Source: a phage | Direction: 5' to 3' (one strand) | DNA: 51,099 nucleotides | Sequence record: NC_129764.1 | Shown here: piece by piece, positions 1 to 51,099 of the stretch | Layout: each line of letters opens with the position of its first letter | Numbering within the stretch: the stretch's first letter is position 1 | The notes under the pieces: generated by a model | Seen by the model: only the letters and a program-made list of their open reading frames with translations | Told to the model about the DNA's origin: nothing | The model's database searches: none | Made by a program: the position numbers and the translations under genes

Positions 1-530
1 ATTGCATGGTGTGCAACAGTTGGTTGATTTGTTGCTGAGATTGCAATGATTGTGAGAGGGGGGATTTAGTGTTACCCGGTTCGCCTGGTGGTCATCTCCA
101 TTTTTAGCAAAACGTGCTATTCGTCTATGCGGTAGTTGTAATTGTCGTAATAGTTGTATACCATTAGGGGTGTTACAAAATGGCCCGAGAATCGATAGGC
201 CTATAGATAATAAAATATCTATATATAATAATAAGATAGATAATATATATTTATTTATTTATTATATTATATATTGGTATGTAATCGGCGTAATAGGTGC
301 AACCGCATTTTTTGAGGGTGGCATATATTTCGTGATGCATAGTATAAAAAACATACTATTCCGCGCGCATAAATAGATGTTCTTACTTTTATAGAAAAAG
401 TCGGTTGCATCGGTTGCACTGGTTACAAAAATAAAAAATGCAGCTATAGACATTGACGCGCCTGACGTTGTAGCTGTAACATGTTTTTCGAAGTTGAAAG
501 TTACACCCATAGACAACGAGGTATAGACAA
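1..530. promoter_or_regulatory. AT-rich non-coding control region with GTTACA/GTTGCA-type repeats and (TATAGATAATA)-like tracts
   Basis: No convincing ORF; AT tracts 200-290; repeated gttaca/gttgca/tgtaac words; shares GGTGTTACAAAAT (169-181) with the region at 30868-30881. Confidence 0.5.
103..121 (-). promoter_or_regulatory. dyad motif copy (rc reads AATAGCACGTTTTGCTAAA), minus orientation
   Basis: Direct sequence match to the recurrent motif; points toward window start. Confidence 0.5.
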
Positions 531-1106
531 GTGAAAACTCAGCTTAAAGAAGTGACAGAATTTGAACTCAACCTGCCGGACTATATTCGAAAGGCGATTG
601 AAATCCACCAATCAGGCGGTGAGTTCTCAATCACCGGAAAGCAAATGGTTGAAGTGTACGTCAATGAGCAGGCCGAGATTGTAAAGGCTACTCAGGGCGT
701 GGAACTTAACGATGACCAGATCGATGAGGCAGTCGTTAACGAGTACACATCTCGATCAGCCTGGTTGCTCGAGCGACTCACCGCGTCGTACGTGTCCAAT
801 ATCATCAAGCGCCACATGCTCAAGGCGCACAATAAGGCCGTATCTGTGCGAATCAACCGCGATCAGGTTGACGGGGTGACGATATTCATAACCGAACTCG
901 AAGGCGAGGAAGCAGAGAAGGCCATAGGCGAAGCTAAACAGGGCAAGAGAGGTCGCAAGCGAAAGAGCATAGCCGACACGTTCAATGCTAAGGTTGAGGC
1001 GTTCAGAATCGATTTGAGGGATTTTGAAGGTAGCAATATCTCGGTATCCGATCTCAATAAGCTGGTCGAGCAATTCCGCTCGCATTTACTGGATGAGGAG
1101 AAATAA
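531..1106 (+). CDS. hypothetical early protein (191 aa), GTG start
   Basis: Long ORF, GAGG 10 nt upstream, acidic with KRGRKRK basic patch. Confidence 0.55.
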   Translation: MKTQLKEVTEFELNLPDYIRKAIEIHQSGGEFSITGKQMVEVYVNEQAEIVKATQGVELNDDQIDEAVVNEYTSRSAWLLERLTASYVSNIIKRHMLKAHNKAVSVRINRDQVDGVTIFITELEGEEAEKAIGEAKQGKRGRKRKSIADTFNAKVEAFRIDLRDFEGSNISVSDLNKLVEQFRSHLLDEEK

Positions 1107-1108
1107 TC

Positions 1109-1348
1109 ATGAGCAAAATTAAGCATGACGACCTGAAAGGTGTATTAATGCAACTCAATCCAGGTCAAGCATTCCAACTTAACCCCGAGACGTTCGGATT
1201 CAATGGGAGCTATCGCACAACATTTGAGTTCATCCGGTATGTAAAGAGGGAGTTAGGAATTGATGTTATTCAAGCTGGGCTTATTAATGGCATTCAAACA
1301 TTCATATTTAAGCCAAGCGAGATTCGTTGCCTCACTCTGATGAAATAG
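1109..1348 (+). CDS. hypothetical protein (79 aa)
   Basis: ORF with RBS ggagaaataatcATG; stop TAG lies inside the dyad motif. Confidence 0.55.
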   Translation: MSKIKHDDLKGVLMQLNPGQAFQLNPETFGFNGSYRTTFEFIRYVKRELGIDVIQAGLINGIQTFIFKPSEIRCLTLMK

Positions 1349-1364
1349 CACTTTTTGTTAAAGC
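1344..1364 (+). promoter_or_regulatory. dyad motif copy AATAGCACTTTTTGTTAAAGC
   Basis: Sequence match; intergenic. Confidence 0.6.
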
Positions 1365-1420
1365 CCGGTCGAGCGGATCGGGTATTATCTTTTCATCGAC
1401 ACGATACAGAGGAAACGAAG

Positions 1421-1615
1421 ATGGAAACGCAAATTGATGCGGTTGTTGTTCAGCGCGACTCAACTCACGAAAAGGGTCTATTCAAGAAAGGAACCGAAAT
1501 CACGATCGACCTTGAGGATATGGTTGCATATCACTCGGGCCTTACCTGGAACGTGGTGCGCGTAGGCAGCGACTACAAACTCAAAGGCTTTAACACTTAC
1601 TTTGCGGAGGTTTAA
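1421..1615 (+). CDS. hypothetical protein (64 aa)
   Basis: ATG with RBS gaggaaacgaagATG; the track ORF at 1355 begins at TTG inside the motif. Confidence 0.5.
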   Translation: METQIDAVVVQRDSTHEKGLFKKGTEITIDLEDMVAYHSGLTWNVVRVGSDYKLKGFNTYFAEV

Positions 1616-1617
1616 TC

Positions 1618-2088
1618 ATGGCGACAATTACCGTATTCCTGGCTAAAGATGAGATTGACGATGAAATGTCATTCTTCGCATTCGAGCACAAAACCGGATC
1701 GCACTGGCACACTTACAGCCATTACACGGTTATCCCAATCGAAGCGTACGACGGCGAACTGCTCACTGATAAACTTAGTAATTTCATTGAAGATGTTAAT
1801 GCTAGCGGTGGCTGCGAGTGGAAAGAAGATCACGAAGTTATTCGAATGCTTGAGATGGTCAACCCGGTCCGTCTTGAGTCGTTCGAGCTTGATGCTGATG
1901 TGTCTATTAAGGTGAGAAAGTCTGGTGAGTTATTGCCAGGGATGCGCGTGCTGACTGGTTACTCGGGCCGTAAAGTGTGGCGCACTGTGTCGAAGGTTCG
2001 CCAGCGTTCAGAAACATGCTACAGCATATTCTTTGAGGATGGCTGGAATGTGATGGCTGGTAGCGAAGTAAAATATCTCACCAAATAG
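1618..2088 (+). CDS. hypothetical protein (156 aa)
   Basis: ORF; stop TAG is part of the motif at 2084. Confidence 0.6.
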   Translation: MATITVFLAKDEIDDEMSFFAFEHKTGSHWHTYSHYTVIPIEAYDGELLTDKLSNFIEDVNASGGCEWKEDHEVIRMLEMVNPVRLESFELDADVSIKVRKSGELLPGMRVLTGYSGRKVWRTVSKVRQRSETCYSIFFEDGWNVMAGSEVKYLTK

Positions 2089-2104
2089 CACGAATTGTTA
2101 AAAC
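2084..2104 (+). promoter_or_regulatory. dyad motif copy AATAGCACGAATTGTTAAAAC
   Basis: Sequence match; followed by hairpin ggggta-N12-tacccc containing TGATATAGT. Confidence 0.65.
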
Positions 2105-2166
2105 CGGATCGGGGTATCTTGATATAGTTACCCCATCGAAAAGAGATACCAATCAGAGGATTCACC

Positions 2167-2397
2167 ATGTCAATCGTCAAGAACCAACAAGCCATCGACT
2201 CAACCAATAACAACCGCTTTGCTATCTTCATCACGTCGATAGGTCGTCGCTTTGCAGTCAAGGCCGTGCCGGGCGGGTGCAAAACCTACATGGAGGATAA
2301 CGGGAAGTGGGTGTGGTGCGAAAACTTGGCAAACTTCCTGGTATGGAATGCAGACCTTCAGGGATTCGACGATATCAGCACTTTAATTGAGGAATAA
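2167..2397 (+). CDS. hypothetical protein (76 aa)
   Basis: ORF with RBS context accaatcagaggattcaccATG. Confidence 0.55.
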   Translation: MSIVKNQQAIDSTNNNRFAIFITSIGRRFAVKAVPGGCKTYMEDNGKWVWCENLANFLVWNADLQGFDDISTLIEE

Positions 2398-2403
2398 ATA
2401 ATT

Positions 2404-2631
2404 ATGCCACGTTACAATAAGCAGACTAAACTAACCCGCGTAAACGGGTGCACGATTCCGGCAGAATCCACTCACTACGCTATGGGCGCAAAGCACGGAG
2501 TCTATTTCAAGTGGCGCGGTCAATGGAACTTCACGGCGGTGAGTAATTTCTACATGCGCGTCCCAGGTGAAGACCCGCAATCGGTAGTCGAGAACTCAAT
2601 CGGAAACAACAAGATCGAGGTGCTAAAATGA
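2404..2631 (+). CDS. hypothetical protein (75 aa)
   Basis: ORF, RBS gaggaataaataattATG. Confidence 0.55.
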   Translation: MPRYNKQTKLTRVNGCTIPAESTHYAMGAKHGVYFKWRGQWNFTAVSNFYMRVPGEDPQSVVENSIGNNKIEVLK

Positions 2632-2738
2632 ACTTCAATACAATAGCGCTATGGTCTGCCGTCTGGTTCTTCTGCATGGGTCACACCATTGTTGGGATCG
2701 TAATAATGTTGTTACTTTGTGCAGGAGCGTTCGAATGA
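2628..2738 (+). CDS. small hydrophobic peptide (36 aa), putative membrane peptide
   Basis: ATGA overlap with upstream stop; hydrophobic translation MNFNTIALWSAVWFFCMGHTIVGIVIMLLLCAGAFE; below track size cutoff. Confidence 0.3.
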   Translation: MNFNTIALWSAVWFFCMGHTIVGIVIMLLLCAGAFE

Positions 2739-2908
2739 TGCGCATTCTGATTTGCATGATGGCGGCGGTCGCCCTGGCTATCCTGGTAGTGTCCGGCTGC
2801 GGCGAGGTCAAAGAGCGATGCCATGAAACTGGGAACCAGGTTACTACTTTCGTGATGGTTGGTAACGTATTGCTACCAATCACATCAAATGAAATCACTT
2901 GCGAATAG
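2735..2908 (+). CDS. small putative lipoprotein (57 aa)
   Basis: ATGA overlap start; N-terminal signal-like segment with lipobox-like VVSGC. Confidence 0.45.
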   Translation: MMRILICMMAAVALAILVVSGCGEVKERCHETGNQVTTFVMVGNVLLPITSNEITCE

Positions 2909-2917
2909 GATGTTAAA

Positions 2918-3109
2918 ATGGCTGATTTTATGCACCAAATGATTGCAGTATTCAAAGGCAGCGATGACCAGGAGGTGAAAGAGTGCTTTACTGTCGATAA
3001 GCCTTATAACGCATCGCTAACCAGCTTCGGGAATATCTCATTGCTTGATGATAATGGCGACCCCTGGATATTCGACGAAGATACTGATTGCTTCGAAATT
3101 AAAGAATAG
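2918..3109 (+). CDS. small acidic protein (63 aa)
   Basis: ORF, RBS ggatgttaaaATG; stop TAG in motif. Confidence 0.5.
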   Translation: MADFMHQMIAVFKGSDDQEVKECFTVDKPYNASLTSFGNISLLDDNGDPWIFDEDTDCFEIKE

Positions 3110-3125
3110 CACTTTTTGTTAAAAC
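3105..3125 (+). promoter_or_regulatory. dyad motif copy AATAGCACTTTTTGTTAAAAC
   Basis: Sequence match; downstream hairpin ggggtt-N-aacccc with TATAGT. Confidence 0.65.
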
Positions 3126-3180
3126 TAAATATAGGGGTTGCGCTATAGTAACCCCATCGACAACGAACGAGGACGATAGC

Positions 3181-3669
3181 ATGAAAATCAAATTACTTTG
3201 CACTGGCGGTTACAAGGGCTTTACCCGAGATCTGGAAGCAGACCCTATCGTGGTTGATGCGGTGAAGTGTGATTCCAGTACCGGAGGCTACCGCGTTAAG
3301 GTTGACGATCTGGTTAAAGCTGGCGTGTACGATCTGGACTATGGACTTTCGGTTAGCCCTGTATTTGGTCCGGCTGACTTTAACGAGAATGACGGAACGA
3401 TGTTCTTCTTCGAATGGGAAGTCCAAGCAAATCCTAAGCCGCGCAAGGTTCGACTTCTCAGTAATGGCGGCTACCCGCTGCGACAAGGCTATGAGAACCG
3501 CACATTCCCAGTTATCGTGGACTTTGAAGAAATTACTAGCAATCTGGCATACGTTAACGATGAGCAGTTGCGAGCCGTTGGATTTGTCGGCGGGATGAAT
3601 AAAGAGCCGCTATGCTTCTTCCATTGTAAAGCCGAGCCGTTCGATATTGAGTGCGAGTTAGTATACTAA
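3181..3669 (+). CDS. hypothetical protein (162 aa)
   Basis: ORF, RBS gaggacgatagcATG. Confidence 0.6.
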   Translation: MKIKLLCTGGYKGFTRDLEADPIVVDAVKCDSSTGGYRVKVDDLVKAGVYDLDYGLSVSPVFGPADFNENDGTMFFFEWEVQANPKPRKVRLLSNGGYPLRQGYENRTFPVIVDFEEITSNLAYVNDEQLRAVGFVGGMNKEPLCFFHCKAEPFDIECELVY

Positions 3670-3686
3670 GCACGAATTGTTAAAAT
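3666..3686 (+). promoter_or_regulatory. dyad motif variant CTAAGCACGAATTGTTAAAAT
   Basis: Sequence match; followed 22 nt later by TGGTATAAT. Confidence 0.6.
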
Positions 3687-3740
3687 GGGATTTGTCCTGA
3701 CTGGTATAATCCCCACATCAACCACTAATAGGAAAGCATC

Positions 3741-4226
3741 ATGTTAAAATTAAAAGATATTCAGTTCCCTGTAGTATTTACCACTATTAGCTGCGGTAAA
3801 ATAACCTGCCACAGCAAAGATCGCGCAACAGATTCATCATTCAATGAGTGCCACCCGTCTATTGTTGGTAATCTTATTGAGCTTCATAACAATCACAATC
3901 CTGATAACATCCCATCTCTTCCATATTATGTTGAGGGGGTCGGGCCTGGTTGGAAGGTTGGTCGCTCCATCTTCCATGCAGCAAAGCCAGAAATCAAGCC
4001 AGCGCTACAATGCACTCAGATCGAGAACATGCCATTGAGCGCGACACTAAAAGGTGTCCAACTTGATAGCGAATCTTGGATCGATATTACCGCCACGCCT
4101 AAAACTATTGAGGTACACGATGATGTGGTGATTCTCCTATTGCATTACGGCAGCTTTAAGCACAAAACGGTATCAGGTGAAATAAGCATTAAGCGCGGAA
4201 CGCTTGTACGCTATGAGGTGAAATAA
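3741..4226 (+). CDS. hypothetical protein (161 aa)
   Basis: ORF, RBS taggaaagcatcATG. Confidence 0.6.
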   Translation: MLKLKDIQFPVVFTTISCGKITCHSKDRATDSSFNECHPSIVGNLIELHNNHNPDNIPSLPYYVEGVGPGWKVGRSIFHAAKPEIKPALQCTQIENMPLSATLKGVQLDSESWIDITATPKTIEVHDDVVILLLHYGSFKHKTVSGEISIKRGTLVRYEVK

Positions 4227-4375
4227 TGACTGCATGGGTTTTGATTATCTTAATGAGTACCGGGCCAGATCACGTATACATGGAAAGCCAACAATCATGC
4301 AACAAGGCACGGGAAGTTATCGCAGAAAATAAGCCGTTCGGATATGAAGTAAAAACTATGTGTGTTAAACGATAG
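4226..4375 (+). CDS. small protein (49 aa)
   Basis: TAATG overlap with upstream stop; hydrophobic N-terminus; stop TAG in motif; below track cutoff. Confidence 0.3.
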   Translation: MTAWVLIILMSTGPDHVYMESQQSCNKAREVIAENKPFGYEVKTMCVKR

Positions 4376-4390
4376 CACGAATTGCTAAAC
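4372..4390 (+). promoter_or_regulatory. dyad motif copy ATAGCACGAATTGCTAAAC
   Basis: Sequence match; downstream hairpin aaggcca-tttgatatag-tggcctt. Confidence 0.65.
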
Positions 4391-4455
4391 CTTCCGCAAG
4401 GCCATTTGATATAGTGGCCTTATTGAAGCAGAGCAACCAATCAGAGGAATCGGCT

Positions 4456-4662
4456 ATGGCTACACGACTAACTCAGTGGCAGATTTACGACAAGGCCTCA
4501 CGCCTTCGTGAATCGCTTCGCGGACTGACGCCGAATGACCGAATGGAGATTATCGGGCACGCATTGCACGAACTAACATCTCAGGACGTAATCTATCATT
4601 CATGCGGCAATAAATTCTGGAACGTGACATTCGAGGTAAAGAAAGATGAGCAAGCGTCATAA
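4456..4662 (+). CDS. hypothetical protein (68 aa)
   Basis: ATG with RBS context aaccaatcagaggaatcggctATG. Confidence 0.5.
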   Translation: MATRLTQWQIYDKASRLRESLRGLTPNDRMEIIGHALHELTSQDVIYHSCGNKFWNVTFEVKKDEQAS

Positions 4663-4933
4663 GTTAAAAATCGCCCCGGTCCATTTCATCGGTGTAATGA
4701 ACGGAACTAAAACGGCTGAGTTCCGCATCAATGACCGCAACTTCCAGCTTGGCGATATCCTGGAGCTATGCGAGTTCGATCGTGGAGAGTTTACCGGATT
4801 GGAAGCGCACGCCAGGGTGTCAGATGTTACCGACGTGACGCCGTACATCAATCGCGGATATGATGAGCAAGAATGCGACTTCACGCAGTACGTCATGTTA
4901 TCAATCAAGGTGTACAGGCTGGTGAAGCCATAA
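4646..4933 (+). CDS. DUF3850/ASCH-like small protein (95 aa)
   Basis: Translation HKLKIAPVHFIGVMNGTKTAEFRINDRNFQLGDILEL resembles the DUF3850 (ASCH-like) signature from memory. Confidence 0.5.
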   Translation: MSKRHKLKIAPVHFIGVMNGTKTAEFRINDRNFQLGDILELCEFDRGEFTGLEAHARVSDVTDVTPYINRGYDEQECDFTQYVMLSIKVYRLVKP

Positions 4934-5023
4934 AAATATATCTTCCATCGAATCGTGGATGGTGTTAAATTTAACGACGTAATTGAAGCAATCAACCAAC
5001 TACATAATAAAGAGGTAAAAACT

Positions 5024-5398
5024 ATGAAATTCGAATGTATCAGTGATAACACAAAAAAATTTACCGTCGGCAAAATTTACGACGTTCCCTCTGAGCACGC
5101 TAAGCACACGGCTGTAATTACCGACGATACAGGCCGCAACCGCATTGCAACCGTAACGCACAACGGCGAGGGTCTTCGCTGGAACAGCGGCGGCACCAAG
5201 TTCGCAACGTTCGGCAAGAAGCGCAAGCGAGCTTTCCGCGTCAATGGCAAGATCAACACCAGCAAGATTAGCAACGTCAAGCCTATTAATGTTGACCGCA
5301 AGCCAGCACTGAAGTTTGAAGAGAAAGCGGATTTGTCTGGCCTAGCTATCGCTCTTGTTCTCCTGGTCGCTTCGATTTCGCTGATGTTCATCATGTAA
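5024..5398 (+). CDS. hypothetical protein with C-terminal transmembrane anchor (124 aa)
   Basis: ATG with RBS aagaggtaaaaactATG; C-terminal LSGLAIALVLLVASISLMFIM. Confidence 0.5.
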   Translation: MKFECISDNTKKFTVGKIYDVPSEHAKHTAVITDDTGRNRIATVTHNGEGLRWNSGGTKFATFGKKRKRAFRVNGKINTSKISNVKPINVDRKPALKFEEKADLSGLAIALVLLVASISLMFIM

Positions 5399-5405
5399 TT
5401 TTAAC

Positions 5406-5439
5406 GGGGAATCGGCTCTGAGCGGTTCCCCTTTCTTTT
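5406..5439 (+). terminator. putative intrinsic terminator or attenuator
   Basis: ggggaa-N14-ttcccc stem followed by tttcttttg. Confidence 0.35.
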
Positions 5440-5546
5440 GGAGAAAACACTATGCCAGACTTTTCCAACTGGAATAACGAGCCGCCATCATTTCAGGAGT
5501 TGCTATTCTGCCTCCTGGTCCTGACATTATCTCTTAAGGGTGTTTT

Positions 5547-5765
5547 ATGGCTACTATCATGACAGCAGAAGATGCAGCGCGTGACGCAGTGGAAGGAATG
5601 CGCCCAAATACCTCCAGAATCGCACACTACTACAAATCTGAGGTGTCGGCAGTGCAATTGGTCCACGAAATTTTAAGGCTCCCACAAGTCGATTCAGCGC
5701 GCGTGGTGACGTGCTTAAAAAATTATTTTTGCATCACTATTAAAACGAATAGCACGAATTGCTAA
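5547..5765 (+). CDS. hypothetical protein (72 aa)
   Basis: ORF; overlaps an alternative 36-aa ORF at 5452-5562. Confidence 0.35.
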   Translation: MATIMTAEDAARDAVEGMRPNTSRIAHYYKSEVSAVQLVHEILRLPQVDSARVVTCLKNYFCITIKTNSTNC

Positions 5766-5768
5766 AAC
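5748..5768 (+). promoter_or_regulatory. dyad motif copy AATAGCACGAATTGCTAAAAC
   Basis: Sequence match; hairpin ggggaatgcgctatgattcccc downstream. Confidence 0.65.
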
Positions 5769-5822
5769 CTATCAAGGGGAATGCGCTATGATTCCCCTAC
5801 ACCAAAAAACGAGGGAACACTC

Positions 5823-6269
5823 ATGAAACATTTGATTTGCATTGAAACGCCTAACGATGAATACACCCTGCACGGCATCGGAATGTTCAAAGGTCACTAC
5901 ATGACAGCAAGTATTTATGATGCGCGTCGCGGCGATGGCGATCTGATGATTACCTCAAAAGAGGTTAATCCGTACATCATGCAGAATCTTGGAAATAACG
6001 AATATATGGCCTACGGCTGCAACGCGGTGTATAAGCATATCAAGATCCGCAAGCGTGTCGTGCGAGCATTCAAGAAAATTGCAATGAAACACTGGAAGAT
6101 GAGCAAGAAAGATGCCGGACATTGGGCGCGTAACGTTGCAGATTCATACTTCTACCGTAACGGCGAGTCATGCTACTTCCTGATCGATGAAATGATGGAA
6201 AATTATAGCGGCACATTCTGCCAAAGTGATTTTGACGCCTGGGCTGACTACGAGGTCGATTGCTGGTAA
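5823..6269 (+). CDS. hypothetical protein (148 aa)
   Basis: ATG with RBS gagggaacactcATG. Confidence 0.55.
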   Translation: MKHLICIETPNDEYTLHGIGMFKGHYMTASIYDARRGDGDLMITSKEVNPYIMQNLGNNEYMAYGCNAVYKHIKIRKRVVRAFKKIAMKHWKMSKKDAGHWARNVADSYFYRNGESCYFLIDEMMENYSGTFCQSDFDAWADYEVDCW

Positions 6270-6288
6270 TAGCACGAATTGCTAAAAC
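6268..6288 (+). promoter_or_regulatory. dyad motif copy AATAGCACGAATTGCTAAAAC
   Basis: Sequence match; hairpin aagggca-tttgttagaa-tgccctt. Confidence 0.65.
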
Positions 6289-6352
6289 TTGCTCAAGGGC
6301 ATTTGTTAGAATGCCCTTCGTTGAGTTAAGCAACCAATCAGAGGAATAAATC

Positions 6353-6886
6353 ATGGATAAAATCACAATTTGGGGCCAGACAATCAACCTGTTTCTCGGC
6401 ACGCGCCGAGTGGCAATCTTTGACTTTGACGGGACACTTAGCGATGGATCTGGTCGACTTCACCTGCTGCCAACAAAGGATTTGCACTTGACTGAAAGCT
6501 GGTCCGAGTTTAACCGCGCGGCAATATTTGACAACCCAATCCAGAGCACGATCGATGTGATGAACTCTATGTTTGCCGCTGGGTATCATGTGATCATTTT
6601 AACCGGGAGAAGTGATGAGGTGCGTTACGCATCTGAGTTATGGCTTAAGCATCACGGCGCTCGATATGATTACTTAGTCATGCGACCGCATACCGACAAC
6701 CGAAAAGACACGGTAATGAAAGAAGAGGCAGTGCGCGCGATCGGCATTGAGAACATTCTGGCGGCATGGGATGACTCACCGCAAATTATTCCATTATTCC
6801 GGTCGCTTGGAATAACCACTTACGCTGTAGTTGACTATGGCGATAAAGTTCACGAACATTTAAAATCTCACGGGGTAGATGAATGA
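6353..6886 (+). CDS. HAD-superfamily phosphatase (177 aa)
   Basis: HAD motif I FDFDGTL, motif II-like ILTGR, C-terminal acidic DD motif. Confidence 0.65.
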   Translation: MDKITIWGQTINLFLGTRRVAIFDFDGTLSDGSGRLHLLPTKDLHLTESWSEFNRAAIFDNPIQSTIDVMNSMFAAGYHVIILTGRSDEVRYASELWLKHHGARYDYLVMRPHTDNRKDTVMKEEAVRAIGIENILAAWDDSPQIIPLFRSLGITTYAVVDYGDKVHEHLKSHGVDE

Positions 6887-6994
6887 ACCTGTACGAATTT
6901 ATTTCAGCACATCCGGTATTAACGGTTATCATCCTGTTAATCATCAATCACACTATCATCAATGTGGCAAAATTATTTTTAGGGAGATGCTAAC

Positions 6995-7567
6995 ATGAAA
7001 ACAGCTATCATTTTAAACGGCGCGCCGGGCGCAGGCAAAGACACTATCGGATGCATCCTGGCCGACACTTACGATCACGTAGCGCTACGCAGCTTCAAGG
7101 CGCCAATGTTTGAGATTGCCCGAGCAATATTGGGTGAGACTAATTTCGAATACTTCATGTTCTTGTATGAGGACCGTCGATATAAAGAAGAGCCAGCATC
7201 AATCCTGAACGGTAAAAGCCCGCGCCAGTTTATGATCTGGATTAGCGAGGAGGTCATCAAGCCGCAGTTCGGAAATCGCTTCTTCGGTATGCGAGCGGAA
7301 AGCAAGGTGAAAGAGTCTCACTCCCTTTCGGTATTTACTGACGGTGGATTCAAAGACGAGATCTTGCAGATGATTGAAGGTGATATCCAGGTAAAGCTAT
7401 GTCGAATCCATCGCAACGGTTGCAACTTTGACAACGACAGCCGCGACTATATCTATCTTGACGATATGATCGGGGTCAACGGTTATCAGGAATGTGACTT
7501 CTTTTCTGTCGAAGGCCATCCAGAAATTACCGCCCAGCACATAGCCGCCACGTTCATCAACAAATAG
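6995..7567 (+). CDS. P-loop kinase (190 aa), possibly polynucleotide or nucleotide kinase
   Basis: Walker A GAPGAGKDT at N-terminus. Confidence 0.6.
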   Translation: MKTAIILNGAPGAGKDTIGCILADTYDHVALRSFKAPMFEIARAILGETNFEYFMFLYEDRRYKEEPASILNGKSPRQFMIWISEEVIKPQFGNRFFGMRAESKVKESHSLSVFTDGGFKDEILQMIEGDIQVKLCRIHRNGCNFDNDSRDYIYLDDMIGVNGYQECDFFSVEGHPEITAQHIAATFINK

Positions 7568-7583
7568 CACGAATTGCTAAAAC
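7563..7583 (+). promoter_or_regulatory. dyad motif copy AATAGCACGAATTGCTAAAAC
   Basis: Sequence match; stop TAG embedded. Confidence 0.65.
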
Positions 7584-7639
7584 GTCGGTGGGGTGATTTG
7601 ATATAGTTACCTCATCGACAACGAAGAGAGAAAATCGAA

Positions 7640-7849
7640 ATGATGGTATCAACTGATAAGTTTTTCACTTGCACTAAAACTTCTGAAGTATTCGAACTGG
7701 TTCATACTGATAATGGTGACTTCATGCATGACGGTTGCGATGTTTTCATTGAAGTGAAAGAAAGCGACTATGACGATGGGGTTTATTATAACCCGGCAGT
7801 GAACACTCAGTTTTTTACCCCGATCGAAGATGAGGGAGAAGAAGCATGA
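7640..7849 (+). CDS. hypothetical acidic protein (69 aa)
   Basis: ORF downstream of motif and leader catcgacaacgaagagag. Confidence 0.5.
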   Translation: MMVSTDKFFTCTKTSEVFELVHTDNGDFMHDGCDVFIEVKESDYDDGVYYNPAVNTQFFTPIEDEGEEA

Positions 7850-8190
7850 TCACGATTAACCTGTCAGATAAACAAGCGCGTGAAATCCTCGACACTATCG
7901 GCGAACAGCTTCACGTAAAAGGCGCTACCGCTGAGATTCTTAACCAGATCGAAAGACAACTTACCCCAGCATCAACCAACCAAGCGGAGTTTGCAGCCTG
8001 GAAAAGTGAGCGAATCCTGCCAAATATCATCAAGGCATGGAAGCGCAAGCATAAAAAAGAAATCAATGTTGAGGATTTATTTTCCGATGAATTAAGTCCT
8101 TCAAAGGTTGCTCAATACCAGTTGCGATACATGGAATCAGTTTGCAAACAGGTTTTAGGTGTTAACGTTTCATTTGGGAGAGGTAAATAA
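7846..8190 (+). CDS. hypothetical protein (114 aa)
   Basis: ATGA overlap with upstream gene. Confidence 0.55.
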   Translation: MITINLSDKQAREILDTIGEQLHVKGATAEILNQIERQLTPASTNQAEFAAWKSERILPNIIKAWKRKHKKEINVEDLFSDELSPSKVAQYQLRYMESVCKQVLGVNVSFGRGK

Positions 8191-8420
8191 TGTTCGGTTT
8201 AAGCGAAGTGGAGTGGAATGTTGTAAAGCGTGCCGCGAAGGAATTGAATAAATTCGTTAGCGGAATGAAGAAAGAAGATCGCAAAAACGAAAAGATTATG
8301 ATTGATGTGATCTCAACTCATCACAAAAAGGTTGAGCTACTCATTGACCGATACAAGTTTGTATGGACCGCCGGATATATTGCAGGGCGCGTAGGTAATA
8401 AAGAGTGGGATTACGAATAA
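8190..8420 (+). CDS. hypothetical protein (76 aa)
   Basis: ORF, RBS gggagaggtaaataATG. Confidence 0.5.
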   Translation: MFGLSEVEWNVVKRAAKELNKFVSGMKKEDRKNEKIMIDVISTHHKKVELLIDRYKFVWTAGYIAGRVGNKEWDYE

Positions 8421-8623
8421 TGGCTAACTTACCGAAGAAAGGCGATCAGGTTCGATGCATTACATCACGCAATAGTGATGCTTTCTCAGCGGGATGCTTG
8501 TATGACGTTGAAAAAGTAAGTAAAGCAAAGAGACTCGTATTTGTATACGGAGACGATGGAAACATTCATGAGATTGATTACCCGCAGGATATGACTAAGG
8601 GACAATTCGAAATTAATGATTGA
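8420..8623 (+). CDS. hypothetical protein (67 aa)
   Basis: TAATG overlap start (MANLPKKG); the track start at 8405 is GTG. Confidence 0.5.
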   Translation: MANLPKKGDQVRCITSRNSDAFSAGCLYDVEKVSKAKRLVFVYGDDGNIHEIDYPQDMTKGQFEIND

Positions 8624-8787
8624 CCTGAATCGCTGAGCGGTGATAGTATTAATCCCGTAGACAGACGAGGCGCAAAGAAGCGCAACGCGTGAGACGATTC
8701 TCACACTTCCAGCTAACAAGCTCGGTTGCATAGTGGTTAAGCAACGCCGCAGACCCGTAAGCGGCAACAATTCCAGAGGATTGCATA

Positions 8788-8949
8788 ATGCAAAATATCA
8801 AAGACGAATCAGTCAAAATCGAAATTAAAGTAACTCGCAACGGCAAAACGACTCGTTATAAAAAGCGGTTAAATCCTGGAGAGGCCGTTATTGGTCGCAT
8901 CGATGGCGTTATGATTAAGGCGCAAGAAGATGAAGCGATTCAAAGTTAA
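8788..8949 (+). CDS. small basic protein (53 aa)
   Basis: ATG with RBS ccagaggattgcataATG; below track cutoff. Confidence 0.4.
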   Translation: MQNIKDESVKIEIKVTRNGKTTRYKKRLNPGEAVIGRIDGVMIKAQEDEAIQS

Positions 8950-9115
8950 GTTAATCATTAGAAAGATGGGGATGTTTTGCCAATCATGCAAACAATCTTT
9001 CGAGACTGAATTATCAGCAACCAGTCAGGCAGAAGCCATCACGAAAGCCAAAAAACTTTCAGGCGCTAACCTCGACACTCACAAAATAAACATTGAATTA
9101 ATTAAGGAGATTTAA
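8930..9115 (+). CDS. hypothetical small protein (61 aa or shorter from internal ATG 8966)
   Basis: ORF overlapping the previous small gene. Confidence 0.35.
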   Translation: MKRFKVKLIIRKMGMFCQSCKQSFETELSATSQAEAITKAKKLSGANLDTHKINIELIKEI

Positions 9116-9116
9116 C

Positions 9117-9344
9117 ATGACAGTTTTTTTATTGATTATCGCTGGTGTCATTATTTTTGGTGCTGGTTTGTTTGCTGGATTCGCGCTTGTTGCGGCTGCA
9201 ATTGCGATGGACGCGAAGGATAAAACTGGTGTATGGCTTACCTACTCACCAAAGAAGGACCAATGGGAAATGATTGGCGATCTTGCTCACTGCTACGCTA
9301 AAGCGCAGACCCACCCTAAAGGCATTAAACGACGATTATCGTGA
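9117..9344 (+). CDS. small membrane protein (75 aa)
   Basis: N-terminal hydrophobic helix LLIIAGVIIFGAGLFAGFALVAAAIA. Confidence 0.5.
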   Translation: MTVFLLIIAGVIIFGAGLFAGFALVAAAIAMDAKDKTGVWLTYSPKKDQWEMIGDLAHCYAKAQTHPKGIKRRLS

Positions 9345-9354
9345 TAAATACTAA

Positions 9355-9376
9355 CCCGCCTCGGCGGGTTTTTTTA
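9355..9376 (+). terminator. intrinsic terminator
   Basis: cccgcc-tcg-gcggg stem followed by T7 run. Confidence 0.7.
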
Positions 9377-9393
9377 TGCCTGCAATATGCTAA

Positions 9394-9413
9394 AATAGCA
9401 CTAAATGTTAAAC
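9394..9413 (+). promoter_or_regulatory. dyad motif variant AATAGCACTAAATGTTAAAC
   Basis: Sequence match upstream of packaging genes. Confidence 0.55.
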
Positions 9414-9428
9414 AAAGAGGATTGATTT

Positions 9429-9953
9429 ATGAGTGAACCTAAGAACGCTCCCGTAGTTCAGGGAGGTAATTTCAAAGAGCTATACAAGAAAAAGTTTGGC
9501 ACTGTTCTTGCGAAGAATCGGGCAATGACTCCTGAGCAATTATTCGATCTGTCAGTGAAGTATTTTGAATGGGCCGAAGATAATGCGATCAAGGCGTCAG
9601 AATCAGCCAGCTTCCAGGGTGGCGTTTACGAGTCACTTGTTCATAAGCCGCGCGTCTTCACTTGGACCGGATACCGACTATTCATAGGAGCAAGCGAGGC
9701 CGCAATCATTAAATGGAAACGAGAGGAAGAATACAGTGAGGTTATGGAGTTCGTGGAATCTGTAATCAACGAGCAAAAATTCCAGCTTGCTGCCAACGGT
9801 GTGATTAACGCTTCCTTTATCGGTAAGGATTTGGGAATCGATAAGCCAGCCTCAATCAATATCGAAAACTCGTCAGCTTCCGCATCGACAGTAGTCGCCA
9901 CTACTGAGGATGCAATGAAAGAGGCAGTAAACAGCATTCTTGATATGCTTTAA
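9429..9953 (+). CDS. putative terminase small subunit (174 aa)
   Basis: Position immediately upstream of the large terminase. Confidence 0.5.
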   Translation: MSEPKNAPVVQGGNFKELYKKKFGTVLAKNRAMTPEQLFDLSVKYFEWAEDNAIKASESASFQGGVYESLVHKPRVFTWTGYRLFIGASEAAIIKWKREEEYSEVMEFVESVINEQKFQLAANGVINASFIGKDLGIDKPASINIENSSASASTVVATTEDAMKEAVNSILDML

Positions 9954-9991
9954 CGTTAGGGGCGCGCAAGCGCCCATACAGGAGAATTGAT

Positions 9992-11560
9992 ATGATTCAA
10001 TGGGAAGAACTCGACGCAACTCAGAAGTTAGCGATCAAGAAAATGAGCGAGGCCAATTTCGAAAAAATGATTCGGATCTGGTTCCAGCTTATGCAGGCGC
10101 AGCAGTTCCAGCCTAACTGGCATCACCTTTACCTATGCCACGAAGTGGAGGAAATTATTGCAGGCCGACGCGGGAATACTATCTTTAACGTCACGCCCGG
10201 TTCCGGTAAGACTGAGGTGTTCTCAATCCACCTTCCGGTTTACGCGATGCTCAAGTGTAAGAAGGTGCGAAACCTTAACGTGTCGTTTGCCGATAGCCTG
10301 GTTAAGCGTAACAGTAAGCGAGTGCGTGAGATTATCAGCAGCAACGAGTTCCAGGAGCTATGGCCCTGTAAGTTCGGCACATCAAAAGACGAAGAGATGC
10401 AAGTCCTTAACAGCGACGGTAAGGTCTGGTTCGAACTAATCTCCGCAGCGGCTGGCGGTCGAATTACAGGTTCGCGTGGCGGCTACATGACGCCAGGATT
10501 CTCCGGGATGGTAATGCTCGACGATATAGACAAGCCTGACGATATGTTCTCAAAGGTTAAGCGTGAGCGTACTCACATGCTATTAAAGAACACCATACGA
10601 TCCCGTCGTATGCACAACGAGACGCCGATTATCGCAATCCAGCAGCGACTGCACGCGCAGGATTCAACTTGGTTTATGATGAATGGAGGTATGGGTATTG
10701 AGTTTGATCAGATCTCGATTCCGGCACTAGTAACTGAGGAATACGGAAAGACGCTTCCTGACTGGTTACAACCATACTTCGAGCGCGACGTTTTGTCGTC
10801 TGAGTATGTGGAATTGGATGGAGTTAAGCATTACTCATTCTGGCCCAGCAAGGAGAGTGTTCACGACCTATTGGCTTTGCGCGAAGCGGACCAGTACACC
10901 TTTGATTCTCAGTATCAACAGAAGCCGATAGCGCTTGGTGGCTCCGTGTTTAACTCGGAGTGGTGGACTTATTACGGAAGCAGCCTTGACGCTGACGAGC
11001 CAGATCCGGGTAAATATGATTACCGTTTTATCACCGCTGATACCGCTCAGAAGACAGGTGAGCTAAACGACTACACAGTCTTTTGTTTATGGGGTAAGAA
11101 AAACGATAAGGTTTACTTTATCGACGGCATTCGCGGAAAGTGGGAAGCGCCTGATATGGAGAAACAATTTACCGCCTTCGTGAATCAGGCATGGAGGCAC
11201 AATAAATCAATGGGTGTGCTTCGCAAAATCTACGTGGAAGATAAGGCGAGCGGGACGGGCTTGATTCAGAACTTAAGGAAAAAGACTCCGATCTCAATCA
11301 CACCATTGCAGCGTAACAAAGATAAAGTTACCCGAGCTATGGATGCTCAGCCAGTAATTAAGGCCGGGCGCGTGGTTCTTCCAGAAGAGCACCCTATGCT
11401 TGCGGAAATCATCGCAGAACATAGCGCCTTCACTTACGATGACACCCATCCGCATGATGATATCGTCGATAACTTCATGGATGCGGCGAACATCGAATTG
11501 CTGACCATTGATGATCCTATCGAGAGAATGAAGCGACTCGCCGGGATGGTTAAGCGGTAA
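9992..11560 (+). CDS. terL: terminase large subunit (522 aa)
   Basis: Walker A-like TPGSGKT; size and position before portal. Confidence 0.85.
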   Translation: MIQWEELDATQKLAIKKMSEANFEKMIRIWFQLMQAQQFQPNWHHLYLCHEVEEIIAGRRGNTIFNVTPGSGKTEVFSIHLPVYAMLKCKKVRNLNVSFADSLVKRNSKRVREIISSNEFQELWPCKFGTSKDEEMQVLNSDGKVWFELISAAAGGRITGSRGGYMTPGFSGMVMLDDIDKPDDMFSKVKRERTHMLLKNTIRSRRMHNETPIIAIQQRLHAQDSTWFMMNGGMGIEFDQISIPALVTEEYGKTLPDWLQPYFERDVLSSEYVELDGVKHYSFWPSKESVHDLLALREADQYTFDSQYQQKPIALGGSVFNSEWWTYYGSSLDADEPDPGKYDYRFITADTAQKTGELNDYTVFCLWGKKNDKVYFIDGIRGKWEAPDMEKQFTAFVNQAWRHNKSMGVLRKIYVEDKASGTGLIQNLRKKTPISITPLQRNKDKVTRAMDAQPVIKAGRVVLPEEHPMLAEIIAEHSAFTYDDTHPHDDIVDNFMDAANIELLTIDDPIERMKRLAGMVKR

Positions 11561-11577
11561 TAAATGAGATATAATCA

Positions 11578-11604
11578 AGGCTGTCAATTGACGGCCTTTT
11601 TTTA
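11578..11604 (+). terminator. hairpin plus T-run between terminase and portal (attenuator-like)
   Basis: ggctgtcaattgacggcc near-palindrome followed by ttttttt. Confidence 0.4.
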
Positions 11605-11617
11605 TTGGAGGGAAAGT

Positions 11618-12901
11618 ATGAAAATTGTTAAGCATGATGGTTATAACGATATCTTTAACGGCGGCGCGGACGGCTCACCTAAACCATTTTTTATGGTTGA
11701 TGCGTCATATAACGTCGGCTCATTCTATAACGATAACGCGACAGCGAAAAGAATTGTAGACGTGATCCCTGAAGAGATGGTTACGGCTGGTTTTAAAATA
11801 TCAGGAGTCAAGGATGAAAAGGAGTTCAAATCTCTGTGGGATAGTTACAAAATTGATCCTAGCTTGGTTGATGTTCTTTGCTGGGAGCGCCTATACGGTG
11901 GAGCGGCTATTGTAGCGATCATTAATGACAACAGAATGTTAACCAGCCCTGTTAAACCTGGAGCTAAACTTGAAGGTGTGCGTGTTTATGATAGATTCGC
12001 AATTACAATCGAAAAAAGAGTAACTAATGCTCGATCGCCTCGCTATGGTGAACCTGAGATCTATAAGGTGTCTCCTGGTGACAATATTCAACCTTACTTA
12101 ATCCACCACACAAGAATTTTTATTGCTGATGGTGAGCGAGTAACACCTCAGATTCGAAAGCAGAATCAAGGGTGGGGTGCTTCAGTTTTGAATAAGTCAC
12201 TGATTGATGCGATCTGCGATTACGACTACTGCGAATCTCTAGCGACTCAGATCCTGAGGCGTAAGCAGCAGGCGGTATGGAAAGTCAAAGGTCTTGCTGA
12301 AATGTGTGATGATGATGATGCTCAGTATGCAGCGCGCTTGAGACTGGCTCAGGTTGACGATAATTCAGGTGTTGGCCGTGCGATCGGTATCGATGCCGAG
12401 ACGGAAGAATACGACGTTTTAAACTCTGATATCAGCGGAGTTCCTGAGTTCCTATCAAGCAAGATGGACCGCATTGTCTCGCTTTCTGGTATCCATGAGA
12501 TTATCATCAAGAATAAGAACGTAGGCGGCGTATCAGCGAGCCAAAACACAGCGCTTGAGACTTTCTATAAGCTAGTCGATCGCAAGCGAGAGGAAGATTA
12601 CAGGCCGCTTCTTGAGTTCTTGTTGCCGTTCATTGTTGACGAAGAAGAGTGGTCCATCGAGTTTGAGCCGCTGTCGGTCCCGAGCAAGAAAGAAGAATCC
12701 GAGATCACGAAGAACAACATTGAGTCGGTAACGAAAGCTATCACCGAGCAAATCATCGATCTGGAAGAAGCTCGCGACACGTTACGATCCATTGCGCCTG
12801 AGTTCAAACTCAAGGATGGTAATAACATCAACATTCGCGAACCGGAAGAAACAACAGAGCCGGAACCGGGATTAGGGGGGAAGTTAGAAGATGAAAATTA
12901 A
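11618..12901 (+). CDS. portal protein (427 aa)
   Basis: ATG with RBS ggagggaaagtATG; large ORF directly after terminase. Confidence 0.75.
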   Translation: MKIVKHDGYNDIFNGGADGSPKPFFMVDASYNVGSFYNDNATAKRIVDVIPEEMVTAGFKISGVKDEKEFKSLWDSYKIDPSLVDVLCWERLYGGAAIVAIINDNRMLTSPVKPGAKLEGVRVYDRFAITIEKRVTNARSPRYGEPEIYKVSPGDNIQPYLIHHTRIFIADGERVTPQIRKQNQGWGASVLNKSLIDAICDYDYCESLATQILRRKQQAVWKVKGLAEMCDDDDAQYAARLRLAQVDDNSGVGRAIGIDAETEEYDVLNSDISGVPEFLSSKMDRIVSLSGIHEIIIKNKNVGGVSASQNTALETFYKLVDRKREEDYRPLLEFLLPFIVDEEEWSIEFEPLSVPSKKEESEITKNNIESVTKAITEQIIDLEEARDTLRSIAPEFKLKDGNNINIREPEETTEPEPGLGGKLEDEN

Positions 12902-13652
12902 TGGCGTTGCAACACAGTGGCGCTATCCTGAAATGAGCGAGCGCGCAATGTCGCGCCCCTTACAGGATGTTGCAGCCAGACTAACAGAAAGAATGCGTGA
13001 CGAATTAAAGCCGATGAAATTTGACGCTACCGACGAAGAGATAGATCAGACAGAAAGGTCATTGCTTGATTACGTCGAATCACTCATCGCTCCGATTATT
13101 GGTTCTCTATCATCCGTTGCGCTCGCGATCTATAAATTCAACTCTAAGCAGTGGCTGCGCATCGCTCGCAATGCTGGAGGTAAGAAGAATCAAGCCGTGA
13201 TGCTACTTGCCCTGATTGGTCCTACCGCTGCCGAAAGCTGGTACTCAGGACAATATAATCTGTGGCGATCGCAGGTGACTACTTCTATCAGGAAATTTGC
13301 CGCCAACATGGTTACTGATTTCACTGATAAACTTCGTGCGGCATCCGGTCAGGGTAAAAGCAAGGATTTTGTTGTTGAACTTGCTAAGGAGCGATTTGGT
13401 ATTTACCGTAGCTGGGCCAAAAATAGAGCGTCGGGAATTGTCGGAACCTGGAACAGTAGACTGATGCGGCAGCGCATAAAAGACGCTGGTGTATCTTACT
13501 ATTTCTGGCGCGGGGTGATGGATTTACGCGAACGTGAAAAACATGTAAGATGGGAAGGTAAGCGCATAGCGGTAGATTCCGATCACGTATTCCCGGGTGA
13601 AGAATACAACTGCCGCTGTTGGGCTGTTCCAGACTTTTCTACAGGAGATTAA
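12891..13652 (+). CDS. minor head / head morphogenesis protein (253 aa)
   Basis: Synteny after portal; overlaps portal stop. Confidence 0.55.
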   Translation: MKINGVATQWRYPEMSERAMSRPLQDVAARLTERMRDELKPMKFDATDEEIDQTERSLLDYVESLIAPIIGSLSSVALAIYKFNSKQWLRIARNAGGKKNQAVMLLALIGPTAAESWYSGQYNLWRSQVTTSIRKFAANMVTDFTDKLRAASGQGKSKDFVVELAKERFGIYRSWAKNRASGIVGTWNSRLMRQRIKDAGVSYYFWRGVMDLREREKHVRWEGKRIAVDSDHVFPGEEYNCRCWAVPDFSTGD

Positions 13653-13654
13653 AA

Positions 13655-14767
13655 ATGAAGGCAAAGCAAAGATTCGATTCAGTAAAAATCAAGGCTCACT
13701 TTGATGATAACGGTTTTTTAGTTGACCGCCCAATCGTGGCGCGAATCGGCGCTCAGGTTTACAAAACGCCGCACGGCGATCGAGTTGAGTTCCGTCCGGC
13801 GTCCGAAGTTTTCAAGCAAGATTCCTTGCAAAGTTTTGCAGGCAAGCCGATCACAGTCGGTCACGTAACTGTGACTCCGCAAAATGCTAAGGACGTTGTT
13901 GTAGGATCGTGCGCTGGCGCTGGTATTGCTTCAGGCGTTGGAGTTGAAGTCCCTTTGAGCATTTACAGCGACTACGCGATCAGCAAGGCTAAAGCAAAAG
14001 AAGCTGGTGAATTATCTGTTGGCTACACGTCAGTAGATATTGATAAGCCGGGATGGGGTTCAAATGAGACTGGAGAATATATCTTCGAAGAGGATATGAA
14101 ACAGGACGAAGCGCCGCCTGAAGGTTGGGTTAAATTCGATGCTGTTCAAACAAACATCAAGGTAAACCACATTGCACTTGTTTTCAAGGGTCGCGCTGGA
14201 ATTGCTAAATTAAACCTTGATGCAGAGCAGGAGTTCCCGTATGATAATAACGTTCAATTAACTAACGAGGACAAGCAAATGAAAAAAATTAAGATCGACT
14301 CAGTTGATGTGGAAGTGACCGAAGATGTTGCGAACCATATCGAAAAATTAACCGCGCAGATTGCCGCCATTCAGGGGAAAGCTGATGGCTTCGAAGCTGA
14401 GCGCGATGCGCTGAAGGTTAAGGTTGACTCCCTGCCGGAACTGGTGAAGGCCGAAGTAGAGAAGCAAAAAGCTGACGCCGCAGCGCGTGCTGAAGTCACC
14501 GCAGTAGCGGAAACCGCAGGCGTTAAGCATGATGGTCTTGATATCAAAGACGTTAAGGTAGCTGTTGTCAAAGCCATGCTTGATAAAGATGTTAGCGAAA
14601 AATCAGACGCATATATCGACGCTATGTTTGATGTTGCTAAGGATTCTGATATTATGGCTATTCAGCGTAAGGCGGTAAAAGGCGATTCTATCGAAGGCGG
14701 TAAGCCGGAAGAGAAAAACGACGCCGCACCTGTTACGCCAAATTCACGTTTAAGCAAAGTAATGTAA
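13655..14767 (+). CDS. putative scaffold or prohead protease-scaffold protein (370 aa)
   Basis: Position before capsid; Ala/Lys/Glu-rich predicted coiled-coil C-terminal half. Confidence 0.5.
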   Translation: MKAKQRFDSVKIKAHFDDNGFLVDRPIVARIGAQVYKTPHGDRVEFRPASEVFKQDSLQSFAGKPITVGHVTVTPQNAKDVVVGSCAGAGIASGVGVEVPLSIYSDYAISKAKAKEAGELSVGYTSVDIDKPGWGSNETGEYIFEEDMKQDEAPPEGWVKFDAVQTNIKVNHIALVFKGRAGIAKLNLDAEQEFPYDNNVQLTNEDKQMKKIKIDSVDVEVTEDVANHIEKLTAQIAAIQGKADGFEAERDALKVKVDSLPELVKAEVEKQKADAAARAEVTAVAETAGVKHDGLDIKDVKVAVVKAMLDKDVSEKSDAYIDAMFDVAKDSDIMAIQRKAVKGDSIEGGKPEEKNDAAPVTPNSRLSKVM

Positions 14768-14778
14768 GGGGAAATATC

Positions 14779-15255
14779 ATGGCACAGATTAATGCATCTT
14801 ATCAGCGAGACATGGCTATTGCGCTTCCGGGTATGGTTGCGGATACTTCGAAGTATAATATTGATGGCGCTTGCGTCGTTAACGAAGGTGATGTTTTTGT
14901 TGGCGCTGCCGTACAGGTTGTTCAAGCCCAAGCCGTTGACGGCCATAAATTGGTTAAGGCTATGGAATCGTCTAAAGTGCCGTATGGCGTAGCTATTCGA
15001 TCTCACTGGCAGACTGTGAACAAAGATAATCAGATGATTTACGAAGATGGCGGTGCTATCAACGTCATGACCTCCGGGCGAGTCTGGATGCTTTCCAAAT
15101 CAGAAGAAGCACCAACTTTCGGGACCGCTGTAAAACTTGACGTTGACGGTCAAGAGAAATCTGATGGTACGATCGAAACAACTTGGACCTACGCTGGCGG
15201 CTGGACCAAATATAAAGACATTCAGCTTGTTGAAGTTCAGTTGCATCAACTGTAA
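14779..15255 (+). CDS. capsid-associated protein, paralogue 1 (158 aa)
   Basis: Paralogous to the next ORF (TSKYNIDGACVV vs TSTYNIDGSCVA; PYGVAIRS vs PYGIAFRS). Confidence 0.5.
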   Translation: MAQINASYQRDMAIALPGMVADTSKYNIDGACVVNEGDVFVGAAVQVVQAQAVDGHKLVKAMESSKVPYGVAIRSHWQTVNKDNQMIYEDGGAINVMTSGRVWMLSKSEEAPTFGTAVKLDVDGQEKSDGTIETTWTYAGGWTKYKDIQLVEVQLHQL

Positions 15256-15270
15256 TTAGTGTTTAATATG

Positions 15271-15300
15271 GGGACTATCCTTTTGGGTAGTCCTTTTTTT
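15271..15300 (+). terminator. intrinsic terminator
   Basis: gggactatcc-tttt-gggtagtcc stem followed by T7. Confidence 0.6.
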
Positions 15301-15314
15301 ATGGAGAAAATACT

Positions 15315-16082
15315 ATGCCTTACGAAAATTTAATGTTACGCCCGGCGTGCCCTGGTAATCTTTCGGATACTTCAACCTACAATATTGATGGATCTTGTGT
15401 TGCCCAAGGCGATATTGAGTTCGGCTCCGCTGTTAAAGTTATCGGTATTGTTGACGGCGTTAAGGTTGTTTCCACGCTTACTGATGGTGAAACACCTTAC
15501 GGAATCGCTTTCCGTTCCCAATATGAACACCTGAGCGGTAAAATCCTCGACGGTGAAGTTTGCAACGTCGTTTCTCATGGTCGCGTGTGGACGCTAACTT
15601 CTCTTGATGAAGCTCCGGCCTTGTTCTCAAAGTTACAATTTGGATCTGGTGGTGTTGTTACTGGTAGCTCTGGTTCCGTAGGTTGGACTTTTGCTGGTGG
15701 ATTTGTTAAGCACGAGGACGGGTACATTATTGAGGTTCAGGTTAAGCAAAATGCCTTTATTGTTCCACCTCCACCCCCTCCCGTGGTTCTTGTTGAGTCT
15801 GCGACGATTACAACTAACAAGGAGAGTCCTCAGCCAAACAATGCACCTGTGCAATTTAACGTTGCTGTAAAACCTGACAATGCCACCGATAAAACTGGCG
15901 TGTGGTCTGTTGATGCTGAAAATATTGCGACAATAGATCCAAAATCTGGCGTTCTTACTCCAATTGGTGGAGATGCGGCAGGTAGCGTAATCGTAAATTG
16001 GACGGCTAACGATGCCAGCAAAACTAAAGAATCGATCACTTATGTTTTTGATGCTGCGCCAACCGAAGAAGAAGAGTCATAA
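15315..16082 (+). CDS. capsid-associated protein, paralogue 2, with poly-Pro linker and Ig-like (Big_2-like) C-terminal domain (255 aa)
   Basis: Paralogue of 14779-15255; PPPPPPVV linker; C-terminal segment resembles bacterial Ig-like domain. Confidence 0.5.
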   Translation: MPYENLMLRPACPGNLSDTSTYNIDGSCVAQGDIEFGSAVKVIGIVDGVKVVSTLTDGETPYGIAFRSQYEHLSGKILDGEVCNVVSHGRVWTLTSLDEAPALFSKLQFGSGGVVTGSSGSVGWTFAGGFVKHEDGYIIEVQVKQNAFIVPPPPPPVVLVESATITTNKESPQPNNAPVQFNVAVKPDNATDKTGVWSVDAENIATIDPKSGVLTPIGGDAAGSVIVNWTANDASKTKESITYVFDAAPTEEEES

Positions 16083-16101
16083 CACAAAAATACTTTGACG
16101 C

Positions 16102-16120
16102 TTTAACAAAAAGTGCTATT
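16102..16120 (-). promoter_or_regulatory. dyad motif copy, reversed (plus strand TTTAACAAAAAGTGCTATT)
   Basis: Sequence match; lies between TTGACG and TATTAT upstream of the capsid gene. Confidence 0.55.
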
Positions 16121-16126
16121 ATTGAA

Positions 16127-16153
16127 GCCGTGAACATAATCACGGCTTTTTTT
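16127..16153 (+). terminator. intrinsic terminator or attenuator in capsid gene leader
   Basis: gccgtgaacataatcacggc stem followed by T7. Confidence 0.6.
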
Positions 16154-16174
16154 ATTAACTAAGGAGAAGTAATC

Positions 16175-17134
16175 ATGACTACTAAAAAATTTGATGAAGC
16201 AGATAAGAGCAATGTTGAAATGTATCTGATCCAGGCTGGCGTAAAACAGGATGCAGCCGCAACGATGGGTATCTGGACCGCTCAGGAACTACACCGCATC
16301 AAAAGCCAGTCCTATGAAGAAGACTACCCGGTAGGCTCCGCACTTCGAGTATTCCCGGTTACTACCGATCTATCTCCGACCGACAAGACGTTTGAGTATA
16401 TGACCTTTGATAAGGTTGGTACTGCGCAGATTATCGCTGACTATACAGATGACCTGCCTCTGGTTGATGCGCTTGGTACTTCTGAGTTCGGTAAGGTGTT
16501 CCGCTTGGGTAACGCGTACCTGATTTCAATCGACGAAATCAAAGCAGGTCAGGCAACTGGCCGACCGCTGTCAACCCGCAAGGCAAGCGCGTGTCAGTTA
16601 GCGCATGACCAACTGGTTAACCGTCTGGTGTTCAAAGGTTCCGCGCCGCACAAGATCGTGTCCGTGTTCAACCATCCGAACATCACCAAAATTACCTCCG
16701 GTAAGTGGATGAATGTCTCAACTCCGAAGCCGGAAACGGCTGAAGCGGAATTGACTCAGGCGATTGAAACCATCGAGACGATTACTCGCGGTCAGCATCG
16801 TGCAACCAACATTCTGATCCCGCCGTCCATGCGTAAGGTTCTGGCGATCCGTATGCCTGAAACTACCATGTCTTACCTGGACTATTTCAAGTCTCAGAAT
16901 GCTGGTATCGAAATCGACTCTATCGCAGAGCTTGAAGATATCGACGGTGCGGGTACTAAAGGCGTACTGGTGTACGAAAAAAATCCGATGAATATGTCCA
17001 TCGAGATCCCGGAAGCATTTAACATGCTGCCAGCGCAGCCGAAAGACCTTCACTTTAAAGTGCCTTGCACCTCCAAGTGTACTGGCCTTACAATTTATCG
17101 TCCGATGACTATTGTCTTAATCACTGGCGTGTAA
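16175..17134 (+). CDS. major capsid protein (319 aa)
   Basis: Strong RBS aaggagaagtaatcATG; flanked by terminators; position in head module. Confidence 0.7.
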   Translation: MTTKKFDEADKSNVEMYLIQAGVKQDAAATMGIWTAQELHRIKSQSYEEDYPVGSALRVFPVTTDLSPTDKTFEYMTFDKVGTAQIIADYTDDLPLVDALGTSEFGKVFRLGNAYLISIDEIKAGQATGRPLSTRKASACQLAHDQLVNRLVFKGSAPHKIVSVFNHPNITKITSGKWMNVSTPKPETAEAELTQAIETIETITRGQHRATNILIPPSMRKVLAIRMPETTMSYLDYFKSQNAGIEIDSIAELEDIDGAGTKGVLVYEKNPMNMSIEIPEAFNMLPAQPKDLHFKVPCTSKCTGLTIYRPMTIVLITGV

Positions 17135-17141
17135 TATTATA

Positions 17142-17168
17142 GGGACTAACTTAGTTGGTCCCTTTTTT
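17142..17168 (+). terminator. intrinsic terminator after capsid gene
   Basis: gggactaac-tta-gttggtccc stem followed by T6. Confidence 0.7.
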
Positions 17169-17183
17169 ATTGGAGAAATCAAA

Positions 17184-17474
17184 ATGGCTAAAGAAAAAAC
17201 TGTTGTTATCGTAAACGTTGGTGTAGCGCTTCAGATGTTCCGTCTTGAAGATGGCTCATTCGCAAAGGTTCTCCCGGATGAAGAGGTGACACTCCCAGCA
17301 TCCGCACTTGAATTGCCCGGGCTGCGTTGCTTGATTGCTCGCGAAGAAATCGAAGTAAAAGACGACAGTGCCACCAACCGGGAAATCCGCGCAGAGATGG
17401 CTAAACTTAAAAAACCTGATCCGTGGGATAAGATGAGCGTAAAAGAGCTTGAAGACGGCGGCGAATACTATTAA
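17184..17474 (+). CDS. hypothetical head-associated protein (96 aa)
   Basis: ORF with RBS ggagaaatcaaaATG. Confidence 0.5.
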   Translation: MAKEKTVVIVNVGVALQMFRLEDGSFAKVLPDEEVTLPASALELPGLRCLIAREEIEVKDDSATNREIRAEMAKLKKPDPWDKMSVKELEDGGEYY

Positions 17475-17481
17475 TCAACAA

Positions 17482-17504
17482 GGCGCTTAATGCGCCTTTT
17501 TTTT
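17482..17504 (+). terminator. intrinsic terminator
   Basis: ggcgcttaatgcgcc stem followed by T8. Confidence 0.7.
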
Positions 17505-17517
17505 ATAGGTGGAAATT

Positions 17518-17931
17518 ATGGATCAAGAAACATTAAACAAAGTGGTCGAGCAAATGAGAAAGCTGGTTCCGGCACTTCGCAAGGTTCCAGACGAAACGCT
17601 TTATGCATGGGTAGAAATGGCTGAGCTATTTGTATGCCAGAAGACCTTTAAAGATGCATACGTCAAGGCGCTTGCTCTTTATGCATTGCACCTTGCTTTC
17701 CTTGATGGGGCGCTAAAAGGTGAAGATGAGGATCTTGAATCGTACTCACGACGCGTTACGTCATTCTCCCTGAGCGGTGAATTTAGCCAGACTTTTGGAG
17801 AGGTGACGAAGAACCAGTCAGAGAACATGATGCTTTCGACGCCGTGGGGTAAGATGTTCGAACAGCTTAAAGTGCGACGCCGTGGTCGATTCGCATTAAT
17901 GACAGGACTCCGTGGAGGATGCCACCAATGA
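17518..17931 (+). CDS. head completion / head-tail connector protein (137 aa)
   Basis: Synteny; ATG with RBS aggtgg. Confidence 0.5.
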   Translation: MDQETLNKVVEQMRKLVPALRKVPDETLYAWVEMAELFVCQKTFKDAYVKALALYALHLAFLDGALKGEDEDLESYSRRVTSFSLSGEFSQTFGEVTKNQSENMMLSTPWGKMFEQLKVRRRGRFALMTGLRGGCHQ

Positions 17932-18299
17932 ACTACTCACAGATCGAAAGGATGGCTCGCAAAGGCGTGGCTTTCTTCACCGATGCATCAAGACCTATGA
18001 ACCTGATAAAGCAAGGTGAATACGGATATGATGAAAACGGATTCGAGATCCCACCGATGGAACAGGTTATTCCAATATCCGGCGCGACGCGAAGACCGAA
18101 CGCGCGTGAGATTGACGGGGAGACTATCCGCGCCTCAGACCTTTTGGGGATCTTCAATAACGACCATGAAATAAACGAAGGTGACTATATAGAGATTGAC
18201 GGCGTTCGTCATGTTGTCGTTGATGCTCGCCCGGTTCAGGCGTCACTGAAACCAGTCGCCTATCGCCCAGTATTGCGGAGGGTATCAGTAGGTGGCTAA
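17919..18299 (+). CDS. head-tail joining protein (126 aa)
   Basis: Synteny; overlapping start. Confidence 0.5.
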   Translation: MPPMNYSQIERMARKGVAFFTDASRPMNLIKQGEYGYDENGFEIPPMEQVIPISGATRRPNAREIDGETIRASDLLGIFNNDHEINEGDYIEIDGVRHVVVDARPVQASLKPVAYRPVLRRVSVGG

Positions 18300-18735
18300 T
18301 TATCAGATTCGTAGATTTCAAGGTGAGATTGATGCGTGGATTAAGGCCGCTGAAAGCACGTTAGAACATTCCATTGAGATATTTGTAAGGGATGTTCACG
18401 ACGCGCTCGTTAGCCGTTCTCCCGTCGACACGGGGCGCTTTAAGGGTAACTGGCAGATAACTTTTAACGAAATCCCTAACTACGCATTAAATCGATACGA
18501 TAAAACTGGCGGCGTCGTCCGTAGTGAGGAGCAAGCCAAAACTTATGGCATGTTCAGCCGTGGGGGCGCGATAACATCCGTTCACTTCTCAAACATGTTG
18601 ATTTATGCAAACTCTCTTGAGTACGGTCATTCACAACAAGCACCAAACGGCGTCGTCGGGCTGGTTGCATTGAGATTGCGATCGTATATGGCAGACGCAA
18701 TAAAGCAAGCAAGGAGACAACAAAATGCACTATGA
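18292..18735 (+). CDS. tail completion protein (147 aa), GTG start
   Basis: Synteny. Confidence 0.5.
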   Translation: MANYQIRRFQGEIDAWIKAAESTLEHSIEIFVRDVHDALVSRSPVDTGRFKGNWQITFNEIPNYALNRYDKTGGVVRSEEQAKTYGMFSRGGAITSVHFSNMLIYANSLEYGHSQQAPNGVVGLVALRLRSYMADAIKQARRQQNAL

Positions 18736-19123
18736 GTTATCAGCGGCGGCGCGAGCCGCCTTTCTGTCGAAGTATAGAGACTTTCCTCACTACATGGAAA
18801 ACAGGAACTTTACACCACCGAAGGATGGCGGCATGTGGCTAAGGTTCAACTACATTGAAGGGGATACGCTTTATCTATCAATTGACAGAAAGTGTAAATC
18901 TTACATTGCAATAGTTCAGATCGGAGTTGTGTTCCCTCCTGGTTCCGGCGTTGATGAGGCAAGATTGAAAGCAAAAGAGATTGCTGATTTTTTCAAAGAT
19001 GGTAAAATGCTTAACGTTGGTTATATTTTCGAAGGTGCAATCGTGCATCAAATTGTTAAACACGAAAGCGGATGGATGATTCCGGTTCGCTTTACAGTAC
19101 GAGTAGATACAAAGGAGACTTAA
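18725..19123 (+). CDS. tail terminator-like protein (132 aa)
   Basis: Synteny directly upstream of major tail gene. Confidence 0.5.
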   Translation: MHYELSAAARAAFLSKYRDFPHYMENRNFTPPKDGGMWLRFNYIEGDTLYLSIDRKCKSYIAIVQIGVVFPPGSGVDEARLKAKEIADFFKDGKMLNVGYIFEGAIVHQIVKHESGWMIPVRFTVRVDTKET

Positions 19124-19124
19124 T

Positions 19125-19793
19125 ATGCACTTACCAAATGGCGCGCAAATTTTCGTGGAAACCTCTCGCGGAGAAGAGATCGAGGCGACCGCTGTCACTA
19201 ACGCAAAAAATCCTGTTGCTACAGTTGCATCTAAGGGCGACTTGGCAAAAGGTGATTACGTTATTGTAACTCAGTCAACTTGGGCTAAGATGGTTAGTCG
19301 AGTACTTATTGTTACCGATGCTCAGGAAACAAGCATTACTCTTGCTGGAATTGACACTACTGATACTCTTGTTTTCCCGGCTGGCGGTACGATGAGCTTT
19401 GCAAAAGTTACTGGCTGGACTGAGATTCCTTGCGTACAGGAGATTGGTCAGGACGGCGGTGAGCAGCAGTACTACACTTATCAGTGTTTGTCAGACGATA
19501 AAGAGCAGCAGATCCCGACGTTTAAATCTGCAATCTCGCTAACTTACACCTTCGCGCACGAATTTGATAACCCGATCTACCCTATTCTGCGTAAGCTGGA
19601 TTCTTCTGGTCAGGTAACTGCGGTTCGTATGTATGTTCCAAAAGCGAACGAGATGCGCATGTGGGCTGGCATCTTGTCTTTTAACGACATTCCGTCTACG
19701 CAAGTAAACGAAATGGAAACGGTACAACTAGCCGTATCCCTGAAGGGTGATTTCACTTTCGTTTCATCCTCTCTGGCATCACCTGGTGCCTAA
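19125..19793 (+). CDS. major tail protein (222 aa)
   Basis: Position before chaperone and tape measure; followed by terminator. Confidence 0.6.
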   Translation: MHLPNGAQIFVETSRGEEIEATAVTNAKNPVATVASKGDLAKGDYVIVTQSTWAKMVSRVLIVTDAQETSITLAGIDTTDTLVFPAGGTMSFAKVTGWTEIPCVQEIGQDGGEQQYYTYQCLSDDKEQQIPTFKSAISLTYTFAHEFDNPIYPILRKLDSSGQVTAVRMYVPKANEMRMWAGILSFNDIPSTQVNEMETVQLAVSLKGDFTFVSSSLASPGA

Positions 19794-19805
19794 ATCATAT
19801 CCACA

Positions 19806-19826
19806 GGGGGCTTGCGCCCCCTTATT
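19806..19826 (+). terminator. intrinsic terminator
   Basis: gggggcttgcgccccc stem followed by ttatt. Confidence 0.6.
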
Positions 19827-19866
19827 CATTTCTGTAAAATCATCGTATCAACTTTTCACTATTCTC

Positions 19867-19886
19867 TTTTAACAAAAAGTGCTATT
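19867..19886 (-). promoter_or_regulatory. dyad motif copy, reversed (plus strand TTTTAACAAAAAGTGCTATT)
   Basis: Sequence match directly abutting the RBS aaccaatcaggag of the tail chaperone gene. Confidence 0.55.
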
Positions 19887-19906
19887 AACCAATCAGGAGA
19901 AATATC

Positions 19907-20224
19907 ATGGCTAAATTTAATTTCGTTCTTGGTCAACTTCCAGACTTCAAACTTCCAGTCACCTTCACCATGCCTAACGGTGAAGATGCAACGATCATTT
20001 TCACTGTACGCCACCTTTCCAGTAAAGAAGTTCAGGATATGTATGCCAACCAGGGAGAAATGAACGATAGCGAGTTCATTACCAAGATCGCGTCAGGATG
20101 GAACCTTGAAGAAGAATTTAACGAAGAAAATGCGCGAAAACTGGTTCAGTATTATCCTTCAGCAGCGTACAATCTGACAGCGACTTACATCAAGGCTCTC
20201 GCCGGACACCGCGCAAAAAACTAA
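19907..20224 (+). CDS. tail assembly chaperone (G-like, 105 aa)
   Basis: Position between major tail and tape measure; ends at slippery site. Confidence 0.65.
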   Translation: MAKFNFVLGQLPDFKLPVTFTMPNGEDATIIFTVRHLSSKEVQDMYANQGEMNDSEFITKIASGWNLEEEFNEENARKLVQYYPSAAYNLTATYIKALAGHRAKN

Positions 20225-20541
20225 AAAGGGCGGTCTATCTGTTATATCAGAAGCCGCCAACAGAGGAACAATTGCGATCGGTTGGCTTAAGTCTTTCCGA
20301 CTATGAAGACGAGGAGCCTGAAACGATAATTGGCGACGCTGAAATGGTGAAGGCTTGGAATGTTTTTACATCAATGCTCACCCAGTGGAGAAGTTCAGGC
20401 GCTGGCGCTTACGGTCTTGATTATAATGTTTTGCCTATGTTGTTTAAAATCTATAAAATAGAAGATGAAGAACTGGCATTGCAGGACGTTAGGATCATGG
20501 AAGCGAAAGCGCTTGAAATGATTGCTAAGCAGAATAACTAA
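19907..20541 (+). CDS. tail assembly chaperone -1 frameshift fusion product (GT-like)
   Basis: The -1 frame is open from 20110 to 20541 and overlaps the G-like ORF; heptamer A_AAA_AAC at 20215-20221. Confidence 0.5.
20215..20221 (+). other. putative -1 programmed ribosomal frameshift slippery heptamer AAAAAAC
   Basis: X_XXY_YYZ pattern in zero frame just before the G-like stop; conserved strategy in tailed phages. Confidence 0.5.
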
Positions 20542-20542
20542 G

Positions 20543-20563
20543 CCGCCGTTTGGCGGTTTTTTT
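20543..20563 (+). terminator. weak intrinsic terminator
   Basis: ccgcc-gttt-ggcgg stem followed by T7. Confidence 0.5.
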
Positions 20564-20580
20564 GTATATAAGGGGGTTAT

Positions 20581-23454
20581 ATGGTTGATAAGGTAGCAGG
20601 TCTATCGCTTGACGTTGATGTGTCGACAGTACAGCGCGCCGTCAAGTCATTGAAAGAGTTTTCAAAAGCTAACGACCAAGCCGCTGACTCTATGGGGTCT
20701 TTAATCAATGAGGCCGAGGTTGCAAAACAGAAGGCTAAAGAACACGCTGAGCAACTTAAGCGCCAGCGCAAAGAGTACGAGGCTGTAGAAAAGGCAATCG
20801 ATCCTACAGTATCAAAAATGGAAAGGCTGAAGATTGCATCTCAGCAGCTTGATAAACTCTGGCAAAAGGGCATTGTTCCAGATGAAACATTTTTCCGTTT
20901 GGGTGAAATGCTGGACATGCAAAATGCAAAACTTGCTCGCAGCCGGGCCATGCTTACTGAAGAGGGGCAGGCAGCATTGCAGGAAGCGAAAGCAAAAGAG
21001 CAGGCAGCAGCGAAAAACAAAGCGTTCATGGATTCCCTTAACAGTCAGGTTAACGCTATTGGCAAAACTCACGCAGAGTTAATGGAACTGAAAGCGGCTC
21101 AGCTTGGGCTATCAAATGAAGCAGCGCCACTGATCGCAAAACTGAAAGAGCAGGGTCGAGCCATGAATGCCGCAGGTATTAGCGCGGGGCAATATAGGCA
21201 GGCAATGCGAATGCTTCCTGCACAGATTACCGACGTCGTTACATCTCTTGCGTCCGGTATGCCAGTTTGGATGGTTGCCATCCAGCAAGGCGGTCAAATT
21301 AAGGACTCGTTCGGAGGGATCGGGAATACGTTTAAGGTATTGCTCAGCTATATTAATCCGGTCACAGTTGGCGTTGGTGTTCTTGTCGGCTCTTTAGGAC
21401 TTCTTGCGAAAGCTGGTTATGACTCTTACAAGTCAATAACTGATATGCAGAAGGCTCTTGTTGAGACTGGAGGTTACGCAGGAGTCACGGCTGAAGAACT
21501 TGATTCTGTTGCTAAAAAGGTGGCTCAGACGAGCAACTCAACAATTTCAAGCATTCGTGAGATTGTTACTGAACTTGCCAGTACGGGGAAGTATACGCGA
21601 GAGCAGATTCAGAACATCACAAAGGCTACCGCTGAGTGGTCGACAGCAACCGGAAAATCAGCAAGTAAAATCATCGCTGAGTTCGATAAAATCGCAAGCG
21701 ATCCTGTAAAGGGTCTGGCTAAACTTAACGAGCAATACAACTTTTTAGAAAAAGGTCAACTGACATATATCGATACGCTAAGCCGTACTAAGGGTGAAAC
21801 GGAGGCAGTGTCTGAAGCAACAAAATTATTCGCCGAAGTTATGGAGAAGCGAATGAAGTCGATCGCAGACAATGCCACTCCTCTTGAAAAAATGTGGAAC
21901 GATATTAAGCAGTGGGCCTCTGATGCGTGGGGGTGGGTTGGGGATCATACTCTCGGAGCATTAAACCTGATTATTGACGTAGTTCAGGGTACGGTAATTC
22001 AGGTAAAAATGATTCTGGCGAAGGGCGATGAGTACATCTCAAACTTTATAGCCTCTGCAATTAAGGCTACGCAGTCTCTGCCTGGAATGAGTGATTTCGG
22101 CGCTGATGTACTAAAGGAACAGGAGAATATTGTAAAAAGTTCTCGTGACAACTACGATCAGTTAGCTTCAGAGCTTGATGCCATCAACGCCCGTGTTGAA
22201 AAAGGTGAGATGGGATACATTGAAGCAATGAAGCAGCGCCGTACTCTTGAAAAGCAGTATAGCCAGGAAACTAAGGACGCTATCAAGGAAGAAGCTGAAG
22301 AGATCGAAAAGCGAAACCGTGAACGAAATAAGCAGTCGAAAATTTTACGCTCACCTACAGAGCAATTCGATAAGGAGTTAATTTCACTCAAAGCACAGCT
22401 TAAGGTTTTGCAGGAGCACAAGGAGATAGGGCAAAAACTATCAGCACAGAGAAAGGCGCTGTTTACGACTGAGGCTACAATTGCCGTTCTTAGAGAAGCT
22501 AGTTCTAAGCGTCAGTTATCTGCGGAAGAAAAAGCACTACTTGCAAACCAGGAGAAAGTTTTAGAGCTTGCGAAACAAAAGGCCGAGATTGGCGATCAGA
22601 TTGTTAAGCAGCAGCAGTTGAACGCTCTTACTGATAAATCACTGAAGTTTGTCAATGATTTGACGGCAGCTACAGAGCAGCTAAACGCGTCTCGCGGGAT
22701 GAGCACCCGAGAAATGGAGCGACAAGCGGAGTTGGCTAAGATCACCACTGACTATATTAATGCGGGTGGCAGCGAAGGGGATGAAAAACTCCAGAACATG
22801 ATCAAGGCGCAAAATGATTACTATGCTGCGGAAGATGCCAAGCGTGCTGACTGGTTGGCAGGTGCTGAAAGCGCATTTGCAGATTACGGCGATTCCGCAA
22901 TGGATATGTATGGTAACGTATATGATATAGCGTCAAGTTCACTTAACGGAATGAGTGATATGATGACCCAATTCCTGACTACAGGTAAGGCAAACTTTGA
23001 GGACTTTGCGAAAAACATCATTAGCATGATTATAAAGATGATTGCTCAGATGGTAATCTTCAATACGATCTCAGGCATGATGGGCGGTAAGACGTGGAGC
23101 TTTGCTGGAGTGGCGTCGTCTGGTGCTTCTGTGGCATCACAGGCAACCCCTACGCCTGCCGCCTCCGGTTTTAGGTCTTTATCATCGGGCGTTGCTGTTA
23201 CCTCGCTTGCTGCCGCGGCTGGTAGTGTGGCAACATCTGGATTTAACGCATCTAAAGCAGCGCCGAAGGCAGTAAACCAATCAGCAGGTGGGACGGTCGT
23301 TGACGTTAGGGGCATGGAGGTTAAAGTTGACAATGGTTCAGATCCGAGAGGAATTTCTCAGGGCGTAGAGATGATGTTCAAAAAAATGATTCGCGAATCT
23401 TGTTCTCAGGGCGGTGAGGTTTACAATTACATTCAGGAAAAAACAGGAGGCTAA
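20581..23454 (+). CDS. tail tape measure protein (957 aa)
   Basis: Very long alpha-helical, coiled-coil-rich ORF with Gly/Ser/Ala-rich C-terminal region. Confidence 0.9.
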
Positions 23455-23456
23455 TA

Positions 23457-23810
23457 ATGGCGGCACTTGATACTTTTAGTTGGTGTACGCAGGTTCAAGG
23501 GGGCGGCGGCTCCCTCACCACTACCAACAATGACAGATCCATACAGTTTGGCAACGGCTACATGCAGCTTGCATCTTCTGGATTTAACACCACGAGACGC
23601 GAGTATTCGGTTGTCTACGCTGGTGATGATTTCATGGCTGTTTACAACTTCTGTGATTCTCATCGAATTAAACCTTTCGCATGGACACCTCCAGACGGGA
23701 AGATCGGGGTATGGGTAGTTAAGCCAAATAGTTTGGGAGCGAAACCTGTATCACGGGACGTGATGGAAATTAACGTAACGTTTATGGAGCAGTTTACATC
23801 TATGCAATAG
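23457..23810 (+). CDS. minor tail protein (M-like, 117 aa)
   Basis: Synteny after tape measure. Confidence 0.65.
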   Translation: MAALDTFSWCTQVQGGGGSLTTTNNDRSIQFGNGYMQLASSGFNTTRREYSVVYAGDDFMAVYNFCDSHRIKPFAWTPPDGKIGVWVVKPNSLGAKPVSRDVMEINVTFMEQFTSMQ

Positions 23811-23826
23811 CACTTAGTGACAAAAG
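23806..23826 (+). promoter_or_regulatory. dyad motif variant AATAGCACTTAGTGACAAAAG
   Basis: Partial match; stop TAG embedded. Confidence 0.4.
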
Positions 23827-23848
23827 CCCGCCTTGCGCGGGTTTTTTT
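23826..23848 (+). terminator. intrinsic terminator (cccgccttgcgcggg family)
   Basis: Perfect stem followed by T7; followed by TAGAATGG. Confidence 0.7.
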
Positions 23849-23889
23849 GTAGCTGTAGAATGGTTGCAACTAAACAAGAGGAAAAGAAA

Positions 23890-24672
23890 ATGAGCGGAAA
23901 CAAAAAACTTTATGATGAAGAAAGCGGAAAGAGCCTGTTTCATAACTGCCTTCAGTCACTGTATCCAGGGGAGATAATCACCCTTATTGAAGTTGATGGT
24001 AGCAAGTTCGGCGCTCAGGTGTATCGATTCCACGGAGAGAACATCCAGTACACTCCAGAGGAAATCATGCAGGCCCAGCAAACTGGAACGCTGCCGCCGA
24101 AAGAAATTACATTCCGTGGCGAGCAATACGGAGCGCGACCGTTCGGTATATCCGGGATCTCGTTCGACAGTTCCGGTAAGGCCACAAAACCACAGTTGAC
24201 GGTGGCGAACATTGATAGCCGAGTATCTGCAATGATTCGATCATATAACGGATTGATGCAAGCTAAGGTGACAATCTGGATCACTCAAAAGGACTTAATT
24301 CAACCTGACGGCTCAATAGCTGACGGCGCTTACCGCAAACTGGTATACTATATCGAACGCCCGAGCTATGTCGATAAGAGCGTCGCCCGATTCGATCTCA
24401 CGTCGCCGTATGATATGGATGGCATCATGATCCCGTCTCGACTAACGCAAAGCGTTTGCTATTGGGCGCAGCGGGGATGGTATAAAACCGGGAAAGGCTG
24501 CGGATACAACGGGCAAAACGGTTATTTTGACAAAGACAACAACAAGGTAGGCGATCCATCCCTAGACTTCTGCCCTGGAACGGTAACTGCGTGCCGACTT
24601 AGATTTGGTGCAAATAATGAATTGGATTTTGGCGGTTGTGCTGTCGCTTCACTACAGAGGAAAAATCAATGA
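23890..24672 (+). CDS. minor tail protein (L-like, 260 aa)
   Basis: Synteny; C-terminal Cys cluster (CYWAQ...GKGCGY...DFCPG...TACR). Confidence 0.7.
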   Translation: MSGNKKLYDEESGKSLFHNCLQSLYPGEIITLIEVDGSKFGAQVYRFHGENIQYTPEEIMQAQQTGTLPPKEITFRGEQYGARPFGISGISFDSSGKATKPQLTVANIDSRVSAMIRSYNGLMQAKVTIWITQKDLIQPDGSIADGAYRKLVYYIERPSYVDKSVARFDLTSPYDMDGIMIPSRLTQSVCYWAQRGWYKTGKGCGYNGQNGYFDKDNNKVGDPSLDFCPGTVTACRLRFGANNELDFGGCAVASLQRKNQ

Positions 24673-25403
24673 TTAATGCAAAAATTAAACTTGAAATCAT
24701 GACTCACGCTCAAGAAGAATACCCCCGAGAATGCTGCGGGGTAGTTACCCAAAAAGGACGCGTGCAAAAATACCATCGCATTGATAACGTGCATCGCGAT
24801 CCTGAGAATCATTTCATGATGGACGCAGTGCAATACGCATGTATTGAGGATGACGCAGACTCAACCACGATTGCGATCGTTCACAGCCACACAGGAGACG
24901 GGGCTACAACTCTTCCCAGTGCTCACGACACATGCATGTGCAACGAGATGGAAGTTACCTGGATTATTGTTAGCGTACCGGAAGGAGATATGCGATTTGT
25001 TAAGCCTGAGAAATTACCTCTGATTGGTCGACCGTGGTCGTTAGGCTCATTTGACTGTTACGGTCTAGTAATGGCGTGGCACAAAGAGCACGGCGTAGAG
25101 TTACGCGATCGCCGATTGAATTTTGAATGGTGGAAACCTGAGTACGGAATTAATCTCTATCAGGATTATTACAAGCAAGATGGATTCGTTGAGATTCCAG
25201 ATCAGAACAACCCATCATTCGGGGATATGGTAATCATGCAGATAGGGCAAAATGTTCCGGTATGGAACCACGCAGGGATTTACCTGGGTGATAATCAGAT
25301 CTTGCATCACGCCTTTGGCAAACTTTCGAGACGTGATATCTATTCCGGCTGGTATCAGGATCATACTGTTTTAATTGTTCGCCATAAGGATCTTAAATTA
25401 TGA
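24669..25403 (+). CDS. tail assembly protein (K-like; MPN/JAB plus NlpC/P60-like, 244 aa)
   Basis: ECCGVV and HSHT segments N-terminally; synteny; ATGA overlap start. Confidence 0.75.
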   Translation: MINAKIKLEIMTHAQEEYPRECCGVVTQKGRVQKYHRIDNVHRDPENHFMMDAVQYACIEDDADSTTIAIVHSHTGDGATTLPSAHDTCMCNEMEVTWIIVSVPEGDMRFVKPEKLPLIGRPWSLGSFDCYGLVMAWHKEHGVELRDRRLNFEWWKPEYGINLYQDYYKQDGFVEIPDQNNPSFGDMVIMQIGQNVPVWNHAGIYLGDNQILHHAFGKLSRRDIYSGWYQDHTVLIVRHKDLKL

Positions 25404-25999
25404 ATGATGTAAAAGTAATCAAATTATCCGGTTCACTTGGAAGGCGCTTCGGCGTCTTCCACCGATTCGCTGTTGACTCTTACCCGGAAGCTATCAGGGC
25501 GTTATCCAGTCAGGTAGATGGATTTAAAGAATACATGCAAAGCGAGGTCGGCTCGCGTAGCAAGTTTGCAATATTTGTGGACGGCGTTAACGTAGGCCAC
25601 CATGAAGAGGAAAAATTCAAGTGTGCTAAAGAGATAAGAATCGTCCCGATCCCGACTGGCTCTAAGTCTGGAGGTCTATTCCAGGTAGTATTGGGCGCGG
25701 CAATAATGGTTGCCGCATTCTATACTGGCGGCGCATCTCTGGCGTTAATGGGTACAATGTCATCATCTCTGTTTATGATGGGCGGCGCTATGGTGCTGGG
25801 AGGTGTAATGCAGATGATTTCACCGCAGCCGGGTGGCGCAAATTTTGAGGTTCAGTCCAGTAAAAACAAGCCTTCGTACGCATTCGGCGGTGCTGTCAAT
25901 ACGACGGCAGCGGGATACCCCCTTCCGGTCCCGTATGGATATCGTGCTGGAGGTGGCGCAACATTCTCGGCAGGTTCTTACGCTGAGGATATGAGTTAA
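25400..25999 (+). CDS. tail assembly protein (I-like, 199 aa)
   Basis: Synteny; Gly/Ala-rich hydrophobic C-terminal half. Confidence 0.65.
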   Translation: MNDVKVIKLSGSLGRRFGVFHRFAVDSYPEAIRALSSQVDGFKEYMQSEVGSRSKFAIFVDGVNVGHHEEEKFKCAKEIRIVPIPTGSKSGGLFQVVLGAAIMVAAFYTGGASLALMGTMSSSLFMMGGAMVLGGVMQMISPQPGGANFEVQSSKNKPSYAFGGAVNTTAAGYPLPVPYGYRAGGGATFSAGSYAEDMS

Positions 26000-26005
26000 A
26001 ACCAA

Positions 26006-26028
26006 CCCGCCTTGCGCGGGTTTTTTTT
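26006..26028 (+). terminator. intrinsic terminator (cccgccttgcgcggg family)
   Basis: Same stem as 23827; T8 run; followed by TATAATGG. Confidence 0.7.
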
Positions 26029-26076
26029 CGCCTGTATAATGGGTTAACCGATAAACAGCACAAAAAGGTAAACATC

Positions 26077-29000
26077 ATGATTCAAAAAGTGATAAGTGGT
26101 TCGAAAGGCGGCTCTCCTAAGCCTCACAATCCAGTTGAAATGGAAGATAACCTGATCTCAATCAACAAAATAAAGATTCTTCTGGCAGTATCTGATGGCG
26201 AGATTGACGAAACATTCAACCTCAAGCAGCTGATGTTTAACTCAGTCCCGGTGCAAAACGAGGATGGCTCTTTCAACTTTGAAGGCGTAACGGCAGAGTT
26301 CAGGTCGGGCACGCAAACTCAGGAATATATCAAGGGGATGGAAGATAGCTCTAGTGAGGTAACTGTAAACCGTGAGGTTACTACAGATAACCCATACACG
26401 ATCTCAGTAACCAACAAAACGCTTTCGGCAATCCGTATCAAAATGTTTATGCCTCGCGGCGTACGAATTGAGAGCAACGGAGACAAAAACGGCGTTCGAG
26501 TTGAGTACGAAGTGCAGCAAGCGGTTGATGGCGGTTCGTTTGAAAAGGTTCTATCTGACGTAATCGAAGGCAAAACAATGTCAGGTTATGATCGAAGCCG
26601 ACGCATAAACCTTCCGAGCTTCAACAATCAGGTGATATTCAGAGTCGTTCGTAAAACTCCAGACTCTAGCGACTCGAACGTTGTTGACGCGATTCAGGTA
26701 AAGAGCTATGCCGAGGTGATTGATGCAAAATTCCGTTACCCTCTGACTGGTCTTCTTTTCGTCGAGTTCGATTCGAAGATGTTCCCAAACCAGTTACCTA
26801 CGATCTCAATTCGTAAGCGATGGAAGATTGTAAACGTTCCTTCGAACTACGATCCAGAATCACGAACTTATAACGGGAATTGGGATGGAACTTTTAAGAA
26901 GGCGTGGACGAATAATCCGGCTTGGGTGCTTTATGACCTGATGATTAATCAGCGTTATGGTCTGGATCAGAAGGAGCTTGGAATATCTGTCGATAAATGG
27001 GCGCTATATGAGGCGGCGCAATATTGCGACCAGATGGTCCCTGACGGCAAAGGCGGCACAGAGCCTCGCTACCTTTGCGACGTGATAATTCAATCTCAGA
27101 CTGATGCGTACAAGGTGATTCGAGATATTTGCTCAATCTTCCGTGGAATGAGTTTTTGGAATGGTGAAAGCATTTCGGTAATCATCGACAGGCCACGTGA
27201 GCCTGCGTACATCTTCACTAACGACAACGTTGTTAACGGTGACTTCTCCTATACTTTCGCAAGCGAGAAAAGTATGTACACGACGTGCAACGTGATGTTT
27301 GATGATGAACAAAACATGTATCAGCAGGACGTTGAGCCAGTATTCGATCGAGAAGCCACTCTACGGTTCGGGAATAACGTAACAAGCATTACAGCGATCG
27401 GTTGCACACGTCGAAGTGAAGCTAACCGTCGCGGACGATGGATTCTGAAAACAAACCTTCGCAGCACTACGGTAAACTTTGCTACCGGGCTTGAGGGTAT
27501 GATTCCGACAATTGGAGATGTTGTAGCGATAGCTGATAACTTCTGGTCAAGTAACTTGACTATGAACCTGTCAGGGCGTTTGCTCGAAGTGTCTGGAAGT
27601 CAGATTTTCCTGCCGTTCCGCGTTGATGCTCGCGCAGGTGACTTTATTATCGTAAATAAGCCCGATGGCAAGCCCGTGAAGCGCACAATCTCAAGTGTTA
27701 GTGCGGATGGTAAGACTATAGAGGTTAACATCGGCTTTGGCTTTCCTGTGAAGCCTAACACGGTATTCGCAATCGACCGTACCGACATTGCGTTGCAGCA
27801 GTACATCGTGACCAAAATCGACAAGGGTGATGATGATGAGGAATTTACCTACAAAATCACGGCAGTGGAGTACGATCCTAACAAGTACGATGAGATTGAT
27901 TACGGAGTTAACATCGACGACCGACCGACGAGCATCGTTGAGCCAGATCAGATCCCTAAACCGGAAAACGTGAAAGTGTCCTCAGAGTCGAGAATCGTTC
28001 AGGGGATGAGCGTAGAAACGATGATTGTTAGCTGGGATAAAGTGCCTTACGCAGTTTTCTATGACGTCCAGTGGCGAAAGGATAACGGCAACTGGCAAAA
28101 TGTACCGCAGACGGCAAATAAAGAGGTATACGTTGAAGGCATTTACGCTGGAAACTATCAGGTTCGCGTGCGATCCGTCGCTGGTTCAGGCACGACTTCA
28201 GGTTGGTCAAATATCGTAGCTGCGACGCTGACGGGTAAACAAGGTGAGCCGGGACGACCGATTAACCTTACAGCTACGGATGATGTTGTTTTTGGTATCC
28301 GTACAAAATGGGGGTTCTCTGATGGTTCTGGAGATACGGCCTACACGGAGTTGCAGCAGTCACCGGATGGAACAGTGGATAGCGCAAGTTTGCTTTCTTT
28401 GATTCCGTATCCGCAGCATGAGTATTATCACTCACCGATGCCTGGAGGGAATATTGTGTGGTATCGGGTAAGGACGGTTGACAGGATCGGTAACGTATCT
28501 CAGTGGACTGATTTTGTCAGAGGCATGGCATCAACAAACGTTGACGATATCATCGGAGAGATTTCTGTCGATATCGAAAACTCGCCGGGTTACGAGTGGC
28601 TTGTTGATAACGCAACAGACAACGCGGCGCAGAACGCAGCTAACGCAGAGGCAGCAATAGAAAACGCGCTCGCCAATGACAAAGATGCGATCTACATGAA
28701 GAAGGAGAACGGAAAACGAAAAGCTGAGTACACGAAATCACTTAAACTTATTGCTGATGAGACGCAGGCGCGAGTGACGTCGATCGAGCAGTTGAAGGCA
28801 AGTTTTGACGATCAGATTAGCGCAAGCAATAGCGAGTTGCGTGAAGTTATAGCGACCGAGACTGGAGCGATATCGCGTGAAATTGACCAACTCAAGGCTC
28901 AGATTGGTGACGATATTCAGGCGAGCTTGACAGATATCCGAGAGGCTATCGCAAACGAGACTGAGGCCAGAACTCAGGCCGACTTAACGTTAAACGCGAG

Positions 29001-29529
29001 GCTTGGAAATAACGAGGCGGCACTTGCTCAAAAACTTGACTCTTGGAGTAATGCGAGTTCTACCGGGGCGATGTACGGCGTTAAGCTGGGGCTGAAATAC
29101 AACGGGCAGGAATACAGCGCAGGAATGGCTATGTCCCTGATTGGTTCCGGCGCGGCTGTTAAGGCTCAGATTCTTTTTGAGGCGTCACGATTTGCAATCA
29201 TGACCGGGATGAATGGAAAGACACAATACCCGTTTGTTGTTGAGAATGGTCAGGTTATTTTAAGTAGCGCGATCATTAAAAACGGATTCATCACTAATGC
29301 TATGATTGGAAACGTTATTCAATCGAATAACTTCTCTTCAGGTAGTGCTGGATGGATGGTTAACAAGAATGGATCGGCTGAGTTTAATGCGGTTACTGTC
29401 AGAGGCAAACTTTACGCAAGTAACGGTGAGTTTGCATTCAACGGAACGGGTAATACCGTTCAGATTAACAATAACGGCATCACGGTAAACTTACCTGGTG
29501 GCGGGAAAGTTGTAGTGGGGAGGTGGTAA
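26077..29529 (+). CDS. tail tip / host specificity protein (J-like, 1150 aa)
   Basis: Size and position after the I-like gene. Confidence 0.85.
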   Translation: MIQKVISGSKGGSPKPHNPVEMEDNLISINKIKILLAVSDGEIDETFNLKQLMFNSVPVQNEDGSFNFEGVTAEFRSGTQTQEYIKGMEDSSSEVTVNREVTTDNPYTISVTNKTLSAIRIKMFMPRGVRIESNGDKNGVRVEYEVQQAVDGGSFEKVLSDVIEGKTMSGYDRSRRINLPSFNNQVIFRVVRKTPDSSDSNVVDAIQVKSYAEVIDAKFRYPLTGLLFVEFDSKMFPNQLPTISIRKRWKIVNVPSNYDPESRTYNGNWDGTFKKAWTNNPAWVLYDLMINQRYGLDQKELGISVDKWALYEAAQYCDQMVPDGKGGTEPRYLCDVIIQSQTDAYKVIRDICSIFRGMSFWNGESISVIIDRPREPAYIFTNDNVVNGDFSYTFASEKSMYTTCNVMFDDEQNMYQQDVEPVFDREATLRFGNNVTSITAIGCTRRSEANRRGRWILKTNLRSTTVNFATGLEGMIPTIGDVVAIADNFWSSNLTMNLSGRLLEVSGSQIFLPFRVDARAGDFIIVNKPDGKPVKRTISSVSADGKTIEVNIGFGFPVKPNTVFAIDRTDIALQQYIVTKIDKGDDDEEFTYKITAVEYDPNKYDEIDYGVNIDDRPTSIVEPDQIPKPENVKVSSESRIVQGMSVETMIVSWDKVPYAVFYDVQWRKDNGNWQNVPQTANKEVYVEGIYAGNYQVRVRSVAGSGTTSGWSNIVAATLTGKQGEPGRPINLTATDDVVFGIRTKWGFSDGSGDTAYTELQQSPDGTVDSASLLSLIPYPQHEYYHSPMPGGNIVWYRVRTVDRIGNVSQWTDFVRGMASTNVDDIIGEISVDIENSPGYEWLVDNATDNAAQNAANAEAAIENALANDKDAIYMKKENGKRKAEYTKSLKLIADETQARVTSIEQLKASFDDQISASNSELREVIATETGAISREIDQLKAQIGDDIQASLTDIREAIANETEARTQADLTLNARLGNNEAALAQKLDSWSNASSTGAMYGVKLGLKYNGQEYSAGMAMSLIGSGAAVKAQILFEASRFAIMTGMNGKTQYPFVVENGQVILSSAIIKNGFITNAMIGNVIQSNNFSSGSAGWMVNKNGSAEFNAVTVRGKLYASNGEFAFNGTGNTVQINNNGITVNLPGGGKVVVGRW

Positions 29530-29536
29530 AATATAA

Positions 29537-29558
29537 GGGGCCGAGTGGCCCCTTTTTT
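29537..29558. terminator. bidirectional intrinsic terminator
   Basis: ggggccgagtggcccc stem with T-run on plus and A-run upstream; sits between convergent genes. Confidence 0.7.
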
Positions 29559-30531
29559 AATACATGTTCGGAAGAACTATCAACGGAGATTGAATTGCTA
29601 TGTTCCTGTTAGGCATCACGAATTGCTGTCGAGAGTAGTTACCAACAACCTTGTTTTTAGCGACTCTTATTTTGTTACCTGCCATTCTGATCCCGTTCAT
29701 CCTTACGTGGTTGTATCCCCCATTGCTTTCAATCAAAGCGCCGCAGTATGATAGCTGAATAAGGCTGTTCCCTATATCCTGATCCCCTGTGCCGATATTG
29801 ATTACGCGGTTGTAAACGAATGGCTTATTTACTGTAGAGAAAGTAACCTGACCTTGCTTGTTGGTCATAGTTATACCGTTACCGCCACGCGGTGGAGTGT
29901 TATTGAATATCACCAAATCCATAGTAACAGAAGCCGTAACGTCATCTCTTCCCCCGTATGATGCATTCCTTACCGTGATGTTTGAACCGTCAAATCCAAC
30001 GCTTACATTAGGATCGTTCCATCTAGCGAAAGGAATGCCGCTTACTGGCAATTTCATGTTTCCATTAACAGTTATTCGATTTGAATATTGGCACGTCATT
30101 AATTTTGCCACGTTTGATATAGCGGTGAAGTCAGTCGAGTTTGCAACAAGTAGACCCTCATTTCTTGTGCCGACTGGTAATATCTCCATGACAGTACCAG
30201 CCCACTGAGGTAGCCCGGTATATGCACTCAATGCATCCTCACCTCTAATTATCACTCCGCTATTGCCATTCCTTGATACCGTCGTCGCATAAAACGGATC
30301 TGGTATTACAAGAGTCTGGTCAAATACCTCAATAACATCAACAGGTTTTGTGAAAACAACAACAACCTGAGATCCTGGCGTCAATGGAGTATTAACAGTC
30401 AACGTTTTATTTGATTGCGCCCTCTGATTAAAGTTAGCGCAGAATGACGGTGCGCGAAGCCCTGCCGTTATTTGCATCGCTGGTCGTCCGTCATTGTAGT
30501 TTACATATATCCCCTCACCCATAATTACCAC
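29557..30531 (-). CDS. hypothetical protein (324 aa), co-transcribed with lipoprotein; possible receptor-binding or exclusion accessory
   Basis: Long minus-strand ORF overlapping the lipoprotein gene end; function unassigned. Confidence 0.5.
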   Translation of the reverse strand: MVIMGEGIYVNYNDGRPAMQITAGLRAPSFCANFNQRAQSNKTLTVNTPLTPGSQVVVVFTKPVDVIEVFDQTLVIPDPFYATTVSRNGNSGVIIRGEDALSAYTGLPQWAGTVMEILPVGTRNEGLLVANSTDFTAISNVAKLMTCQYSNRITVNGNMKLPVSGIPFARWNDPNVSVGFDGSNITVRNASYGGRDDVTASVTMDLVIFNNTPPRGGNGITMTNKQGQVTFSTVNKPFVYNRVINIGTGDQDIGNSLIQLSYCGALIESNGGYNHVRMNGIRMAGNKIRVAKNKVVGNYSRQQFVMPNRNIAIQSPLIVLPNMY

Positions 30532-30755
30532 TCCTTAGTTTTGACTGAGATCTTACCGCTAAAGTTGCCCTGATTGTCGTCTGATGAAAGGCCTTTGAAT
30601 CGCATGTCAACTTCTCCAGCAGGTACTTTCTTACCGTCAACGAATCGCATCATGCAAGATCCGTAAGCGTAAGTAACACAGTCGCCATTCTTAAGATTCT
30701 GAGCGCAACCAGTCAGGATGAACGCAGCGGCGATAATGGTGATTAACTTTTTCAT
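30525..30755 (-). CDS. lipoprotein, Cor/Llp-like superinfection exclusion candidate (76 aa)
   Basis: Signal peptide with lipobox LTGC; small size; location next to tail genes as in FhuA-dependent phages. Confidence 0.55.
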   Translation of the reverse strand: MKKLITIIAAAFILTGCAQNLKNGDCVTYAYGSCMMRFVDGKKVPAGEVDMRFKGLSSDDNQGNFSGKISVKTKEW

Positions 30756-31282
30756 TTGTATGCCCTCGTCGTTAGTGTGTTTGAATTGTATGTCGCATTT
30801 ACTTTTATTGCAATAGTTCGATTACAATTTTTTTCGCGTAACAGGTGTCTATTTTTGTAACTGGAAGTGGTGTTACAAAATCGACCTCATTCGACCGCAG
30901 GTAGATATGATAAAAACTCTATATAATATATATAGATAGATAATATTTAATTTTAGCTTTATATATATAATTATTGCTGTGTAACAGTTGTCTATCATGT
31001 AACAGGTGATTTGATTGATTCGTCAAATTTCTATCATATATGTTCAAAATTTAATCAATCTTGGTTCTATTCATGGATATCTGTGTATTTATAAGAAAAA
31101 GCGGTTACAAGTGTTACACAATATACACCACATAAAATCAGTGTTAATCTATTGATTCCATTGATGCTGGTTGTAACTTGAGCGATATAGACACACGATT
31201 ACACACCAATTACATGTATTCGATTGACTAAACGCTGTTAATGGCTATAATGAATTCATCGTAAACGAAGGAGATAAACGAA
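30756..31282. promoter_or_regulatory. AT-rich divergent control region with GTAACA/GTTACA repeats and TATAGATAATA tracts
   Basis: No ORF; AT tract 30900-30980; repeats gtaacag/gttacaa; GTGGTGTTACAAAAT at 30868-30881 matches 169-181. Confidence 0.55.
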
Positions 31283-32347
31283 ATGTTCCAGGTATTCACA
31301 TCAAACCAGCTTTCTAATGACGAGTATCATAGCAATGAAGGTTGGGCGGCAGAGTATGTAAGCGGATCGAGCCTTGCAGAAATTTATCAGACCTGCCCGG
31401 CTAACTGGCGATTCAAGAAAAACGAGACAACGAAAGCGCTGGAGTTCGGTACTCAGTCTCATACCAACTTCGAGAGTCGCGATCTGTTTACTGCAACTTA
31501 TGCTCGTTGTCCGGCTCCGTCAGAGTTTAAAGATCTCATTACTTCGCAAGCCGCTCTGGCATCGAAATTAAAATCATTCGGCCTGAAAGGTACATCCGGT
31601 AAGCAGTACCCCGATCTCATCAAAATGATGGTTGATTGTGGTGAGGAACTAAACGTTCAATACCTGATTGAACTGATCGCAGAAGCTGAGGCGCGCGCTG
31701 AAGGAAAGAAACTCGTTGACGCTGACAAATACGATGCATGCATGAAAATGAGAGCCATTCTTGAGCAAAACCCGGATCATGAAGCGTGCATCAACAGTGA
31801 AACGGCGCAGCGTGAGATTTCAATCTTCGGTGAGATATCCGGCGTCAAAGTTAAGGTTCGACTCGATCATCTTGACTACAAAGAGAATGTCCCGGGTCGT
31901 GTGCTGACTGGTTATGATGAGAATGGCGATCCGGTTTATGAAGACGTAATTTTCCCGGAAGCGCTGATTATAACTGACTTCAAAACCACGATGAGCGCCA
32001 ACCCGTTAGAGTTCCCGAGACTGGCATACAATCACGGGTATTATCTGAAAATGGCCTTGCAGCATGACCTGCTACGACGCGCAATCCAGGCTGGCGCTTT
32101 TGAGGGTAACTTCCCGGAAGATATCCCGATCGTAGTTCGATTGCTGGCTCAGGAGAAAAAAGAGCCTTACATCGCACTTGCTTACCGTATGACTATGGAG
32201 CAAATCAGGATCGGTCGTAGCCAGTATGTTAGCGTAGTCCACACTTACAAGGCTTGCTCTGAAATGGATGTTTGGCCTGGGTACGCTGGCGACGCAAGCG
32301 AGATTGAACTTGAAACGCCATCATGGGTGCGTTACCAAAATAAGTAA
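31283..32347 (+). CDS. putative recombination exonuclease (PD-(D/E)XK-like, 354 aa)
   Basis: Position upstream of Erf and SSB; D-x-K-like segment ITDFKTT. Confidence 0.5.
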   Translation: MFQVFTSNQLSNDEYHSNEGWAAEYVSGSSLAEIYQTCPANWRFKKNETTKALEFGTQSHTNFESRDLFTATYARCPAPSEFKDLITSQAALASKLKSFGLKGTSGKQYPDLIKMMVDCGEELNVQYLIELIAEAEARAEGKKLVDADKYDACMKMRAILEQNPDHEACINSETAQREISIFGEISGVKVKVRLDHLDYKENVPGRVLTGYDENGDPVYEDVIFPEALIITDFKTTMSANPLEFPRLAYNHGYYLKMALQHDLLRRAIQAGAFEGNFPEDIPIVVRLLAQEKKEPYIALAYRMTMEQIRIGRSQYVSVVHTYKACSEMDVWPGYAGDASEIELETPSWVRYQNK

Positions 32348-32421
32348 ACGGCACAAATAGCTAAACAAATAATTAATGAGGTGTTATAATGCACCTCATA
32401 CACCAATCAGGAGAAGTTAAG

Positions 32422-33069
32422 ATGCAATTATCACCAGAAACAAACGAAATTCTTCCCGCACTGTTCAATGCTCGCAACAAATTTGCTAAAGCAAAGAAGG
32501 ACGCAAAAAACAATCACCTGAAAAATTCATACGCAACCCTTGATGCAATGATGGCGGCCGTTAGCCCGGCGCTCACCGATAACGATATTATGATCCTGCA
32601 ATCAATGCTTGACACCAGCACGGAAACAACCTTCCATCTTGAAACGATGCTGATTCACAAATCCGGGCAATGGGCCAAGTTCTTCATGATGATGCCTATT
32701 GCAAAGCGCGATCCTCAAGGTGTAGGTTCAGCGATGACGTATGCTCGGCGTTACTCATTAGCCGCAGCGCTGGGGATTAGCCAGAGTGATGACGATGCTC
32801 AACTTGCAGTGAAATCTGTCAAGGACTGGAAAAAAGAACTTGATGCGTGCGAAGATATCGAATCACTGAAAGAGGTATGGGCTAACGCTTACCGACAGAC
32901 GGACACGGCAAGCAAGTCAATCATTCAGGATCACTACAACGCACTTAAGGCTAAGTTTGAGATCGGTAAAGCTCGCGGCATTCGCCCGGCGCAACCGGAA
33001 CAGAAAAAACAGGTTGAAGCAACGAGCGCGAAGCCTGTACAATCTCAATCAATCACCAACTTCGAATAA
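32422..33069 (+). CDS. erf: Erf-like single-strand annealing protein (215 aa)
   Basis: ERF-family-like sequence (AMTYARRYSLAAALGI); RBS context caatcaggagaagttaagATG. Confidence 0.6.
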   Translation: MQLSPETNEILPALFNARNKFAKAKKDAKNNHLKNSYATLDAMMAAVSPALTDNDIMILQSMLDTSTETTFHLETMLIHKSGQWAKFFMMMPIAKRDPQGVGSAMTYARRYSLAAALGISQSDDDAQLAVKSVKDWKKELDACEDIESLKEVWANAYRQTDTASKSIIQDHYNALKAKFEIGKARGIRPAQPEQKKQVEATSAKPVQSQSITNFE

Positions 33070-33115
33070 TCATCAGGGCGGCTTCGGTCGCCCATAAATT
33101 TTAGGAGAGAAAATT

Positions 33116-33538
33116 ATGCATATTATAACTGGCGAGATCCGAAAAGAACCTAAGATTCTGGAACGTAACGGCGGCAATACTTACATCATCGAACTGGCAG
33201 AAAGCTACAAGCCTCGTGATGGGGATCGCGAATACACCAACTACACATTCTTTTTCAGCGACGGTGGAAAGCCCGGCCTTGCTGACTGGTATCGTGATGC
33301 GTTCCAGGTTGGTCGAGTCATTTCAGTATCGTGCGAAACGTTGAAGATCTCATCCCGTGAGCACAACGGAACTGTTTACAATTCATTGCAGGCGGCTGAC
33401 TTCCCCAAACTTGTTTTCAGTCAACGAGGTCAAGGTAATCAGCAACAACGAGCGCTGAATCAACAGCAACGCACTCAACAGCAATCACAACCAAAACCAA
33501 ATCCTCAGTCAACTTTCGACGACGATATTCCGTTTTAA
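33116..33538 (+). CDS. ssb: single-stranded DNA-binding protein (140 aa)
   Basis: C-terminal acidic tail DDDIPF preceded by Gln-rich linker. Confidence 0.8.
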   Translation: MHIITGEIRKEPKILERNGGNTYIIELAESYKPRDGDREYTNYTFFFSDGGKPGLADWYRDAFQVGRVISVSCETLKISSREHNGTVYNSLQAADFPKLVFSQRGQGNQQQRALNQQQRTQQQSQPKPNPQSTFDDDIPF

Positions 33539-33540
33539 TA

Positions 33541-33575
33541 AGAAAGCCCCGCATTGCGGGGCTTTCTTTTATTCT
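33541..33575. terminator. bidirectional intrinsic terminator
   Basis: aaagccccgcattgcggggcttt stem with flanking T-run. Confidence 0.7.
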
Positions 33576-35695
33576 TCTTTGCAACCTGTTGCGTGTGCTT
33601 CCTCCCACTCGCTTCTTTTTGCCCCGTTTCTTACTTCTCGCTCCATCCTTTCTAATTCGGTGTTGTAAATGCTGTTAGGTGGCATTTCAACACGGATGCT
33701 AACGAAAACATCATTCGGTATGTCGATCGGATCGCCGTTCGAATAACCTTCCTTATCGTTCCTTGCGAACTTCGGCGCACTCTCATGCGTTCGATGGAAT
33801 GTTTTAAGGATTATTGATCCATCGGCGTTTACTTCATAATCAACCCACAATAGCGGCTGCTTGTTTATGTCAACCGGGATTTCGATTCCACCACTAATGC
33901 CACCCCAAGCAAGATCGGAGTTCAATCCTGTGCATCCTTCAATAAGGTACTCGCCAACCCCGATTCGCTGAACGGTGCAGCCCTCAGATTCGTCGTTGGT
34001 TTCGAAAGAATCCCTCTTAACCCTCACGATCGGTGAAGCTCGCTTGATAAATCCATTGCCATCTACGGTTGTGTTTTTAGTTCCCCATAGAGCATTGACT
34101 TGAACCACGCCACTATTGAGGCCGCTATTGTTCGCGCCGATAGAGTAAACGTTAGCATTCCTGTAGTCAACTGAAAGCAATCCGAATGTATCACCTGCAA
34201 GCATGTAGATAGCTGCGTTATGCTGGAAGTTAGCTCCACCTGCAGAAGCCGCACCAGTATTACGCATAACCCTAGAACCTCCAGTATCGCGCATTCCCTT
34301 AATCCAAGCTCCAATATTTGGTTGATTTATATCCTTACCAGCACCTATTACCATAGTCTTATCACTATCTATTATAACCCTTCCGTCATATGCAACAGAG
34401 CTATCATCTCTCAACTGTAGTGCTCTATTAGACGTTCCGTTTTTAAAATAAACATCATTTCCACCAACACCAATATAACCAGATTGATTTGGCCTTCCCT
34501 GATCGGAACGCTTAATTGTAATTCCGTATTCTACACTTGGGGATGCGCTAGTTAGAACCTCCTTCCACGCACCATAATTACCATTATTCATACATCTGAA
34601 CATCATCCTTCCAGAACTTGAGTAAGATCCAGAGAGTTGAAATTTGTAATTATTGCCCTTAGTGCAATTAAATGTTACAACACCCAAAAACTGACCATCA
34701 CCAATACCGAATGGCTTTCCAAAGTTACCCCCTTCACCAACATAGAATCCATTTGCCAGATTAACAGAATTACCCTCAGATAATGAGTTTACAAGTCCAG
34801 CACTTGATTGAAGGCCAAGCCCAAACTTATCTATATCAAGATTTGTTCTTGCAACGCTTTTGTTTGTCAATCCACTAAGATTACCATCCTTCGTTAACAG
34901 GTTGTCAGCGTTAATGCTATTAGCTGCGTCCTTTGCTTCCTGAGCGCTAACCGATGCCGCATCTTTTGCACTAACAGCATCGTCACGAGCCGCCTGTGCG
35001 TCGTTTTTTGCTGAGGTTGCAGTTTGCGCCGCCGCCTGGGCGTTGTTAACGTAACCTGACAGATCTCCTTTGGCGTCATTGATTGCTTTAATGGCTGCTT
35101 TCTCTTCCGTGTCGATGTGCGTAATCGCCGCTGATTCTTTAGAGCCTACATCTGTGATCGCTTGTTCTTTTGCTGCATTGATGCTACCGACAGCCCCGTC
35201 AACAATTTGCTGAACTTGGCCTTTGGTGGCTTTAGCTTCGTCACGTGCTGCATTCGCTGAGTCGCGAGCAAGTTCCGCTTGATTCTGTGCAGATTCAGCG
35301 GCTGATTTGTTCGCCTTAATTTCTTCAACGATGCGGTTAAGGTTATCCATATCCAGACTCGCAATGATATCCATTGCCCCGGCAATCTCAGTCTCTTTGC
35401 TTTGATAGTATCGAAGCGTCTCAGCGACGTTTTGAGCCAATCCGTTAACAGTCAGTGAATCGTTAAGCAAGATCACATACTTACCGTCAGAGGCAGTCTG
35501 ACCGTCGGTAGAGATAGCCTTTAATTCTGTGTCGCTAACGATATCGCTAATCACCGCCAGCTTAATTGGTTGCTCAAGGAACACGATAGTTGCACCTACG
35601 CGAATAAGAGCAAGCTGATCTTTCCATTTTGTATCGGTTCCGTGAACCGTTCCGTCTGCATCCATTGATGCCGTACCGCGTCTGTATAAAGCCAT
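33569..35695 (-). CDS. tail fibre protein (708 aa)
   Basis: Long ORF with Ala/Lys/Asp-rich coiled-coil N-terminal part and Gly/Asn-rich distal region. Confidence 0.65.
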   Translation of the reverse strand: MALYRRGTASMDADGTVHGTDTKWKDQLALIRVGATIVFLEQPIKLAVISDIVSDTELKAISTDGQTASDGKYVILLNDSLTVNGLAQNVAETLRYYQSKETEIAGAMDIIASLDMDNLNRIVEEIKANKSAAESAQNQAELARDSANAARDEAKATKGQVQQIVDGAVGSINAAKEQAITDVGSKESAAITHIDTEEKAAIKAINDAKGDLSGYVNNAQAAAQTATSAKNDAQAARDDAVSAKDAASVSAQEAKDAANSINADNLLTKDGNLSGLTNKSVARTNLDIDKFGLGLQSSAGLVNSLSEGNSVNLANGFYVGEGGNFGKPFGIGDGQFLGVVTFNCTKGNNYKFQLSGSYSSSGRMMFRCMNNGNYGAWKEVLTSASPSVEYGITIKRSDQGRPNQSGYIGVGGNDVYFKNGTSNRALQLRDDSSVAYDGRVIIDSDKTMVIGAGKDINQPNIGAWIKGMRDTGGSRVMRNTGAASAGGANFQHNAAIYMLAGDTFGLLSVDYRNANVYSIGANNSGLNSGVVQVNALWGTKNTTVDGNGFIKRASPIVRVKRDSFETNDESEGCTVQRIGVGEYLIEGCTGLNSDLAWGGISGGIEIPVDINKQPLLWVDYEVNADGSIILKTFHRTHESAPKFARNDKEGYSNGDPIDIPNDVFVSIRVEMPPNSIYNTELERMEREVRNGAKRSEWEEAHATGCKEE

Positions 35696-35714
35696 AATAT
35701 AAACTCCTTAAGTA

Positions 35715-35734
35715 AATAGCACGAATTGCTAAAT
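35715..35734 (+). promoter_or_regulatory. dyad motif copy AATAGCACGAATTGCTAAAT (reads reversed relative to the tail fibre gene)
   Basis: Sequence match about 20 nt upstream of the tail fibre start; TTGCAA-N17-TAAAAT on minus strand just upstream. Confidence 0.55.
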
Positions 35735-35774
35735 ACAGATTTTATCATTGTGCTATGGGTCTTGCAACGTGCAA

Positions 35775-35796
35775 TAAAAAACCGCCAGAAGGCGGT
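35775..35796 (-). terminator. intrinsic terminator after primase gene
   Basis: accgccagaaggcggt stem with A6 on plus (T-run on minus). Confidence 0.65.
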
Positions 35797-36731
35797 TAGA
35801 GTAGGTCGCTTGCTGAGAATAATTTGGCTTGCATTCCTGAGCGGTATCCTCCCGGATTTGGGATGATTATCTTCAATTGTCGATCGTCTGCCATATACAA
35901 AGTCTCTTTGTCTGAAGGTTCGCACGCCACGCGCATCTCCCGATCCCCTTTGTATCTGTACGCAACCATTTCTAGATTCTCAGGAGTAAAGCAGGCCCAT
36001 ACCTCTTGCTTTGTGTGAAAGGAAATGTGCTGAGCATCAATCCAGTTCAGGCATAAGTAGATCGCCTTTTCTGTTTTACCAGTCACGGCAACCGAGCAAC
36101 TCGTGTATTTCTTCGCGTAAAATGACTCCCTTCCTTCATCATCAATAATCAAAATATTGCAAAACTCGTCATCAAGCCCATCCTCATGCACAAGTTGACA
36201 CGGGATAGTGTGAAATATGCTCTCCCCGCCATCTTCGCGGCGTTTTACACCAACGTCGAATGACTCAGTGGGTAGTGACTCAAACACGCTCAACGGCGTA
36301 TTTACACGCTTCTCTGTGCGCTCCATAACCTTCATCACCGCCTCATGTTCAGCCATCATGACATTGACACCTGACACCGGAGTCCTGCGTGCTTTCTTGT
36401 TTGCCTTAACAATGTATTCCTGAGGAACCTTTCCGAGAAATCTCCCCAGGATGTTTATACATTCACTGTACGGCATACCAGTTAATTTCATCAACCAACC
36501 GATCCCGGAGTCGTTGCCGCATGAGTTGCAGATCGCGCCTCCGTCACCGGGGGCATTAAGTTTATCCGTCCATCGAAAACGGTCTTTCCCACCGCAGTGA
36601 GGGCAAGGTTGGTGCTTCTTATTGAAAACCTCGTTCTGCAATCCGCATATGGACTGTAACGCCTCGCGCCACATCCCTTTCATGTAAGGCAAAACATCCT
36701 CTTTCTGAAACATCATAAACTCTTCGTTCAC
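35796..36731 (-). CDS. putative DNA primase with N-terminal zinc ribbon (311 aa)
   Basis: CPHCGG...CNSCG primase-type zinc ribbon pattern. Confidence 0.55.
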   Translation of the reverse strand: MNEEFMMFQKEDVLPYMKGMWREALQSICGLQNEVFNKKHQPCPHCGGKDRFRWTDKLNAPGDGGAICNSCGNDSGIGWLMKLTGMPYSECINILGRFLGKVPQEYIVKANKKARRTPVSGVNVMMAEHEAVMKVMERTEKRVNTPLSVFESLPTESFDVGVKRREDGGESIFHTIPCQLVHEDGLDDEFCNILIIDDEGRESFYAKKYTSCSVAVTGKTEKAIYLCLNWIDAQHISFHTKQEVWACFTPENLEMVAYRYKGDREMRVACEPSDKETLYMADDRQLKIIIPNPGGYRSGMQAKLFSASDLL

Positions 36732-36788
36732 TTCCAGATCTCCAAATAAAAAACGCGTAGAAGGATGTTAACCCGCTACGCGTCGTTT

Positions 36789-36809
36789 GTTTTAACTAAA
36801 AATGCTATT
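36789..36809 (-). promoter_or_regulatory. dyad motif variant (minus strand AATAGCATTTTTAGTTAAAAC)
   Basis: Sequence match; encodes the C-terminal NSIFS-stop of the upstream gene; followed on minus strand by hairpin acgcgtag/ctacgcgt plus T-run. Confidence 0.55.
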
Positions 36810-37244
36810 GGTCGTTCCGATATCTTCCTTCTTCACAACCCGCATGAATTTCTTGTTCTTGCATCGCTTCTCAAGGCACTTTCCGTTACCATCAAACTTG
36901 AGGTCGAATCTCAGCCATGCTGCGCGGTATCCTTTACACCCCTGTCGGCGGTAAGCGCGATGTGCAGCCTCAGCGCCTTGCCACGAAATCATGTTGCGTT
37001 CTTTCCAGCCTTGCACCGTCTGATTCGTTACTTTTAGTGCCTTTGCGCAGGCCGCAGGGCCACCATAATATTCGATAAGCGCATCAAGTCGTGCTCGCAA
37101 TCCGGCGCGTGTTTCTTCCTTATGAATATAGAACCCGCAGCGCTGTCGTGGCTTTTTGTCTTTACCGCGTCGAGTTCCGTTGTTACCATTGATGTGACGT
37201 TTATCGATTTCACCAGTTGACTCCGCGATGCGTTGAATACTCAT
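36792..37244 (-). CDS. putative DNA-binding protein with Cro/YdaS-like HTH (150 aa)
   Basis: ATG with RBS aggagaattaagATG; segment GGPAACAKALKVTNQTVQGWKERNMISWQGA resembles Cro/YdaS-type HTH. Confidence 0.5.
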   Translation of the reverse strand: MSIQRIAESTGEIDKRHINGNNGTRRGKDKKPRQRCGFYIHKEETRAGLRARLDALIEYYGGPAACAKALKVTNQTVQGWKERNMISWQGAEAAHRAYRRQGCKGYRAAWLRFDLKFDGNGKCLEKRCKNKKFMRVVKKEDIGTTNSIFS

Positions 37245-37256
37245 CTTAATTCTCCT

Positions 37257-37277
37257 ATAGCACTTTTTGCTAAAAAC
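37257..37277 (+). promoter_or_regulatory. dyad motif copy ATAGCACTTTTTGCTAAAAAC
   Basis: Sequence match at the divergent junction between the HTH gene and helicase. Confidence 0.6.
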
Positions 37278-37338
37278 GTTTACTGTATGCCGTGTATTAT
37301 ATCGTAAACGATACAACGATTCAAAGGATTAAATAGCC

Positions 37339-39357
37339 GTGACAATTAACATCAAAAAGCAAATCGCATTACTTGGCGAGGACTATATAAAACGCACTCA
37401 AGAACGATTCACTGTTGGTGAGGTAGTTCCGTATCCGTACCAGGTTGTTGCTTATGCTGAGATCGCAAAACGCCTATCAAATTATGAGCATCCATTCTTT
37501 GTTAAAGCGTCAGTATCGGCGGGTAAGACCATCATTTTTGCTATGGTTGCAAAGCAGTGTCAAAAAATGGGCTTGAAAATGCTCGTGCTGGCACGCCAGG
37601 GTGAGATTGTCGATCAGGATAGTGAAGAGATCGACAATTTCGGAGTGACTAACTCTATATTCTCAGCGTCACTTGGAATCAAGTCTTGCTACTTCCCGAT
37701 CGTGGTAGGCTCTGAGGGCACTGTTGCAAATGGTTTAAATAATGAGTTGGCTGATTTTGTCCCTCACGTAATCGGGATAGATGAATGTCACCAGGTGGAT
37801 TGGGAAGACCTTGCGCAAGCCATAGACGGAAAGGAAACAATGGAACAGATGCGGGGAGAGAAAGGGAAAATTATCATGGACGGTGATACTCCTCTGATTG
37901 GTAATGATGGAAAGCCTCTTCTTGGAACTAAGCGCAGTCAGTACACGATCGTAATCATGGAAATGATGCGACGCTGTAAAGAGGTTCACGGTCACGACCT
38001 TAGAATATTTGGTATGACTGGATCTGAATTTAGGGGTGTAGTTCCTATTCTTGTTGAGAATCCAAAGGCGTTAGGCTTCTGGCGTGAGCGCGTTACTGAT
38101 ATAGACACCAACTACCTTATTGAGTTTGGCTCAGTCGTTCCGACTATATTCGGCTCGACGGACGGAGTTCACTACGATCTTGATAAATTTAAGGCATCAA
38201 GCGAGGATGGGGTACAGGACTTCACAGAGAAAGATATGAAGGCAATGGAAGATGAGATCCTTCATGATAAATCTCTTACCCAGCGAATCATGCAAATGGT
38301 TGCCAAAAAGGCTGAAGAGCGTAACGCAGTTCTGATTACATGCGCCGGGGTGCGTCACTGCAAAGAGGCGGCGGCGGCACTACCACCAGGAAGCACATAT
38401 GCAATTATTACTGGCGACACAGACACTAAAACGCGCAAGAAGATTCTTGATGATGTGAGGGCCGGGAAAATTAAATATACCTTTCAGGTCATGGCGCTAA
38501 CTACTGGAGTTAACGTTCCAAATTGGGATTTTAGTGTAATACTTCGCAAGATAGGATCTCTTACCTTGCTGATTCAGCTTTTGGGTAGGGGTATGCGACT
38601 TCTTAAATCCTGGCAGGTTGCTGAAGGAATGGTTAAGCAAGATCATCTGGTATGGGATTTTGCTGGTACGATGGACGAGTTGGGGCAGCTTTATTTCGAT
38701 CCTATACTTGAGCAGGCTCAGTTCCAGAAGCGATTTGAGAACGGAAAAGACCCGAAAACGTGTCCGAAATGTGGTTGCGTAAATAGCTTCTATGCTCGCC
38801 GATGCGTTAACGTTATCGACGGTGAGCGCTGTGATCATTTCTGGACTTCTCAGATTTGCGAGGACCAGGTTGATGAGCGCACTGGGAAAATTCTTGTTAA
38901 AGGGTGCGGTGCCGAGAATGACGTTGTGGCCAGAGTCTGTCGCTGTTGCGATGTTTCTCTTGTTGATCCTAACCTTAAGTTATCCGGTAAGGCGTACACT
39001 AAGAATGACTGGTACGAGGTCAAGAATTTTGAGGTTACGTTAACCAAAAACCAAAAAGGCGTGATATACAAATACACGCTTATTAACGATGAAGGTGATG
39101 AGTTCAAAGCGTATGAAAAATTCTTCCCTGAGTCAGACTCTAAGATCTGCGGTACTCTATGGAAAACGAAAGGCGTACTTCCTCATGTGTCAGATCCTAA
39201 AATGCGTCGCTACTTTATCGGAATGAAGAATGCTATCAAGATCGTGCAATACTCACATCATATAGCGCATCCGGTACGCGTCACCCATAGACGCAACCAG
39301 AAGAAAGAAGATATTATTTCACGCAAAGACTTCGGTATGGAGGATATCCCGGAATGA
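37339..39357 (+). CDS. SF2 DNA helicase (672 aa), GTG start
   Basis: Walker A SAGKT, DECH box GIDECHQ, C-terminal Cys clusters. Confidence 0.8.
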   Translation: MTINIKKQIALLGEDYIKRTQERFTVGEVVPYPYQVVAYAEIAKRLSNYEHPFFVKASVSAGKTIIFAMVAKQCQKMGLKMLVLARQGEIVDQDSEEIDNFGVTNSIFSASLGIKSCYFPIVVGSEGTVANGLNNELADFVPHVIGIDECHQVDWEDLAQAIDGKETMEQMRGEKGKIIMDGDTPLIGNDGKPLLGTKRSQYTIVIMEMMRRCKEVHGHDLRIFGMTGSEFRGVVPILVENPKALGFWRERVTDIDTNYLIEFGSVVPTIFGSTDGVHYDLDKFKASSEDGVQDFTEKDMKAMEDEILHDKSLTQRIMQMVAKKAEERNAVLITCAGVRHCKEAAAALPPGSTYAIITGDTDTKTRKKILDDVRAGKIKYTFQVMALTTGVNVPNWDFSVILRKIGSLTLLIQLLGRGMRLLKSWQVAEGMVKQDHLVWDFAGTMDELGQLYFDPILEQAQFQKRFENGKDPKTCPKCGCVNSFYARRCVNVIDGERCDHFWTSQICEDQVDERTGKILVKGCGAENDVVARVCRCCDVSLVDPNLKLSGKAYTKNDWYEVKNFEVTLTKNQKGVIYKYTLINDEGDEFKAYEKFFPESDSKICGTLWKTKGVLPHVSDPKMRRYFIGMKNAIKIVQYSHHIAHPVRVTHRRNQKKEDIISRKDFGMEDIPE

Positions 39358-39770
39358 TTACAGACAAAGGCGATTACTTAGAGTTTTACGAGCGAGATCC
39401 TAGCGACACGAGAAAGGAGGACGCTCATCAAGTAGATTGCGTATCCTGGTTGAAATACAATTTTCCTCAGCTTCTATTTTGGCACACAGTTAATGAAGGT
39501 GAAAAAACAATAACGTCGGCGCTAAGGGATGAACAGTCTGGATTACTCAAAGGTGTGTCAGACTTTGTTATTCTGATTGGTATAAACTCACGCTACCCGT
39601 TTGCAGCTATCGAACTAAAGAGGGTTAATAAGTCCGGCAAAGGAAAGGCATCACCAGTCAGCGATAAGCAAAGGGAGTTTCTCAAAAAGGTTCGTGATCG
39701 CGGAGGATTCTCTGCCGTCGCATACGGATTTGAGCAATTCAAGCTGGCAATATACGATTTAACGAAATAG
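39354..39770 (+). CDS. VRR-NUC domain nuclease (138 aa)
   Basis: GVSDFVIL ... AIELKR ... SDKQREFL pattern typical of VRR-NUC. Confidence 0.6.
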   Translation: MITDKGDYLEFYERDPSDTRKEDAHQVDCVSWLKYNFPQLLFWHTVNEGEKTITSALRDEQSGLLKGVSDFVILIGINSRYPFAAIELKRVNKSGKGKASPVSDKQREFLKKVRDRGGFSAVAYGFEQFKLAIYDLTK

Positions 39771-39786
39771 CACTTTTTGTTAAAAC
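39766..39786 (+). promoter_or_regulatory. dyad motif copy AATAGCACTTTTTGTTAAAAC
   Basis: Sequence match; stop TAG embedded; hairpin tgccggaatggaatctggca downstream. Confidence 0.65.
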
Positions 39787-39837
39787 TGCCGGAATGGAAT
39801 CTGGCATTATTATCTCACCGAAACGAGAGGATTAAAA

Positions 39838-40551
39838 ATGAAAGACTTTAATGATATCGAAACAATCGACTTTGCAGAAACTGGGTGCTCATTCACTCGC
39901 GAAGCAATAGCATCAGGAGGTTATTATCAAGCATTGAAAACGCCAACCTGCAAAGAGATTTCAGGACGTCGATACAAGGGAACCAATACACCTGACGCAG
40001 TTCGTGATTTATGGTCAACCCCACGCGAGGTTATCGCATACCTTGAGGGTCGCTACGGAAAATATGATCTCGACGCTGCGGCAAGCGAAGAAAATAAAGT
40101 TTGCGAGAAGTTTTATTCCCAGGAAACAAACTGCTTAAAACGTTGGTGGGGTAAAAATAAGCACGTATGGTTAAATCCTCCTTACAGTCGACCTGATATA
40201 TTCGTCAAGAAAGCGATTGAGCAAATGGAGCACAACAACCAGATCGATATTCTTTTACCTGCCGATAACTCGACGGCGTGGTTTACTGAGGCTCGACAGC
40301 ACGCGGCTGAAATCATCTGGATTGAAGCTGATTTGACTGAGGATATTGACGGCAATGAATACGCACGATCCGGTCGTCTGGCTTTCATATCCGGTGAAAC
40401 TGGAAAAGCTGTAGACGGCAACAACAAAGGTTCGGTTATTTTTATTATGCGCGAACTTAAAGAAGGTGAGACGCAACAGACTCACTACATCCCAATCACA
40501 AGCATTTGTCCTTCCGTTAAAAACAAACGAGCAAAGGTGAGAAAAGTATGA
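39838..40551 (+). CDS. dam: DNA N6-adenine methyltransferase (phage Dam-like, 237 aa)
   Basis: NPPY catalytic motif (WLNPPYS). Confidence 0.75.
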   Translation: MKDFNDIETIDFAETGCSFTREAIASGGYYQALKTPTCKEISGRRYKGTNTPDAVRDLWSTPREVIAYLEGRYGKYDLDAAASEENKVCEKFYSQETNCLKRWWGKNKHVWLNPPYSRPDIFVKKAIEQMEHNNQIDILLPADNSTAWFTEARQHAAEIIWIEADLTEDIDGNEYARSGRLAFISGETGKAVDGNNKGSVIFIMRELKEGETQQTHYIPITSICPSVKNKRAKVRKV

Positions 40552-40799
40552 TGAGCGAAAAAATGGTTCCTGTTAAATTAACTGATCAAGGGTTATGGCT
40601 TCTTTATCGCGCTACGTGCTGCGAAATTATGGAGCGAAACGGATTAACTCAAGATGTTATTGGTTGCGATTTATGGGAGTTTACAAGTTCTCTTGATATG
40701 TCGTTCGATGAGATAAAGAATAAACATATCGAGCATTGGCCTTCAATCATTCAGAAAGACGTAGAAGAACTTAAATCCGACACGATCTTACAGCACTAA
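40548..40799 (+). CDS. hypothetical protein (83 aa)
   Basis: ATGA overlap with methylase gene. Confidence 0.5.
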   Translation: MMSEKMVPVKLTDQGLWLLYRATCCEIMERNGLTQDVIGCDLWEFTSSLDMSFDEIKNKHIEHWPSIIQKDVEELKSDTILQH

Positions 40800-40809
40800 T
40801 TGCTAAAAC
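40791..40809 (+). promoter_or_regulatory. dyad motif variant CAGCACTAATTGCTAAAAC
   Basis: Sequence match; hairpin acccggcgaaagtcgggt followed by TATAGT. Confidence 0.55.
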
Positions 40810-40865
40810 TACCCGGCGAAAGTCGGGTATAGTTATTTCATCAAAACGAAATGAGGAATAAGAAT

Positions 40866-41075
40866 ATGGCCCGCATTAACGCAAACTTTTTCAATATCGC
40901 TCAGCAGTCTGCAAAAATGGCTGTTCATATCACTGACAAGCAAGGCGGCAATTTTGATTGGGATATTGCTATGAACTTCCTTAAAATGGCTTACTATCGC
41001 TGCTCAGTCAAAGATGTTGAGTATTTTATTGAAAGCGTGGAGAAATTAACCAATGTTGATAAAAAAACAAGGTAA
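40866..41075 (+). CDS. hypothetical protein (69 aa)
   Basis: ATG with RBS gaggaataagaatATG. Confidence 0.5.
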   Translation: MARINANFFNIAQQSAKMAVHITDKQGGNFDWDIAMNFLKMAYYRCSVKDVEYFIESVEKLTNVDKKTR

Positions 41076-41325
41076 ACGCGAGGTTTGGGAGCACGCGAAG
41101 GAGTGCGGGATCTCAGGTGATATAGCACTAATAGCCAAATATTTCGATATAAAGGATGTTAGCATTATCTCAAATGGCAAGATTTCATTTATGGAAGATA
41201 TGCCGAGAAAAATGCATAGAGTGCCAGCCACCCCATCACTTGAATTTTATCGTGAAGAAGGAAAGAGAATTGAGAGAGAACGAAAAACAGCAAAGAACAA
41301 TAAGTCTTCCAGGATTAAACATTAA
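41053..41325 (+). CDS. hypothetical protein (90 aa); possibly the 5' part of a frameshifted gene continuing to 41557
   Basis: ORF with RBS; an overlapping ORF in another frame (41156-41557) has a protein-like 3' half without a plausible start. Confidence 0.35.
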   Translation: MLIKKQGKREVWEHAKECGISGDIALIAKYFDIKDVSIISNGKISFMEDMPRKMHRVPATPSLEFYREEGKRIERERKTAKNNKSSRIKH

Positions 41326-41635
41326 CGAAGACGATTACCAGACCATATGGATCGGAAAGAAGCAGGTTAAGAAAATACCTTTCTCTGATTGGTTGCCTCC
41401 TGACTTCGCAAACGTGCTGTGTACCATAGGGATCGATCAGGAGTTGCATATAGGTTATTACTCACCTGGTAGAAACAGTATGATGCTTGAGGTTGACGGA
41501 AAGCTGGTTGAGTTTAAATCGTCAGATCTAGGATTCTGGTTAAAGGCTGTGGCATGAATCTTTATTTTGCTGTAGTATTAACACCGCTAATTTCATTTTC
41601 AGTAATGTATTTCATTATCATGTAAGGATTAAAAT

Positions 41636-42787
41636 ATGTCACAAGCTAAAATCACTACCGAGCAACTTATCGAAGAGCGCATGAGCGGCCTTACACTTCG
41701 CGAGATTGCGGAAAAGTACGGTATGCACATCCGCACTGTTGAAGCTCGTCACGCAAAACTTGCAAAGGAAGGTCACTTCCACGGTAACGAGCATGTTGCT
41801 AAGAACGTACCGGAAGGATTCATGGTAAAAGGCACATCAACGATGATTCGCGGCGATGGGACCGAGGTAGTGCGATGGGTTAAGACCGATCAGGACCGTG
41901 AGAAGATTGCGGCAATGATGGAAGCAGCGCGTATTGCATTCTGTGAAGACTTGCCGCGAGCAAAACCAACTGAGCTACTCACATCGCAAGGGCTTACAAC
42001 CGCTATTGGCAAGCTGGCACTCTACCCGGTGTTCGATCTTCACATTGGCGCGCTTGCTCACAAGCATGAATGCGGAGAGAACTACTCTACAGACGTAGCG
42101 GAAAAAGTGCTGAATGACTTCTTTAACTACGCGATCGATATTGCCCCGAACGCAGAGAAGGCTGTTCTGTTAATCGGCGGCGACTTCCTTCACTCAGACG
42201 GTCTTGATGCTGTTACCCCGGCAAGCGGTCACGTTCTGGATCAGGATTCACGATATGCGAAATTGGTGCATGTGGCTATTCGATCGGTGCGACGAGCTAT
42301 CGACAAAATGCTGACTAAACACAAAGAGGTCGAAGTTCAGGTTATCGAAGGGAACCACGACCAGGCCGGAATGATTTGGCTACGCGCTGCAATGGCTGCA
42401 TACTATGAGGACGAGCCGCGAGTATTCGTTGACGTTAGTCCTATGATTCTGCATAAGACCCGCTGGGGAAATACCTTGTTGGGATACACTCACGGTCACA
42501 CGATGAAAAAGGCAGACACGCGACTTGCAGCGATGGCGGCAGACTTCCGTGCAGACTTCGGTGAAAGCAAATACGTGTATACTCACAGTGGACACTGGCA
42601 CCATCAAACAATCACAGAACACTCGTTAGGTATTGATGAGGTTCACGGGCAGTTAGGCGCGAAAGATGCATACGCCGCGCGAGGCGGGTGGCGCTCATAT
42701 CGCCAGGCGGCGGTAATCGTTTACGATAAACAGTTTGGTGAAATCGGTCGATTCATCTATCGTCCAGAAATGACAGGATCGCACTAA
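41636..42787 (+). CDS. metallophosphoesterase (calcineurin-like) with N-terminal HTH-like segment (383 aa)
   Basis: Motifs GDFLHSDG, GNHD, GH; N-terminal LTLREIAEKYGMHIRTVEA. Confidence 0.55.
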   Translation: MSQAKITTEQLIEERMSGLTLREIAEKYGMHIRTVEARHAKLAKEGHFHGNEHVAKNVPEGFMVKGTSTMIRGDGTEVVRWVKTDQDREKIAAMMEAARIAFCEDLPRAKPTELLTSQGLTTAIGKLALYPVFDLHIGALAHKHECGENYSTDVAEKVLNDFFNYAIDIAPNAEKAVLLIGGDFLHSDGLDAVTPASGHVLDQDSRYAKLVHVAIRSVRRAIDKMLTKHKEVEVQVIEGNHDQAGMIWLRAAMAAYYEDEPRVFVDVSPMILHKTRWGNTLLGYTHGHTMKKADTRLAAMAADFRADFGESKYVYTHSGHWHHQTITEHSLGIDEVHGQLGAKDAYAARGGWRSYRQAAVIVYDKQFGEIGRFIYRPEMTGSH

Positions 42788-42798
42788 TCGCAAAAAAC
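42778..42798 (+). promoter_or_regulatory. degenerate dyad motif ATCGCACTAATCGCAAAAAAC
   Basis: About 14 of 21 positions match; followed by hairpin cccgaagggattcggg and TATATT. Confidence 0.3.
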
Positions 42799-42850
42799 TC
42801 CCGAAGGGATTCGGGTATATTGACCACATAGAAAACAAAGAGGGTATTTC

Positions 42851-43027
42851 ATGAAACGAGTTAAGTGCATCCGAAATGATTCCAAAACGCTTCCATTCCG
42901 CGTAAATCAGATCTATAGTGTTGGTTATGATTTCGGAGGTGGATTGTTTGAGATTTACGATGGTAGAGGTTCAACAATCCAAGCTCCTCTGAACGGTCAT
43001 TACCTGGAATTTATTGAGCTAGATTAA
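42851..43027 (+). CDS. small protein (58 aa)
   Basis: ATG with RBS aagagggtatttcATG; below track cutoff. Confidence 0.4.
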   Translation: MKRVKCIRNDSKTLPFRVNQIYSVGYDFGGGLFEIYDGRGSTIQAPLNGHYLEFIELD

Positions 43028-43145
43028 CAATATCATTCATAACCTTACGGGCTGGCATGGTTTACATGCTGGCCTTTTTGCGTTGTATCAAGTAAATTTG
43101 AAGGTTAAAATCAACTCACTTGTTCAAAAAATATATGGTGAGATT

Positions 43146-43361
43146 ATGAAAGAATTTTTAACAGCGGCTACGTCCAGCACGGGCGGCGCTTCATTGGTAG
43201 GGGCGGCGACAGGGCAACTTTATATTGCTGGCGCTACATTCATTTGCTTTCTGCTTTTTGGTGCATGGGGCGCATACTGGAAGTATCGTGATAGTAAGGC
43301 AATTCAGGAAGCGTTAAACGATGGCGATCTAAATAAGGCGCTTAAGATTAGGGGGAGATAA
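43146..43361 (+). CDS. holin (71 aa)
   Basis: Small hydrophobic protein with charged C-terminus directly upstream of endolysin. Confidence 0.6.
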
Positions 43362-43849
43362 TGAGTTTAAAAAATAACGTTATAGGCGCATCGATCGGGG
43401 CCGCTTTGACGTTGACGCCTACTCTACTGGAACGAATCGAAGGTATAGAGTACGAGGTGTATTACGATATCGCCGGAGTACCTACCGTATGCAGCGGAAT
43501 AACCGGGCCTGACGTAATACTTGGTAAGAAATACACTAAGCGAGAATGCGATGCATTGCTGATAAAACATATCGGAGTCGCTCAGCGATACGTTGACAAA
43601 AAGGTGAATGTTGATATTCCGGTAACGATGCGCGCGTCACTGTACAGCTTCACTTTCAACGTTGGTACTGGCGCGTTCGGATCTTCTACAATGCTTAAGC
43701 TAATAAATCAGAGTAAGCACAAGGAAGCGTGCAATCAGTTATGGCGATGGGTATACTACTACAACCCAAAAACCAAAAGGCGCGAAGTGTCTAGAGGACT
43801 CAAGAATCGACGCGCTGAAGAATACGCGTATTGCGTTAAGGAATTATGA
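43361..43849 (+). CDS. SAR endolysin (GH24-type lysozyme, 162 aa)
   Basis: N-terminal Gly/Ala-rich weakly hydrophobic segment; catalytic E-x8-D-x5-T ([16 protein letters not shown]). Confidence 0.8.
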
Positions 43850-44250
43850 TGAAACTGAAGAAAACGTGCATTGCGATTGCAGTGGCTGTTGGTGTTATTT
43901 CTCTATCCGGTTGCTCGACGGCATCTGCTCTGAGCGGTTTACTTTCTGACTCCCCGGATGTTACTGCGCAGGTTGGCGCTGAGAACACGAAGCAACTGGC
44001 GGGAGTTACTGCAAAGGCCGACGATAAGCGAGAAGTGAAGGTGAGTGATTCAAATATTGGCAAGATTGACTCATCCGTCAAGAAGTCTGTAGAAGTGTCA
44101 ACCATTCAGGCTAACACGGTTAACGCTGAAAGCATCACGGTAACAAAACCGGGGAACTGGTACGATGCAATTGTAGGGTGGACTCTCGTTTTTATTGGCC
44201 TGTTGATGGTTTATTTTTCAATTCGTAAGTACGAAAAAAAGGAGGCGTAA
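43846..44250 (+). CDS. unimolecular spanin (134 aa)
   Basis: Lipoprotein signal with lipobox LSGC plus C-terminal transmembrane helix [13 protein letters not shown]. Confidence 0.7.
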
Positions 44251-44262
44251 GCCTCCATTCTT

Positions 44263-44478
44263 TTATGCATCAGCCCACATGTAACTTTCGTTCGTGAGTT
44301 TTGCGTATTCTCGAACTTCAATCTCGCAGGTGTCGCCGTACATCTCAGCGACCTTCTTCTCGTTCGCTACCGCCGTTTCTTCAGTCCATCCATCGGCCTT
44401 GCTGTAAAGGGTGGGAATCTCACTGCTAGTGCCGTTAGAGTGGTTGTAAACGCGAACTACTAAAAATTTGTTAGCCAT
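44263..44478 (-). CDS. hypothetical protein (71 aa)
   Basis: ATG (MANKF) with RBS aaggaaagcattATG downstream of a motif copy. Confidence 0.5.
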   Translation of the reverse strand: MANKFLVVRVYNHSNGTSSEIPTLYSKADGWTEETAVANEKKVAEMYGDTCEIEVREYAKLTNESYMWADA

Positions 44479-44539
44479 AATGCTTTCCTTCGGGTCGCCT
44501 CGTTTCGATGAAACAAATATACCCGATACGAGATCGGGT

Positions 44540-44560
44540 GTTTTAACAAAAAGTGCTATT
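44540..44560 (-). promoter_or_regulatory. dyad motif copy (minus strand AATAGCACTTTTTGTTAAAAC)
   Basis: Sequence match; hairpin acccgatctcgtatcgggt followed by TATATT. Confidence 0.65.
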
Positions 44561-44667
44561 TGTACCTTTTTACGTGAAGGAGTAACTCCCCCTCCTTGTC
44601 GCAAAGATTATGCTCGCTTTCGTTACTGGCCCTCATTGAAGTGAGTAACAGACTCAACAACCCTTGC

Positions 44668-45075
44668 TCAAATTCTTCTTTCGTAAGATGGAGCCTTGCG
44701 CACAATTCGACGTTCCGATCTATCAATGTTTCTACGTTCGCCAAACAAATCTTCATCACTCATCTCTCCAATGTGCATCATTTCCCACGTATACCGATTG
44801 TTGTAGCCATCAATACACATCAGCTTCATCATTACCGGGCGCTTAATCTTTCCCTTGCACCAGTAAACTCCATCCTTGCGATCTAAGTAACCCTCAGTCA
44901 CGCAACGAGCGCAAAACTCCTTAGATAGCGCGCTTGTAAATTCACGGCGAGTCATTCCAGCAGCCTTAGCAAATCGCTCACTTTCCTTGTGGGCGTATAT
45001 AAATTTCGCTATGTGCTGTCGAGTGTATTTATCGTAACCTTCGCAGAACCTGAACAGATCTAAAAGAAGAAGCAT
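44668..45075 (-). CDS. hypothetical protein (135 aa)
   Basis: ORF; weak RBS, start uncertain. Confidence 0.45.
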   Translation of the reverse strand: MLLLLDLFRFCEGYDKYTRQHIAKFIYAHKESERFAKAAGMTRREFTSALSKEFCARCVTEGYLDRKDGVYWCKGKIKRPVMMKLMCIDGYNNRYTWEMMHIGEMSDEDLFGERRNIDRSERRIVRKAPSYERRI

Positions 45076-45079
45076 GTTG

Positions 45080-46648
45080 TTAACCCATTAGTCGAGGATT
45101 GATGAAAACAATATCATCAATGCGGCAAGTGTAGTTCATCTCTTCGAGCGTGATCAGTAGGCTATCGATTCGCTCAGATACTTTCTGTTGACCGTTGAAC
45201 GGAGTAACGTTCCGGCACTTTGCAACAATACTATGAATAGGCGCGCGCCCTTTGTTCTTCTTTGCGATCTCAGTGATAACATCAATCAGCTTACGAGATT
45301 CAGCCTCATCACCTGCATACCCGGCAGCGCTGGCAGATGACAGGTAAGTCCTGGAAAGCTCATTGAAAATCATGATCGCTTCTTGCATTGTTTCAAGGTC
45401 AATCTCACGGTTGGATCGGTTCGGTGATTCGCCTTCCCAATTCTTGATCGTGTGTAGAACTGAAGCAATACGCAAAGCGTGCTTATCGAACTTGCCGAGA
45501 TGACCGCGAAGCATTGAGTGAGAGTATTTTCCCCCGGCGGCGAAATCAGGCTCCATCGCCTGGCGTGCAAGGTTTAATTCACGCATAGCATTACGGCTCA
45601 CAGAGAGAACAACGTTGTCCTCCTTCATGATGTTGTGCACGAGTCTGTAATATTTGCTAACCAGTCCGCGATCGACTTCTTTATACAGTGCATCACCATT
45701 TTCATCACAAAGAATACGAGTACCTAAAAGCGGTTCCTCTCGAACCAGGAGGAAACGCTCAGATACACCGATACCGCGCTGGCCTGCGTCCATGATACCC
45801 TTGATTGTTTCATCCTGAGCAATTACGCAGATTGAACCGACCGGGCATAGAGATAAGTTGTTATCCTGGTTGGAACGAGCGACCTCCATATGGTTTTTAT
45901 CCCACGCCTTAAGGATAAGCTCACTGTTAGATTTCTTATCTGAACCGCCATACGTAAGCCCGAGCAATGTATTGATTGCCGTTGCCTCGTCAGATATTAC
46001 GGAAAAGTGACCTTGCACTGCCGCCACTTTCGCAAGACCTTCAGGTGTAGGATCTGATACCGCGAAAACAATATCAGCCATCTTCTTGATCTTCTCTTCC
46101 AGTTTTTCTTTGTCCTCGTACAGTGCCGCCGTAGTGTTGCCTTTAGGATCATTCTTGATTTCCTTCTCAACCTGGCGTAGCTGACTGGTTAAACGGATAC
46201 GTTCCTTTTTGCGCTCTTCATTCAGTCGCTGAATCTCCGCACGCATAGGTGTAATCGCCGCTGAGTTAATCGCGGACTTACCTGTTGATGGTGGCTGGCT
46301 GATTACCATGTAAAGCGCGGTCGGCTGTTCCTCTCCGTGATATTGCACCCAAAACTTCCCTAGCATCGCGGCTGAGATGCAACCGATAAAATGAGCATAC
46401 GCGGATGAAACCGGGAACTGGACTGATTCAGCTTTTGCTTTTGCATATTCGAATACCAGGTTATCGCCACCTAACGAAATCAGAGGGAACTTATCGTTGC
46501 CGCTATTAATATCGATCGGGTCTTGCCAAAACGAAACGGAATCACCGTAGCTGTTTTCACGAATTGCGATCGCCACCGGGTTAACTCCAGTGCTATTGGC
46601 GATCTCAATAATCTGTTGGTAATTCAGTTTTGGCTTAATGTTAAACAT
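45080..46648 (-). CDS. putative P-loop NTPase (522 aa)
   Basis: ATG with RBS aaggagtttattgtgATG; Walker A-like PPSTGKS; central coiled-coil. Confidence 0.55.
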   Translation of the reverse strand: MFNIKPKLNYQQIIEIANSTGVNPVAIAIRENSYGDSVSFWQDPIDINSGNDKFPLISLGGDNLVFEYAKAKAESVQFPVSSAYAHFIGCISAAMLGKFWVQYHGEEQPTALYMVISQPPSTGKSAINSAAITPMRAEIQRLNEERKKERIRLTSQLRQVEKEIKNDPKGNTTAALYEDKEKLEEKIKKMADIVFAVSDPTPEGLAKVAAVQGHFSVISDEATAINTLLGLTYGGSDKKSNSELILKAWDKNHMEVARSNQDNNLSLCPVGSICVIAQDETIKGIMDAGQRGIGVSERFLLVREEPLLGTRILCDENGDALYKEVDRGLVSKYYRLVHNIMKEDNVVLSVSRNAMRELNLARQAMEPDFAAGGKYSHSMLRGHLGKFDKHALRIASVLHTIKNWEGESPNRSNREIDLETMQEAIMIFNELSRTYLSSASAAGYAGDEAESRKLIDVITEIAKKNKGRAPIHSIVAKCRNVTPFNGQQKVSERIDSLLITLEEMNYTCRIDDIVFINPRLMG

Positions 46649-46702
46649 CACAATAAACTCCTTAGTTGACGGTGTGAATGATACACCGCCAATGTTACAC
46701 GC

Positions 46703-46722
46703 GTTTTGCAAAAAGTGCTATT
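46703..46722 (-). promoter_or_regulatory. dyad motif variant (minus strand AATAGCACTTTTTGCAAAAC)
   Basis: Sequence match about 55 nt upstream of the P-loop gene. Confidence 0.55.
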
Positions 46723-46724
46723 GG

Positions 46725-47141
46725 TTATAAGTATTTGGCCTCAAAGGTTGTGCCGTCAGCAATACTAAAACCAACCTCTTCGCGGAATAATGTCCAGCGG
46801 CAACCGTCCTCATCAAAGATGTAACCAGCCACTCCACCGAGAGCGCGACCGCTTTCCACCTGGTAACGCTTGCCAACTTTGAATGATTTTTTCATTGGGT
46901 TGCGATGGTCAAGCCCTGTACACTTGAGTGTTTTGGTTTTAAGTTCAGTGAATTTTGCGAAGAAGATTTCATCAGATCCGTGAATCTGTAATTCATCGTG
47001 CTTTTCAAGTTTTAAATACTTACCACACTTTAACTTAACCTCGCGAGTACCATCGTATCGCTCTCGACCTTTGTACAGGTTGTTAACTTCAAATCCTGTG
47101 ATTTTGTCTGCGGAAGTACACTTAAGTTTGATGGATTTCAT
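46725..47141 (-). CDS. hypothetical protein (138 aa)
   Basis: RBS context aaccaatcaggagttaacgcaATG. Confidence 0.55.
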   Translation of the reverse strand: MKSIKLKCTSADKITGFEVNNLYKGRERYDGTREVKLKCGKYLKLEKHDELQIHGSDEIFFAKFTELKTKTLKCTGLDHRNPMKKSFKVGKRYQVESGRALGGVAGYIFDEDGCRWTLFREEVGFSIADGTTFEAKYL

Positions 47142-47200
47142 TGCGTTAACTCCTGATTGGTTATCTTGAATAAGGTCACTTTATCAAATGACCTTACGGC

Positions 47201-47223
47201 AATATTAACAAATCGTGCTATTT
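47201..47223 (-). promoter_or_regulatory. dyad motif variant (minus strand AAATAGCACGATTTGTTAATATT)
   Basis: Sequence match; hairpin aaggtca-tttgataaag-tgacctt. Confidence 0.6.
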
Positions 47224-47434
47224 ACCAGGGAATATAATCGTCGTCGTCATTATCACCAATATCATCGTCTGGTATCTCGAAGTCGGGATTATATTCACTT
47301 TCTGCGTCCATATCCATATTCCCTAGTGCTTCGTCAAGCGTAATTTCTTTATATGCAACCTTGATACACCATTCCGCACTAAGCCCGGCATCGAGCGCGG
47401 CAAAATAACGGGTCCAGAAATTATCCTGTTCCAT
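47222..47434 (-). CDS. small acidic protein (70 aa)
   Basis: ORF; highly acidic C-terminus. Confidence 0.5.
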   Translation of the reverse strand: MEQDNFWTRYFAALDAGLSAEWCIKVAYKEITLDEALGNMDMDAESEYNPDFEIPDDDIGDNDDDDYIPW

Positions 47435-47437
47435 TAA

Positions 47438-47662
47438 TTAGCTCCATGAATTAATGTAAATCGAGTTAGCCTCAAGCGTTGCGCGAACATCCGCATCTGT
47501 TGCATTTACTAAGCGCGATCCTGGTGTGCTGCCAATAACATTATTACCGTTCCGAGCCTTAGTTACCGTCATTGAAATAAAACCGGAAGACTTATCCATT
47601 TTGATAACTACACGCCCTTTCGCGTTCAGATGCTTGATGATATTCTCAACTTTAATGCTCAT
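47438..47662 (-). CDS. hypothetical protein (74 aa)
   Basis: ORF. Confidence 0.5.
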   Translation of the reverse strand: MSIKVENIIKHLNAKGRVVIKMDKSSGFISMTVTKARNGNNVIGSTPGSRLVNATDADVRATLEANSIYINSWS

Positions 47663-47879
47663 TTTTAATTCCTTTGTTTCGTTTGGTGTGGGAGTAATAT
47701 ACCTTACTCCATATTTATTGTCTTTAGCAATTGGTGCTATCAGTATTCTGAAATTACTTTACACTCTTTGATTGTTCCACCTAGCACTACTTTCTGCATC
47801 ATTGCTTTTTGGTGGCTATCATAAACGCGAACATTTTTTACGCTGTTAAATTTGCCAGTATAGAAAGTGTGAATATAAA

Positions 47880-48200
47880 TCATTTTTTACCGTCCCATGT
47901 TTGATATGCCGTCACAAGGTTAATGCTATGGTCGAACTCGTCAATGCTAAGCGATCCGATTCGAACCAGTTCTTTATCATGCTTAATATCGATCATCCGG
48001 CTATATGGATGACCTGGCACATATTTGAATAGTCGCTTGCTGTCAGCAATGTCTGCGTTGATTCCATAGAATCTTCCTACTGCCGCCTTCACGCGCTCCA
48101 TGATGTTTTTTTCGTGGATTGCTGCCGCGTTATTCAATGCCGCGACCGTGCTTCCGTTAATCTTCGGTGATTTCGTTGTGATTTTATAAGTGTGGATCAT
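47880..48200 (-). CDS. hypothetical protein (106 aa)
   Basis: ATG (MIHTYK) with RBS agggggaataATG. Confidence 0.5.
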   Translation of the reverse strand: MIHTYKITTKSPKINGSTVAALNNAAAIHEKNIMERVKAAVGRFYGINADIADSKRLFKYVPGHPYSRMIDIKHDKELVRIGSLSIDEFDHSINLVTAYQTWDGKK

Positions 48201-48216
48201 TATTCCCCCTAACCAG

Positions 48217-48417
48217 TCAGGATAGCTTTCTCGCTTCATCAATGATAACAGGTTCGAGACGCTCAAGTCTAACTCGGAACGTGTTCATAAATCCTTCGTT
48301 ATTCTTCAGTAGCTCGAATGCGTCTGTTGCCTCAATTGCGCTATTTCCCATGTAGGCAACTACTCTCTTTTGCGTCTTGCGTGAGATCGCAACCACGCGG
48401 TAGATATTATCACTCAT
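48217..48417 (-). CDS. hypothetical protein (66 aa)
   Basis: ATG (MSDNIYR) with RBS aaggaggcattgtATG. Confidence 0.5.
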   Translation of the reverse strand: MSDNIYRVVAISRKTQKRVVAYMGNSAIEATDAFELLKNNEGFMNTFRVRLERLEPVIIDEARKLS

Positions 48418-48781
48418 ACAATGCCTCCTTAACACGATCGGCAATGCAGGAGTTTACAGTGATTGAGTAGTTAGCCACGCCCCATAATGCAATATTGCCA
48501 AGCTCGGTACGCATTGATGGATTGTTTAGCTGAATGATTGTCTCGCCAGTATCTTTATCGACGAAGCGAGACACGCCAGAATGGTCCATCACGCGCGTTA
48601 CTAGGTTCACGCACTCCATTACATCACTTACACCATAATAGGCGGTTAGAGCGGCTCTCACGGCCTTCTCTTGCTTATTGTAAATCTTGCGCGCGATGTT
48701 CTCGATCGCTACGCTTTCTTTCTCGTCAGTCTGGATTGCTGTGCTGGCTGAGAAGTCCAGATCTGTGAAATGCTTAAACAT
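48410..48781 (-). CDS. hypothetical protein (123 aa)
   Basis: ATG (MFKHF) with RBS gaggaaagagttATG. Confidence 0.55.
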   Translation of the reverse strand: MFKHFTDLDFSASTAIQTDEKESVAIENIARKIYNKQEKAVRAALTAYYGVSDVMECVNLVTRVMDHSGVSRFVDKDTGETIIQLNNPSMRTELGNIALWGVANYSITVNSCIADRVKEALYE

Positions 48782-48838
48782 AACTCTTTCCTCGCTTGCT
48801 GTTGATGGGATGACTATACCAGCCATCCCGGATGAGCG

Positions 48839-48857
48839 TTTAGCAAAAAGTGCTATT
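48839..48857 (-). promoter_or_regulatory. dyad motif copy (minus strand AATAGCACTTTTTGCTAAA)
   Basis: Sequence match; hairpin gggatggctggtatagtcatccc. Confidence 0.65.
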
Positions 48858-49026
48858 CGGTAATTTCCTTCTCAACAATCGTCGTGTAGTCGTACATGCT
48901 TTTTCCGGCGCGAATCTGTTCCTTCATTCTGTTTTCGTACTGCTTCGCCTTCTTCTCATCAAGGTGAACAGTCTCTACATATTCACCCTCATATGTAACG
49001 CCGCCCATAACGATATATACGATCAT
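48853..49026 (-). CDS. small protein (57 aa)
   Basis: ATGA overlap with upstream gene; RBS ggaggaaagattATG; below track cutoff. Confidence 0.4.
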   Translation of the reverse strand: MIVYIVMGGVTYEGEYVETVHLDEKKAKQYENRMKEQIRAGKSMYDYTTIVEKEITE

Positions 49027-49403
49027 AATCTTTCCTCCAGGATTTCACGGATACGGTTGATTGCGTCCATCTTGTCGCAATCCCAACGAGTCGTTCCGTT
49101 ATCCGGTCGCTCTTCGAACGCGAGACTCACCTCTTCGAGAAGGTTGTCAATGATAGCCTCCTTCTCGTCACCGTCCAGCCTTCCGAACTCAACCGATCCT
49201 ACGTAACGATTGATATAAGAAATCATGCTTTTATGCTCTTCAATGGTAAAGATATCCGTGATACTGATCCCGGTATCGCGTTGCGTGATAACAACCCGGT
49301 TGCTGGGGTGGATTATCCCGCCCACCAGGCGATTGCAAATCTCAACTGTGAATCCCTTCTCATTTGCGCGGTCAATTGCTGACTGAAGTTTTGAATCTGT
49401 CAT
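49023..49403 (-). CDS. hypothetical protein (126 aa)
   Basis: RBS context aaccaatcaggagaatgactagATG. Confidence 0.55.
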   Translation of the reverse strand: MTDSKLQSAIDRANEKGFTVEICNRLVGGIIHPSNRVVITQRDTGISITDIFTIEEHKSMISYINRYVGSVEFGRLDGDEKEAIIDNLLEEVSLAFEERPDNGTTRWDCDKMDAINRIREILEERL

Positions 49404-49458
49404 CTAGTCATTCTCCTGATTGGTTTATGTTGGAGTTATACCCTGATTAACCGGGCGT

Positions 49459-49479
49459 GTTTTAACAAAAAGTGCTATT
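49459..49479 (-). promoter_or_regulatory. dyad motif copy (minus strand AATAGCACTTTTTGTTAAAAC)
   Basis: Sequence match. Confidence 0.65.
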
Positions 49480-49664
49480 TAGAATTTTACATCCTCAACA
49501 AGCTCGACAAATTTGTATCCCAGGCGATATGAGTCGCCGAACAACAACAGACCCATAAATTCATCTCTGCTTATTGACTGCTTATCAACCGTCCTTAACT
49601 CTCCGTTGTGAATCACAGTATCGCCGATCTTGATTTCTGATTTATGCACTAATTTCGTTTTCAT
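49479..49664 (-). CDS. hypothetical protein (61 aa)
   Basis: ORF. Confidence 0.45.
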   Translation of the reverse strand: MKTKLVHKSEIKIGDTVIHNGELRTVDKQSISRDEFMGLLLFGDSYRLGYKFVELVEDVKF

Positions 49665-49679
49665 TTGTTAGCCCGTTAA

Positions 49680-49865
49680 TTAGAAGAATGCTACATAGTT
49701 TGCAATGCCTTTGGCATCGTCGTTAGGCATCGCCTTGACAGCAAGGTCGTAACCCGCCTCTACCTTTTGCTTTGCTGATTCTTCGTTGTATCCCCAAATA
49801 ACCAGGATTTTAACTACGTTTTCTTTATTCAGAACTTTAAGGTCTTTAGTGATGCGACGTGCCAT
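49680..49865 (-). CDS. hypothetical protein (61 aa)
   Basis: ATG (MARRITK) with RBS gaggaaaacaaaATG. Confidence 0.5.
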   Translation of the reverse strand: MARRITKDLKVLNKENVVKILVIWGYNEESAKQKVEAGYDLAVKAMPNDDAKGIANYVAFF

Positions 49866-49922
49866 TTTGTTTTTCCTCAATCTCGTTTCGATGAGGTAAT
49901 TATGCCAAATCACACCGATCGA

Positions 49923-49943
49923 GTTTTAACAAAAAGTGCTATT
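49923..49943 (-). promoter_or_regulatory. dyad motif copy (minus strand AATAGCACTTTTTGTTAAAAC)
   Basis: Sequence match; downstream hairpin and leader catcgaaacgag. Confidence 0.65.
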
Positions 49944-50630
49944 TGCGATTGCTTTGAAAAATCCACGCGGCGACAGCGATCGTATCAACTTCGTTTTGGC
50001 AGACTTGCCGCCCAGCTTGTTTTGCTGCGCAGAGTACCCGTCAGGCAGGCTTACTGGCTTTCTCTCCGGCATGACAAAATCGTCCGAGGTCCAAAGACAC
50101 GTCTTTTTCGGGTAAGCATCGCGCGGCGCAATATACATCGGGAACCAGGGATGCGCGTCATTCTCAGGAAGATAGCCGCCATACTCCCAGGGATTGAATG
50201 AGTGATCTGGTTTTCTCCAGGCAGATGACAGGACGCTAACCGGATTCTCAATGATGTAAGTCACGCCCAGGGCGTCGCCAATATTCGCAGCAATCCGTGC
50301 GGTGGCAACGGCCTTCTCCTGGAATAACGGATCACGTTCACGCTTGCTGGCAAAGTGGCGAGCACCACTAACAGCCAGGTCAGTACACGGAGGGAAGGCC
50401 ATAATAAAATCCGGCTTGCCATACACGCCAGCGATAGCATCACGCTCAAACGCTGCGTCAATGAAGACGTTCACATACTCAATGTTCGGATGCTCAACCC
50501 TGGCGTTATACTTTGCGTAATCTCCGTGATCGGCTCCGTCAAAGTTGAAGCACATCACCTTATGACCTTGCTTTGCCAGTTCATGACCAGCAAGGCCGGA
50601 ACCGTCGAATAGTGACCAAATTAATTTCAT
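49926..50630 (-). CDS. minimal C5-cytosine methyltransferase-like protein (234 aa)
   Basis: Motif I-like LFDGSG, motif IV PC (FPPCTDLAVSG), motif VI ENV-like (IENPVSVL); no obvious target recognition domain. Confidence 0.6.
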   Translation of the reverse strand: MKLIWSLFDGSGLAGHELAKQGHKVMCFNFDGADHGDYAKYNARVEHPNIEYVNVFIDAAFERDAIAGVYGKPDFIMAFPPCTDLAVSGARHFASKRERDPLFQEKAVATARIAANIGDALGVTYIIENPVSVLSSAWRKPDHSFNPWEYGGYLPENDAHPWFPMYIAPRDAYPKKTCLWTSDDFVMPERKPVSLPDGYSAQQNKLGGKSAKTKLIRSLSPRGFFKAIANSTFC

Positions 50631-50633
50631 TGC

Positions 50634-50798
50634 TTATTCCTCGCATCCTAATTGCTTGCAGTAGTGTCGCATTTTGCACCAGATCAAAAAGCTATGCCAT
50701 CCTGTGTATGATTGCGCACGTTTCTTTTTCTCGTTCACCACAGCACGCAAGAGAGACTTGCACTCCCCCTTGTTTGTGAATCGACGCATCAATTTCAT
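50634..50798 (-). CDS. small basic Cys-rich protein (54 aa)
   Basis: ATGA overlap with upstream gene; RBS ggagatcgcaaaATG; C-x-x-C-like spacing (WCKMRHYC, GC); below track cutoff. Confidence 0.45.
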   Translation of the reverse strand: MKLMRRFTNKGECKSLLRAVVNEKKKRAQSYTGWHSFLIWCKMRHYCKQLGCEE

Positions 50799-50938
50799 TT
50801 TGCGATCTCCTTTTTGTAGTGATTCAGTTTGTCGATGATTGACTTCGCCTTGTTAGCTAATGCCATGTCAGAGAACAGCGCTACGCGATAGATGTGTTCG
50901 TAACGACTAATGGTTGCGTTGATGTTTGCAGTTGTCAT
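50795..50938 (-). CDS. hypothetical protein (47 aa)
   Basis: ATG (MTTANI) with RBS context ccaatcaggagcaatcgacATG. Confidence 0.45.
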   Translation of the reverse strand: MTTANINATISRYEHIYRVALFSDMALANKAKSIIDKLNHYKKEIAK

Positions 50939-51006
50939 GTCGATTGCTCCTGATTGGTTGATGTGATGAATCATACCTAGTCGACATGGATGAGTCGTTA
51001 GCAAAA

Positions 51007-51025
51007 AATGCTATTCCAATAATTG
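51007..51025 (-). promoter_or_regulatory. dyad motif variant (minus strand AATAGCATTTTTTGCTAAC)
   Basis: Sequence match about 70 nt upstream of the 50938 start. Confidence 0.55.
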
Positions 51026-51099
51026 CTCATTATTCCATCAATACTGGAATAGGTGTAATAATCTTGATTGTTATTGATTACGAATGATGAAACGTGATT

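What the first reader, a model, noticed from the sequence alone, without database searches (positions are those of the whole stretch)
2141..2166. Conserved translation-initiation contexts: AACCAATCAG(A)GGA and CATCGACAACGA leaders
Beyond the Shine-Dalgarno core, a 14-mer AACCAATCAGAGGA recurs upstream of unrelated genes: 2148-2160, 4435-4448, 6332-6345, 19887-19900, 32403-32416, and on the minus strand at 47150-47163, 49413-49426 and 50948-50961. A second leader, (C)CATCGACAACGA, follows the promoter hairpin in at least seven cassettes (near 511, 1396, 3163, 7606, and on the minus strand near 44500, 48800, 49890). Conservation well beyond what ribosome binding requires suggests a shared 5' UTR module, possibly a site for a translational regulator or a determinant of transcript processing.
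Basis: seen in the sequence. Interest (0 to 1): 0.45.

Follow-up and report, generated by a model that had tools for sequence, protein, structure and literature searches.

The report
T1-phage leader motif is genome-wide signal
The sequence that looked like a special ribosome-binding leader in this T1-like phage is one of about 30 copies of a direction-sensitive 9-base DNA word (ACCARTCAG) spread over the whole genome of every T1-family phage examined. It is therefore probably read on DNA, perhaps by the replication machinery, and not by the ribosome.

Summary
The window is a near-complete T1-like phage (Drexlerviridae). All eight listed sites carry ACCAATCAG directly 5' of GGAG/AGGA and an ATG. 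The CATCGA(C)AACGA leader is present, in looser form, in the listed cassettes.

The first motif is a subset of a genome-wide word, ACCARTCAG. It has 29 copies here against about 0.8 expected, and 22 are not upstream of a start codon, on both strands. Enrichment survives synonymous-codon shuffling. It is found in eight Drexlerviridae genomes (19-30 copies each), but not in lambda, two outgroup phages or E. coli.

The copies obey a polar geometry. Within 800 bp, same-orientation and convergent pairs are almost absent (1 and 0, against 35 and 15 expected). Back-to-back pairs are enriched (31 against 15). Only a tracking or strand-specific DNA process can tell these arrangements apart.

SD-adjacent copies range from 0 to 8 between genera. 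The leaders are unstructured and show no special 16S complementarity. Priming by the phage Zn-ribbon primase is my best guess, at about 0.3.

The second leader begins at the predicted +1 of the known TAGCAC-repeat promoter cassettes and resembles the T7 A1 start.

The parts
2086..2101 (+). TAGCACGAATTGTTAA direct repeat of the promoter cassette upstream of the finding
   Evidence: The repeat family is published for TLS, T1 and Rtp (PMC11447400).
2111..2134 (+). Inverted repeat GGGGTA/TACCCC bracketing the TGaTATAGT extended -10 (hexamer at 2123-2128)
   Evidence: Read directly. The -10 lies a fixed 21 nt after the repeat in 21 cassettes.
2134..2146 (+). CATCGAAAAGAGA: CATCGA-type start of the transcript (predicted +1 is the A at 2135)
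   Evidence: The start site is inferred from spacing and has not been mapped.
2148..2156 (+). ACCAATCAG, SD-adjacent copy (AGGA at 2157-2160, ATG at 2167); this is the finding itself
4436..4444 (+). ACCAATCAG, SD-adjacent copy (ATG at 4457)
6333..6341 (+). ACCAATCAG, SD-adjacent copy upstream of polynucleotide kinase (ATG at 6353)
19888..19896 (+). ACCAATCAG, SD-adjacent copy upstream of the gene corresponding to T1 ST40 (RefSeq label: tail length tape measure protein; ATG at 19907); preceded by a reversed TAGCAC repeat
32402..32410 (+). ACCAATCAG, SD-adjacent copy upstream of the Erf gene (ATG at 32422)
47153..47161 (-). ACCAATCAG, SD-adjacent copy (gene 46725-47141, - strand)
49416..49424 (-). 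ACCAATCAG, SD-adjacent copy (gene 49023-49403, - strand)
50950..50958 (-). ACCAATCAG, SD-adjacent copy (small ORF starting at 50937, - strand)
607..615 (+). ACCAATCAG, intragenic copy
1951..1959 (-). ACCAGTCAG, intragenic and antisense to the gene; back-to-back partner of the copy at 2148 (198 bp away)
3697..3705 (-). ACCAGTCAG in a promoter spacer; on the + strand its TGGT end supplies the TG of the extended -10, CTGACTGGTATAAT
9020..9028 (+). ACCAGTCAG, intragenic copy
10758..10766 (-). ACCAGTCAG in the large terminase gene; the orthologous site is kept in all 7 other Drexlerviridae genomes compared, with A/G swaps
13212..13220 (-). ACCAATCAG, intragenic copy
17813..17821 (+). ACCAGTCAG, intragenic copy
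22847..22855 (-). ACCAGTCAG in the tape-measure gene; back-to-back with the copy at 23276 (430 bp away)
23276..23284 (+). ACCAATCAG in the tape-measure gene
25020..25028 (-). ACCAATCAG, intragenic; kept in 6 of the 7 other genomes; back-to-back with the copy at 25505
25505..25513 (+). TCCAGTCAG, intragenic; the only copy in the window not preceded by A
26743..26751 (-). ACCAGTCAG in the J-like tail gene
29137..29145 (-). ACCAATCAG in the J-like tail gene
30708..30716 (+). ACCAGTCAG, antisense to a - strand gene
31904..31912 (-). ACCAGTCAG in the RecE-like gene; back-to-back with the copy at 32402 (499 bp away)
33282..33290 (-). ACCAGTCAG, intragenic copy
37894..37902 (-). ACCAATCAG in the ResIII-type helicase gene, antisense
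39573..39581 (-). ACCAATCAG in the VRR-NUC gene; left member of an 81-bp back-to-back pair that is kept at the same spacing in T1, BHUENT9 and A134
39653..39661 (+). ACCAGTCAG; right member of the 81-bp back-to-back pair
41385..41393 (-). ACCAATCAG, intragenic and antisense
46181..46189 (-). ACCAGTCAG in the DUF3987 helicase gene, sense orientation
48212..48220 (+). ACCAGTCAG, antisense to a - strand gene
508..519 (+). CATAGACAACGA leader, downstream of the only canonical sigma-70-like promoter in this region (453-482); here the motif is not at +1
1394..1404 (+). CATCGACACGA at the predicted +1 of the cassette at 1346
3155..3166 (+). CATCGACAACGA at the predicted +1 of the cassette at 3107
7613..7624 (+). 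CATCGACAACGA at the predicted +1 of the cassette at 7565
40839..40849 (+). CATCAAAACGA at the predicted +1 of the cassette at 40791
44500..44510 (-). CATCGAAACGA at the predicted +1 of the cassette at 44558-
48792..48807 (-). CATCAACAGCAAGCGA, a weak CATCGA-type leader of the cassette at 48855-
49883..49893 (-). CATCGAAACGA at the predicted +1 of the cassette at 49941-

Best explanation
Two different things were merged in the finding.

(A) AACCAATCAG is not a ribosome-binding extension. It is a copy of a 9-base, strand-polar DNA word, ACCARTCAG (next base not T, then a T-poor flank). T1-family phages keep about 20-30 copies spread over the whole genome, on both strands, mostly inside genes.

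Shown: its excess, its independence of reading frame and orientation, its restriction to the family, its turnover with maintained density, and its geometry. Each copy is followed on its 3' side by about 800 bp or more free of any other copy, and only back-to-back copies lie close together.

Inferred: because convergent and divergent inverted pairs are treated differently, the word must start (or stop) something that tracks along DNA or acts on one strand. My preferred concrete reading (about 0.3) is a start signal for DNA synthesis read by the phage's T7-gp4-type Zn-ribbon primase. In primer sense the word begins ACCA, which is the T7 primer.

Copies in the short intergenic regions overlap other signals. 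The CAG end abuts the GGAG/AGGA of the Shine-Dalgarno site. On the other strand the TGGT end supplies the TG of extended -10 elements. The promoter-leader cassettes carrying the word have been duplicated and exchanged. Together these produce the look of a conserved translation-initiation context.

(B) CATCGA(C)AACGA is the predicted transcription start plus initial transcribed sequence of the same promoter cassette family. It sits at -10 hexamer + 6 nt, then ATCGA..., like T7 A1, whose transcript starts ATCGAGAGGG.
For: Identity: the window is a T1-like phage, collinear with T1.

Word excess:
- Window: 30 CCARTCAG, 29 preceded by A and none followed by T.
- Other genomes: T1 26, TLS 29, Rtp 19, Klebsiella mtp9 26, EcoP_06 20, BHUENT9 22, A134 25; lambda 1.
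- 72 IMG/VR T1-like loci average 5.5 copies per 10 kb, against 0.61 for random sequence.
- 100 kb of E. coli has only 5 ACCARTCAG.

Not codon usage: a synonymous-codon shuffle gives 3.3+-1.6 copies in coding sequence against 21 observed in the window. Pooled over 7 genomes it gives 35.1+-5.3 against 135, with excess in all 5 stop-free frame/orientation classes.

Geometry, 7 genomes and 171 sites, pairs closer than 800 bp:
- same orientation: 1, against 35.5+-5.7 expected
- convergent: 0, against 15.5+-3.9
- divergent: 31, against 15.4+-4.0
The replicate on 1.25 Mb of related loci gives 10/151, 11/65 and 111/65. The E. coli sample shows same-orientation pairs 46 and 219 bp apart.

Turnover: 22 of 25 alignable window sites are kept in T1, but only 3-7 of 15-17 in other genera that nevertheless hold 19-29 copies. 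A/G swaps occur at orthologous sites.

SD-adjacency is clade-variable, 0-8 copies. The pnk leader loses the word but keeps the rest of the leader.

Overlap with the extended -10 occurs at window 3697 and at TLS 2975 and 47206.

Candidate reader: the 311-aa protein has Zn_Ribbon_Prim, E 6e-15. T7 primase turns 5'-TGGTC-3' into pppACCA (PMC2910064).

Part B: a fixed 21-nt spacing from the TAGCAC repeat to the -10, then 6 nt, then ATCGA, in 8 or more cassettes. T7 A1 starts ATCGAGAGGG and T7 A3 starts ATGAAACGAC.
Against: No experiment links the word to any protein.

Against the primase reading specifically:
- DnaG/T7-type primases are known to read trinucleotides, not 9-mers (PMC2910064).
- The base before the word, which would be the 'cryptic' template base, is only weakly conserved (A about 40% at non-SD sites).
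- Lagging-strand priming alone does not explain why convergent pairs are avoided.
- Two outgroup phages with a roughly 31% identical primase have no such word.

Against a purely DNA-level view:
- All 8 sense-oriented intergenic copies in the window abut the SD exactly and use only the A variant. That is tighter than economy of space alone predicts, so a translational side-role cannot be excluded.
- Exceptions to the spacing rule are concentrated in SD-adjacent copies of small early genes. The SD-adjacent copies may therefore be partly a separate, cassette-driven phenomenon.

Against part B: the cassette promoters are not called by a canonical sigma-70 scan, because there is no -35 at 16-18 nt. 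No start-site map was found, so +1 is inferred. At 508 the motif is not at +1.
Confidence: 0.6

Rival explanations
1. AACCAAUCAG is a 5' UTR RNA module read by a translational regulator, a translational enhancer or a processing enzyme. The intragenic copies are unrelated.
For: Eight copies sit exactly 5' of the SD, all in the sense orientation and all using the A variant. They lie in unstructured, A/C-rich RNA. A published analogue exists, the start-associated sequences of Cluster K mycobacteriophages (PMC3203893). Some spacing-rule exceptions are SD-adjacent copies.
Against: The identical 9-mer, including the flanking A and the 'not T' position, is 3 times commoner outside leaders. It is selected in both orientations and all frames. 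The SD-adjacent copies take part in the same polar geometry, for example 1951/2148 and 31904/32402. BHUENT9 has 22 copies and none is SD-adjacent. The word is lost from an otherwise conserved leader. There is no 16S complementarity beyond chance. The genes served are a mix of early and late genes with unrelated functions.
Confidence: 0.12
2. The word is a Chi-like control or self-marker signal. A helicase-nuclease, either the phage's ResIII-type helicase with the VRR-NUC nuclease or RecE-like exonuclease, or a host enzyme, tracks along DNA and is switched off or on when it meets the word in one orientation. This would spare phage DNA while host DNA is degraded.
For: The word is polar and over-represented, roughly 11 times denser in the phage than in the E. 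coli sample as a 9-mer. It lies on both strands, as expected for a permuted genome with variable ends. Its geometry requires a tracking process. The phage encodes ResIII/Helicase_C, VRR_NUC and PDDEXK proteins. T1 is known to degrade host DNA, and T1-family genomes carry almost no E. coli Chi (0-3 copies).
Against: A Chi-type barrier works equally well as a convergent or a divergent pair, so the strict asymmetry is not predicted. No recognition protein is known, and nothing here was tested biochemically.
Confidence: 0.18
3. The copies are binding sites for a phage DNA-binding regulator, such as the Cro-like HTH protein next to the primase gene. They would act as dispersed operators or roadblocks, like the stoperators of Cluster A mycobacteriophages or the C1 operators of P1.
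For: There are many asymmetric copies, about 4 times denser in non-coding DNA, some inside promoters and leaders. A weak Cro/HTH match was found in the 174-aa protein.
Against: Simple binding cannot distinguish convergent from divergent pairs, and it does not explain the site-free zone of about 800 bp. The copies are not oriented with transcription, roughly half being antisense. There is no clustering at promoters. The phage is strictly lytic.
Confidence: 0.07
4. The leader similarity has no function. It reflects only common descent of duplicated or exchanged promoter-leader cassettes, and the intragenic copies reflect codon usage (CTG-ATT-GGT, GAY-TGG).
For: Cassettes with extended similarity exist, for example 4373, 6270, 47220- and TLS 5201. 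L078 has tandem 204-bp units that each carry the word. E. coli coding DNA holds 3 times the random number of CCARTCAG. Most antisense copies are in the L-I/T-G or D-W reading frames.
Against: The synonymous-shuffle null is exceeded 4- to 9-fold in each genome. The flanking A, the 'not T' position and the geometry are absent from the E. coli sample. Density is maintained through positional turnover across genera.
Confidence: 0.05

Closest known systems
21-nt direct repeat aaATAGCACnnnTTGnTAAAA of T1-like phages (Kropinski and colleagues, TLS reannotation 2024, PMC11447400)
   Same: It is the same repeat, in the direction of transcription, about 76 nt upstream of start codons. Both leader motifs of the finding lie downstream of it.
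   Different: The section of that paper read here describes only the repeat and leaves its function open (stoperator, enhancer or UP-like). That section does not mention the -10-bracketing inverted repeat, the CATCGA start, or the ACCARTCAG word.
Start-associated sequences (SAS, GGGATAGGAGCCC) of Cluster K mycobacteriophages (PMC3203893)
   Same: A conserved asymmetric word containing or abutting the SD core, a few bases upstream of the ATG of unrelated genes, specific to one phage group, with unknown function.
   Different: SAS copies are almost all at gene starts, in one orientation, and confined to the non-structural half of the genome. Here 22 of 30 copies are away from starts, on both strands, genome-wide, and show a spacing geometry.
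Primase recognition sites of T7 gp4 (5'-TGGTC-3' giving pppACCA) and other DnaG-type primases (PMC2910064)
   Same: The phage encodes the same Zn-ribbon domain type. The word in primer sense starts ACCA. Copies lie on both strands at Okazaki-scale spacing of about 3.4 kb per strand. It would be a polar, strand-specific start signal.
   Different: Known sites are 3-5 nt with an essential cryptic 3' base. Here there are 9 specified bases and no strongly conserved preceding base. No biochemical test has been done.
Chi (GCTGGTGG) and other polar over-represented genome words such as KOPS and uptake sequences (from my own knowledge)
   Same: A short, asymmetric, strongly over-represented word, mostly inside genes, read by a tracking enzyme and specific to one genome type.
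   Different: The sequence differs. It is private to a phage family and is not shared with the host. Its orientation is balanced, with no skew to one strand. The back-to-back-only close-pair rule has, to my knowledge, not been described for Chi.
Initial transcribed sequence of strong early coliphage promoters (T7 A1, A3)
   Same: C|ATCGA at +1 (A1: ATCGAGAGGG) and AAACGA (A3: ATGAAACGAC) match the T1-family consensus ATCGA(C)AACGAGG.
   Different: The T1-family promoters lack a -35 at the canonical spacing. Many use a TGn extended -10, a distal conserved repeat and an inverted repeat around the -10. Their start sites have not been mapped.
Mobile promoter/stem-loop cassettes (PeSLs) of T4-type phages and stoperators of Cluster A mycobacteriophages (from my own knowledge)
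   Same: Repeated regulatory cassettes flanking small early genes in plastic genome regions, and dispersed asymmetric short sites.
   Different: The sequences are unrelated. Stoperators are oriented with transcription and bound by a repressor of a temperate phage.

Membership tests
Extended Shine-Dalgarno or rRNA-pairing translational enhancer | Complementarity of the non-SD bases to 16S rRNA (the 3' tail or another accessible region) | tested here: not met
   The best match to E. coli rrsH is 7 bp including G-U pairs, and 174 of 300 shuffled words do as well. The bases lie 5' of the SD, where at most 3 nt of the 16S tail remain to pair.
Structured 5' UTR element or processing site | A shared RNA secondary structure in the leaders | tested here: not met
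   The eight leaders fold no better than dinucleotide shuffles, with z from +0.05 to +1.25.
Start-associated sequences (Cluster K type) | Virtually all copies within a few nt of a start codon, in one orientation | tested here: not met
   8 of 30 copies are start-linked and 22 are elsewhere, on both strands. BHUENT9 has 0 of 22 start-linked.
Start-associated sequences (Cluster K type) | The word contains or abuts the SD core and is private to one phage group | tested here: met
   The forms are CCAATCAG|GAG and CCAATCAG|AGGA. The word is enriched in all 8 Drexlerviridae genomes, but not in lambda, K191, seszw or E. coli.
DnaG/T7-type primase recognition site | The genome encodes a primase with the Zn-binding recognition domain | tested here: met
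   PF08273 Zn_Ribbon_Prim, E 6.1e-15, in the 311-aa protein at 35796-36731(-).
DnaG/T7-type primase recognition site | A trinucleotide core with an essential cryptic 3' template base | tested here: not met
   Nine specified bases. The position that would be cryptic is A in only about 40% of non-SD sites.
DnaG/T7-type primase recognition site | Primers are actually started at the site | not testable with these tools
   This needs a primase assay or RNA-DNA junction mapping.
Chi-like signal | A polar word over-represented in the genome it protects, relative to foreign DNA | tested here: met
   29 copies of the 9-mer per 51 kb, against 5 per 100 kb of E. coli and 1 in lambda. Polarity is shown by the geometry.
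Chi-like signal | Recognition by a translocating helicase-nuclease that changes its activity | not testable with these tools
   Candidate proteins are present, but there is no functional data.
Stoperator or dispersed-operator sites | Copies oriented with the direction of transcription | tested here: not met
   Intragenic copies are 88 antisense to 47 sense, pooled over 7 genomes.
T1-like TAGCAC-repeat promoter cassette | The leader lies downstream of TAGCACnnnTTGnTAA at a fixed distance from a -10-like hexamer | tested here: met
   21 cassettes have a 21(+-1)-nt spacer. 7 of the 8 SD-adjacent words, and the CATCGA leaders other than the copy at 508, lie in them.
Canonical sigma-70 promoter | A -35 hexamer 16-18 nt upstream of the -10 | tested here: not met
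   The scan calls none of the cassettes. TTGnTA lies 22 nt from the -10. Many cassettes have a TGn extended -10 instead.
Initial transcribed sequence at +1 | The transcript 5' end maps to the A of CATCGA | not testable with these tools
   The position is inferred from the -10 + 6 nt spacing. No start-site data were found.

The most novel reading that the evidence does not exclude
T1-family phages carry a private, strand-polar genome code. ACCARTCAG is kept at about one copy per 1.7 kb, with a site-free zone of about 800 bp or more downstream of every copy. The code would tell a phage DNA machine where to start or stop on phage DNA only. That machine could be a primase with an unprecedented 9-base specificity, or a helicase-nuclease with its own Chi. 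This would be a new way for a lytic phage to tell its own DNA from host DNA. The translation-initiation look of some copies would then be a by-product.
Probability: 0.35. Interest if true: 0.85.

Novelty: new variant of a known kind. Interest (0 to 1): 0.62.

Why it matters
T1 is a classic coliphage and a notorious laboratory contaminant, yet its transcription and replication signals are essentially unmapped. The leader motif turns out to be the visible tip of a family-wide, direction-sensitive DNA word with strict spacing rules. That gives a concrete and cheap handle on an unknown step of T1 biology, which could be priming, nuclease control or another tracking process. The handle is 9 defined bases, about 30 sites, and clear predictions for nascent-strand mapping, nick mapping, protein binding and synonymous recoding. 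The result also warns annotators that conserved bases next to a Shine-Dalgarno site need not concern translation. Finally, it supplies predicted +1 positions for about 20 T1-type promoters that standard sigma-70 scans miss.

Tried and rejected
1. Extension of SD pairing, or epsilon-like pairing with 16S rRNA: no complementarity beyond chance.
2. A shared RNA structure in the leaders: none.
3. A codon-usage artefact (L-I/T-G and D-W codons): this explains part of the background, since E. coli has 3 times the random count. It does not explain the 4- to 9-fold excess over synonymous shuffles, the flanking A or the geometry.
4. A MotA-box-like promoter element: there is no -10 or -35-like signal at any fixed offset within +-50 nt of 170 sites.
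5. Origin-like pairs flanking easily melted DNA: the DNA between back-to-back pairs is not AT-rich.
6. Gene-anchored placement as the cause of the geometry: reading off positions by eye, intragenic copies sit at relative positions of roughly 0.15-0.95 within genes, with no 5'/3' rule (coordinates). I did not compute this formally.
7. A shared word in outgroup phages with a homologous primase (Vibrio K191, Salmonella seszw): none found.
8. IHF or DnaA-like host sites, Chi, IS10/Tn5 ends (CTGAYT...) and restriction sites: considered from memory only. The flank data (T-poor at +1 to +5) argue against the IHF consensus. The others have no support.
9. Literature searches on the motif strings, on T1 promoters and on T1 start-site maps found only the TAGCAC repeat description.
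Full report
**What the window is.** Megablast places the window among T1-like siphophages (Drexlerviridae, Tunavirus). The best matches are SA30RD, DELF2, SH6 and ADB-2 at about 90-94% identity over most of the length. Gene order is collinear with phage T1. It is essentially a whole 51-kb genome. Rightward early genes lie at the left end, followed by structural genes, then recombination and replication genes, and leftward early genes at the right end.

**Checking the observation.** CCAATCAG occurs 16 times exactly, against 1.8 expected. The 14-mer at up to 2 mismatches occurs 9 times against 0.43 expected.

The second motif is looser than stated. Only 3 copies lie within one mismatch of CATCGACAACGA. 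A degenerate CATC[GA]A..A(A)CGA is present at every place named and at a few more.

**The cassettes.** Seven of the eight SD-adjacent copies, and most of the CATCGA leaders, lie downstream of one repeated cassette; the copy at 508 is the exception. The cassette is TAGCACnnnTTGnTAA, then a spacer of 21 (+-1) nt, then a -10-like hexamer, often preceded by TGn. The hexamer is bracketed by an inverted repeat whose sequence differs from cassette to cassette.

The TAGCAC repeat is published for TLS, T1 and Rtp, with its function left open (PMC11447400). A canonical sigma-70 scan does not call these cassettes, because no -35 lies at 16-18 nt. Their being promoters, and the +1 positions I give, are therefore inferences.

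**The second leader.** In eight or more cassettes the sequence after the -10 hexamer is six bases ending in C, followed by ATCGA(C)AACGA(GG). The motif thus starts at the position where E. coli RNA polymerase normally initiates.

The annotated T7 A1 transcript starts ATCGAGAGGG after ...CAGCC, and T7 A3 starts ATGAAACGAC. The simplest reading is that CATCGA(C)AACGA is the start site plus the initial transcribed sequence of one promoter family. It would be conserved by descent and by selection for efficient initiation and an unstructured A/C-rich leader. At 508 the motif lies about 19 nt downstream of a different, canonical promoter, so the rule is not universal.

**The first motif is a genome-wide word.** An unbiased 8-mer ranking put CCAATCAG and its one-base neighbour CCAGTCAG among the most over-represented words of the window, T1 and TLS, just behind the TAGCAC repeat. 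Other single-base neighbours are at background level.

Of the 30 CCARTCAG copies in the window, 29 are preceded by A and none is followed by T. Random expectation for the 9-mer is about 0.8. Twenty-two copies are not upstream of a start codon: 21 lie inside genes and 1 in a promoter spacer, on both strands.

Counts per genome are as follows:

| Genome | CCARTCAG copies |
|---|---|
| Window | 30 |
| T1 | 26 |
| TLS | 29 |
| Rtp | 19 |
| Klebsiella phage mtp9 (Webervirus) | 26 |
| EcoP_06 (Hanrivervirus) | 20 |
| Enterobacter phage BHUENT9 | 22 |
| A134 (Tempevirinae) | 25 |
| Lambda (control) | 1 |

Seventy-two IMG/VR loci recovered through the polynucleotide kinase gene average 5.5 copies per 10 kb, against 0.61 for random sequence.

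Pooling 170 sites from seven genomes, information is confined to four places: the base before the word (A in 75%), the eight core positions, the next base (not T) and the one after it (a purine). Positions +1 to +5 are T-poor. Nothing promoter-like lies at any fixed offset within 50 nt.

**Is it codon usage?** Partly, but not mainly. Many antisense copies read CTG-AYT-GGT (Leu-Ile/Thr-Gly) or GAY-TGG (Asp-Trp) on the coding strand. A 100-kb sample of E. coli holds 20 CCARTCAG, three times the random number.

However, the E. coli copies are mostly GCCAGTCAG, and only 5 have the flanking A. Shuffling synonymous codons within each gene keeps both protein sequence and codon usage. It gives 3.3+-1.6 copies in the window's coding DNA against 21 observed, with similar results in T1, TLS and Rtp. 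Pooled over seven genomes it gives 35.1+-5.3 against 135. The excess appears in all five frame/orientation classes that do not create a stop codon. The word is therefore selected as DNA, irrespective of frame and of the direction of the gene.

**Geometry.** This is the most informative result. The table counts pairs of copies closer than 800 bp in seven largely independent genomes (171 sites), with random placement as the expectation.

| Arrangement | Observed | Expected |
|---|---|---|
| Same orientation | 1 | 35.5+-5.7 |
| Convergent (5'-CCARTCAG ... CTGAYTGG-3') | 0 | 15.5+-3.9 |
| Back-to-back (5'-CTGAYTGG ... CCARTCAG-3') | 31 | 15.4+-4.0 |

Neighbouring back-to-back copies are typically 74-800 bp apart. 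Convergent neighbours start at 826 bp (median 1571), and tandem neighbours start at 712 bp (median 2111).

On the redundant 1.25-Mb set the same pattern holds. The counts are 10 against 151 for same orientation, 11 against 65 for convergent and 111 against 65 for back-to-back. The exceptions are mostly SD-adjacent copies in arrays of small early genes. The E. coli sample has same-orientation copies 46 and 219 bp apart among only 20 sites.

Convergent and divergent pairs are both inverted repeats. A protein that merely binds, or that loops DNA, cannot tell them apart. Only something that moves along the DNA from the site, or chemistry confined to one strand such as a primer or a nick, can do so. 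I therefore infer that each copy starts (or, in mirror image, stops) a directional DNA transaction with a reach of about 0.8 kb or more. A second copy inside that reach would be redundant or harmful.

The DNA between close back-to-back pairs is not AT-rich. By eye, copies show no fixed position within genes.

**Turnover.** Of the window's copies that can be aligned through the encoded protein, 22 of 25 are kept in T1. Only 3-7 of 15-17 are kept in each of the six other genera, although those genomes carry 19-29 copies.

A few sites are ancient. These include the site in the large terminase gene, two in tail genes, and an 81-bp back-to-back pair in the VRR-NUC gene that keeps identical spacing in four genomes. 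A and G interchange at orthologous sites. Number and spacing are thus maintained while positions change. This is what is expected of a distributed signal and not of gene-specific regulation.

**Why some copies look like ribosome-binding contexts.** SD-adjacent copies number 8 in the window, 5 in T1, 2 in TLS, 1 in Rtp, about 6 in the Klebsiella phage, 1 in EcoP_06, and 0-1 in BHUENT9 and A134.

In the orthologous pnk leader the cassette is conserved across Tunavirus. However, the word is CCAATCAT in two relatives, and it is decayed or deleted in more distant cassettes that keep the neighbouring cgttgagttaagcaa. Some close relatives lack the cassette altogether.

Intergenic copies are not confined to SD sites. 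At window 3697, and at TLS 2975 and 47206, the word lies on the other strand immediately upstream of the -10 hexamer, where its TGGT end provides the TG of an extended -10 (CTGAYTGG-TATAAT, -TACAAT, -TATCAT). The 3' flank of the word is T-poor and purine-rich at all sites, and GGAG/AGGA satisfies that preference.

My reading is that, in a genome that is 90% coding, the word is fitted into the short spacers by overlapping it with other signals. Cassettes carrying it were then duplicated and exchanged. The eight leaders fold no better than shuffles, and the word has no special complementarity to 16S rRNA. Nothing therefore points to an RNA-level role. It cannot be excluded, because all eight sense intergenic copies in the window abut the SD exactly and use the A variant.

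**Who reads the word?** This is unknown. Candidates encoded in the window are:
- a primase with the T7-gp4/P4-alpha Zn-ribbon (E 6e-15)
- a DUF3987 helicase
- a ResIII/Helicase_C helicase next to a VRR-NUC nuclease
- a RecE-like PDDEXK exonuclease
- Erf
- a weak Cro-like HTH protein

I favour the primase, at about 0.3. T7 primase reads 5'-TGGTC-3' and makes pppACCA (PMC2910064), and the word in primer sense begins ACCA. It lies on both strands at about 3.4 kb per strand, and a primer is a polar, strand-specific start.

Several points count against this. Known DnaG-type primases read three to five bases. The would-be cryptic base is barely conserved. Lagging-strand priming alone does not predict avoidance of convergent pairs. 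Two outgroup phages with a primase about 31% identical lack any such word.

A Chi-like switch for a phage or host helicase-nuclease (about 0.18) fits the privacy and polarity of the word, but again does not predict the asymmetry. A dispersed operator for the HTH protein (about 0.07) fits worst.

**Comparison with what is known.** The cassette repeat is published. The closest published analogue of a conserved word abutting the SD is the start-associated sequence of Cluster K mycobacteriophages (PMC3203893), but that word is confined to gene starts in one orientation. Polar over-represented genome words (Chi, KOPS, uptake sequences, primase sites, stoperators) are a known kind. A word private to a lytic phage family, with balanced orientation and a back-to-back-only rule for close pairs, was not found in the literature I could search.

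**Verdict.** The translational interpretation is only partly right. What is actually there is (i) the start-site region of a known promoter cassette family, and (ii) a previously undescribed, family-wide, polar DNA word, of which the leader copies are a minority.

Noticed in passing
window, 21 cassettes, e.g. 2086-2134, 3107-3155, 4373-4420, 6270-6317, 47220-47173(-): In the TAGCAC cassettes the -10 hexamer sits in the loop of a 5-7-bp inverted repeat. The repeat's sequence differs between cassettes while staying complementary (GGGGTA/TACCCC, GGCCA/TGGCC, GGGCAT/ATGCCC, GGTCA/TGACC). The -10 lies a fixed 21 nt after the repeat, too far for TTGnTA to act as a normal -35. The TLS paper section read here does not mention the inverted repeat.
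   Followed up: partly
window 16103-16118(-) and 19869-19884(-); T1 around 18830: Reverse-oriented copies of the TAGCAC repeat lie just upstream of the major capsid gene and of the gene at 19907 (counterpart of T1 ST40), pointing against the late genes. At 19884 the reversed repeat directly abuts the ACCAATCAG word.
   Followed up: no
window 32389-32422; L001 (T1) 31484-31519: The T1 RefSeq annotation starts the Erf gene at 31484. The conserved word + GGAG + ATG context indicates the ATG 33-36 nt downstream, equivalent to window 32422, as the likely start. The annotated start would lie inside the promoter and leader.
   Followed up: partly
L002 (TLS) around 49700-49760: A tandem TAGACCAATCGGTC x2 lies next to the rightmost early promoter. 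ACCAATCGG differs from the word by one base.
   Followed up: no
window 180-300: A very AT-rich stretch of TATA/ATAA repeats with overlapping palindromes lies between the two divergent early arms. TATATATA is itself over-represented in T1, Rtp and A134. It could be an origin or a pac-proximal region.
   Followed up: no
window, 15 sites, e.g. 36, 1650, 7111, 18107, 18324, 18671: TGAGATTG is also over-represented, with 15 copies against 2.3 expected. Unlike ACCARTCAG it shows same-orientation clustering. It may reflect codons (GAG-ATT).
   Followed up: no
L078, 5302-5991: One IMG/VR T1-like contig has three tandem units of 204 bp, each carrying GCTCTGATTGGTTT (an SD-adjacent word on the other strand). 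This is direct evidence that word-bearing leader/gene cassettes are duplicated.
   Followed up: no
L085 and L086 (E. coli K-12, 2 x 50 kb): The host sample holds 20 CCARTCAG, three times the random number, almost all as GCCAGTCAG (CTG-ACT-GGC). Dinucleotide-shuffle expectations therefore understate the coding-sequence background for this word.
   Followed up: yes
L083 (Salmonella phage seszw): A different dispersed word, roughly AATCTAC(A/G)TCA, is over-represented (14 copies, z about 12) in this Skatevirus, which shares the primase/helicase/Erf/ExoVIII module. It shows no spacing rule at this sample size.
   Followed up: no

What the first reader, a model, noticed from the sequence alone, without database searches (positions are those of the whole stretch)
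6353..7567. Adjacent HAD phosphatase and P-loop kinase genes: possible split polynucleotide kinase-phosphatase
A HAD-family phosphatase (FDFDGTL, 6353-6886) is followed, with its own dyad-motif cassette, by a P-loop kinase (GAPGAGKDT, 6995-7567). These two activities are combined in phage polynucleotide kinase-phosphatases that heal broken nucleic acid ends, an activity used to counter host anticodon nucleases. Here they are separate genes in the reverse order. They could equally be nucleotide metabolism enzymes.
Basis: inference. Interest (0 to 1): 0.5.

Follow-up and report, generated by a model that had tools for sequence, protein, structure and literature searches.

The report
T1 phage phosphatase plus dNMP kinase operon
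These are the already annotated gp64 and gp62 genes of a T1-like coliphage: a stand-alone phosphatase related to the T4 end-healing enzyme, and a deoxynucleotide kinase whose close relative has been characterised biochemically, so the pair is most likely nucleotide salvage and not a split RNA-repair enzyme.

Summary
Both ORFs are real and at the stated coordinates. The window is a T1-like phage (Tunavirus), and the genes are T1 gp64 (HAD) and gp62 (kinase, 100% identical).

- **HAD.** It is a genuine relative of the T4 Pnkp 3'-phosphatase domain. It passes the Pfam HAD_PNKP threshold, its best fold matches are Pnkp1 and T4 Pnkp, and the Pnkp catalytic residues are conserved.
- **No ligase** was found in the window.
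- **One cassette, not two.** The claim that the kinase has "its own dyad cassette" is wrong. The HAD, a 36-aa ORF and the kinase lie in a single cassette bounded by motif copies at 6272 and 7567.

The two genes are nevertheless linked in function:
- The order HAD then kinase holds in 74 of 80 related loci.
- Rare natural HAD-kinase fusions exist.
- A gp16-like metallophosphoesterase travels with the pair in several phage lineages.

Best reading: a nucleotide-salvage module. This is ordinary and largely already known. The HAD's real substrate remains untested.

The parts
6272..6288 (+). Copy of the repeated dyad motif GCACGAATTGCTAAAAC (core TAGCA-N5-TGCTA from 6270). It marks the upstream boundary of the cassette. 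A hairpin (6295-6318) that overlaps a TGnTAGAAT-like element follows it.
   Evidence: Exact match (10 copies at up to 3 mismatches, 0.21 expected). The hairpin and the -10-like element are my reading, not tested.
6353..6886 (+). Stand-alone Pnkp-type HAD phosphatase, 177 aa (T1 gp64 orthologue). Motifs: I D24-x-D26-G-T28, R35, II T84-G-R86, D119, III K123, IV D140-D141.
   Evidence: Pfam HAD_PNKP 61.7 bits against a 27.6 cut-off, and phrog_415 at 2e-66. hhalign to T4 Pnkp residues 152-298 gives probability 97%. Top Foldseek matches are 4xru (Pnkp1) and 5uj0 (T4 Pnkp phosphatase). 91% identical to T1 gp64.
6883..6993 (+). 36-aa hydrophobic ORF of unknown function, translationally coupled to both neighbours.
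   Evidence: The same 36-aa ORF is annotated in phage LeonhardEuler. T1 carries an HNH endonuclease at this position. No family match.
6995..7567 (+). Deoxynucleoside monophosphate kinase (DNK), 190 aa (T1 gp62). It has the P-loop GAPGAGK15D16T, and family-invariant residues include Y58, R77, S84, E85, K89, D116, G118, F119, E122, D148, S149 and R150.
7567..7583 (+). Next copy of the dyad motif, starting on the last base of the kinase stop codon. It marks the downstream boundary of the cassette.
   Evidence: Exact match.
41636..42787 (+). gp16-like protein with an N-terminal HTH and a calcineurin-type metallophosphoesterase domain (PHROG label 'DNA repair exonuclease'). It is distant from the pair in this genome but a candidate partner, because it abuts the HAD-kinase pair in other lineages.
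   Evidence: phrog_704 at 5e-157. Weak Metallophos matches. Motifs DLH, GGDFLH, GNHD, GHTHGH and GHWHH are read. Linkage to the pair is shown.

Best explanation
The region is one early-gene cassette of a T1-like phage. It encodes a Pnkp-type HAD phosphatase, a 36-aa membrane-like peptide and a broad-specificity dNMP kinase.

**Proposed mechanism.** T1-type phages degrade the host chromosome and rebuild their own DNA from the products, using the host polymerase. The kinase converts 5'-dNMPs to dNDPs, and host NDK then makes dNTPs. This step is shown for the Rao1 homologue and inferred here.

The HAD keeps the full T4 Pnkp phosphatase active site. It most likely removes 3'-phosphates, or possibly 2',3'-cyclic phosphates, from breakdown products. 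Candidate substrates are 3'-dNMPs, nucleoside 3',5'-bisphosphates and 3'-phosphorylated oligonucleotides. Removing these groups would let the products be degraded further and enter the kinase step. This role is inferred and untested.

In many relatives a gp16-like metallophosphoesterase sits directly beside the pair, and it may supply the nuclease step. This is also inferred.

The pair is not a split version of the T4 RNA-repair enzyme.
For: **Identity.** The window is colinear with T1 at about 90% identity.

**Kinase.**
- It matches phrog_139, as T4 gp1 does.
- It has the GKD P-loop seen in T4 gp1.
- A weak HMM alignment to gp1 conserves R68->R61, R132->R77, M135->M80, D175->D116 and E181->E122, mapped on the 1DEK contact list.
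- Rao1 gp58 is 43% identical and sits immediately after the HAD gene gp57. Purified, it phosphorylates dAMP, dGMP, dCMP and dTMP, and K15A inactivates it.
- The DNK of the Drexlerviridae phage KarlJaspers, 45% identical, behaves the same way in vivo.

**HAD.**. T4 Pnkp phosphatase is known to act on 3'-dTMP as well as on polynucleotides.

**Coupling of the two genes.**
- The HAD lies upstream on the same strand in 74 of 80 IMG/VR loci.
- Fusion proteins P0218, P0350 and P0232 occur on several contigs.
- A gp16-like gene abuts the pair in 22 of 80 loci, and also in Era103, Rao1 and the fusion locus L089.

**Nucleotide-metabolism context of T1-type HADs elsewhere.** One sits next to nrdAB in ECD7, and one next to a dNTP pyrophosphohydrolase in a Klebsiella podovirus. 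The same kinase sits next to an NT5C-type nucleotidase, thymidylate synthase and RNR in an rV5-like phage.

**Literature.** T1 and TLS degrade host DNA and reuse the nucleotides. The KanT1 paper already proposes that the two kinases 'enhance nucleotide supply'.
Against: - No activity of any T1-type HAD has been measured, so its substrate (3'-P versus 5'-P, mono- versus polynucleotide) is open.
- Deleting dnk in Rao1 lowered dATP only moderately and caused no fitness cost in the laboratory, so salvage through this kinase is not essential.
- Most known DNases give 5'-phosphate products. The source of 3'-phosphorylated deoxynucleotides in a T1 infection is hypothetical.
- The gp1 contact R177 is an invariant glycine (G118) in this family, so the pocket is not identical to that of T4 gp1.
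- In this window the gp16-like gene is 34 kb away from the pair.
Confidence: 0.55

Rival explanations
1. DNA-end healing. The HAD removes 3'-phosphates from nicked or broken phage DNA so that host ligase or the phage RecE/Erf recombination system can act. The gp16-like Mre11/SbcD-type enzyme would trim ends. The kinase is a separate nucleotide enzyme that is merely co-expressed.
For: - The HAD is closest to true polynucleotide 3'-phosphatases.
- In Era103 the gp16-like, HAD and kinase genes are followed at once by an ATP-dependent DNA ligase.
- PHROG labels gp16 a DNA repair exonuclease.
- Host LigA could seal 3'-OH/5'-P nicks (my own knowledge).
Against: - The ligase in Era103 is a standard SP6-like gene, so its adjacency may be incidental.
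- This reading does not explain the tight HAD-kinase coupling or the fusions.
- Stand-alone HADs of this type also sit next to nrdAB and a dNTP pyrophosphohydrolase.
Confidence: 0.2
2. Dmp-like 5'-deoxynucleotidase. The HAD dephosphorylates 5'-dNMPs, opposing the kinase. This would balance nucleotide pools or blunt immunity that senses the kinase's products, as T5 Dmp does against the Kongming system.
For: - T5 Dmp falls in the same PHROG (415) as the window HAD, and it shares the segment just after motif I.
- The Kongming paper reports frequent co-occurrence of Dmp and DNK in phage genomes.
- In an rV5-like phage the same kinase is followed by an NT5C-type nucleotidase.
Against: - The T1-type HAD profile scores T4 Pnkp at 40 bits but T5 Dmp at only 9 bits.
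- T5 Dmp does not match Pfam HAD_PNKP.
- Rao1 carries a 57%-identical HAD, yet it is sensitive to Kongming and dAMP rises during its infection. T5 Dmp supplied in trans protects it.
Confidence: 0.15
3. One reading: a split polynucleotide kinase-phosphatase that heals broken tRNA or RNA ends and counters anticodon nucleases.
For: - The HAD is homologous to the T4 Pnkp and Pnkp1 phosphatase domains.
- The two genes are coupled and occasionally fused.
- RefSeq labels the HAD 'polynucleotide kinase'.
Against: - The kinase shares only the P-loop with T4 Pnk. It is a gp1-type dNMP kinase with a biochemically characterised homologue.
- No ligase was found in T1 or in the window-specific ORFs.
- E. 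coli RtcB joins 3'-P/5'-OH ends directly, so healing without a phage ligase would not help (my own knowledge).
Confidence: 0.05
4. The adjacency has no functional meaning: two unrelated early genes that happen to be neighbours.
For: - The kinase occurs without any HAD within 4 kb in Kuravirus and Maculvirus phages.
- The spacing between the two genes varies from overlap to about 2 kb in relatives.
Against: - Order and strand are kept in 74 of 80 loci.
- The pair has moved as a unit to a different genome position in many Drexlerviridae.
- It recurs in an Autographiviridae phage.
- It is fused in two divergent lineages.
Confidence: 0.05

Closest known systems
Coliphage T1 gp64 ('polynucleotide kinase') and gp62 (hypothetical protein / 'putative kinase')
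   Same: Orthologues: 91% (HAD) and 100% (kinase) identity, in the same early-region position and order.
   Different: T1 has an HNH endonuclease between the two genes. The window has a 36-aa ORF there.
Phage Rao1 gp57/gp58 (R1DNK), the trigger of the Kongming defence system
   Same: The same HAD-then-kinase pair in a T1-like genome. The HAD is 57% identical and the kinase 43% identical. R1DNK is a proven dAMP/dGMP/dCMP/dTMP kinase.
   Different: In Rao1 the pair directly follows the gp16-like gene near the lysis module. In the window it lies in the left-end early region, 34 kb from gp16.
T4 polynucleotide kinase-phosphatase (PseT, PDB 1LTQ/5UJ0) and Capnocytophaga Pnkp1 (4XRP/4XRU)
   Same: The HAD shares the fold and the catalytic set with their phosphatase domains: D165/D167/R176/R213/D254/K258/D277/D278 of T4 correspond to D24/D26/R35/R86/D119/K123/D140/D141 here.
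   Different: The window protein has no Pnk-type kinase domain, and the neighbouring kinase belongs to another family. There is no partner ligase. The T1-type HAD has a conserved segment about 14 residues longer after motif I.
T4 gp1 deoxynucleotide kinase (PDB 1DEK; Pfam DNMK) and T5 Dnk
   Same: Same PHROG, best structural match, the GKD P-loop, and several conserved dNMP-contact positions.
   Different: Sequence similarity is too low for Pfam DNMK or for a PDB profile search. The protein is about 50 residues shorter, and gp1 R177 is a glycine here.
T5 Dmp 5'-deoxyribonucleotidase (anti-Kongming factor)
   Same: A HAD phosphatase in the same PHROG (415), encoded by a phage that also has a DNK.
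   Different: Only a weak, partial alignment. The T1-type HAD does not protect Rao1 from Kongming, whereas Dmp does.

Membership tests
T4-type bifunctional polynucleotide kinase-phosphatase (Pnkp) | C-terminal DxDxT (HAD) 3'-phosphatase domain with the Pnkp catalytic residues | tested here: met
   hhalign probability 97% to T4 Pnkp residues 152-298, with all listed residues aligned. Residue roles are taken and my own knowledge of Shuman-lab mutagenesis.
T4-type bifunctional polynucleotide kinase-phosphatase (Pnkp) | Pnk-type P-loop 5'-kinase domain | tested here: not met
T4-type bifunctional polynucleotide kinase-phosphatase (Pnkp) | Kinase and phosphatase in one polypeptide | tested here: not met
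   In the window they are two genes separated by a third ORF. Rare relatives are fused, but the fused kinase domain is of the dNMP-kinase type.
T4-type bifunctional polynucleotide kinase-phosphatase (Pnkp) | Partner RNA ligase for sealing healed ends | tested here: not met
   No ligase is annotated in T1. There is none among the window-specific ORFs. phmmer with T4 DNA ligase, the Era103 ligase and part of T4 Rnl1 found nothing. Sensitivity is limited.
T4-type bifunctional polynucleotide kinase-phosphatase (Pnkp) | Activity on polynucleotide 5'-OH and 3'-P ends | not testable with these tools
   Requires enzyme assays.
Pfam PF25109 HAD_PNKP | Score above the curated gathering threshold | tested here: met
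   61.7 bits against a 27.6 cut-off, E 1e-16, covering profile positions 3-138 of 143.
Phage dNMP kinase (DNK; T4 gp1 / T5 Dnk / R1DNK; phrog_139) | Match to the family profile that contains characterised members | tested here: met
   The window kinase scores 1e-46, T4 gp1 2e-65 and R1DNK 6e-44, all over the same profile region, about positions 82-260.
Phage dNMP kinase (DNK; T4 gp1 / T5 Dnk / R1DNK; phrog_139) | Pfam DNMK (PF21448) membership | tested here: not met
   No DNMK hit at E <= 1, although T4 gp1 scores 358 bits. The Pfam model is narrow.
Phage dNMP kinase (DNK; T4 gp1 / T5 Dnk / R1DNK; phrog_139) | gp1-like two-domain fold | tested here: met
Phage dNMP kinase (DNK; T4 gp1 / T5 Dnk / R1DNK; phrog_139) | Conserved dNMP-binding residues of 1DEK | tested here: inconclusive
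   Weak alignments against the contact list. R68, R132, M135, D175 and E181 are kept. R177 becomes G118, and K37 is shifted. The alignment is too weak to be decisive.
Phage dNMP kinase (DNK; T4 gp1 / T5 Dnk / R1DNK; phrog_139) | dNMP to dNDP activity | not testable with these tools
   Shown for the 43%-identical, syntenic Rao1 gp58, not for this protein.
T5 Dmp-type 5'-deoxynucleotidase / anti-Kongming factor | Close sequence relationship to T5 Dmp | tested here: inconclusive
   Same PHROG, but hhalign probability is only 29% and the HMM score 9 bits, limited to the motif I region.
T5 Dmp-type 5'-deoxynucleotidase / anti-Kongming factor | Depletes dAMP and protects the phage from Kongming | not testable with these tools
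   Indirect evidence against: Rao1 encodes the orthologous HAD yet is sensitive, and it is rescued by T5 Dmp.

The most novel reading that the evidence does not exclude
The T1-type HAD and the DNK form a dedicated two-step enzyme pair, a single bifunctional protein in the natural fusions, and work with the gp16-like metallophosphoesterase. The module would convert 3'-phosphorylated host-DNA breakdown products (pdNp or 3'-P oligonucleotides) directly into dNDPs. That would be a phage 'nuclease, 3'-phosphatase, dNMP kinase' salvage module that has not been described as such. A more radical variant is that the gp1-fold kinase also phosphorylates 5'-OH nucleoside 3'-phosphates or short oligonucleotides, which would make the fusion a non-orthologous Pnkp.
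Probability: 0.2. Interest if true: 0.5.

Novelty: already known. Interest (0 to 1): 0.2.

Why it matters
Mostly as a correction. The common database label 'polynucleotide kinase' on the T1-type HAD is misleading, because the protein has no kinase domain. The neighbouring 'hypothetical' or 'P-loop NTPase' gene is a dNMP kinase, and its Rao1 and KarlJaspers homologues trigger the Kongming defence system, so this phage may be sensed by Kongming too. The conserved coupling of a Pnkp-type phosphatase with a dNMP kinase, which includes natural fusions and a travelling metallophosphoesterase, is a modest new lead on how T1-like phages recycle host DNA. Which genes carry out that recycling is still unknown.

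Tried and rejected
- **Sequence searches of the kinase against the PDB.** The single sequence and a 41-sequence profile returned only generic P-loop matches. Fold comparison was needed.
- **Pfam and NCBIfam on the kinase.** Nothing reached threshold.
- **Larger family HMM.** An HMM of about 200 sequences run against T4 gp1 and T4 Pnk gave only weak alignments: 17 bits for gp1 and 11 bits for Pnk. I used these only for tentative residue mapping.
- **Promoter and terminator scan.** No site on the + strand between the genes, and counts were no higher than in shuffles.
- **Ligase search in the window.** Negative.
- **Pnk-type kinase elsewhere in the window.** None found.
- **T5 Dmp as the closest relative of the HAD.** Rejected on score: 9 bits against 40 bits for T4 Pnkp.
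- **gp16-like protein against the PDB by sequence.** No hit.

Full report
**What the window is.** The 1.5 kb around the finding matches 120 phage records at 80-99% identity. All are T1-like siphoviruses (Tunavirus, Drexlerviridae) of Escherichia, Shigella and Klebsiella. The whole window is colinear with phage T1 at about 90% identity. The two genes are T1 gp64 and gp62.

**The observation.**
- ORF 6353-6886 (177 aa, FDFDGTL) and ORF 6995-7567 (190 aa, GAPGAGKDT) are as described.
- One detail is wrong. The repeated dyad motif GCACGAATTGCTAAAAC has 10 copies at up to 3 mismatches, against 0.21 expected. It lies at 6272 and at 7567, with none between the genes.
- The gap holds a 36-codon hydrophobic ORF. 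It overlaps the HAD stop and ends one base before the kinase start.
- No promoter-like or terminator-like site separates the genes on the + strand.
- The HAD, the small ORF and the kinase therefore share one cassette.

**The HAD protein.**
- It passes the Pfam gathering threshold for HAD_PNKP (61.7 bits against 27.6) and matches phrog_415.
- By sequence, the best solved relatives are Capnocytophaga Pnkp1 and the T4 Pnkp phosphatase domain.
- A profile of 33 homologues aligns to T4 Pnkp residues 152-298 with 97% probability.
- An AlphaFold model (pLDDT 83) has 4xru (Pnkp1) and 5uj0 (T4 Pnkp phosphatase) as its top Foldseek matches.
- In that alignment, T4 D165, D167, R176, R213, D254, K258, D277 and D278 correspond to D24, D26, R35, R86, D119, K123, D140 and D141. 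These positions are invariant or nearly so in the family. The remaining roles rest on my recollection of the mutagenesis literature.
- The protein has no kinase domain, so the RefSeq name 'polynucleotide kinase' is a misnomer.

**The kinase.**
- Pfam and NCBIfam give nothing above threshold.
- PHROGs places it in phrog_139 (E 1e-46). T4 gp1, the classical dNMP kinase, matches the same profile region at 2e-65. The T4 Pnk kinase domain does not match it.
- The AlphaFold model is confident (pLDDT 95).
- Against T4 Pnk only the 21-residue P-loop aligns.

**Literature that settles the kinase.** The Kongming paper (bioRxiv 10.1101/2024.12.20.629578) isolated escape mutants of phage Rao1 in gp58, which it named R1DNK.
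- The purified protein phosphorylates dAMP, dGMP and dCMP efficiently, and also dTMP. The K15A mutant is inactive.
- Rao1 is a 44-kb T1-like phage. Its gp56, gp57 and gp58 are a gp16-like protein, the HAD and the kinase, in that order.
- The window kinase is 43% identical to R1DNK over 183 residues. It is 45% identical to the DNK of the Drexlerviridae phage KarlJaspers, which also triggers Kongming.
- The window HAD is 57% identical to Rao1 gp57.
- The kinase is therefore a dNMP kinase by homology and synteny with a characterised enzyme.

**Are the two genes a functional pair? Yes.**
- In 80 related IMG/VR loci the HAD lies upstream on the same strand in 74. Spacing runs from overlap to about 2 kb, the longer gaps leaving room for inserted genes.
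- In many Drexlerviridae the pair sits at a different genome position, directly after the gp16-like gene (22 of the 80 loci). This agrees with the KanT1 paper.
- The same trio occurs in Erwinia phage Era103, an Autographiviridae phage.
- A library-wide profile search for the kinase family found 4,374 representatives. Among the top 150 were two fusion proteins with an N-terminal HAD_PNKP domain and a C-terminal kinase of this family.
- A follow-up search found a third fusion cluster. The fusion P0218 occurs on three contigs. In the 60.8-kb contig that was read, a gp16-like gene follows it directly.
- The kinase also occurs without a HAD, in Kuravirus and Maculvirus phages. In an rV5-like phage it is followed by a different HAD, of the NT5C deoxynucleotidase type, next to thymidylate synthase and RNR.
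- Stand-alone T1-type HADs also sit next to nrdAB in a T4-like phage that has its own full PseT, and next to a dNTP pyrophosphohydrolase in a Klebsiella podovirus.
- The recurring context is deoxynucleotide metabolism.

**What the HAD does.** This is the open point. Two characterised relatives point in different directions.
- T4 Pnkp phosphatase acts on 3'-phosphates, including 3'-dTMP. T5 Dmp acts on 5'-dNMPs and is an anti-Kongming factor.
- T5 Dmp falls in the same PHROG as the window HAD. However, the T1-type profile scores T4 Pnkp at 40 bits and T5 Dmp at 9 bits, and T5 Dmp does not match HAD_PNKP.
- Rao1 carries the orthologous HAD but remains sensitive to Kongming. dAMP rises during its infection, and T5 Dmp supplied in trans rescues it.
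- I therefore favour a 3'-phosphatase acting on host-DNA breakdown products. This is inference.

**Why not RNA repair.**
- The kinase is of the wrong family.
- No ligase is annotated in T1, found among the window-specific ORFs, or detected by phmmer with three ligase queries.
- T1 and TLS are known to degrade host DNA and reuse the nucleotides, and the genes responsible are not identified.

**Verdict.** The 'split Pnkp against anticodon nucleases' reading is not supported for the kinase and lacks a ligase. The genes are already annotated and discussed as PNK plus dNMP kinase in Drexlerviridae, and a homologue of the kinase has been characterised.

Noticed in passing
window 6883-6993 (+): A 36-aa hydrophobic ORF (MNLYEFISAHPVLTVIILLIINHTIINVAKLFLGRC) is wedged between the HAD and the kinase with overlapping or abutting stop and start codons. 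T1 has an HNH homing endonuclease at this spot. Phage LeonhardEuler annotates the same small ORF. It has no family match.
   Followed up: partly
window + strand 2088, 3670, 4375, 5752, 6272, 7567, 35719, 40793; - strand 101, 47721: The dyad motif TAGCA-N5-TGCTA followed by AAAC (pattern searched: GCACGAATTGCTAAAAC) recurs 10 times at up to 3 mismatches, against 0.21 expected by chance. It punctuates the early-gene cassettes. At 6272 and 7567 it is followed about 20 nt later by a TGnTA(G/T)A(A/G)T-like element, so it may be an early promoter or operator. Its function was not tested.
   Followed up: partly
window 41636-42787 (+); L085 2327-3454; L089 7340-8500; L090 36693-37826: The gp16-like protein (N-terminal HTH plus a calcineurin-type metallophosphoesterase, labelled 'DNA repair exonuclease') directly abuts the HAD-kinase pair in 22 of 80 related loci, and also in Era103 and Rao1. 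It follows the HAD-kinase fusion in an unrelated 60.8-kb phage contig. In this window it is 34 kb away from the pair.
   Followed up: partly
proteins P0218, P0350, P0232; locus L089 6001-7212: Natural single-chain fusions of a T1-type HAD_PNKP domain and a DNK domain. The 60-110 residue linker carries a conserved AAGxxMxKxGxFxGPELHG segment. They are rare: three clusters.
   Followed up: partly
homologues P0082, P0114, P0132, P0166, P0187 (alignment A2); compare window 6884-6886: Some HAD homologues carry an extra C-terminal tail of about 26-30 residues with two cysteine pairs that resembles a zinc ribbon. The window copy and T1 stop just before it. In phage LeonhardEuler the CDS is 78 nt longer.
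   Followed up: no
L086 4600-5193 (Escherichia phage vB_EcoM_12A_SA_NWU): In this rV5-like phage the same kinase family is followed by an NT5C-type 5'(3')-deoxynucleotidase HAD (phrog_420). The pair lies in a cluster with thymidylate synthase and ribonucleotide reductase. This is a second, independent kinase-plus-HAD pairing.
   Followed up: partly
window 49926-50630 (-) and 29557-30531 (-): Regions of the window that are absent from T1 encode a second DNA methyltransferase-like protein (phrog_757) and a 324-aa membrane protein classed as a moron (phrog_1265).
   Followed up: no

What the first reader, a model, noticed from the sequence alone, without database searches (positions are those of the whole stretch)
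8624..8787. Structured 165-nt non-coding segment with its own sigma70-like promoter: candidate small RNA or regulatory leader
Between the genes ending at 8623 and starting at 8788 there is no ORF and no dyad motif. Instead there is TTGACC, 18 nt, TAGTAT (8624-8653), then several short inverted repeats (gtgagacgattctcac at 8691-8706; ttgc-N11-gcaa; gccgc-N10-gcggc). This intergenic region is far longer than the others in the early block and differs from the standard cassette, so it may encode a small RNA or a structured 5' leader.
Basis: inference. Interest (0 to 1): 0.45.

Follow-up and report, generated by a model that had tools for sequence, protein, structure and literature searches.

The report
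Conserved structured leader RNA, T1-like phages
The gap between two small genes of this T1-like phage encodes an undescribed, strongly conserved folded RNA that starts at its own promoter just upstream of the DNA-packaging and late genes, and it most likely controls how far transcription runs into them.

Summary
The window is a Tunavirus (T1-like phage), and the gap lies between the homologues of T1 genes 58 and 57, about 650 bp upstream of the small terminase gene.

In this sequence alone the promoter match and the 4-6 bp hairpins are no better than chance. Comparison with about 60 distinct homologous copies from across Drexlerviridae makes them significant:
- The extended -10 promoter sits at a fixed 5-nt distance from a conserved 5' box.
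- Four hairpins (P1-P4) are kept by many compensatory changes. P1 and P2 are 95% paired, against 68% in shuffles, and 8 of 9 pairs change on both sides. P4 has 11 different stems, all paired. P3 differs in every lineage.
- No reading frame is conserved.
- There is one copy per genome and no Rfam family.

Two architectures exist. In the window type, the last hairpin has no U-tract. In Hanrivervirus-like phages, the last hairpin is an intrinsic terminator abutting the next gene's ribosome-binding site. In three lineages a tRNA gene follows the element, directly in two of them.

Best reading, about 0.4 for the mechanism: a cis-acting leader that governs termination or antitermination at the head of the terminator-rich late cluster. 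The main rival is a stable trans-acting small RNA. The function is untested.

The parts
8620..8649 (+). Sigma70 extended -10 promoter. The -35 TTGACC is at 8620-8625 and overlaps the stop codon of the upstream gene. TG is at 8641-8642 and the -10 TAGTAT at 8644-8649. The spacer motif CTGAnnGGT is conserved.
   Evidence: 9 of 12 match with TG. TTGAC and CTGAnnGGT are kept in all 19 lineages collected by BLAST, independently of any pattern. The -10 lies a constant 5 nt (4 in one lineage) from the conserved 5' box.
8655..8669 (+). Conserved single-stranded 5' box, CCGUAGACAGACGAG. The predicted transcription start is about 8656-8657, so the box is the 5' end of the RNA. Family consensus is nCGUnnACnnAnGAG.
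   Evidence: Invariant columns G3 U4 A7 C8 A11 G13 A14 in 43 distinct sequences. The start position is inferred from the -10 distance and was not measured.
8670..8683 (+). Hairpin P1: GCGC / AAAGAA / GCGC.
   Evidence: All 4 pairs change on both sides across relatives and 96.5% of cells are paired. RNAalifold predicts it independently.
8684..8688 (+). Conserved junction AACGC between P1 and P2.
   Evidence: A30 A31 G35 are invariant and C32 G33 nearly invariant.
8689..8704 (+). Hairpin P2: GUGAGA / CGAU / UCUCAC. The loop is semi-conserved (GCGAUA or CGAU).
   Evidence: 4 of 5 scored pairs change on both sides and 94% of cells are paired. RNAalifold agrees.
8711..8722 (+). Small hairpin P2a (AGCU / AACA / AGCU), lineage-specific and found in Tunavirus only.
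   Evidence: Direct reading. Absent or different in other genera. Vilniusvirus has a different insert hairpin here.
8725..8745 (+). Hairpin P3: GUUGC / AUAGUGGUUAA / GCAAC. It is preceded by the conserved UCGG at 8722-8725 and abuts P4.
   Evidence: A hairpin fills this exact slot in 22 distinct type A sequences, with at least 10 unrelated stem sequences.
8746..8765 (+). Hairpin P4: GCCGC / AGACCCGUAA / GCGGC. The stem is always 5 bp and the loop always ends in CGUAA. In the window it has no U-tract.
   Evidence: 11 distinct stems are 100% paired, against 72% in shuffles (0 of 2000 reach it). Pairs 2-5 change on both sides. In type B relatives the equivalent hairpin is a 9-bp stem followed by a U-run.
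8766..8773 (+). Conserved 3' tail AACAAUUC (AACCAUUC in most other genera). It is kept even where a tRNA gene follows.
   Evidence: In LF82-10 and Vilniusvirus the tRNA-Ser starts directly after this tail in Vilniusvirus and one base after it in LF82-10.
8768..8783 (+). Possible hairpin P5: CAAUUC / CAGA / GGAUUG. It covers part of the Shine-Dalgarno sequence of the next gene (ATG at 8788). It is weakly conserved.
   Evidence: Present in the MFE fold. Clear in T1 and phage ES, weak or absent in Tlsvirus and others (reading).
8788..9344 (+). Three small genes transcribed behind the element: gp57-like at 8788-8949, gp56-like CxxC protein at 8930-9115 and gp55-like membrane protein at 9117-9344.
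   Evidence: The gp56-like gene follows the element in every lineage examined. gp57 is replaced or absent in several.
9353..9370 (+). Strong intrinsic terminator (AACCCGCCUCGGCGGGUU + U7) between the small genes and the small terminase gene (9429-9953). It is the first of at least 8 strong co-directional terminators in the late cluster.
   Evidence: Annotated in T1. Conserved in TLS and a Hanrivervirus-like contig.

Best explanation
The segment encodes a roughly 110-120-nt structured non-coding RNA on the + strand. A conserved extended -10 sigma70 promoter fixes its 5' end.

The RNA has a conserved unpaired 5' box, then hairpins P1 and P2, a variable linker, and hairpins P3 and P4. The P4 loop always ends in CGUAA.

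I propose that it acts in cis as a leader that decides whether RNA polymerase starting here goes on through terminators into the downstream genes. Those are three small genes, then the terminase and the terminator-studded head and tail cluster. This would be a processive-antitermination or attenuation element. It would work like HK022 put if RNA alone suffices. It would work like a nut site or the conAn system if a phage protein is also needed.

Shown: the promoter, the RNA structure and their family-wide conservation. Also shown are the terminator form in relatives and the position at the head of a cluster with many terminators.

Inferred: the transcription start, that the RNA acts on RNA polymerase, and any antitermination.
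For: 1. It is a functional RNA and not chance.
- P1 and P2 are 95.1% paired against 67.7% in shuffles. 8 of 9 pairs change on both sides. The covariation score is 0.747 against 0.250 (0 of 500 shuffles reach it), and slid controls reach at most 0.10.
- P4 has 11 different stems, all paired.
- P3 is a different hairpin in the same slot in 22 sequences.
- RNAalifold recovers P1, P2 and P4 with 10 of 12 pairs compensated.
- No frame is open across lineages.

2. It lies on the + strand and starts at the promoter.
- The promoter elements and the 5-nt gap between the -10 and the box are constant.
- U-tracts follow the last hairpin on the + strand in type B.

3. A cis role is favoured.
- In type B the terminator's U-tract runs straight into the ribosome-binding site of the next gene. 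There is no room for another promoter, so downstream genes depend on read-through.
- The immediate downstream gene varies (gp57-like, gp56-like, another gene, or a tRNA). The position upstream of gp56, gp55, the terminator and TerS is constant. That points to operon-level control rather than gene-specific control.
- The late cluster carries at least 8 strong co-directional terminators in the window (33 found against 19 +/- 4.2 expected). Ten lie between TerS and the tail genes in the T1 annotation, and an eleventh sits immediately upstream of TerS.
- The 2024 TLS re-annotation found only three intergenic sigma70 promoters.

4. There is one copy per genome: 69 bits, with the next best hit at 11 bits.

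5. put RNA works just downstream of its promoter and does not need to stay tethered (PMC9378689). A tRNA inserted after the element is therefore compatible with this reading.
Against: - No transcript, termination or antitermination data exist for any of these phages in the papers searched.
- The model of the 5' half finds nothing in the HK022 immunity region that holds putL and putR (best 6 bits). No boxA-like sequence is present. Any likeness to put or nut is therefore functional analogy only.
- A copy of the phage's repeated 'early cassette' motif lies at 9395-9412, between the terminator and TerS. If that motif is a promoter, TerS does not need read-through.
- The window form has no terminator of its own. 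The conserved structure must therefore do something that does not depend on P4 terminating.
- The T1 authors, as cited in PMC11447400, favoured separate promoters in each late module.
Confidence: 0.4

Rival explanations
1. It is a stable trans-acting small RNA gene. Termination at P4 would release the RNA in type B phages. Processing would release it in type A phages: RNase P where a tRNA follows, or RNase E in the A/U-rich tail AAC(A/C)AUUC. It would then act on a host or phage RNA or protein.
For: - It has its own conserved promoter with a fixed 5' end.
- An intrinsic terminator gives a discrete RNA of about 105 nt in type B.
- tRNA genes sit just behind it in three lineages, as in an RNA-gene cluster: directly behind it in two, and behind an extra hairpin in phage ES.
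- Type B has an A/C-rich unpaired linker (ACAACAAC) plus a U-tail, which resembles Hfq-binding sRNAs (own knowledge).
- The element does not depend on the identity of the next gene.
Against: - No contiguous conserved seed exists. The 5' box keeps only scattered invariant positions and differs at 4-5 positions among phages of the same host.
- The window form lacks a terminator.
- In type B the downstream genes have no promoter of their own, so the terminator must be leaky or regulated. That makes the RNA a leader as well.
Confidence: 0.3
2. It is a gene-proximal sensor or translational leader, riboswitch-like or protein-binding. It would control expression of the genes directly behind it (gp57, gp56, gp55) through a terminator in type B phages or through Shine-Dalgarno occlusion (P5) in type A phages.
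For: - Variable stems with highly conserved unpaired nucleotides (5' box, AACGC, GCGAUA loop, UCGG, CCGUAA loop) are typical of aptamers.
- The split between terminator forms and forms abutting a ribosome-binding site is typical of riboswitch expression platforms.
- P5 covers part of the SD in the window.
- The always-present downstream gene gp56 has an HMA-like GMxCxxC motif.
Against: - P5 is not conserved.
- The first downstream gene varies and is a tRNA in two lineages.
- No clear alternative anti-terminator pairing with covariation was found. The pairing between the 5' box and the P4 loop seen in one lineage is not compensated in others.
- No Rfam riboswitch matches.
Confidence: 0.15
3. 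The conservation reflects a DNA-level site, such as the packaging (pac) site, a replication origin or an operator for a phage regulator, and not an RNA.
For: - The element lies about 650 bp upstream of the terminase genes.
- The promoter spacer (CTGAnnGGT) and the initially transcribed bases are conserved as sequence.
- The motif CGUnnAC / CGUAA(GA)C occurs twice.
Against: - Stems change sequence freely while keeping pairing, including 14 G-U cells that would be A-C on the other strand. A protein-binding DNA site would not behave this way.
- Loops vary in length.
- The T1 record annotates the 2.8-kb repeat_region (terminal redundancy) at 1-2800, far from here. The TLS pac site was mapped to a different restriction fragment and assigned by its likeness to the P22 pac sequence.
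Confidence: 0.05

Closest known systems
HK022 put RNAs (putL, putR): cis-acting, factor-independent processive antiterminator RNAs
   Same: It is a structured RNA of stem-loops made directly downstream of a sigma70 promoter, as putL is. It sits at the head of a long co-directional phage operon punctuated by terminators. put needs no tether to the elongation complex (PMC9378689), which would tolerate the tRNA insertions seen here.
   Different: There is no sequence or structure similarity. put is about 70 nt with two long stems, whereas this element is about 110 nt with three to five short hairpins. put occurs twice per genome, this element once. Activity on RNA polymerase is untested here. In many relatives the element ends in a terminator.
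Lambda PR'-qut-tR' late leader (the 194-nt '6S' transcript) and Q antitermination
   Same: It is a conserved constitutive-looking promoter followed by a short leader. In type B relatives the leader ends at an intrinsic terminator, just upstream of the terminase and late genes. Sequence is conserved within the promoter spacer and the first transcribed bases, which is where Q-binding and pause elements lie in lambda (own knowledge).
   Different: Lambda's leader is not known to need RNA structure, whereas here the RNA helices covary strongly. No conserved -10-like pause hexamer is evident in the 5' box (reading). No Q homologue was identified among the neighbours.
conAn bipartite antitermination system of Gram-positive conjugative plasmids (RNA element plus small protein)
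   Same: It is an RNA element at the start of a very long operon with internal terminators, next to small genes of unknown function that could supply a processivity factor (PMC8191782).
   Different: The hosts and replicons differ. conAn2 is described as a large RNA element. Homology was not examined, and no protein partner is shown here.
Hfq-dependent small RNAs and 5'-UTR-derived sRNAs released by premature termination
   Same: It has its own promoter and a size of about 105 nt. It has hairpins, an A/C-rich linker and a Rho-independent terminator with a U-tail in type B relatives.
   Different: The window copy has no terminator. No conserved seed exists. Genes follow without a promoter of their own.
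Phage T4 tRNA-cluster stable RNAs (species 1 and 2) and P1 c4 / P4 CI RNAs matured by RNase P
   Same: In LF82-10 and Vilniusvirus the element sits immediately 5' of a tRNA. In Braunvirinae (phage ES) the tRNA follows after an extra hairpin. Where the tRNA is adjacent, RNase P would define the element's 3' end.
   Different: There is no Rfam C4 match at E up to 10. No tRNA follows in the window. No complementary target boxes were found.

Membership tests
Any Rfam 15 RNA family | Covariance-model match at the gathering score, or at least a suggestive E-value | tested here: not met
   No hit at gathering score in the whole window. At E up to 10 there were only two chance archaeal snoRNA matches on the promoter. 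In 14 relatives of both architectures only the neighbouring tRNAs matched.
HK022 put antiterminator RNA | Sequence and structure similarity to putL or putR | tested here: not met
   Model R1 (5' box, P1, P2) against the HK022 region 27500-33500, which holds the immunity region. The best hit was 6 bits. The reverse test with a put model was not possible.
HK022 put antiterminator RNA | Located downstream of a promoter and upstream of terminators in the same transcription unit | tested here: met
   The promoter is at 8620-8649 and the element at 8655-8773. Terminators lie at 9353, 11577, 15270, 16124, 17141, 17480, 20540 and 26004 on the same strand.
HK022 put antiterminator RNA | Factor-independent suppression of termination through binding the beta' zinc-binding domain | not testable with these tools
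   This needs in vitro transcription or rpoC mutants.
Lambda-type nut site | boxA (CGCUCUUA) followed by a boxB hairpin with a conserved loop | tested here: not met
   The best boxA match in 8620-8790 has 3 of 8 mismatches and lies in the promoter. P1 loops vary freely in sequence and length.
Intrinsic (Rho-independent) terminator | GC-rich stem directly followed by a U-tract | tested here: not met
   In the window the 8 nt after P4 are AACAAUUC (2 U). Type A copies have 1-3 U in 36 of 37 cases. Type B relatives have 4-8 U after a 9-bp stem. The feature is met in relatives but not in the window.
tRNA or tRNA-like gene | Cloverleaf recognised by ARAGORN or the Rfam tRNA model | tested here: not met
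   ARAGORN finds none in the window or in T1, SRT8, IME347 and Sazh. The D-loop-like P3 loop AUAGUGGUUAA is confined to Tunavirus and Vilniusvirus.
Trans-acting base-pairing sRNA | Contiguous conserved single-stranded seed | tested here: inconclusive
   The 5' box has only scattered invariant positions. The only contiguous conserved run is the 5-6-nt (C)CGUAA in the P4 loop. No target search was feasible.
Riboswitch | Conserved aptamer core with alternative expression platforms and a consistent functional class of regulated genes | tested here: inconclusive
   The core is conserved, and both terminator forms and forms next to a ribosome-binding site occur. The first downstream gene varies and can be a tRNA. 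No ligand is known.
Protein-coding gene | An open reading frame conserved among relatives | tested here: not met
   At least 10 of the 23 lineages have stops in all six frames within the 165 nt. No frame is consistently open. Loop lengths differ by 1-2 nt between close relatives.

The most novel reading that the evidence does not exclude
The element is a new class of promoter-proximal processive-antitermination RNA. It may work with one of the small conserved proteins encoded behind it. It would license host RNA polymerase to read through the dozen intrinsic terminators of the T1-type late cluster. That would explain how T1-like phages, which encode no RNA polymerase or sigma factor, switch on late genes.
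Probability: 0.25. Interest if true: 0.85.

Novelty: new member of a known kind. Interest (0 to 1): 0.62.

Why it matters
T1 is one of the seven classic T phages, yet how it times late transcription with an unmodified host polymerase is still unknown. Its relatives, including the Drexlerviridae of the BASEL collection and SECphi27, are workhorses of current anti-phage defence research.

A family-wide structured RNA sits at the entrance to the packaging and late genes. It has two interchangeable architectures and a clear set of compensatory mutations to test. That gives a concrete, cheap experimental handle on the question.

Public annotations currently leave the region blank or cover it with spurious ORFs. 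Examples are the over-extended Sazh gp29 start, PHB07 gp56 on the wrong strand and SP-126 SP126_00170. A covariance model for this element would also clean up hundreds of genome records.

Tried and rejected
- **Rfam:** searched at gathering and permissive thresholds on the window and 14 relatives. Nothing matched.
- **tRNA or tRNA-like reading of P3 and P4:** rejected.
- **Pseudoknot or anti-terminator pairing between the 5' box and GUAAGAC(G) in the P4 loop:** nearly perfect in one Hanrivervirus-like lineage. The box varies while the loop stays fixed, so there is no compensation.
- **Pairing of the P2 loop CGAU with AUCG of the UCGG linker:** possible in many lineages. A-to-U changes in TLS, Sazh and LF82-10 break it without compensation (reading).
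- **K-turn, ANTAR, ops and boxA readings of the conserved loops:** none fits. I judged this by eye, apart from the boxA check.
- **RNAduplex search for targets of the element in the downstream mRNA:** gave only long spurious duplexes.
- **Bacterial genome scan with the promoter-plus-box pattern:** returned only chance matches. None of the 100 loci searched with the model scored as real.
- **Literature search for transcriptomes or RNA elements of T1-like phages:** nothing found.
- **Catalogue of 8,495 viral candidate RNAs (PMC10690425):** it may list this element anonymously, but its supplements are not held.
- **Full-length covariance models of each architecture and a metagenome scan:** not run, because the pattern is too unspecific for that collection.

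Full report
**What the window is**

BLAST of 8400-9000 against phage genomes finds 82 records. The best complete genomes are Shigella and Escherichia Tunavirus phages at 90-97% identity, and coliphage T1 matches at 90.5%. The gap at 8624-8787 corresponds to the unannotated space between T1 genes 58 and 57. Behind it lie three small genes, gp57-, gp56- and gp55-like, all of unknown function. Then come a strong intrinsic terminator at 9353-9370, the small terminase gene at 9429-9953 and the large terminase gene at 9992-11560.

**Checking the observation**

- TTGACC is at 8620-8625 and overlaps the TGA stop of the upstream gene.
- After 18 nt, TAGTAT is at 8644-8649, preceded by TG at 8641-8642, which makes an extended -10.
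- The hairpins are P2 GTGAGA/CGAT/TCTCAC at 8689-8704, P3 GTTGC/N11/GCAAC at 8725-8745 and P4 GCCGC/N10/GCGGC at 8746-8765.

On this sequence alone nothing is significant.
- Promoter-like sites are as frequent as in shuffles (26 against 25.1).
- The fold z-scores are -1.67 on the + strand and -1.88 on the - strand.
- No inverted repeat reaches 8 nt.
- Mechanical ORFs do cross the gap.

**Comparative evidence**

Homologous gaps were collected in two ways. The first was BLAST from several starting points. The second was a scan of IMG/VR with a promoter-plus-5'-box pattern that says nothing about the hairpins. Together they gave about 60 distinct copies.

The copies come from Tunavirus, Sertoctavirus, Badaguanvirus, Tlsvirus, Changchunvirus, Vilniusvirus, Braunvirinae, Jhansiroadvirus, Hicfunavirus and Henuseptimavirus. 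They also come from Hanrivervirus-like phages (my assignment of the hits) and unclassified Enterobacter and Klebsiella phages.

All copies share the following:
- TTGAC, then a spacer with CTGAnnGGT, then a -10.
- After a constant 5 nt (4 in one lineage), a box nCGUnnACnnAnGAG.
- Hairpin P1, then AACG(C), then hairpin P2.

On a MAFFT alignment of 43 distinct 5' halves:
- P1 and P2 are paired in 95.1% of cells, against 67.7% in shuffles.
- 8 of 9 pairs change on both sides.
- The covariation score is 0.747 against 0.250 (0 of 500 shuffles reach it), and slid controls stay at or below 0.10.

P4 has 11 different 5-bp stems, all fully paired, against 72% in shuffles (0 of 2000 reach it). P3 is a different hairpin in exactly the same slot in 22 distinct sequences. 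RNAalifold, run blind on 12 diverse copies, recovers P1, P2 and part of P4, with 10 of 12 pairs compensated.

At least 10 of the 23 lineages have stops in all six frames, and no frame is consistently open across them. The element is therefore a structured RNA and not a gene.

The + strand is indicated by three things: the promoter, the U-tracts in relatives, and 14 G-U cells against 8 A-C cells. The last is weak evidence.

A covariance model of the 5' half finds one copy in the window (8655-8715, 69 bits, next best 11 bits). It finds nothing real in the 100 bacterial loci searched with it, out of 120 that matched the search pattern by chance.

**Two architectures**

Type A is the form in the window, T1, TLS and others. 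The linker ends in UCGG. It is followed by P3, then P4 (always 5 bp, loop ending CGUAA), then a tail AAC(A/C)AUUC and the ribosome-binding site of the next gene. There is no U-tract: the next 8 nt hold 1-3 U in 36 of 37 copies.

Type B occurs in Hanrivervirus-like phages, Henuseptimavirus and more than 125 GenBank records. P3 is missing. The CCGUAAGA motif sits in an internal loop of a single long hairpin. The 9-bp lower stem of that hairpin covaries and is followed by 4-8 U, which makes it an intrinsic terminator. The next gene's Shine-Dalgarno sequence begins 2-5 nt after the U-tract, so that gene can be transcribed only by read-through.

In Vilniusvirus and LF82-10 a tRNA-Ser(GCU) follows the tail, starting directly after it in Vilniusvirus and one base after it in LF82-10. 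In Braunvirinae a tRNA follows after an extra hairpin.

The first protein gene behind the element differs between lineages. A gp56-like CxxC protein, a gp55-like membrane protein, a terminator and TerS follow in the lineages where the downstream region was held.

**Mechanism**

The steps shown are these:
- a conserved promoter placed so that the conserved box is the 5' end of the transcript;
- conserved RNA helices with conserved unpaired nucleotides;
- a terminator form whose downstream genes depend on read-through;
- a constant position at the entrance of a co-directional cluster that carries many intrinsic terminators.

The window has at least 8 strong terminators on the + strand between 9.3 and 26 kb, with 33 terminator-like sites against 19 +/- 4.2 expected. 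The T1 record annotates ten between TerS and the tail genes, plus an eleventh immediately upstream of TerS. The 2024 re-annotation of TLS found only three intergenic sigma70 promoters, none of them this one.

From this I infer that the RNA most likely acts in cis on elongating RNA polymerase. It would work either as an antiterminator or as a regulated attenuator that gates transcription into the packaging and late genes. The closest working analogues are HK022 putL, the lambda PR'-qut-tR' leader and the RNA-plus-protein conAn system.

It is not a member of the put family. The model finds nothing in the HK022 immunity region, there is no boxA, and no Rfam family matches in any lineage.

Weaknesses of this reading:
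- No expression data exist.
- The window form lacks its own terminator.
- A copy of the phage's repeated cassette motif (ATAGCACnnnTTGyTAAA) lies between the terminator and TerS at 9395-9412. The motif has 34 matches against 5.8 expected. If it is a promoter, read-through is not needed for the terminase.

**Rivals**

A stable trans-acting small RNA explains the terminator form and the tRNA neighbourhood. It has no conserved seed, and in type B it must still serve as a leader.

A riboswitch-like or protein-binding sensor explains the conserved unpaired bases and the two 'expression platforms'. It does not explain the changing downstream gene, and I found no compensated alternative pairing.

A DNA site (pac, origin or operator) is hard to square with freely covarying stems. 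It also conflicts with where T1's terminal repeat is annotated and with the mapping of the TLS pac site to a different fragment.

**Novelty**

The element is absent from Rfam 15. It is not annotated in T1, TLS or any record inspected, and it is not mentioned in the papers searched. A 2023 catalogue of 8,495 anonymous viral candidate RNAs could include it, but I could not check this.

I rate it a new member of a known kind: a phage-encoded structured leader or small RNA. There is a real chance, about 0.25, that it is a new type of antitermination RNA.

**Verdict**

The mechanism remains inferred.

Noticed in passing
window 8930-9115 (+): The gp56-like 61-aa protein follows the RNA element in every lineage examined. 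It carries an invariant G-x-x-C-x-x-C-x-Q motif and a nearly invariant T-H. A profile of 17 homologues weakly matches the GMxCxxC copper-binding HMA domains of ATP7B (E 4e-4 for the whole chain, individual stretches weak). Pfam HMA scores below its cut-off (18.8 against 24.8 bits).
   Followed up: partly
window-wide, e.g. 1345, 2085, 3106, 4372, 5749, 6269, 7564 (+); 44542-49942 (-); 9395-9412 (+): The repeat ATAGCACnnnTTGyTAAA has 34 matches with up to 3 mismatches, against 5.8 expected. It corresponds to the 21-nt direct repeat described for TLS. Copies sit upstream of early genes in the direction of transcription. One copy (1 mismatch) lies between the terminator at 9353-9370 and the small terminase gene. 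Its function is unknown.
   Followed up: partly
window 16102-16119 and 19868-19885 (- strand): Two perfect copies of the same repeat lie in reverse orientation inside the + strand late cluster. Each is next to a + strand terminator (16124-16149 and 19805-19822). At 16095-16122 the + strand also reads as a 10 of 12 promoter match (TTGACG-16-TATTAT).
   Followed up: no
window 9353-26022 (+): The terminase-to-tail cluster holds at least 8 strong co-directional intrinsic terminators: 9353, 11577, 15270, 16124, 17141, 17480, 20540 and 26004. The stems at 9353 and 26004 are near-identical (AACCCGCC...GGCGGGTT).
   Followed up: partly
L005 2551-2638; L040 and L041 1375-1462; L042 1403-1475; L114 1198-1272: tRNA genes are inserted directly behind the RNA element. 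These are tRNA-Ser(GCU) in LF82-10 and Vilniusvirus, and a tRNA in Braunvirinae phage ES and a related IMG/VR contig. They replace the gp57-like gene.
   Followed up: partly
L004 1488-1697 (Sazh gp29); L043 1218-1343 (PHB07 gp56, - strand); L046 1252-1527 (SP-126 SP126_00170): Public annotations place protein-coding features over the RNA element. The Sazh gp29 start is probably 69 nt too far upstream (the likely ATG is at L004 1557). The PHB07 and SP-126 features are probably spurious or over-extended.
   Followed up: partly
GenBank MG065640-MG065685, seen: About 20 records named 'Campylobacter phage', with host Campylobacter jejuni, are 92-94% identical to the E. coli Hanrivervirus-type element over 130 nt. 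Host mislabelling or contamination seems likely.
   Followed up: no
L019 4700-4900 (IMGVR_UViG_2974611450_000001): One Tunavirus copy has clustered substitutions that break P2 and P4 and scramble the start of the next gene. It could be a decayed copy or a poor assembly.
   Followed up: no

Follow-up and report, generated by a model that had tools for sequence, protein, structure and literature searches.

A probable pair of capsid cement proteins, one of them bearing an Ig-like domain, in the head module of a T1-like Tunavirus

In 2025, a cryo-EM study of the head of coliphage T1, published in Viruses and represented by the head model PDB 9KZJ, described a T=7 capsid containing 415 copies of gp47, together with two further proteins, gp49 and gp48, that were modelled in the head map as trimeric capsid cement proteins and that have, like lambda gpD and TW1 gp56, a beta-tulip fold (PMC11945409). 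The investigators counted 80 homotrimers of gp49 and 60 heterotrimers, each composed of one gp48 and two gp49 subunits, and indicated in the legend of their Figure 2A that the six trimers around one hexon correspond to four homotrimers and two heterotrimers (PMC11945409). They further noted that the N-terminus of gp49 reaches the inner capsid surface and touches the A-domains of two major capsid proteins (MCPs), whereas gp48 is found on the outside only (PMC11945409). Residues 2-153 of gp48 were built into cryo-EM density, and residues 154-255, which give rise to a weak protruding density, were modelled with AlphaFold3; the same authors suggested, without a test, that this protrusion might aid adsorption (PMC11945409). 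The GenBank record of T1 names the two genes 'capsid decoration protein' and 'IgG-domain-containing decoration protein', and also notes an HHpred match to the TW1 structure 5WK1.

The DNA analysed here (sequence record NC_129764.1, 51,099 nucleotides, referred to as the window in its entirety) belongs to a T1-like coliphage of the genus Tunavirus, family Drexlerviridae, and the region of interest displays 99.9% nucleotide identity to Escherichia phage vB_EcoS_SA12KD and 85% to T1. The gene order is common to the window and T1: a protease gene, a cement gene, a terminator, a gene for an Ig-bearing cement protein, a promoter and terminator, and the MCP gene, with the corresponding features of the window (from the protease to the MCP) all lying on the plus strand. 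The first of these genes (13655..14767) encodes a head maturation protease with a scaffold domain, and matches Pfam DUF2213 (E = 9e-26) and PHROG 530, 'head maturation protease' (E = 1e-109); its start is probably the ATG at 13655 rather than the mechanically listed TTG at 13619, because the T1 orthologue is 1113 nt in length. A published study of CBASS escape in Drexlerviridae located escape mutations in the prohead protease/scaffold, and not in the cement genes. Farther upstream, the listed portal reading frame (11564-12901) also probably begins too early, the T1 gene being 1284 nt long and corresponding to an ATG at 11618, and a terminator-like hairpin (11577-11598) is found inside that spurious 5' extension.

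At the downstream end of the locus, the reading frame at 16175..17134 encodes the orthologue of T1 gp47, the MCP, with matches to Pfam Major_capside (E = 2e-62) and PHROG 264 (E = 5.5e-104), which bears out the placement of the gene pair, in an earlier note on this DNA, upstream of the major capsid gene. Both paralogue genes are thus situated within the head module, with the protease/scaffold gene on their upstream side and the MCP gene on their downstream side. Directly 3' of the MCP gene is a gene for a protein of 96 residues (17184-17474), the orthologue of T1 gp46, which is conserved in the head module and matches only DUF7444 (E = 3e-31) and PHROG 2716 (function unknown). Neither terminal redundancy nor tRNA genes were found within the window.

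The shorter of the two paralogues (14779..15255, 158 amino acids) was identified as a cement, or decoration, protein by its reading frame and by its matches in Pfam, PHROG and the PDB, and as the orthologue of T1 gp49 by an identity of 93%. It matches the Pfam family Phage_cement (PF22758) with E = 4.4e-30 and 105.2 bits (against a cut-off of 27), the family XM1_gp53 (PF23982) with E = 7e-19, PHROG 1989 with E = 3e-66 and, in a phmmer search, the PDB chains of 9kmg, 9kmh and 9kzj that are labelled 'Decoration protein / cement protein II' (E = 4e-96). Across ten Tunavirus genomes the gene displays a dN/dS ratio of approximately 0.08, indicating purifying selection.

The longer paralogue is encoded on the plus strand at 15315-16082, and its 255 residues are organized in three parts: a cement domain, a proline linker and an Ig-like domain. 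When the two proteins were compared by BLASTP, 56 of 144 positions were identical (39%) and 63% were positive (E = 1e-30), a similarity far above chance, and their paralogy, asserted in the earlier note, is real; the four motif pairs quoted there, along with the sequence PPPPPPVV, are all present in the translations, and its reading-frame coordinates are exact. The N-terminal cement domain (residues 1-147, 15315..15755) was delimited from Pfam, from its identity to the shorter paralogue and from PDB matches, and is the orthologue of the N-terminal beta-tulip domain of T1 gp48. Residues 8-143 match Phage_cement with E = 4.1e-16 and 59.8 bits (again against a cut-off of 27), the protein also matches PF23982 (the XM1 gp53 minor capsid protein) far above the curated cut-off, and it belongs, like its shorter neighbour, to PHROG 1989. 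Its phmmer matches to 9kzj_H ('BIG2 domain-containing protein') and to the 9kmh chain 'Decoration protein gp29' both reach an E-value of approximately 1e-135, and it is 80% identical to T1 gp48 over its length. The cement domain of this gene, with a dN/dS ratio of approximately 0.11 across the same ten Tunavirus, is likewise under purifying selection, and the N-terminus is four residues shorter than that of the shorter protein and different in sequence, as is also the case in T1.

No NCBIfam family was matched by either the 158-residue or the 255-residue protein. The suggestion that a decoration or cement protein has been duplicated here, for which a profile search for decoration-protein folds had been proposed as a check, is upheld by the matches of both proteins to PF22758 (E = 4.4e-30 and 4.1e-16) and by their identity (93% and 80%) to two T1 proteins that are modelled in the T1 head. 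Prediction of the 255-residue protein by AlphaFold2 from a single sequence, without an alignment, returned a mean pLDDT of 33.8 and a pTM of 0.20, values too low for the model to be used; the beta-tulip fold is instead assigned from identity to the T1 chains so described, and at 80-93% identity that fold would hardly be a matter of real doubt.

The cement domain is followed by a poly-proline linker, IVPPPPPPVVLVES, read from the translation as residues 148-161 (15756..15797) and containing PPPPPPVV at residues 151-158, and then, at the C-terminus, by an Ig-like domain of the Big_2 group and an acidic tail (together residues ~162-255, 15798..16082 including the stop codon), the domain being assigned from Pfam, PHROG and profile matches. 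The linker is kept in T1-type orthologues, and is absent from the versions found in Tlsvirus, Klebsiella phage K50 and phage Jahat. Residues 163-238 score 27.7 bits against Pfam Big_2 (PF02368), above the gathering cut-off of 22.8, with scores of up to 52.7 bits among homologues, and the C-terminus also matches PHROG 215, 'structural protein with Ig domain' (E = 7.5e-11). A profile constructed from nine homologous Ig domains matches the C-terminal domains of the tail tube proteins of DT57C and T5 (E = 6e-13 and 3e-9), the solved Ig-like structures so matched being 8hqz_p, 7qg9_F and 5ngj_A (E = 6e-13 to 3e-9), and a tblastn search with the Ig domain alone returned the major tail proteins of T5-like phages at approximately 40% identity. 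The Ig-like character of the region beyond the PPPPPPVV linker had been put forward in the earlier note, along with a Big_2 profile search as a check, and is supported by these matches.

Comparison of this domain across ten Tunavirus demonstrated that it exists as two very divergent allele classes, one of which (the window type) is carried by the window, SA12KD, XJA18, ISF001, phi2457T, phiL and Shfl1, and the other of which (the T1 type) is carried by T1, SA32RD and BIFF. Nucleotide identity between the window and T1 falls to 58-72% only across positions 15800-16082, with 83-98% identity on either side; between the two allele classes synonymous divergence is saturated (dS > 2, versus approximately 0.55 elsewhere in the gene), and the dN/dS ratio of the domain is 0.09-0.15. 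The combination of saturated dS, low dN/dS and a local drop in identity therefore points to exchange of the Ig module by recombination among Tunavirus, as judged from these alignments, and not to positive selection. Positive selection on the Ig domain was accordingly considered and rejected on those same between-class values; within classes, the domain displays dN/dS ratios of 0.3-0.5 that rest on very few changes. Two records were discounted: that of ISF001 (vB_SflS-ISF001), which departs from the window at many non-synonymous but hardly any synonymous sites and hence has an apparent dN/dS of 3-5, and that of vB_SsoS_008, in which frameshifts break the short cement gene. In each case the oddity seems to stem from errors of sequencing or assembly, not from biology. 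In the Shigella phage Shfl1 the orthologue of the Ig-bearing paralogue is 266 residues long (817-1617 of its locus), and the segment KPDNATNKTGVW is tandemly duplicated inside its Ig-like domain.

Beyond the genus, a tblastn search returned matches to the cement domain in 816 phage records, in only 179 of which the match extends over 80% or more of the long protein, and fusions of a cement domain to an Ig domain were found in Tunavirus, in some Tempevirinae and in K50. The position occupied by the second paralogue is variable in its contents. In Warwickvirus mar001J1 it holds a protein of 337 residues with two Big_2 domains (1301-2314 of its locus), the cement domain of which is 88-90% identical to that of T1 gp48, whereas the second paralogue of Jahat_MG145 (1280-2062), a phage of the same genus, is only ~33% identical; because this divergence falls within one genus, the second paralogue appears to move horizontally, and to do so independently of the first. 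Webervirus Skenny lacks a second gene in the slot altogether, and in Rogunavirus vB_EcoS_AKS96 the slot (2078-2962) encodes a protein of 294 residues with collagen-like Gly-X-Y repeats (Pfam Collagen, PF01391, E = 1.4e-9), which may, from its sequence, represent a different kind of capsid fibre.

The Ig domain of the window protein, carried on its poly-proline spacer, would be expected to project flexibly from the shell. Adherence to surfaces or to mucin has been associated with the Ig-like capsid decorations of other phages, T4 Hoc and T5 pb10. By analogy with what has been proposed for those two proteins, the role of the domain is most likely weak, multivalent binding to glycans on host or environmental surfaces. 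A different reading, in which both proteins are cement subunits and the Ig domain is purely structural (an aid to folding or solubility, a steric shield or a stabilizer of the vertex) with no part in adhesion, is considered less likely, although several observations are in keeping with it: comparison of the allele classes indicates that the domain evolves under purifying, not diversifying, selection (dN/dS 0.09-0.15), some Drexlerviridae either lack it (Webervirus, for example) or carry the collagen-repeat protein in its place, and adhesion was only speculated upon in the T1 paper (PMC11945409). No experimental support for an adhesive role was found for any T1-like phage. Set against that structural reading are the disposition of the domain, mounted on a proline spacer and, in T1, disordered with respect to the shell, which fits a ligand binder that reaches outward better than a brace; its closest relatives, which are outward-facing Ig domains on T5-like tail tubes; its exchange between lineages independently of the cement domain, which is typical of modules that face the environment; and the precedent of the T4 and T5 decorations.

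Taken together, the two genes very probably encode the capsid cement proteins of a T1-like siphophage, orthologous to T1 gp49 and gp48 and arranged as they are in T1, with incorporation into the virion and stoichiometry in this phage transferred from T1 on the strength of homology. Both orthologues in mar001J1 are annotated in that record as 'confirmed structural protein by MS'. On the T1 model, the beta-tulip domains of both proteins would trimerize at the threefold and quasi-threefold positions of a T=7, HK97-fold capsid, where each trimer, bound to the MCP, would clamp three capsomers together. The 158-residue protein, the main subunit of every trimer, would form 80 homotrimers, and 60 additional trimers (2:1 heterotrimers) would each combine two of its subunits with one of the 255-residue paralogue; from these trimer counts, each virion would therefore contain approximately 360 copies of the short protein and approximately 60 of the long one.

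The same numbers bear on where the heterotrimers might be located. A hexon of a T=7 lattice borders on one icosahedral-threefold site, three sites at which three hexons meet and two sites adjacent to a penton, and since the T1 figure legend places two heterotrimers around a hexon, and only the penton-adjacent class occurs twice per hexon, we infer that the heterotrimers ring the pentons, with five Ig domains at each vertex. This is a geometric deduction from the legend, and not a statement of the T1 paper. A trimer of one long and two short subunits suits a site that has one penton and two hexons as its neighbours.

An arrangement in which the two paralogues instead form separate homotrimers, at different capsid sites, is very improbable: their cement domains are only 39% identical to each other, which would be compatible with such a separation, but their T1 orthologues, at 93% and 80% identity, do form heterotrimers, the asymmetric unit of 9KZJ has one long chain against the six short chains implied by the trimer numbers (a ratio that fits one plus two), and the paralogues differ from each other at the N-terminus in the window just as they do in T1. 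Least credible of all is the proposal that only the short protein decorates the capsid, the long one being a toxin-like product or an assembly factor, such as a scaffold, that stays out of the virion, a view that reflects the labels 'putative scaffolding protein' and 'putative zonula occludens toxin' in several Drexlerviridae records and that is contradicted by the building of T1 gp48 (80% identical) into the map of the mature virion, by the annotation of the mar001J1 orthologue as detected in virions by MS, by the provision of a scaffold function in the C-terminal domain of the upstream protease, and by the absence of any Pfam toxin family among the matches of the long protein.

The 59-nt gap between the two paralogues contains a terminator-like hairpin (GGGGACTATCC-TTTT-GGGTAGTCC) followed by a run of T residues (15270..15302), identified by a pattern scan as a stem of 11 pairs (15270-15295) and seven T, and by RNA folding as a structure with a minimum free energy of -18.8 kcal/mol (z = -3.2), as stable as which none of 200 shuffled sequences folded. 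The terminator that had been read at this point from the letters alone is therefore well founded, and a rho-independent terminator is annotated between the two genes in the records of T1 and SA12KD. The hairpin is kept in ten Tunavirus genomes with small changes in its stem; in mar001J1 one pair is changed on both sides (T-A to C-G), and at the same position Klebsiella phage K50 and Citrobacter phage ElisaCorrea have a hairpin and T run with an unrelated stem. The hairpin keeps its place in Warwickvirus, Tlsvirus and K50 although the stem differs in sequence, and its conservation in spite of stem change supports a function. On sequence grounds, that function could plausibly be to lower transcription of the long paralogue toward the 6:1 ratio of the virion; a general role of such hairpins in transcript processing or stability, or in the architecture of the operon, is equally possible, because similar hairpins follow the next three genes as well.

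Four consecutive gaps of the head cluster each contain a strong hairpin and T run on the coding strand (15270-15295, 16124-16149, 17141-17163 and 17480-17498), which follow, respectively, the short cement gene, the Ig-bearing paralogue, the MCP gene and the DUF7444 gene. A late structural operon in which each gene is followed by a terminator is suggestive of antitermination, of graded read-through or of a stabilizing effect of the hairpins on mRNA 3' ends. Between the Ig-bearing paralogue and the MCP gene (16095..16149), scanning and folding identified a promoter-like site (TTGACG-16-TATTAT, with TG) and then a second terminator-like hairpin of -20.6 kcal/mol (z = -3.8), and a promoter and terminator are annotated likewise in the T1 and SA12KD records. 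This site, the best sigma-70-like site of the region, ends two bases upstream of the hairpin. A transcript that starts from it would probably begin inside the stem and so escape termination, with transcripts arriving from upstream being stopped.

These strands can be joined in a single proposal, which is offered tentatively and is rather less than an even prospect as a whole: the long subunit would be specialized for the vertex, facing the penton in the five trimers around it; its dosage, approximately one sixth, would be set by partial read-through of the conserved terminator between the genes; and its slot would act as an exchangeable display cassette. Vertex specialization, dosage by read-through and a display cassette are none of them stated in the T1 structure paper. 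If the proposal is true, the cassette slot would allow lineages of Drexlerviridae to retune what their capsid vertices stick to.

The practical value of these assignments is principally one of annotation, in that most related records, including the one that is 99.9% identical, describe both products as 'hypothetical protein', and a few mislabel these genes as encoding a scaffolding protein or a zonula occludens toxin. In addition, the Ig domain, exposed on its proline spacer at some 60 copies per virion, lends itself naturally to phage display, or to the engineering of adherence in therapeutic T1-like phages of Shigella and E. coli.

Among described systems, the closest is the gp49/gp48 pair of T1 (GenBank AY216660, CPTT1_029 and CPTT1_030), which shares with the window the protein lengths of 158 and 255 residues, the gene order, the intergenic terminator, the PPPPPP linker and the C-terminal Big_2 domain, at protein identities of 93% and 80%. 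Differences lie in the Ig domain, for which the window carries another allele (approximately 60% protein identity to that of T1), and in a few surface-loop substitutions in the short protein (residues 62-66 and 82-83). Another T1-type head structure, 9KMG/9KMH ('cement protein II' and 'Decoration protein gp29'), contains a 158-residue chain of the same sequence as that of 9KZJ and a 255-residue gp29 chain that matches the long window protein with E = 6e-135; a literature search for the corresponding paper returned only unrelated ones.

More distantly, lambda gpD, TW1 gp56 (5WK1), P74-26 gp87 and Sf11 gp40 resemble the T1 pair in forming trimeric clamps at the threefold or quasi-threefold sites of HK97-fold capsids, but each of those phages relies on one gene and on homotrimers only, whereas in T1-type phages a second, Ig-bearing paralogue gives rise to heterotrimers. 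The siphophage Sf11, a member of another phage group, has a single homotrimeric beta-tulip decoration protein and lacks an Ig-bearing paralogue (PMC12724387), and the N-terminus of gp49 inserts toward the inner capsid surface, while that of gpD does not (PMC11945409). No direct sequence match between the window proteins and gpD was found. Both window proteins are well above the gathering cut-offs of Phage_cement (PF22758, E217 gp24 and Pam3 gp6) and of PF23982 (XM1 gp53), and the 158-residue protein displays a weak direct match to the PDB chain 8hdt_G, 'Cement' (E = 1.7e-4); the founders of those two families, which derive from myophages or a cyanophage, are, however, not fused to an Ig domain. 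T4 Hoc, T5 pb10 and the tail-tube Ig domain of T5 pb6 share with the window protein an outward-facing Ig-like domain on a structural protein of the virion, but Hoc and pb10 bind the centres of hexamers through unrelated capsid-binding domains, whereas here the Ig domain is carried as a fusion by a beta-tulip cement subunit that would occupy the trimer sites.

The system of the window is therefore that of T1 gp49 and gp48 in a close relative, and the proteins, their paralogy, fold and place in the capsid, as well as a speculative role in adhesion, were already published for T1 in 2025, as was the contrast between an Ig-bearing paralogue that forms heterotrimers and the classical beta-tulip decorators. 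What the present comparison adds to the T1 paper is the conservation of the intergenic terminator, the existence of two alleles of the Ig domain, and the variability of the slot that the second paralogue occupies.
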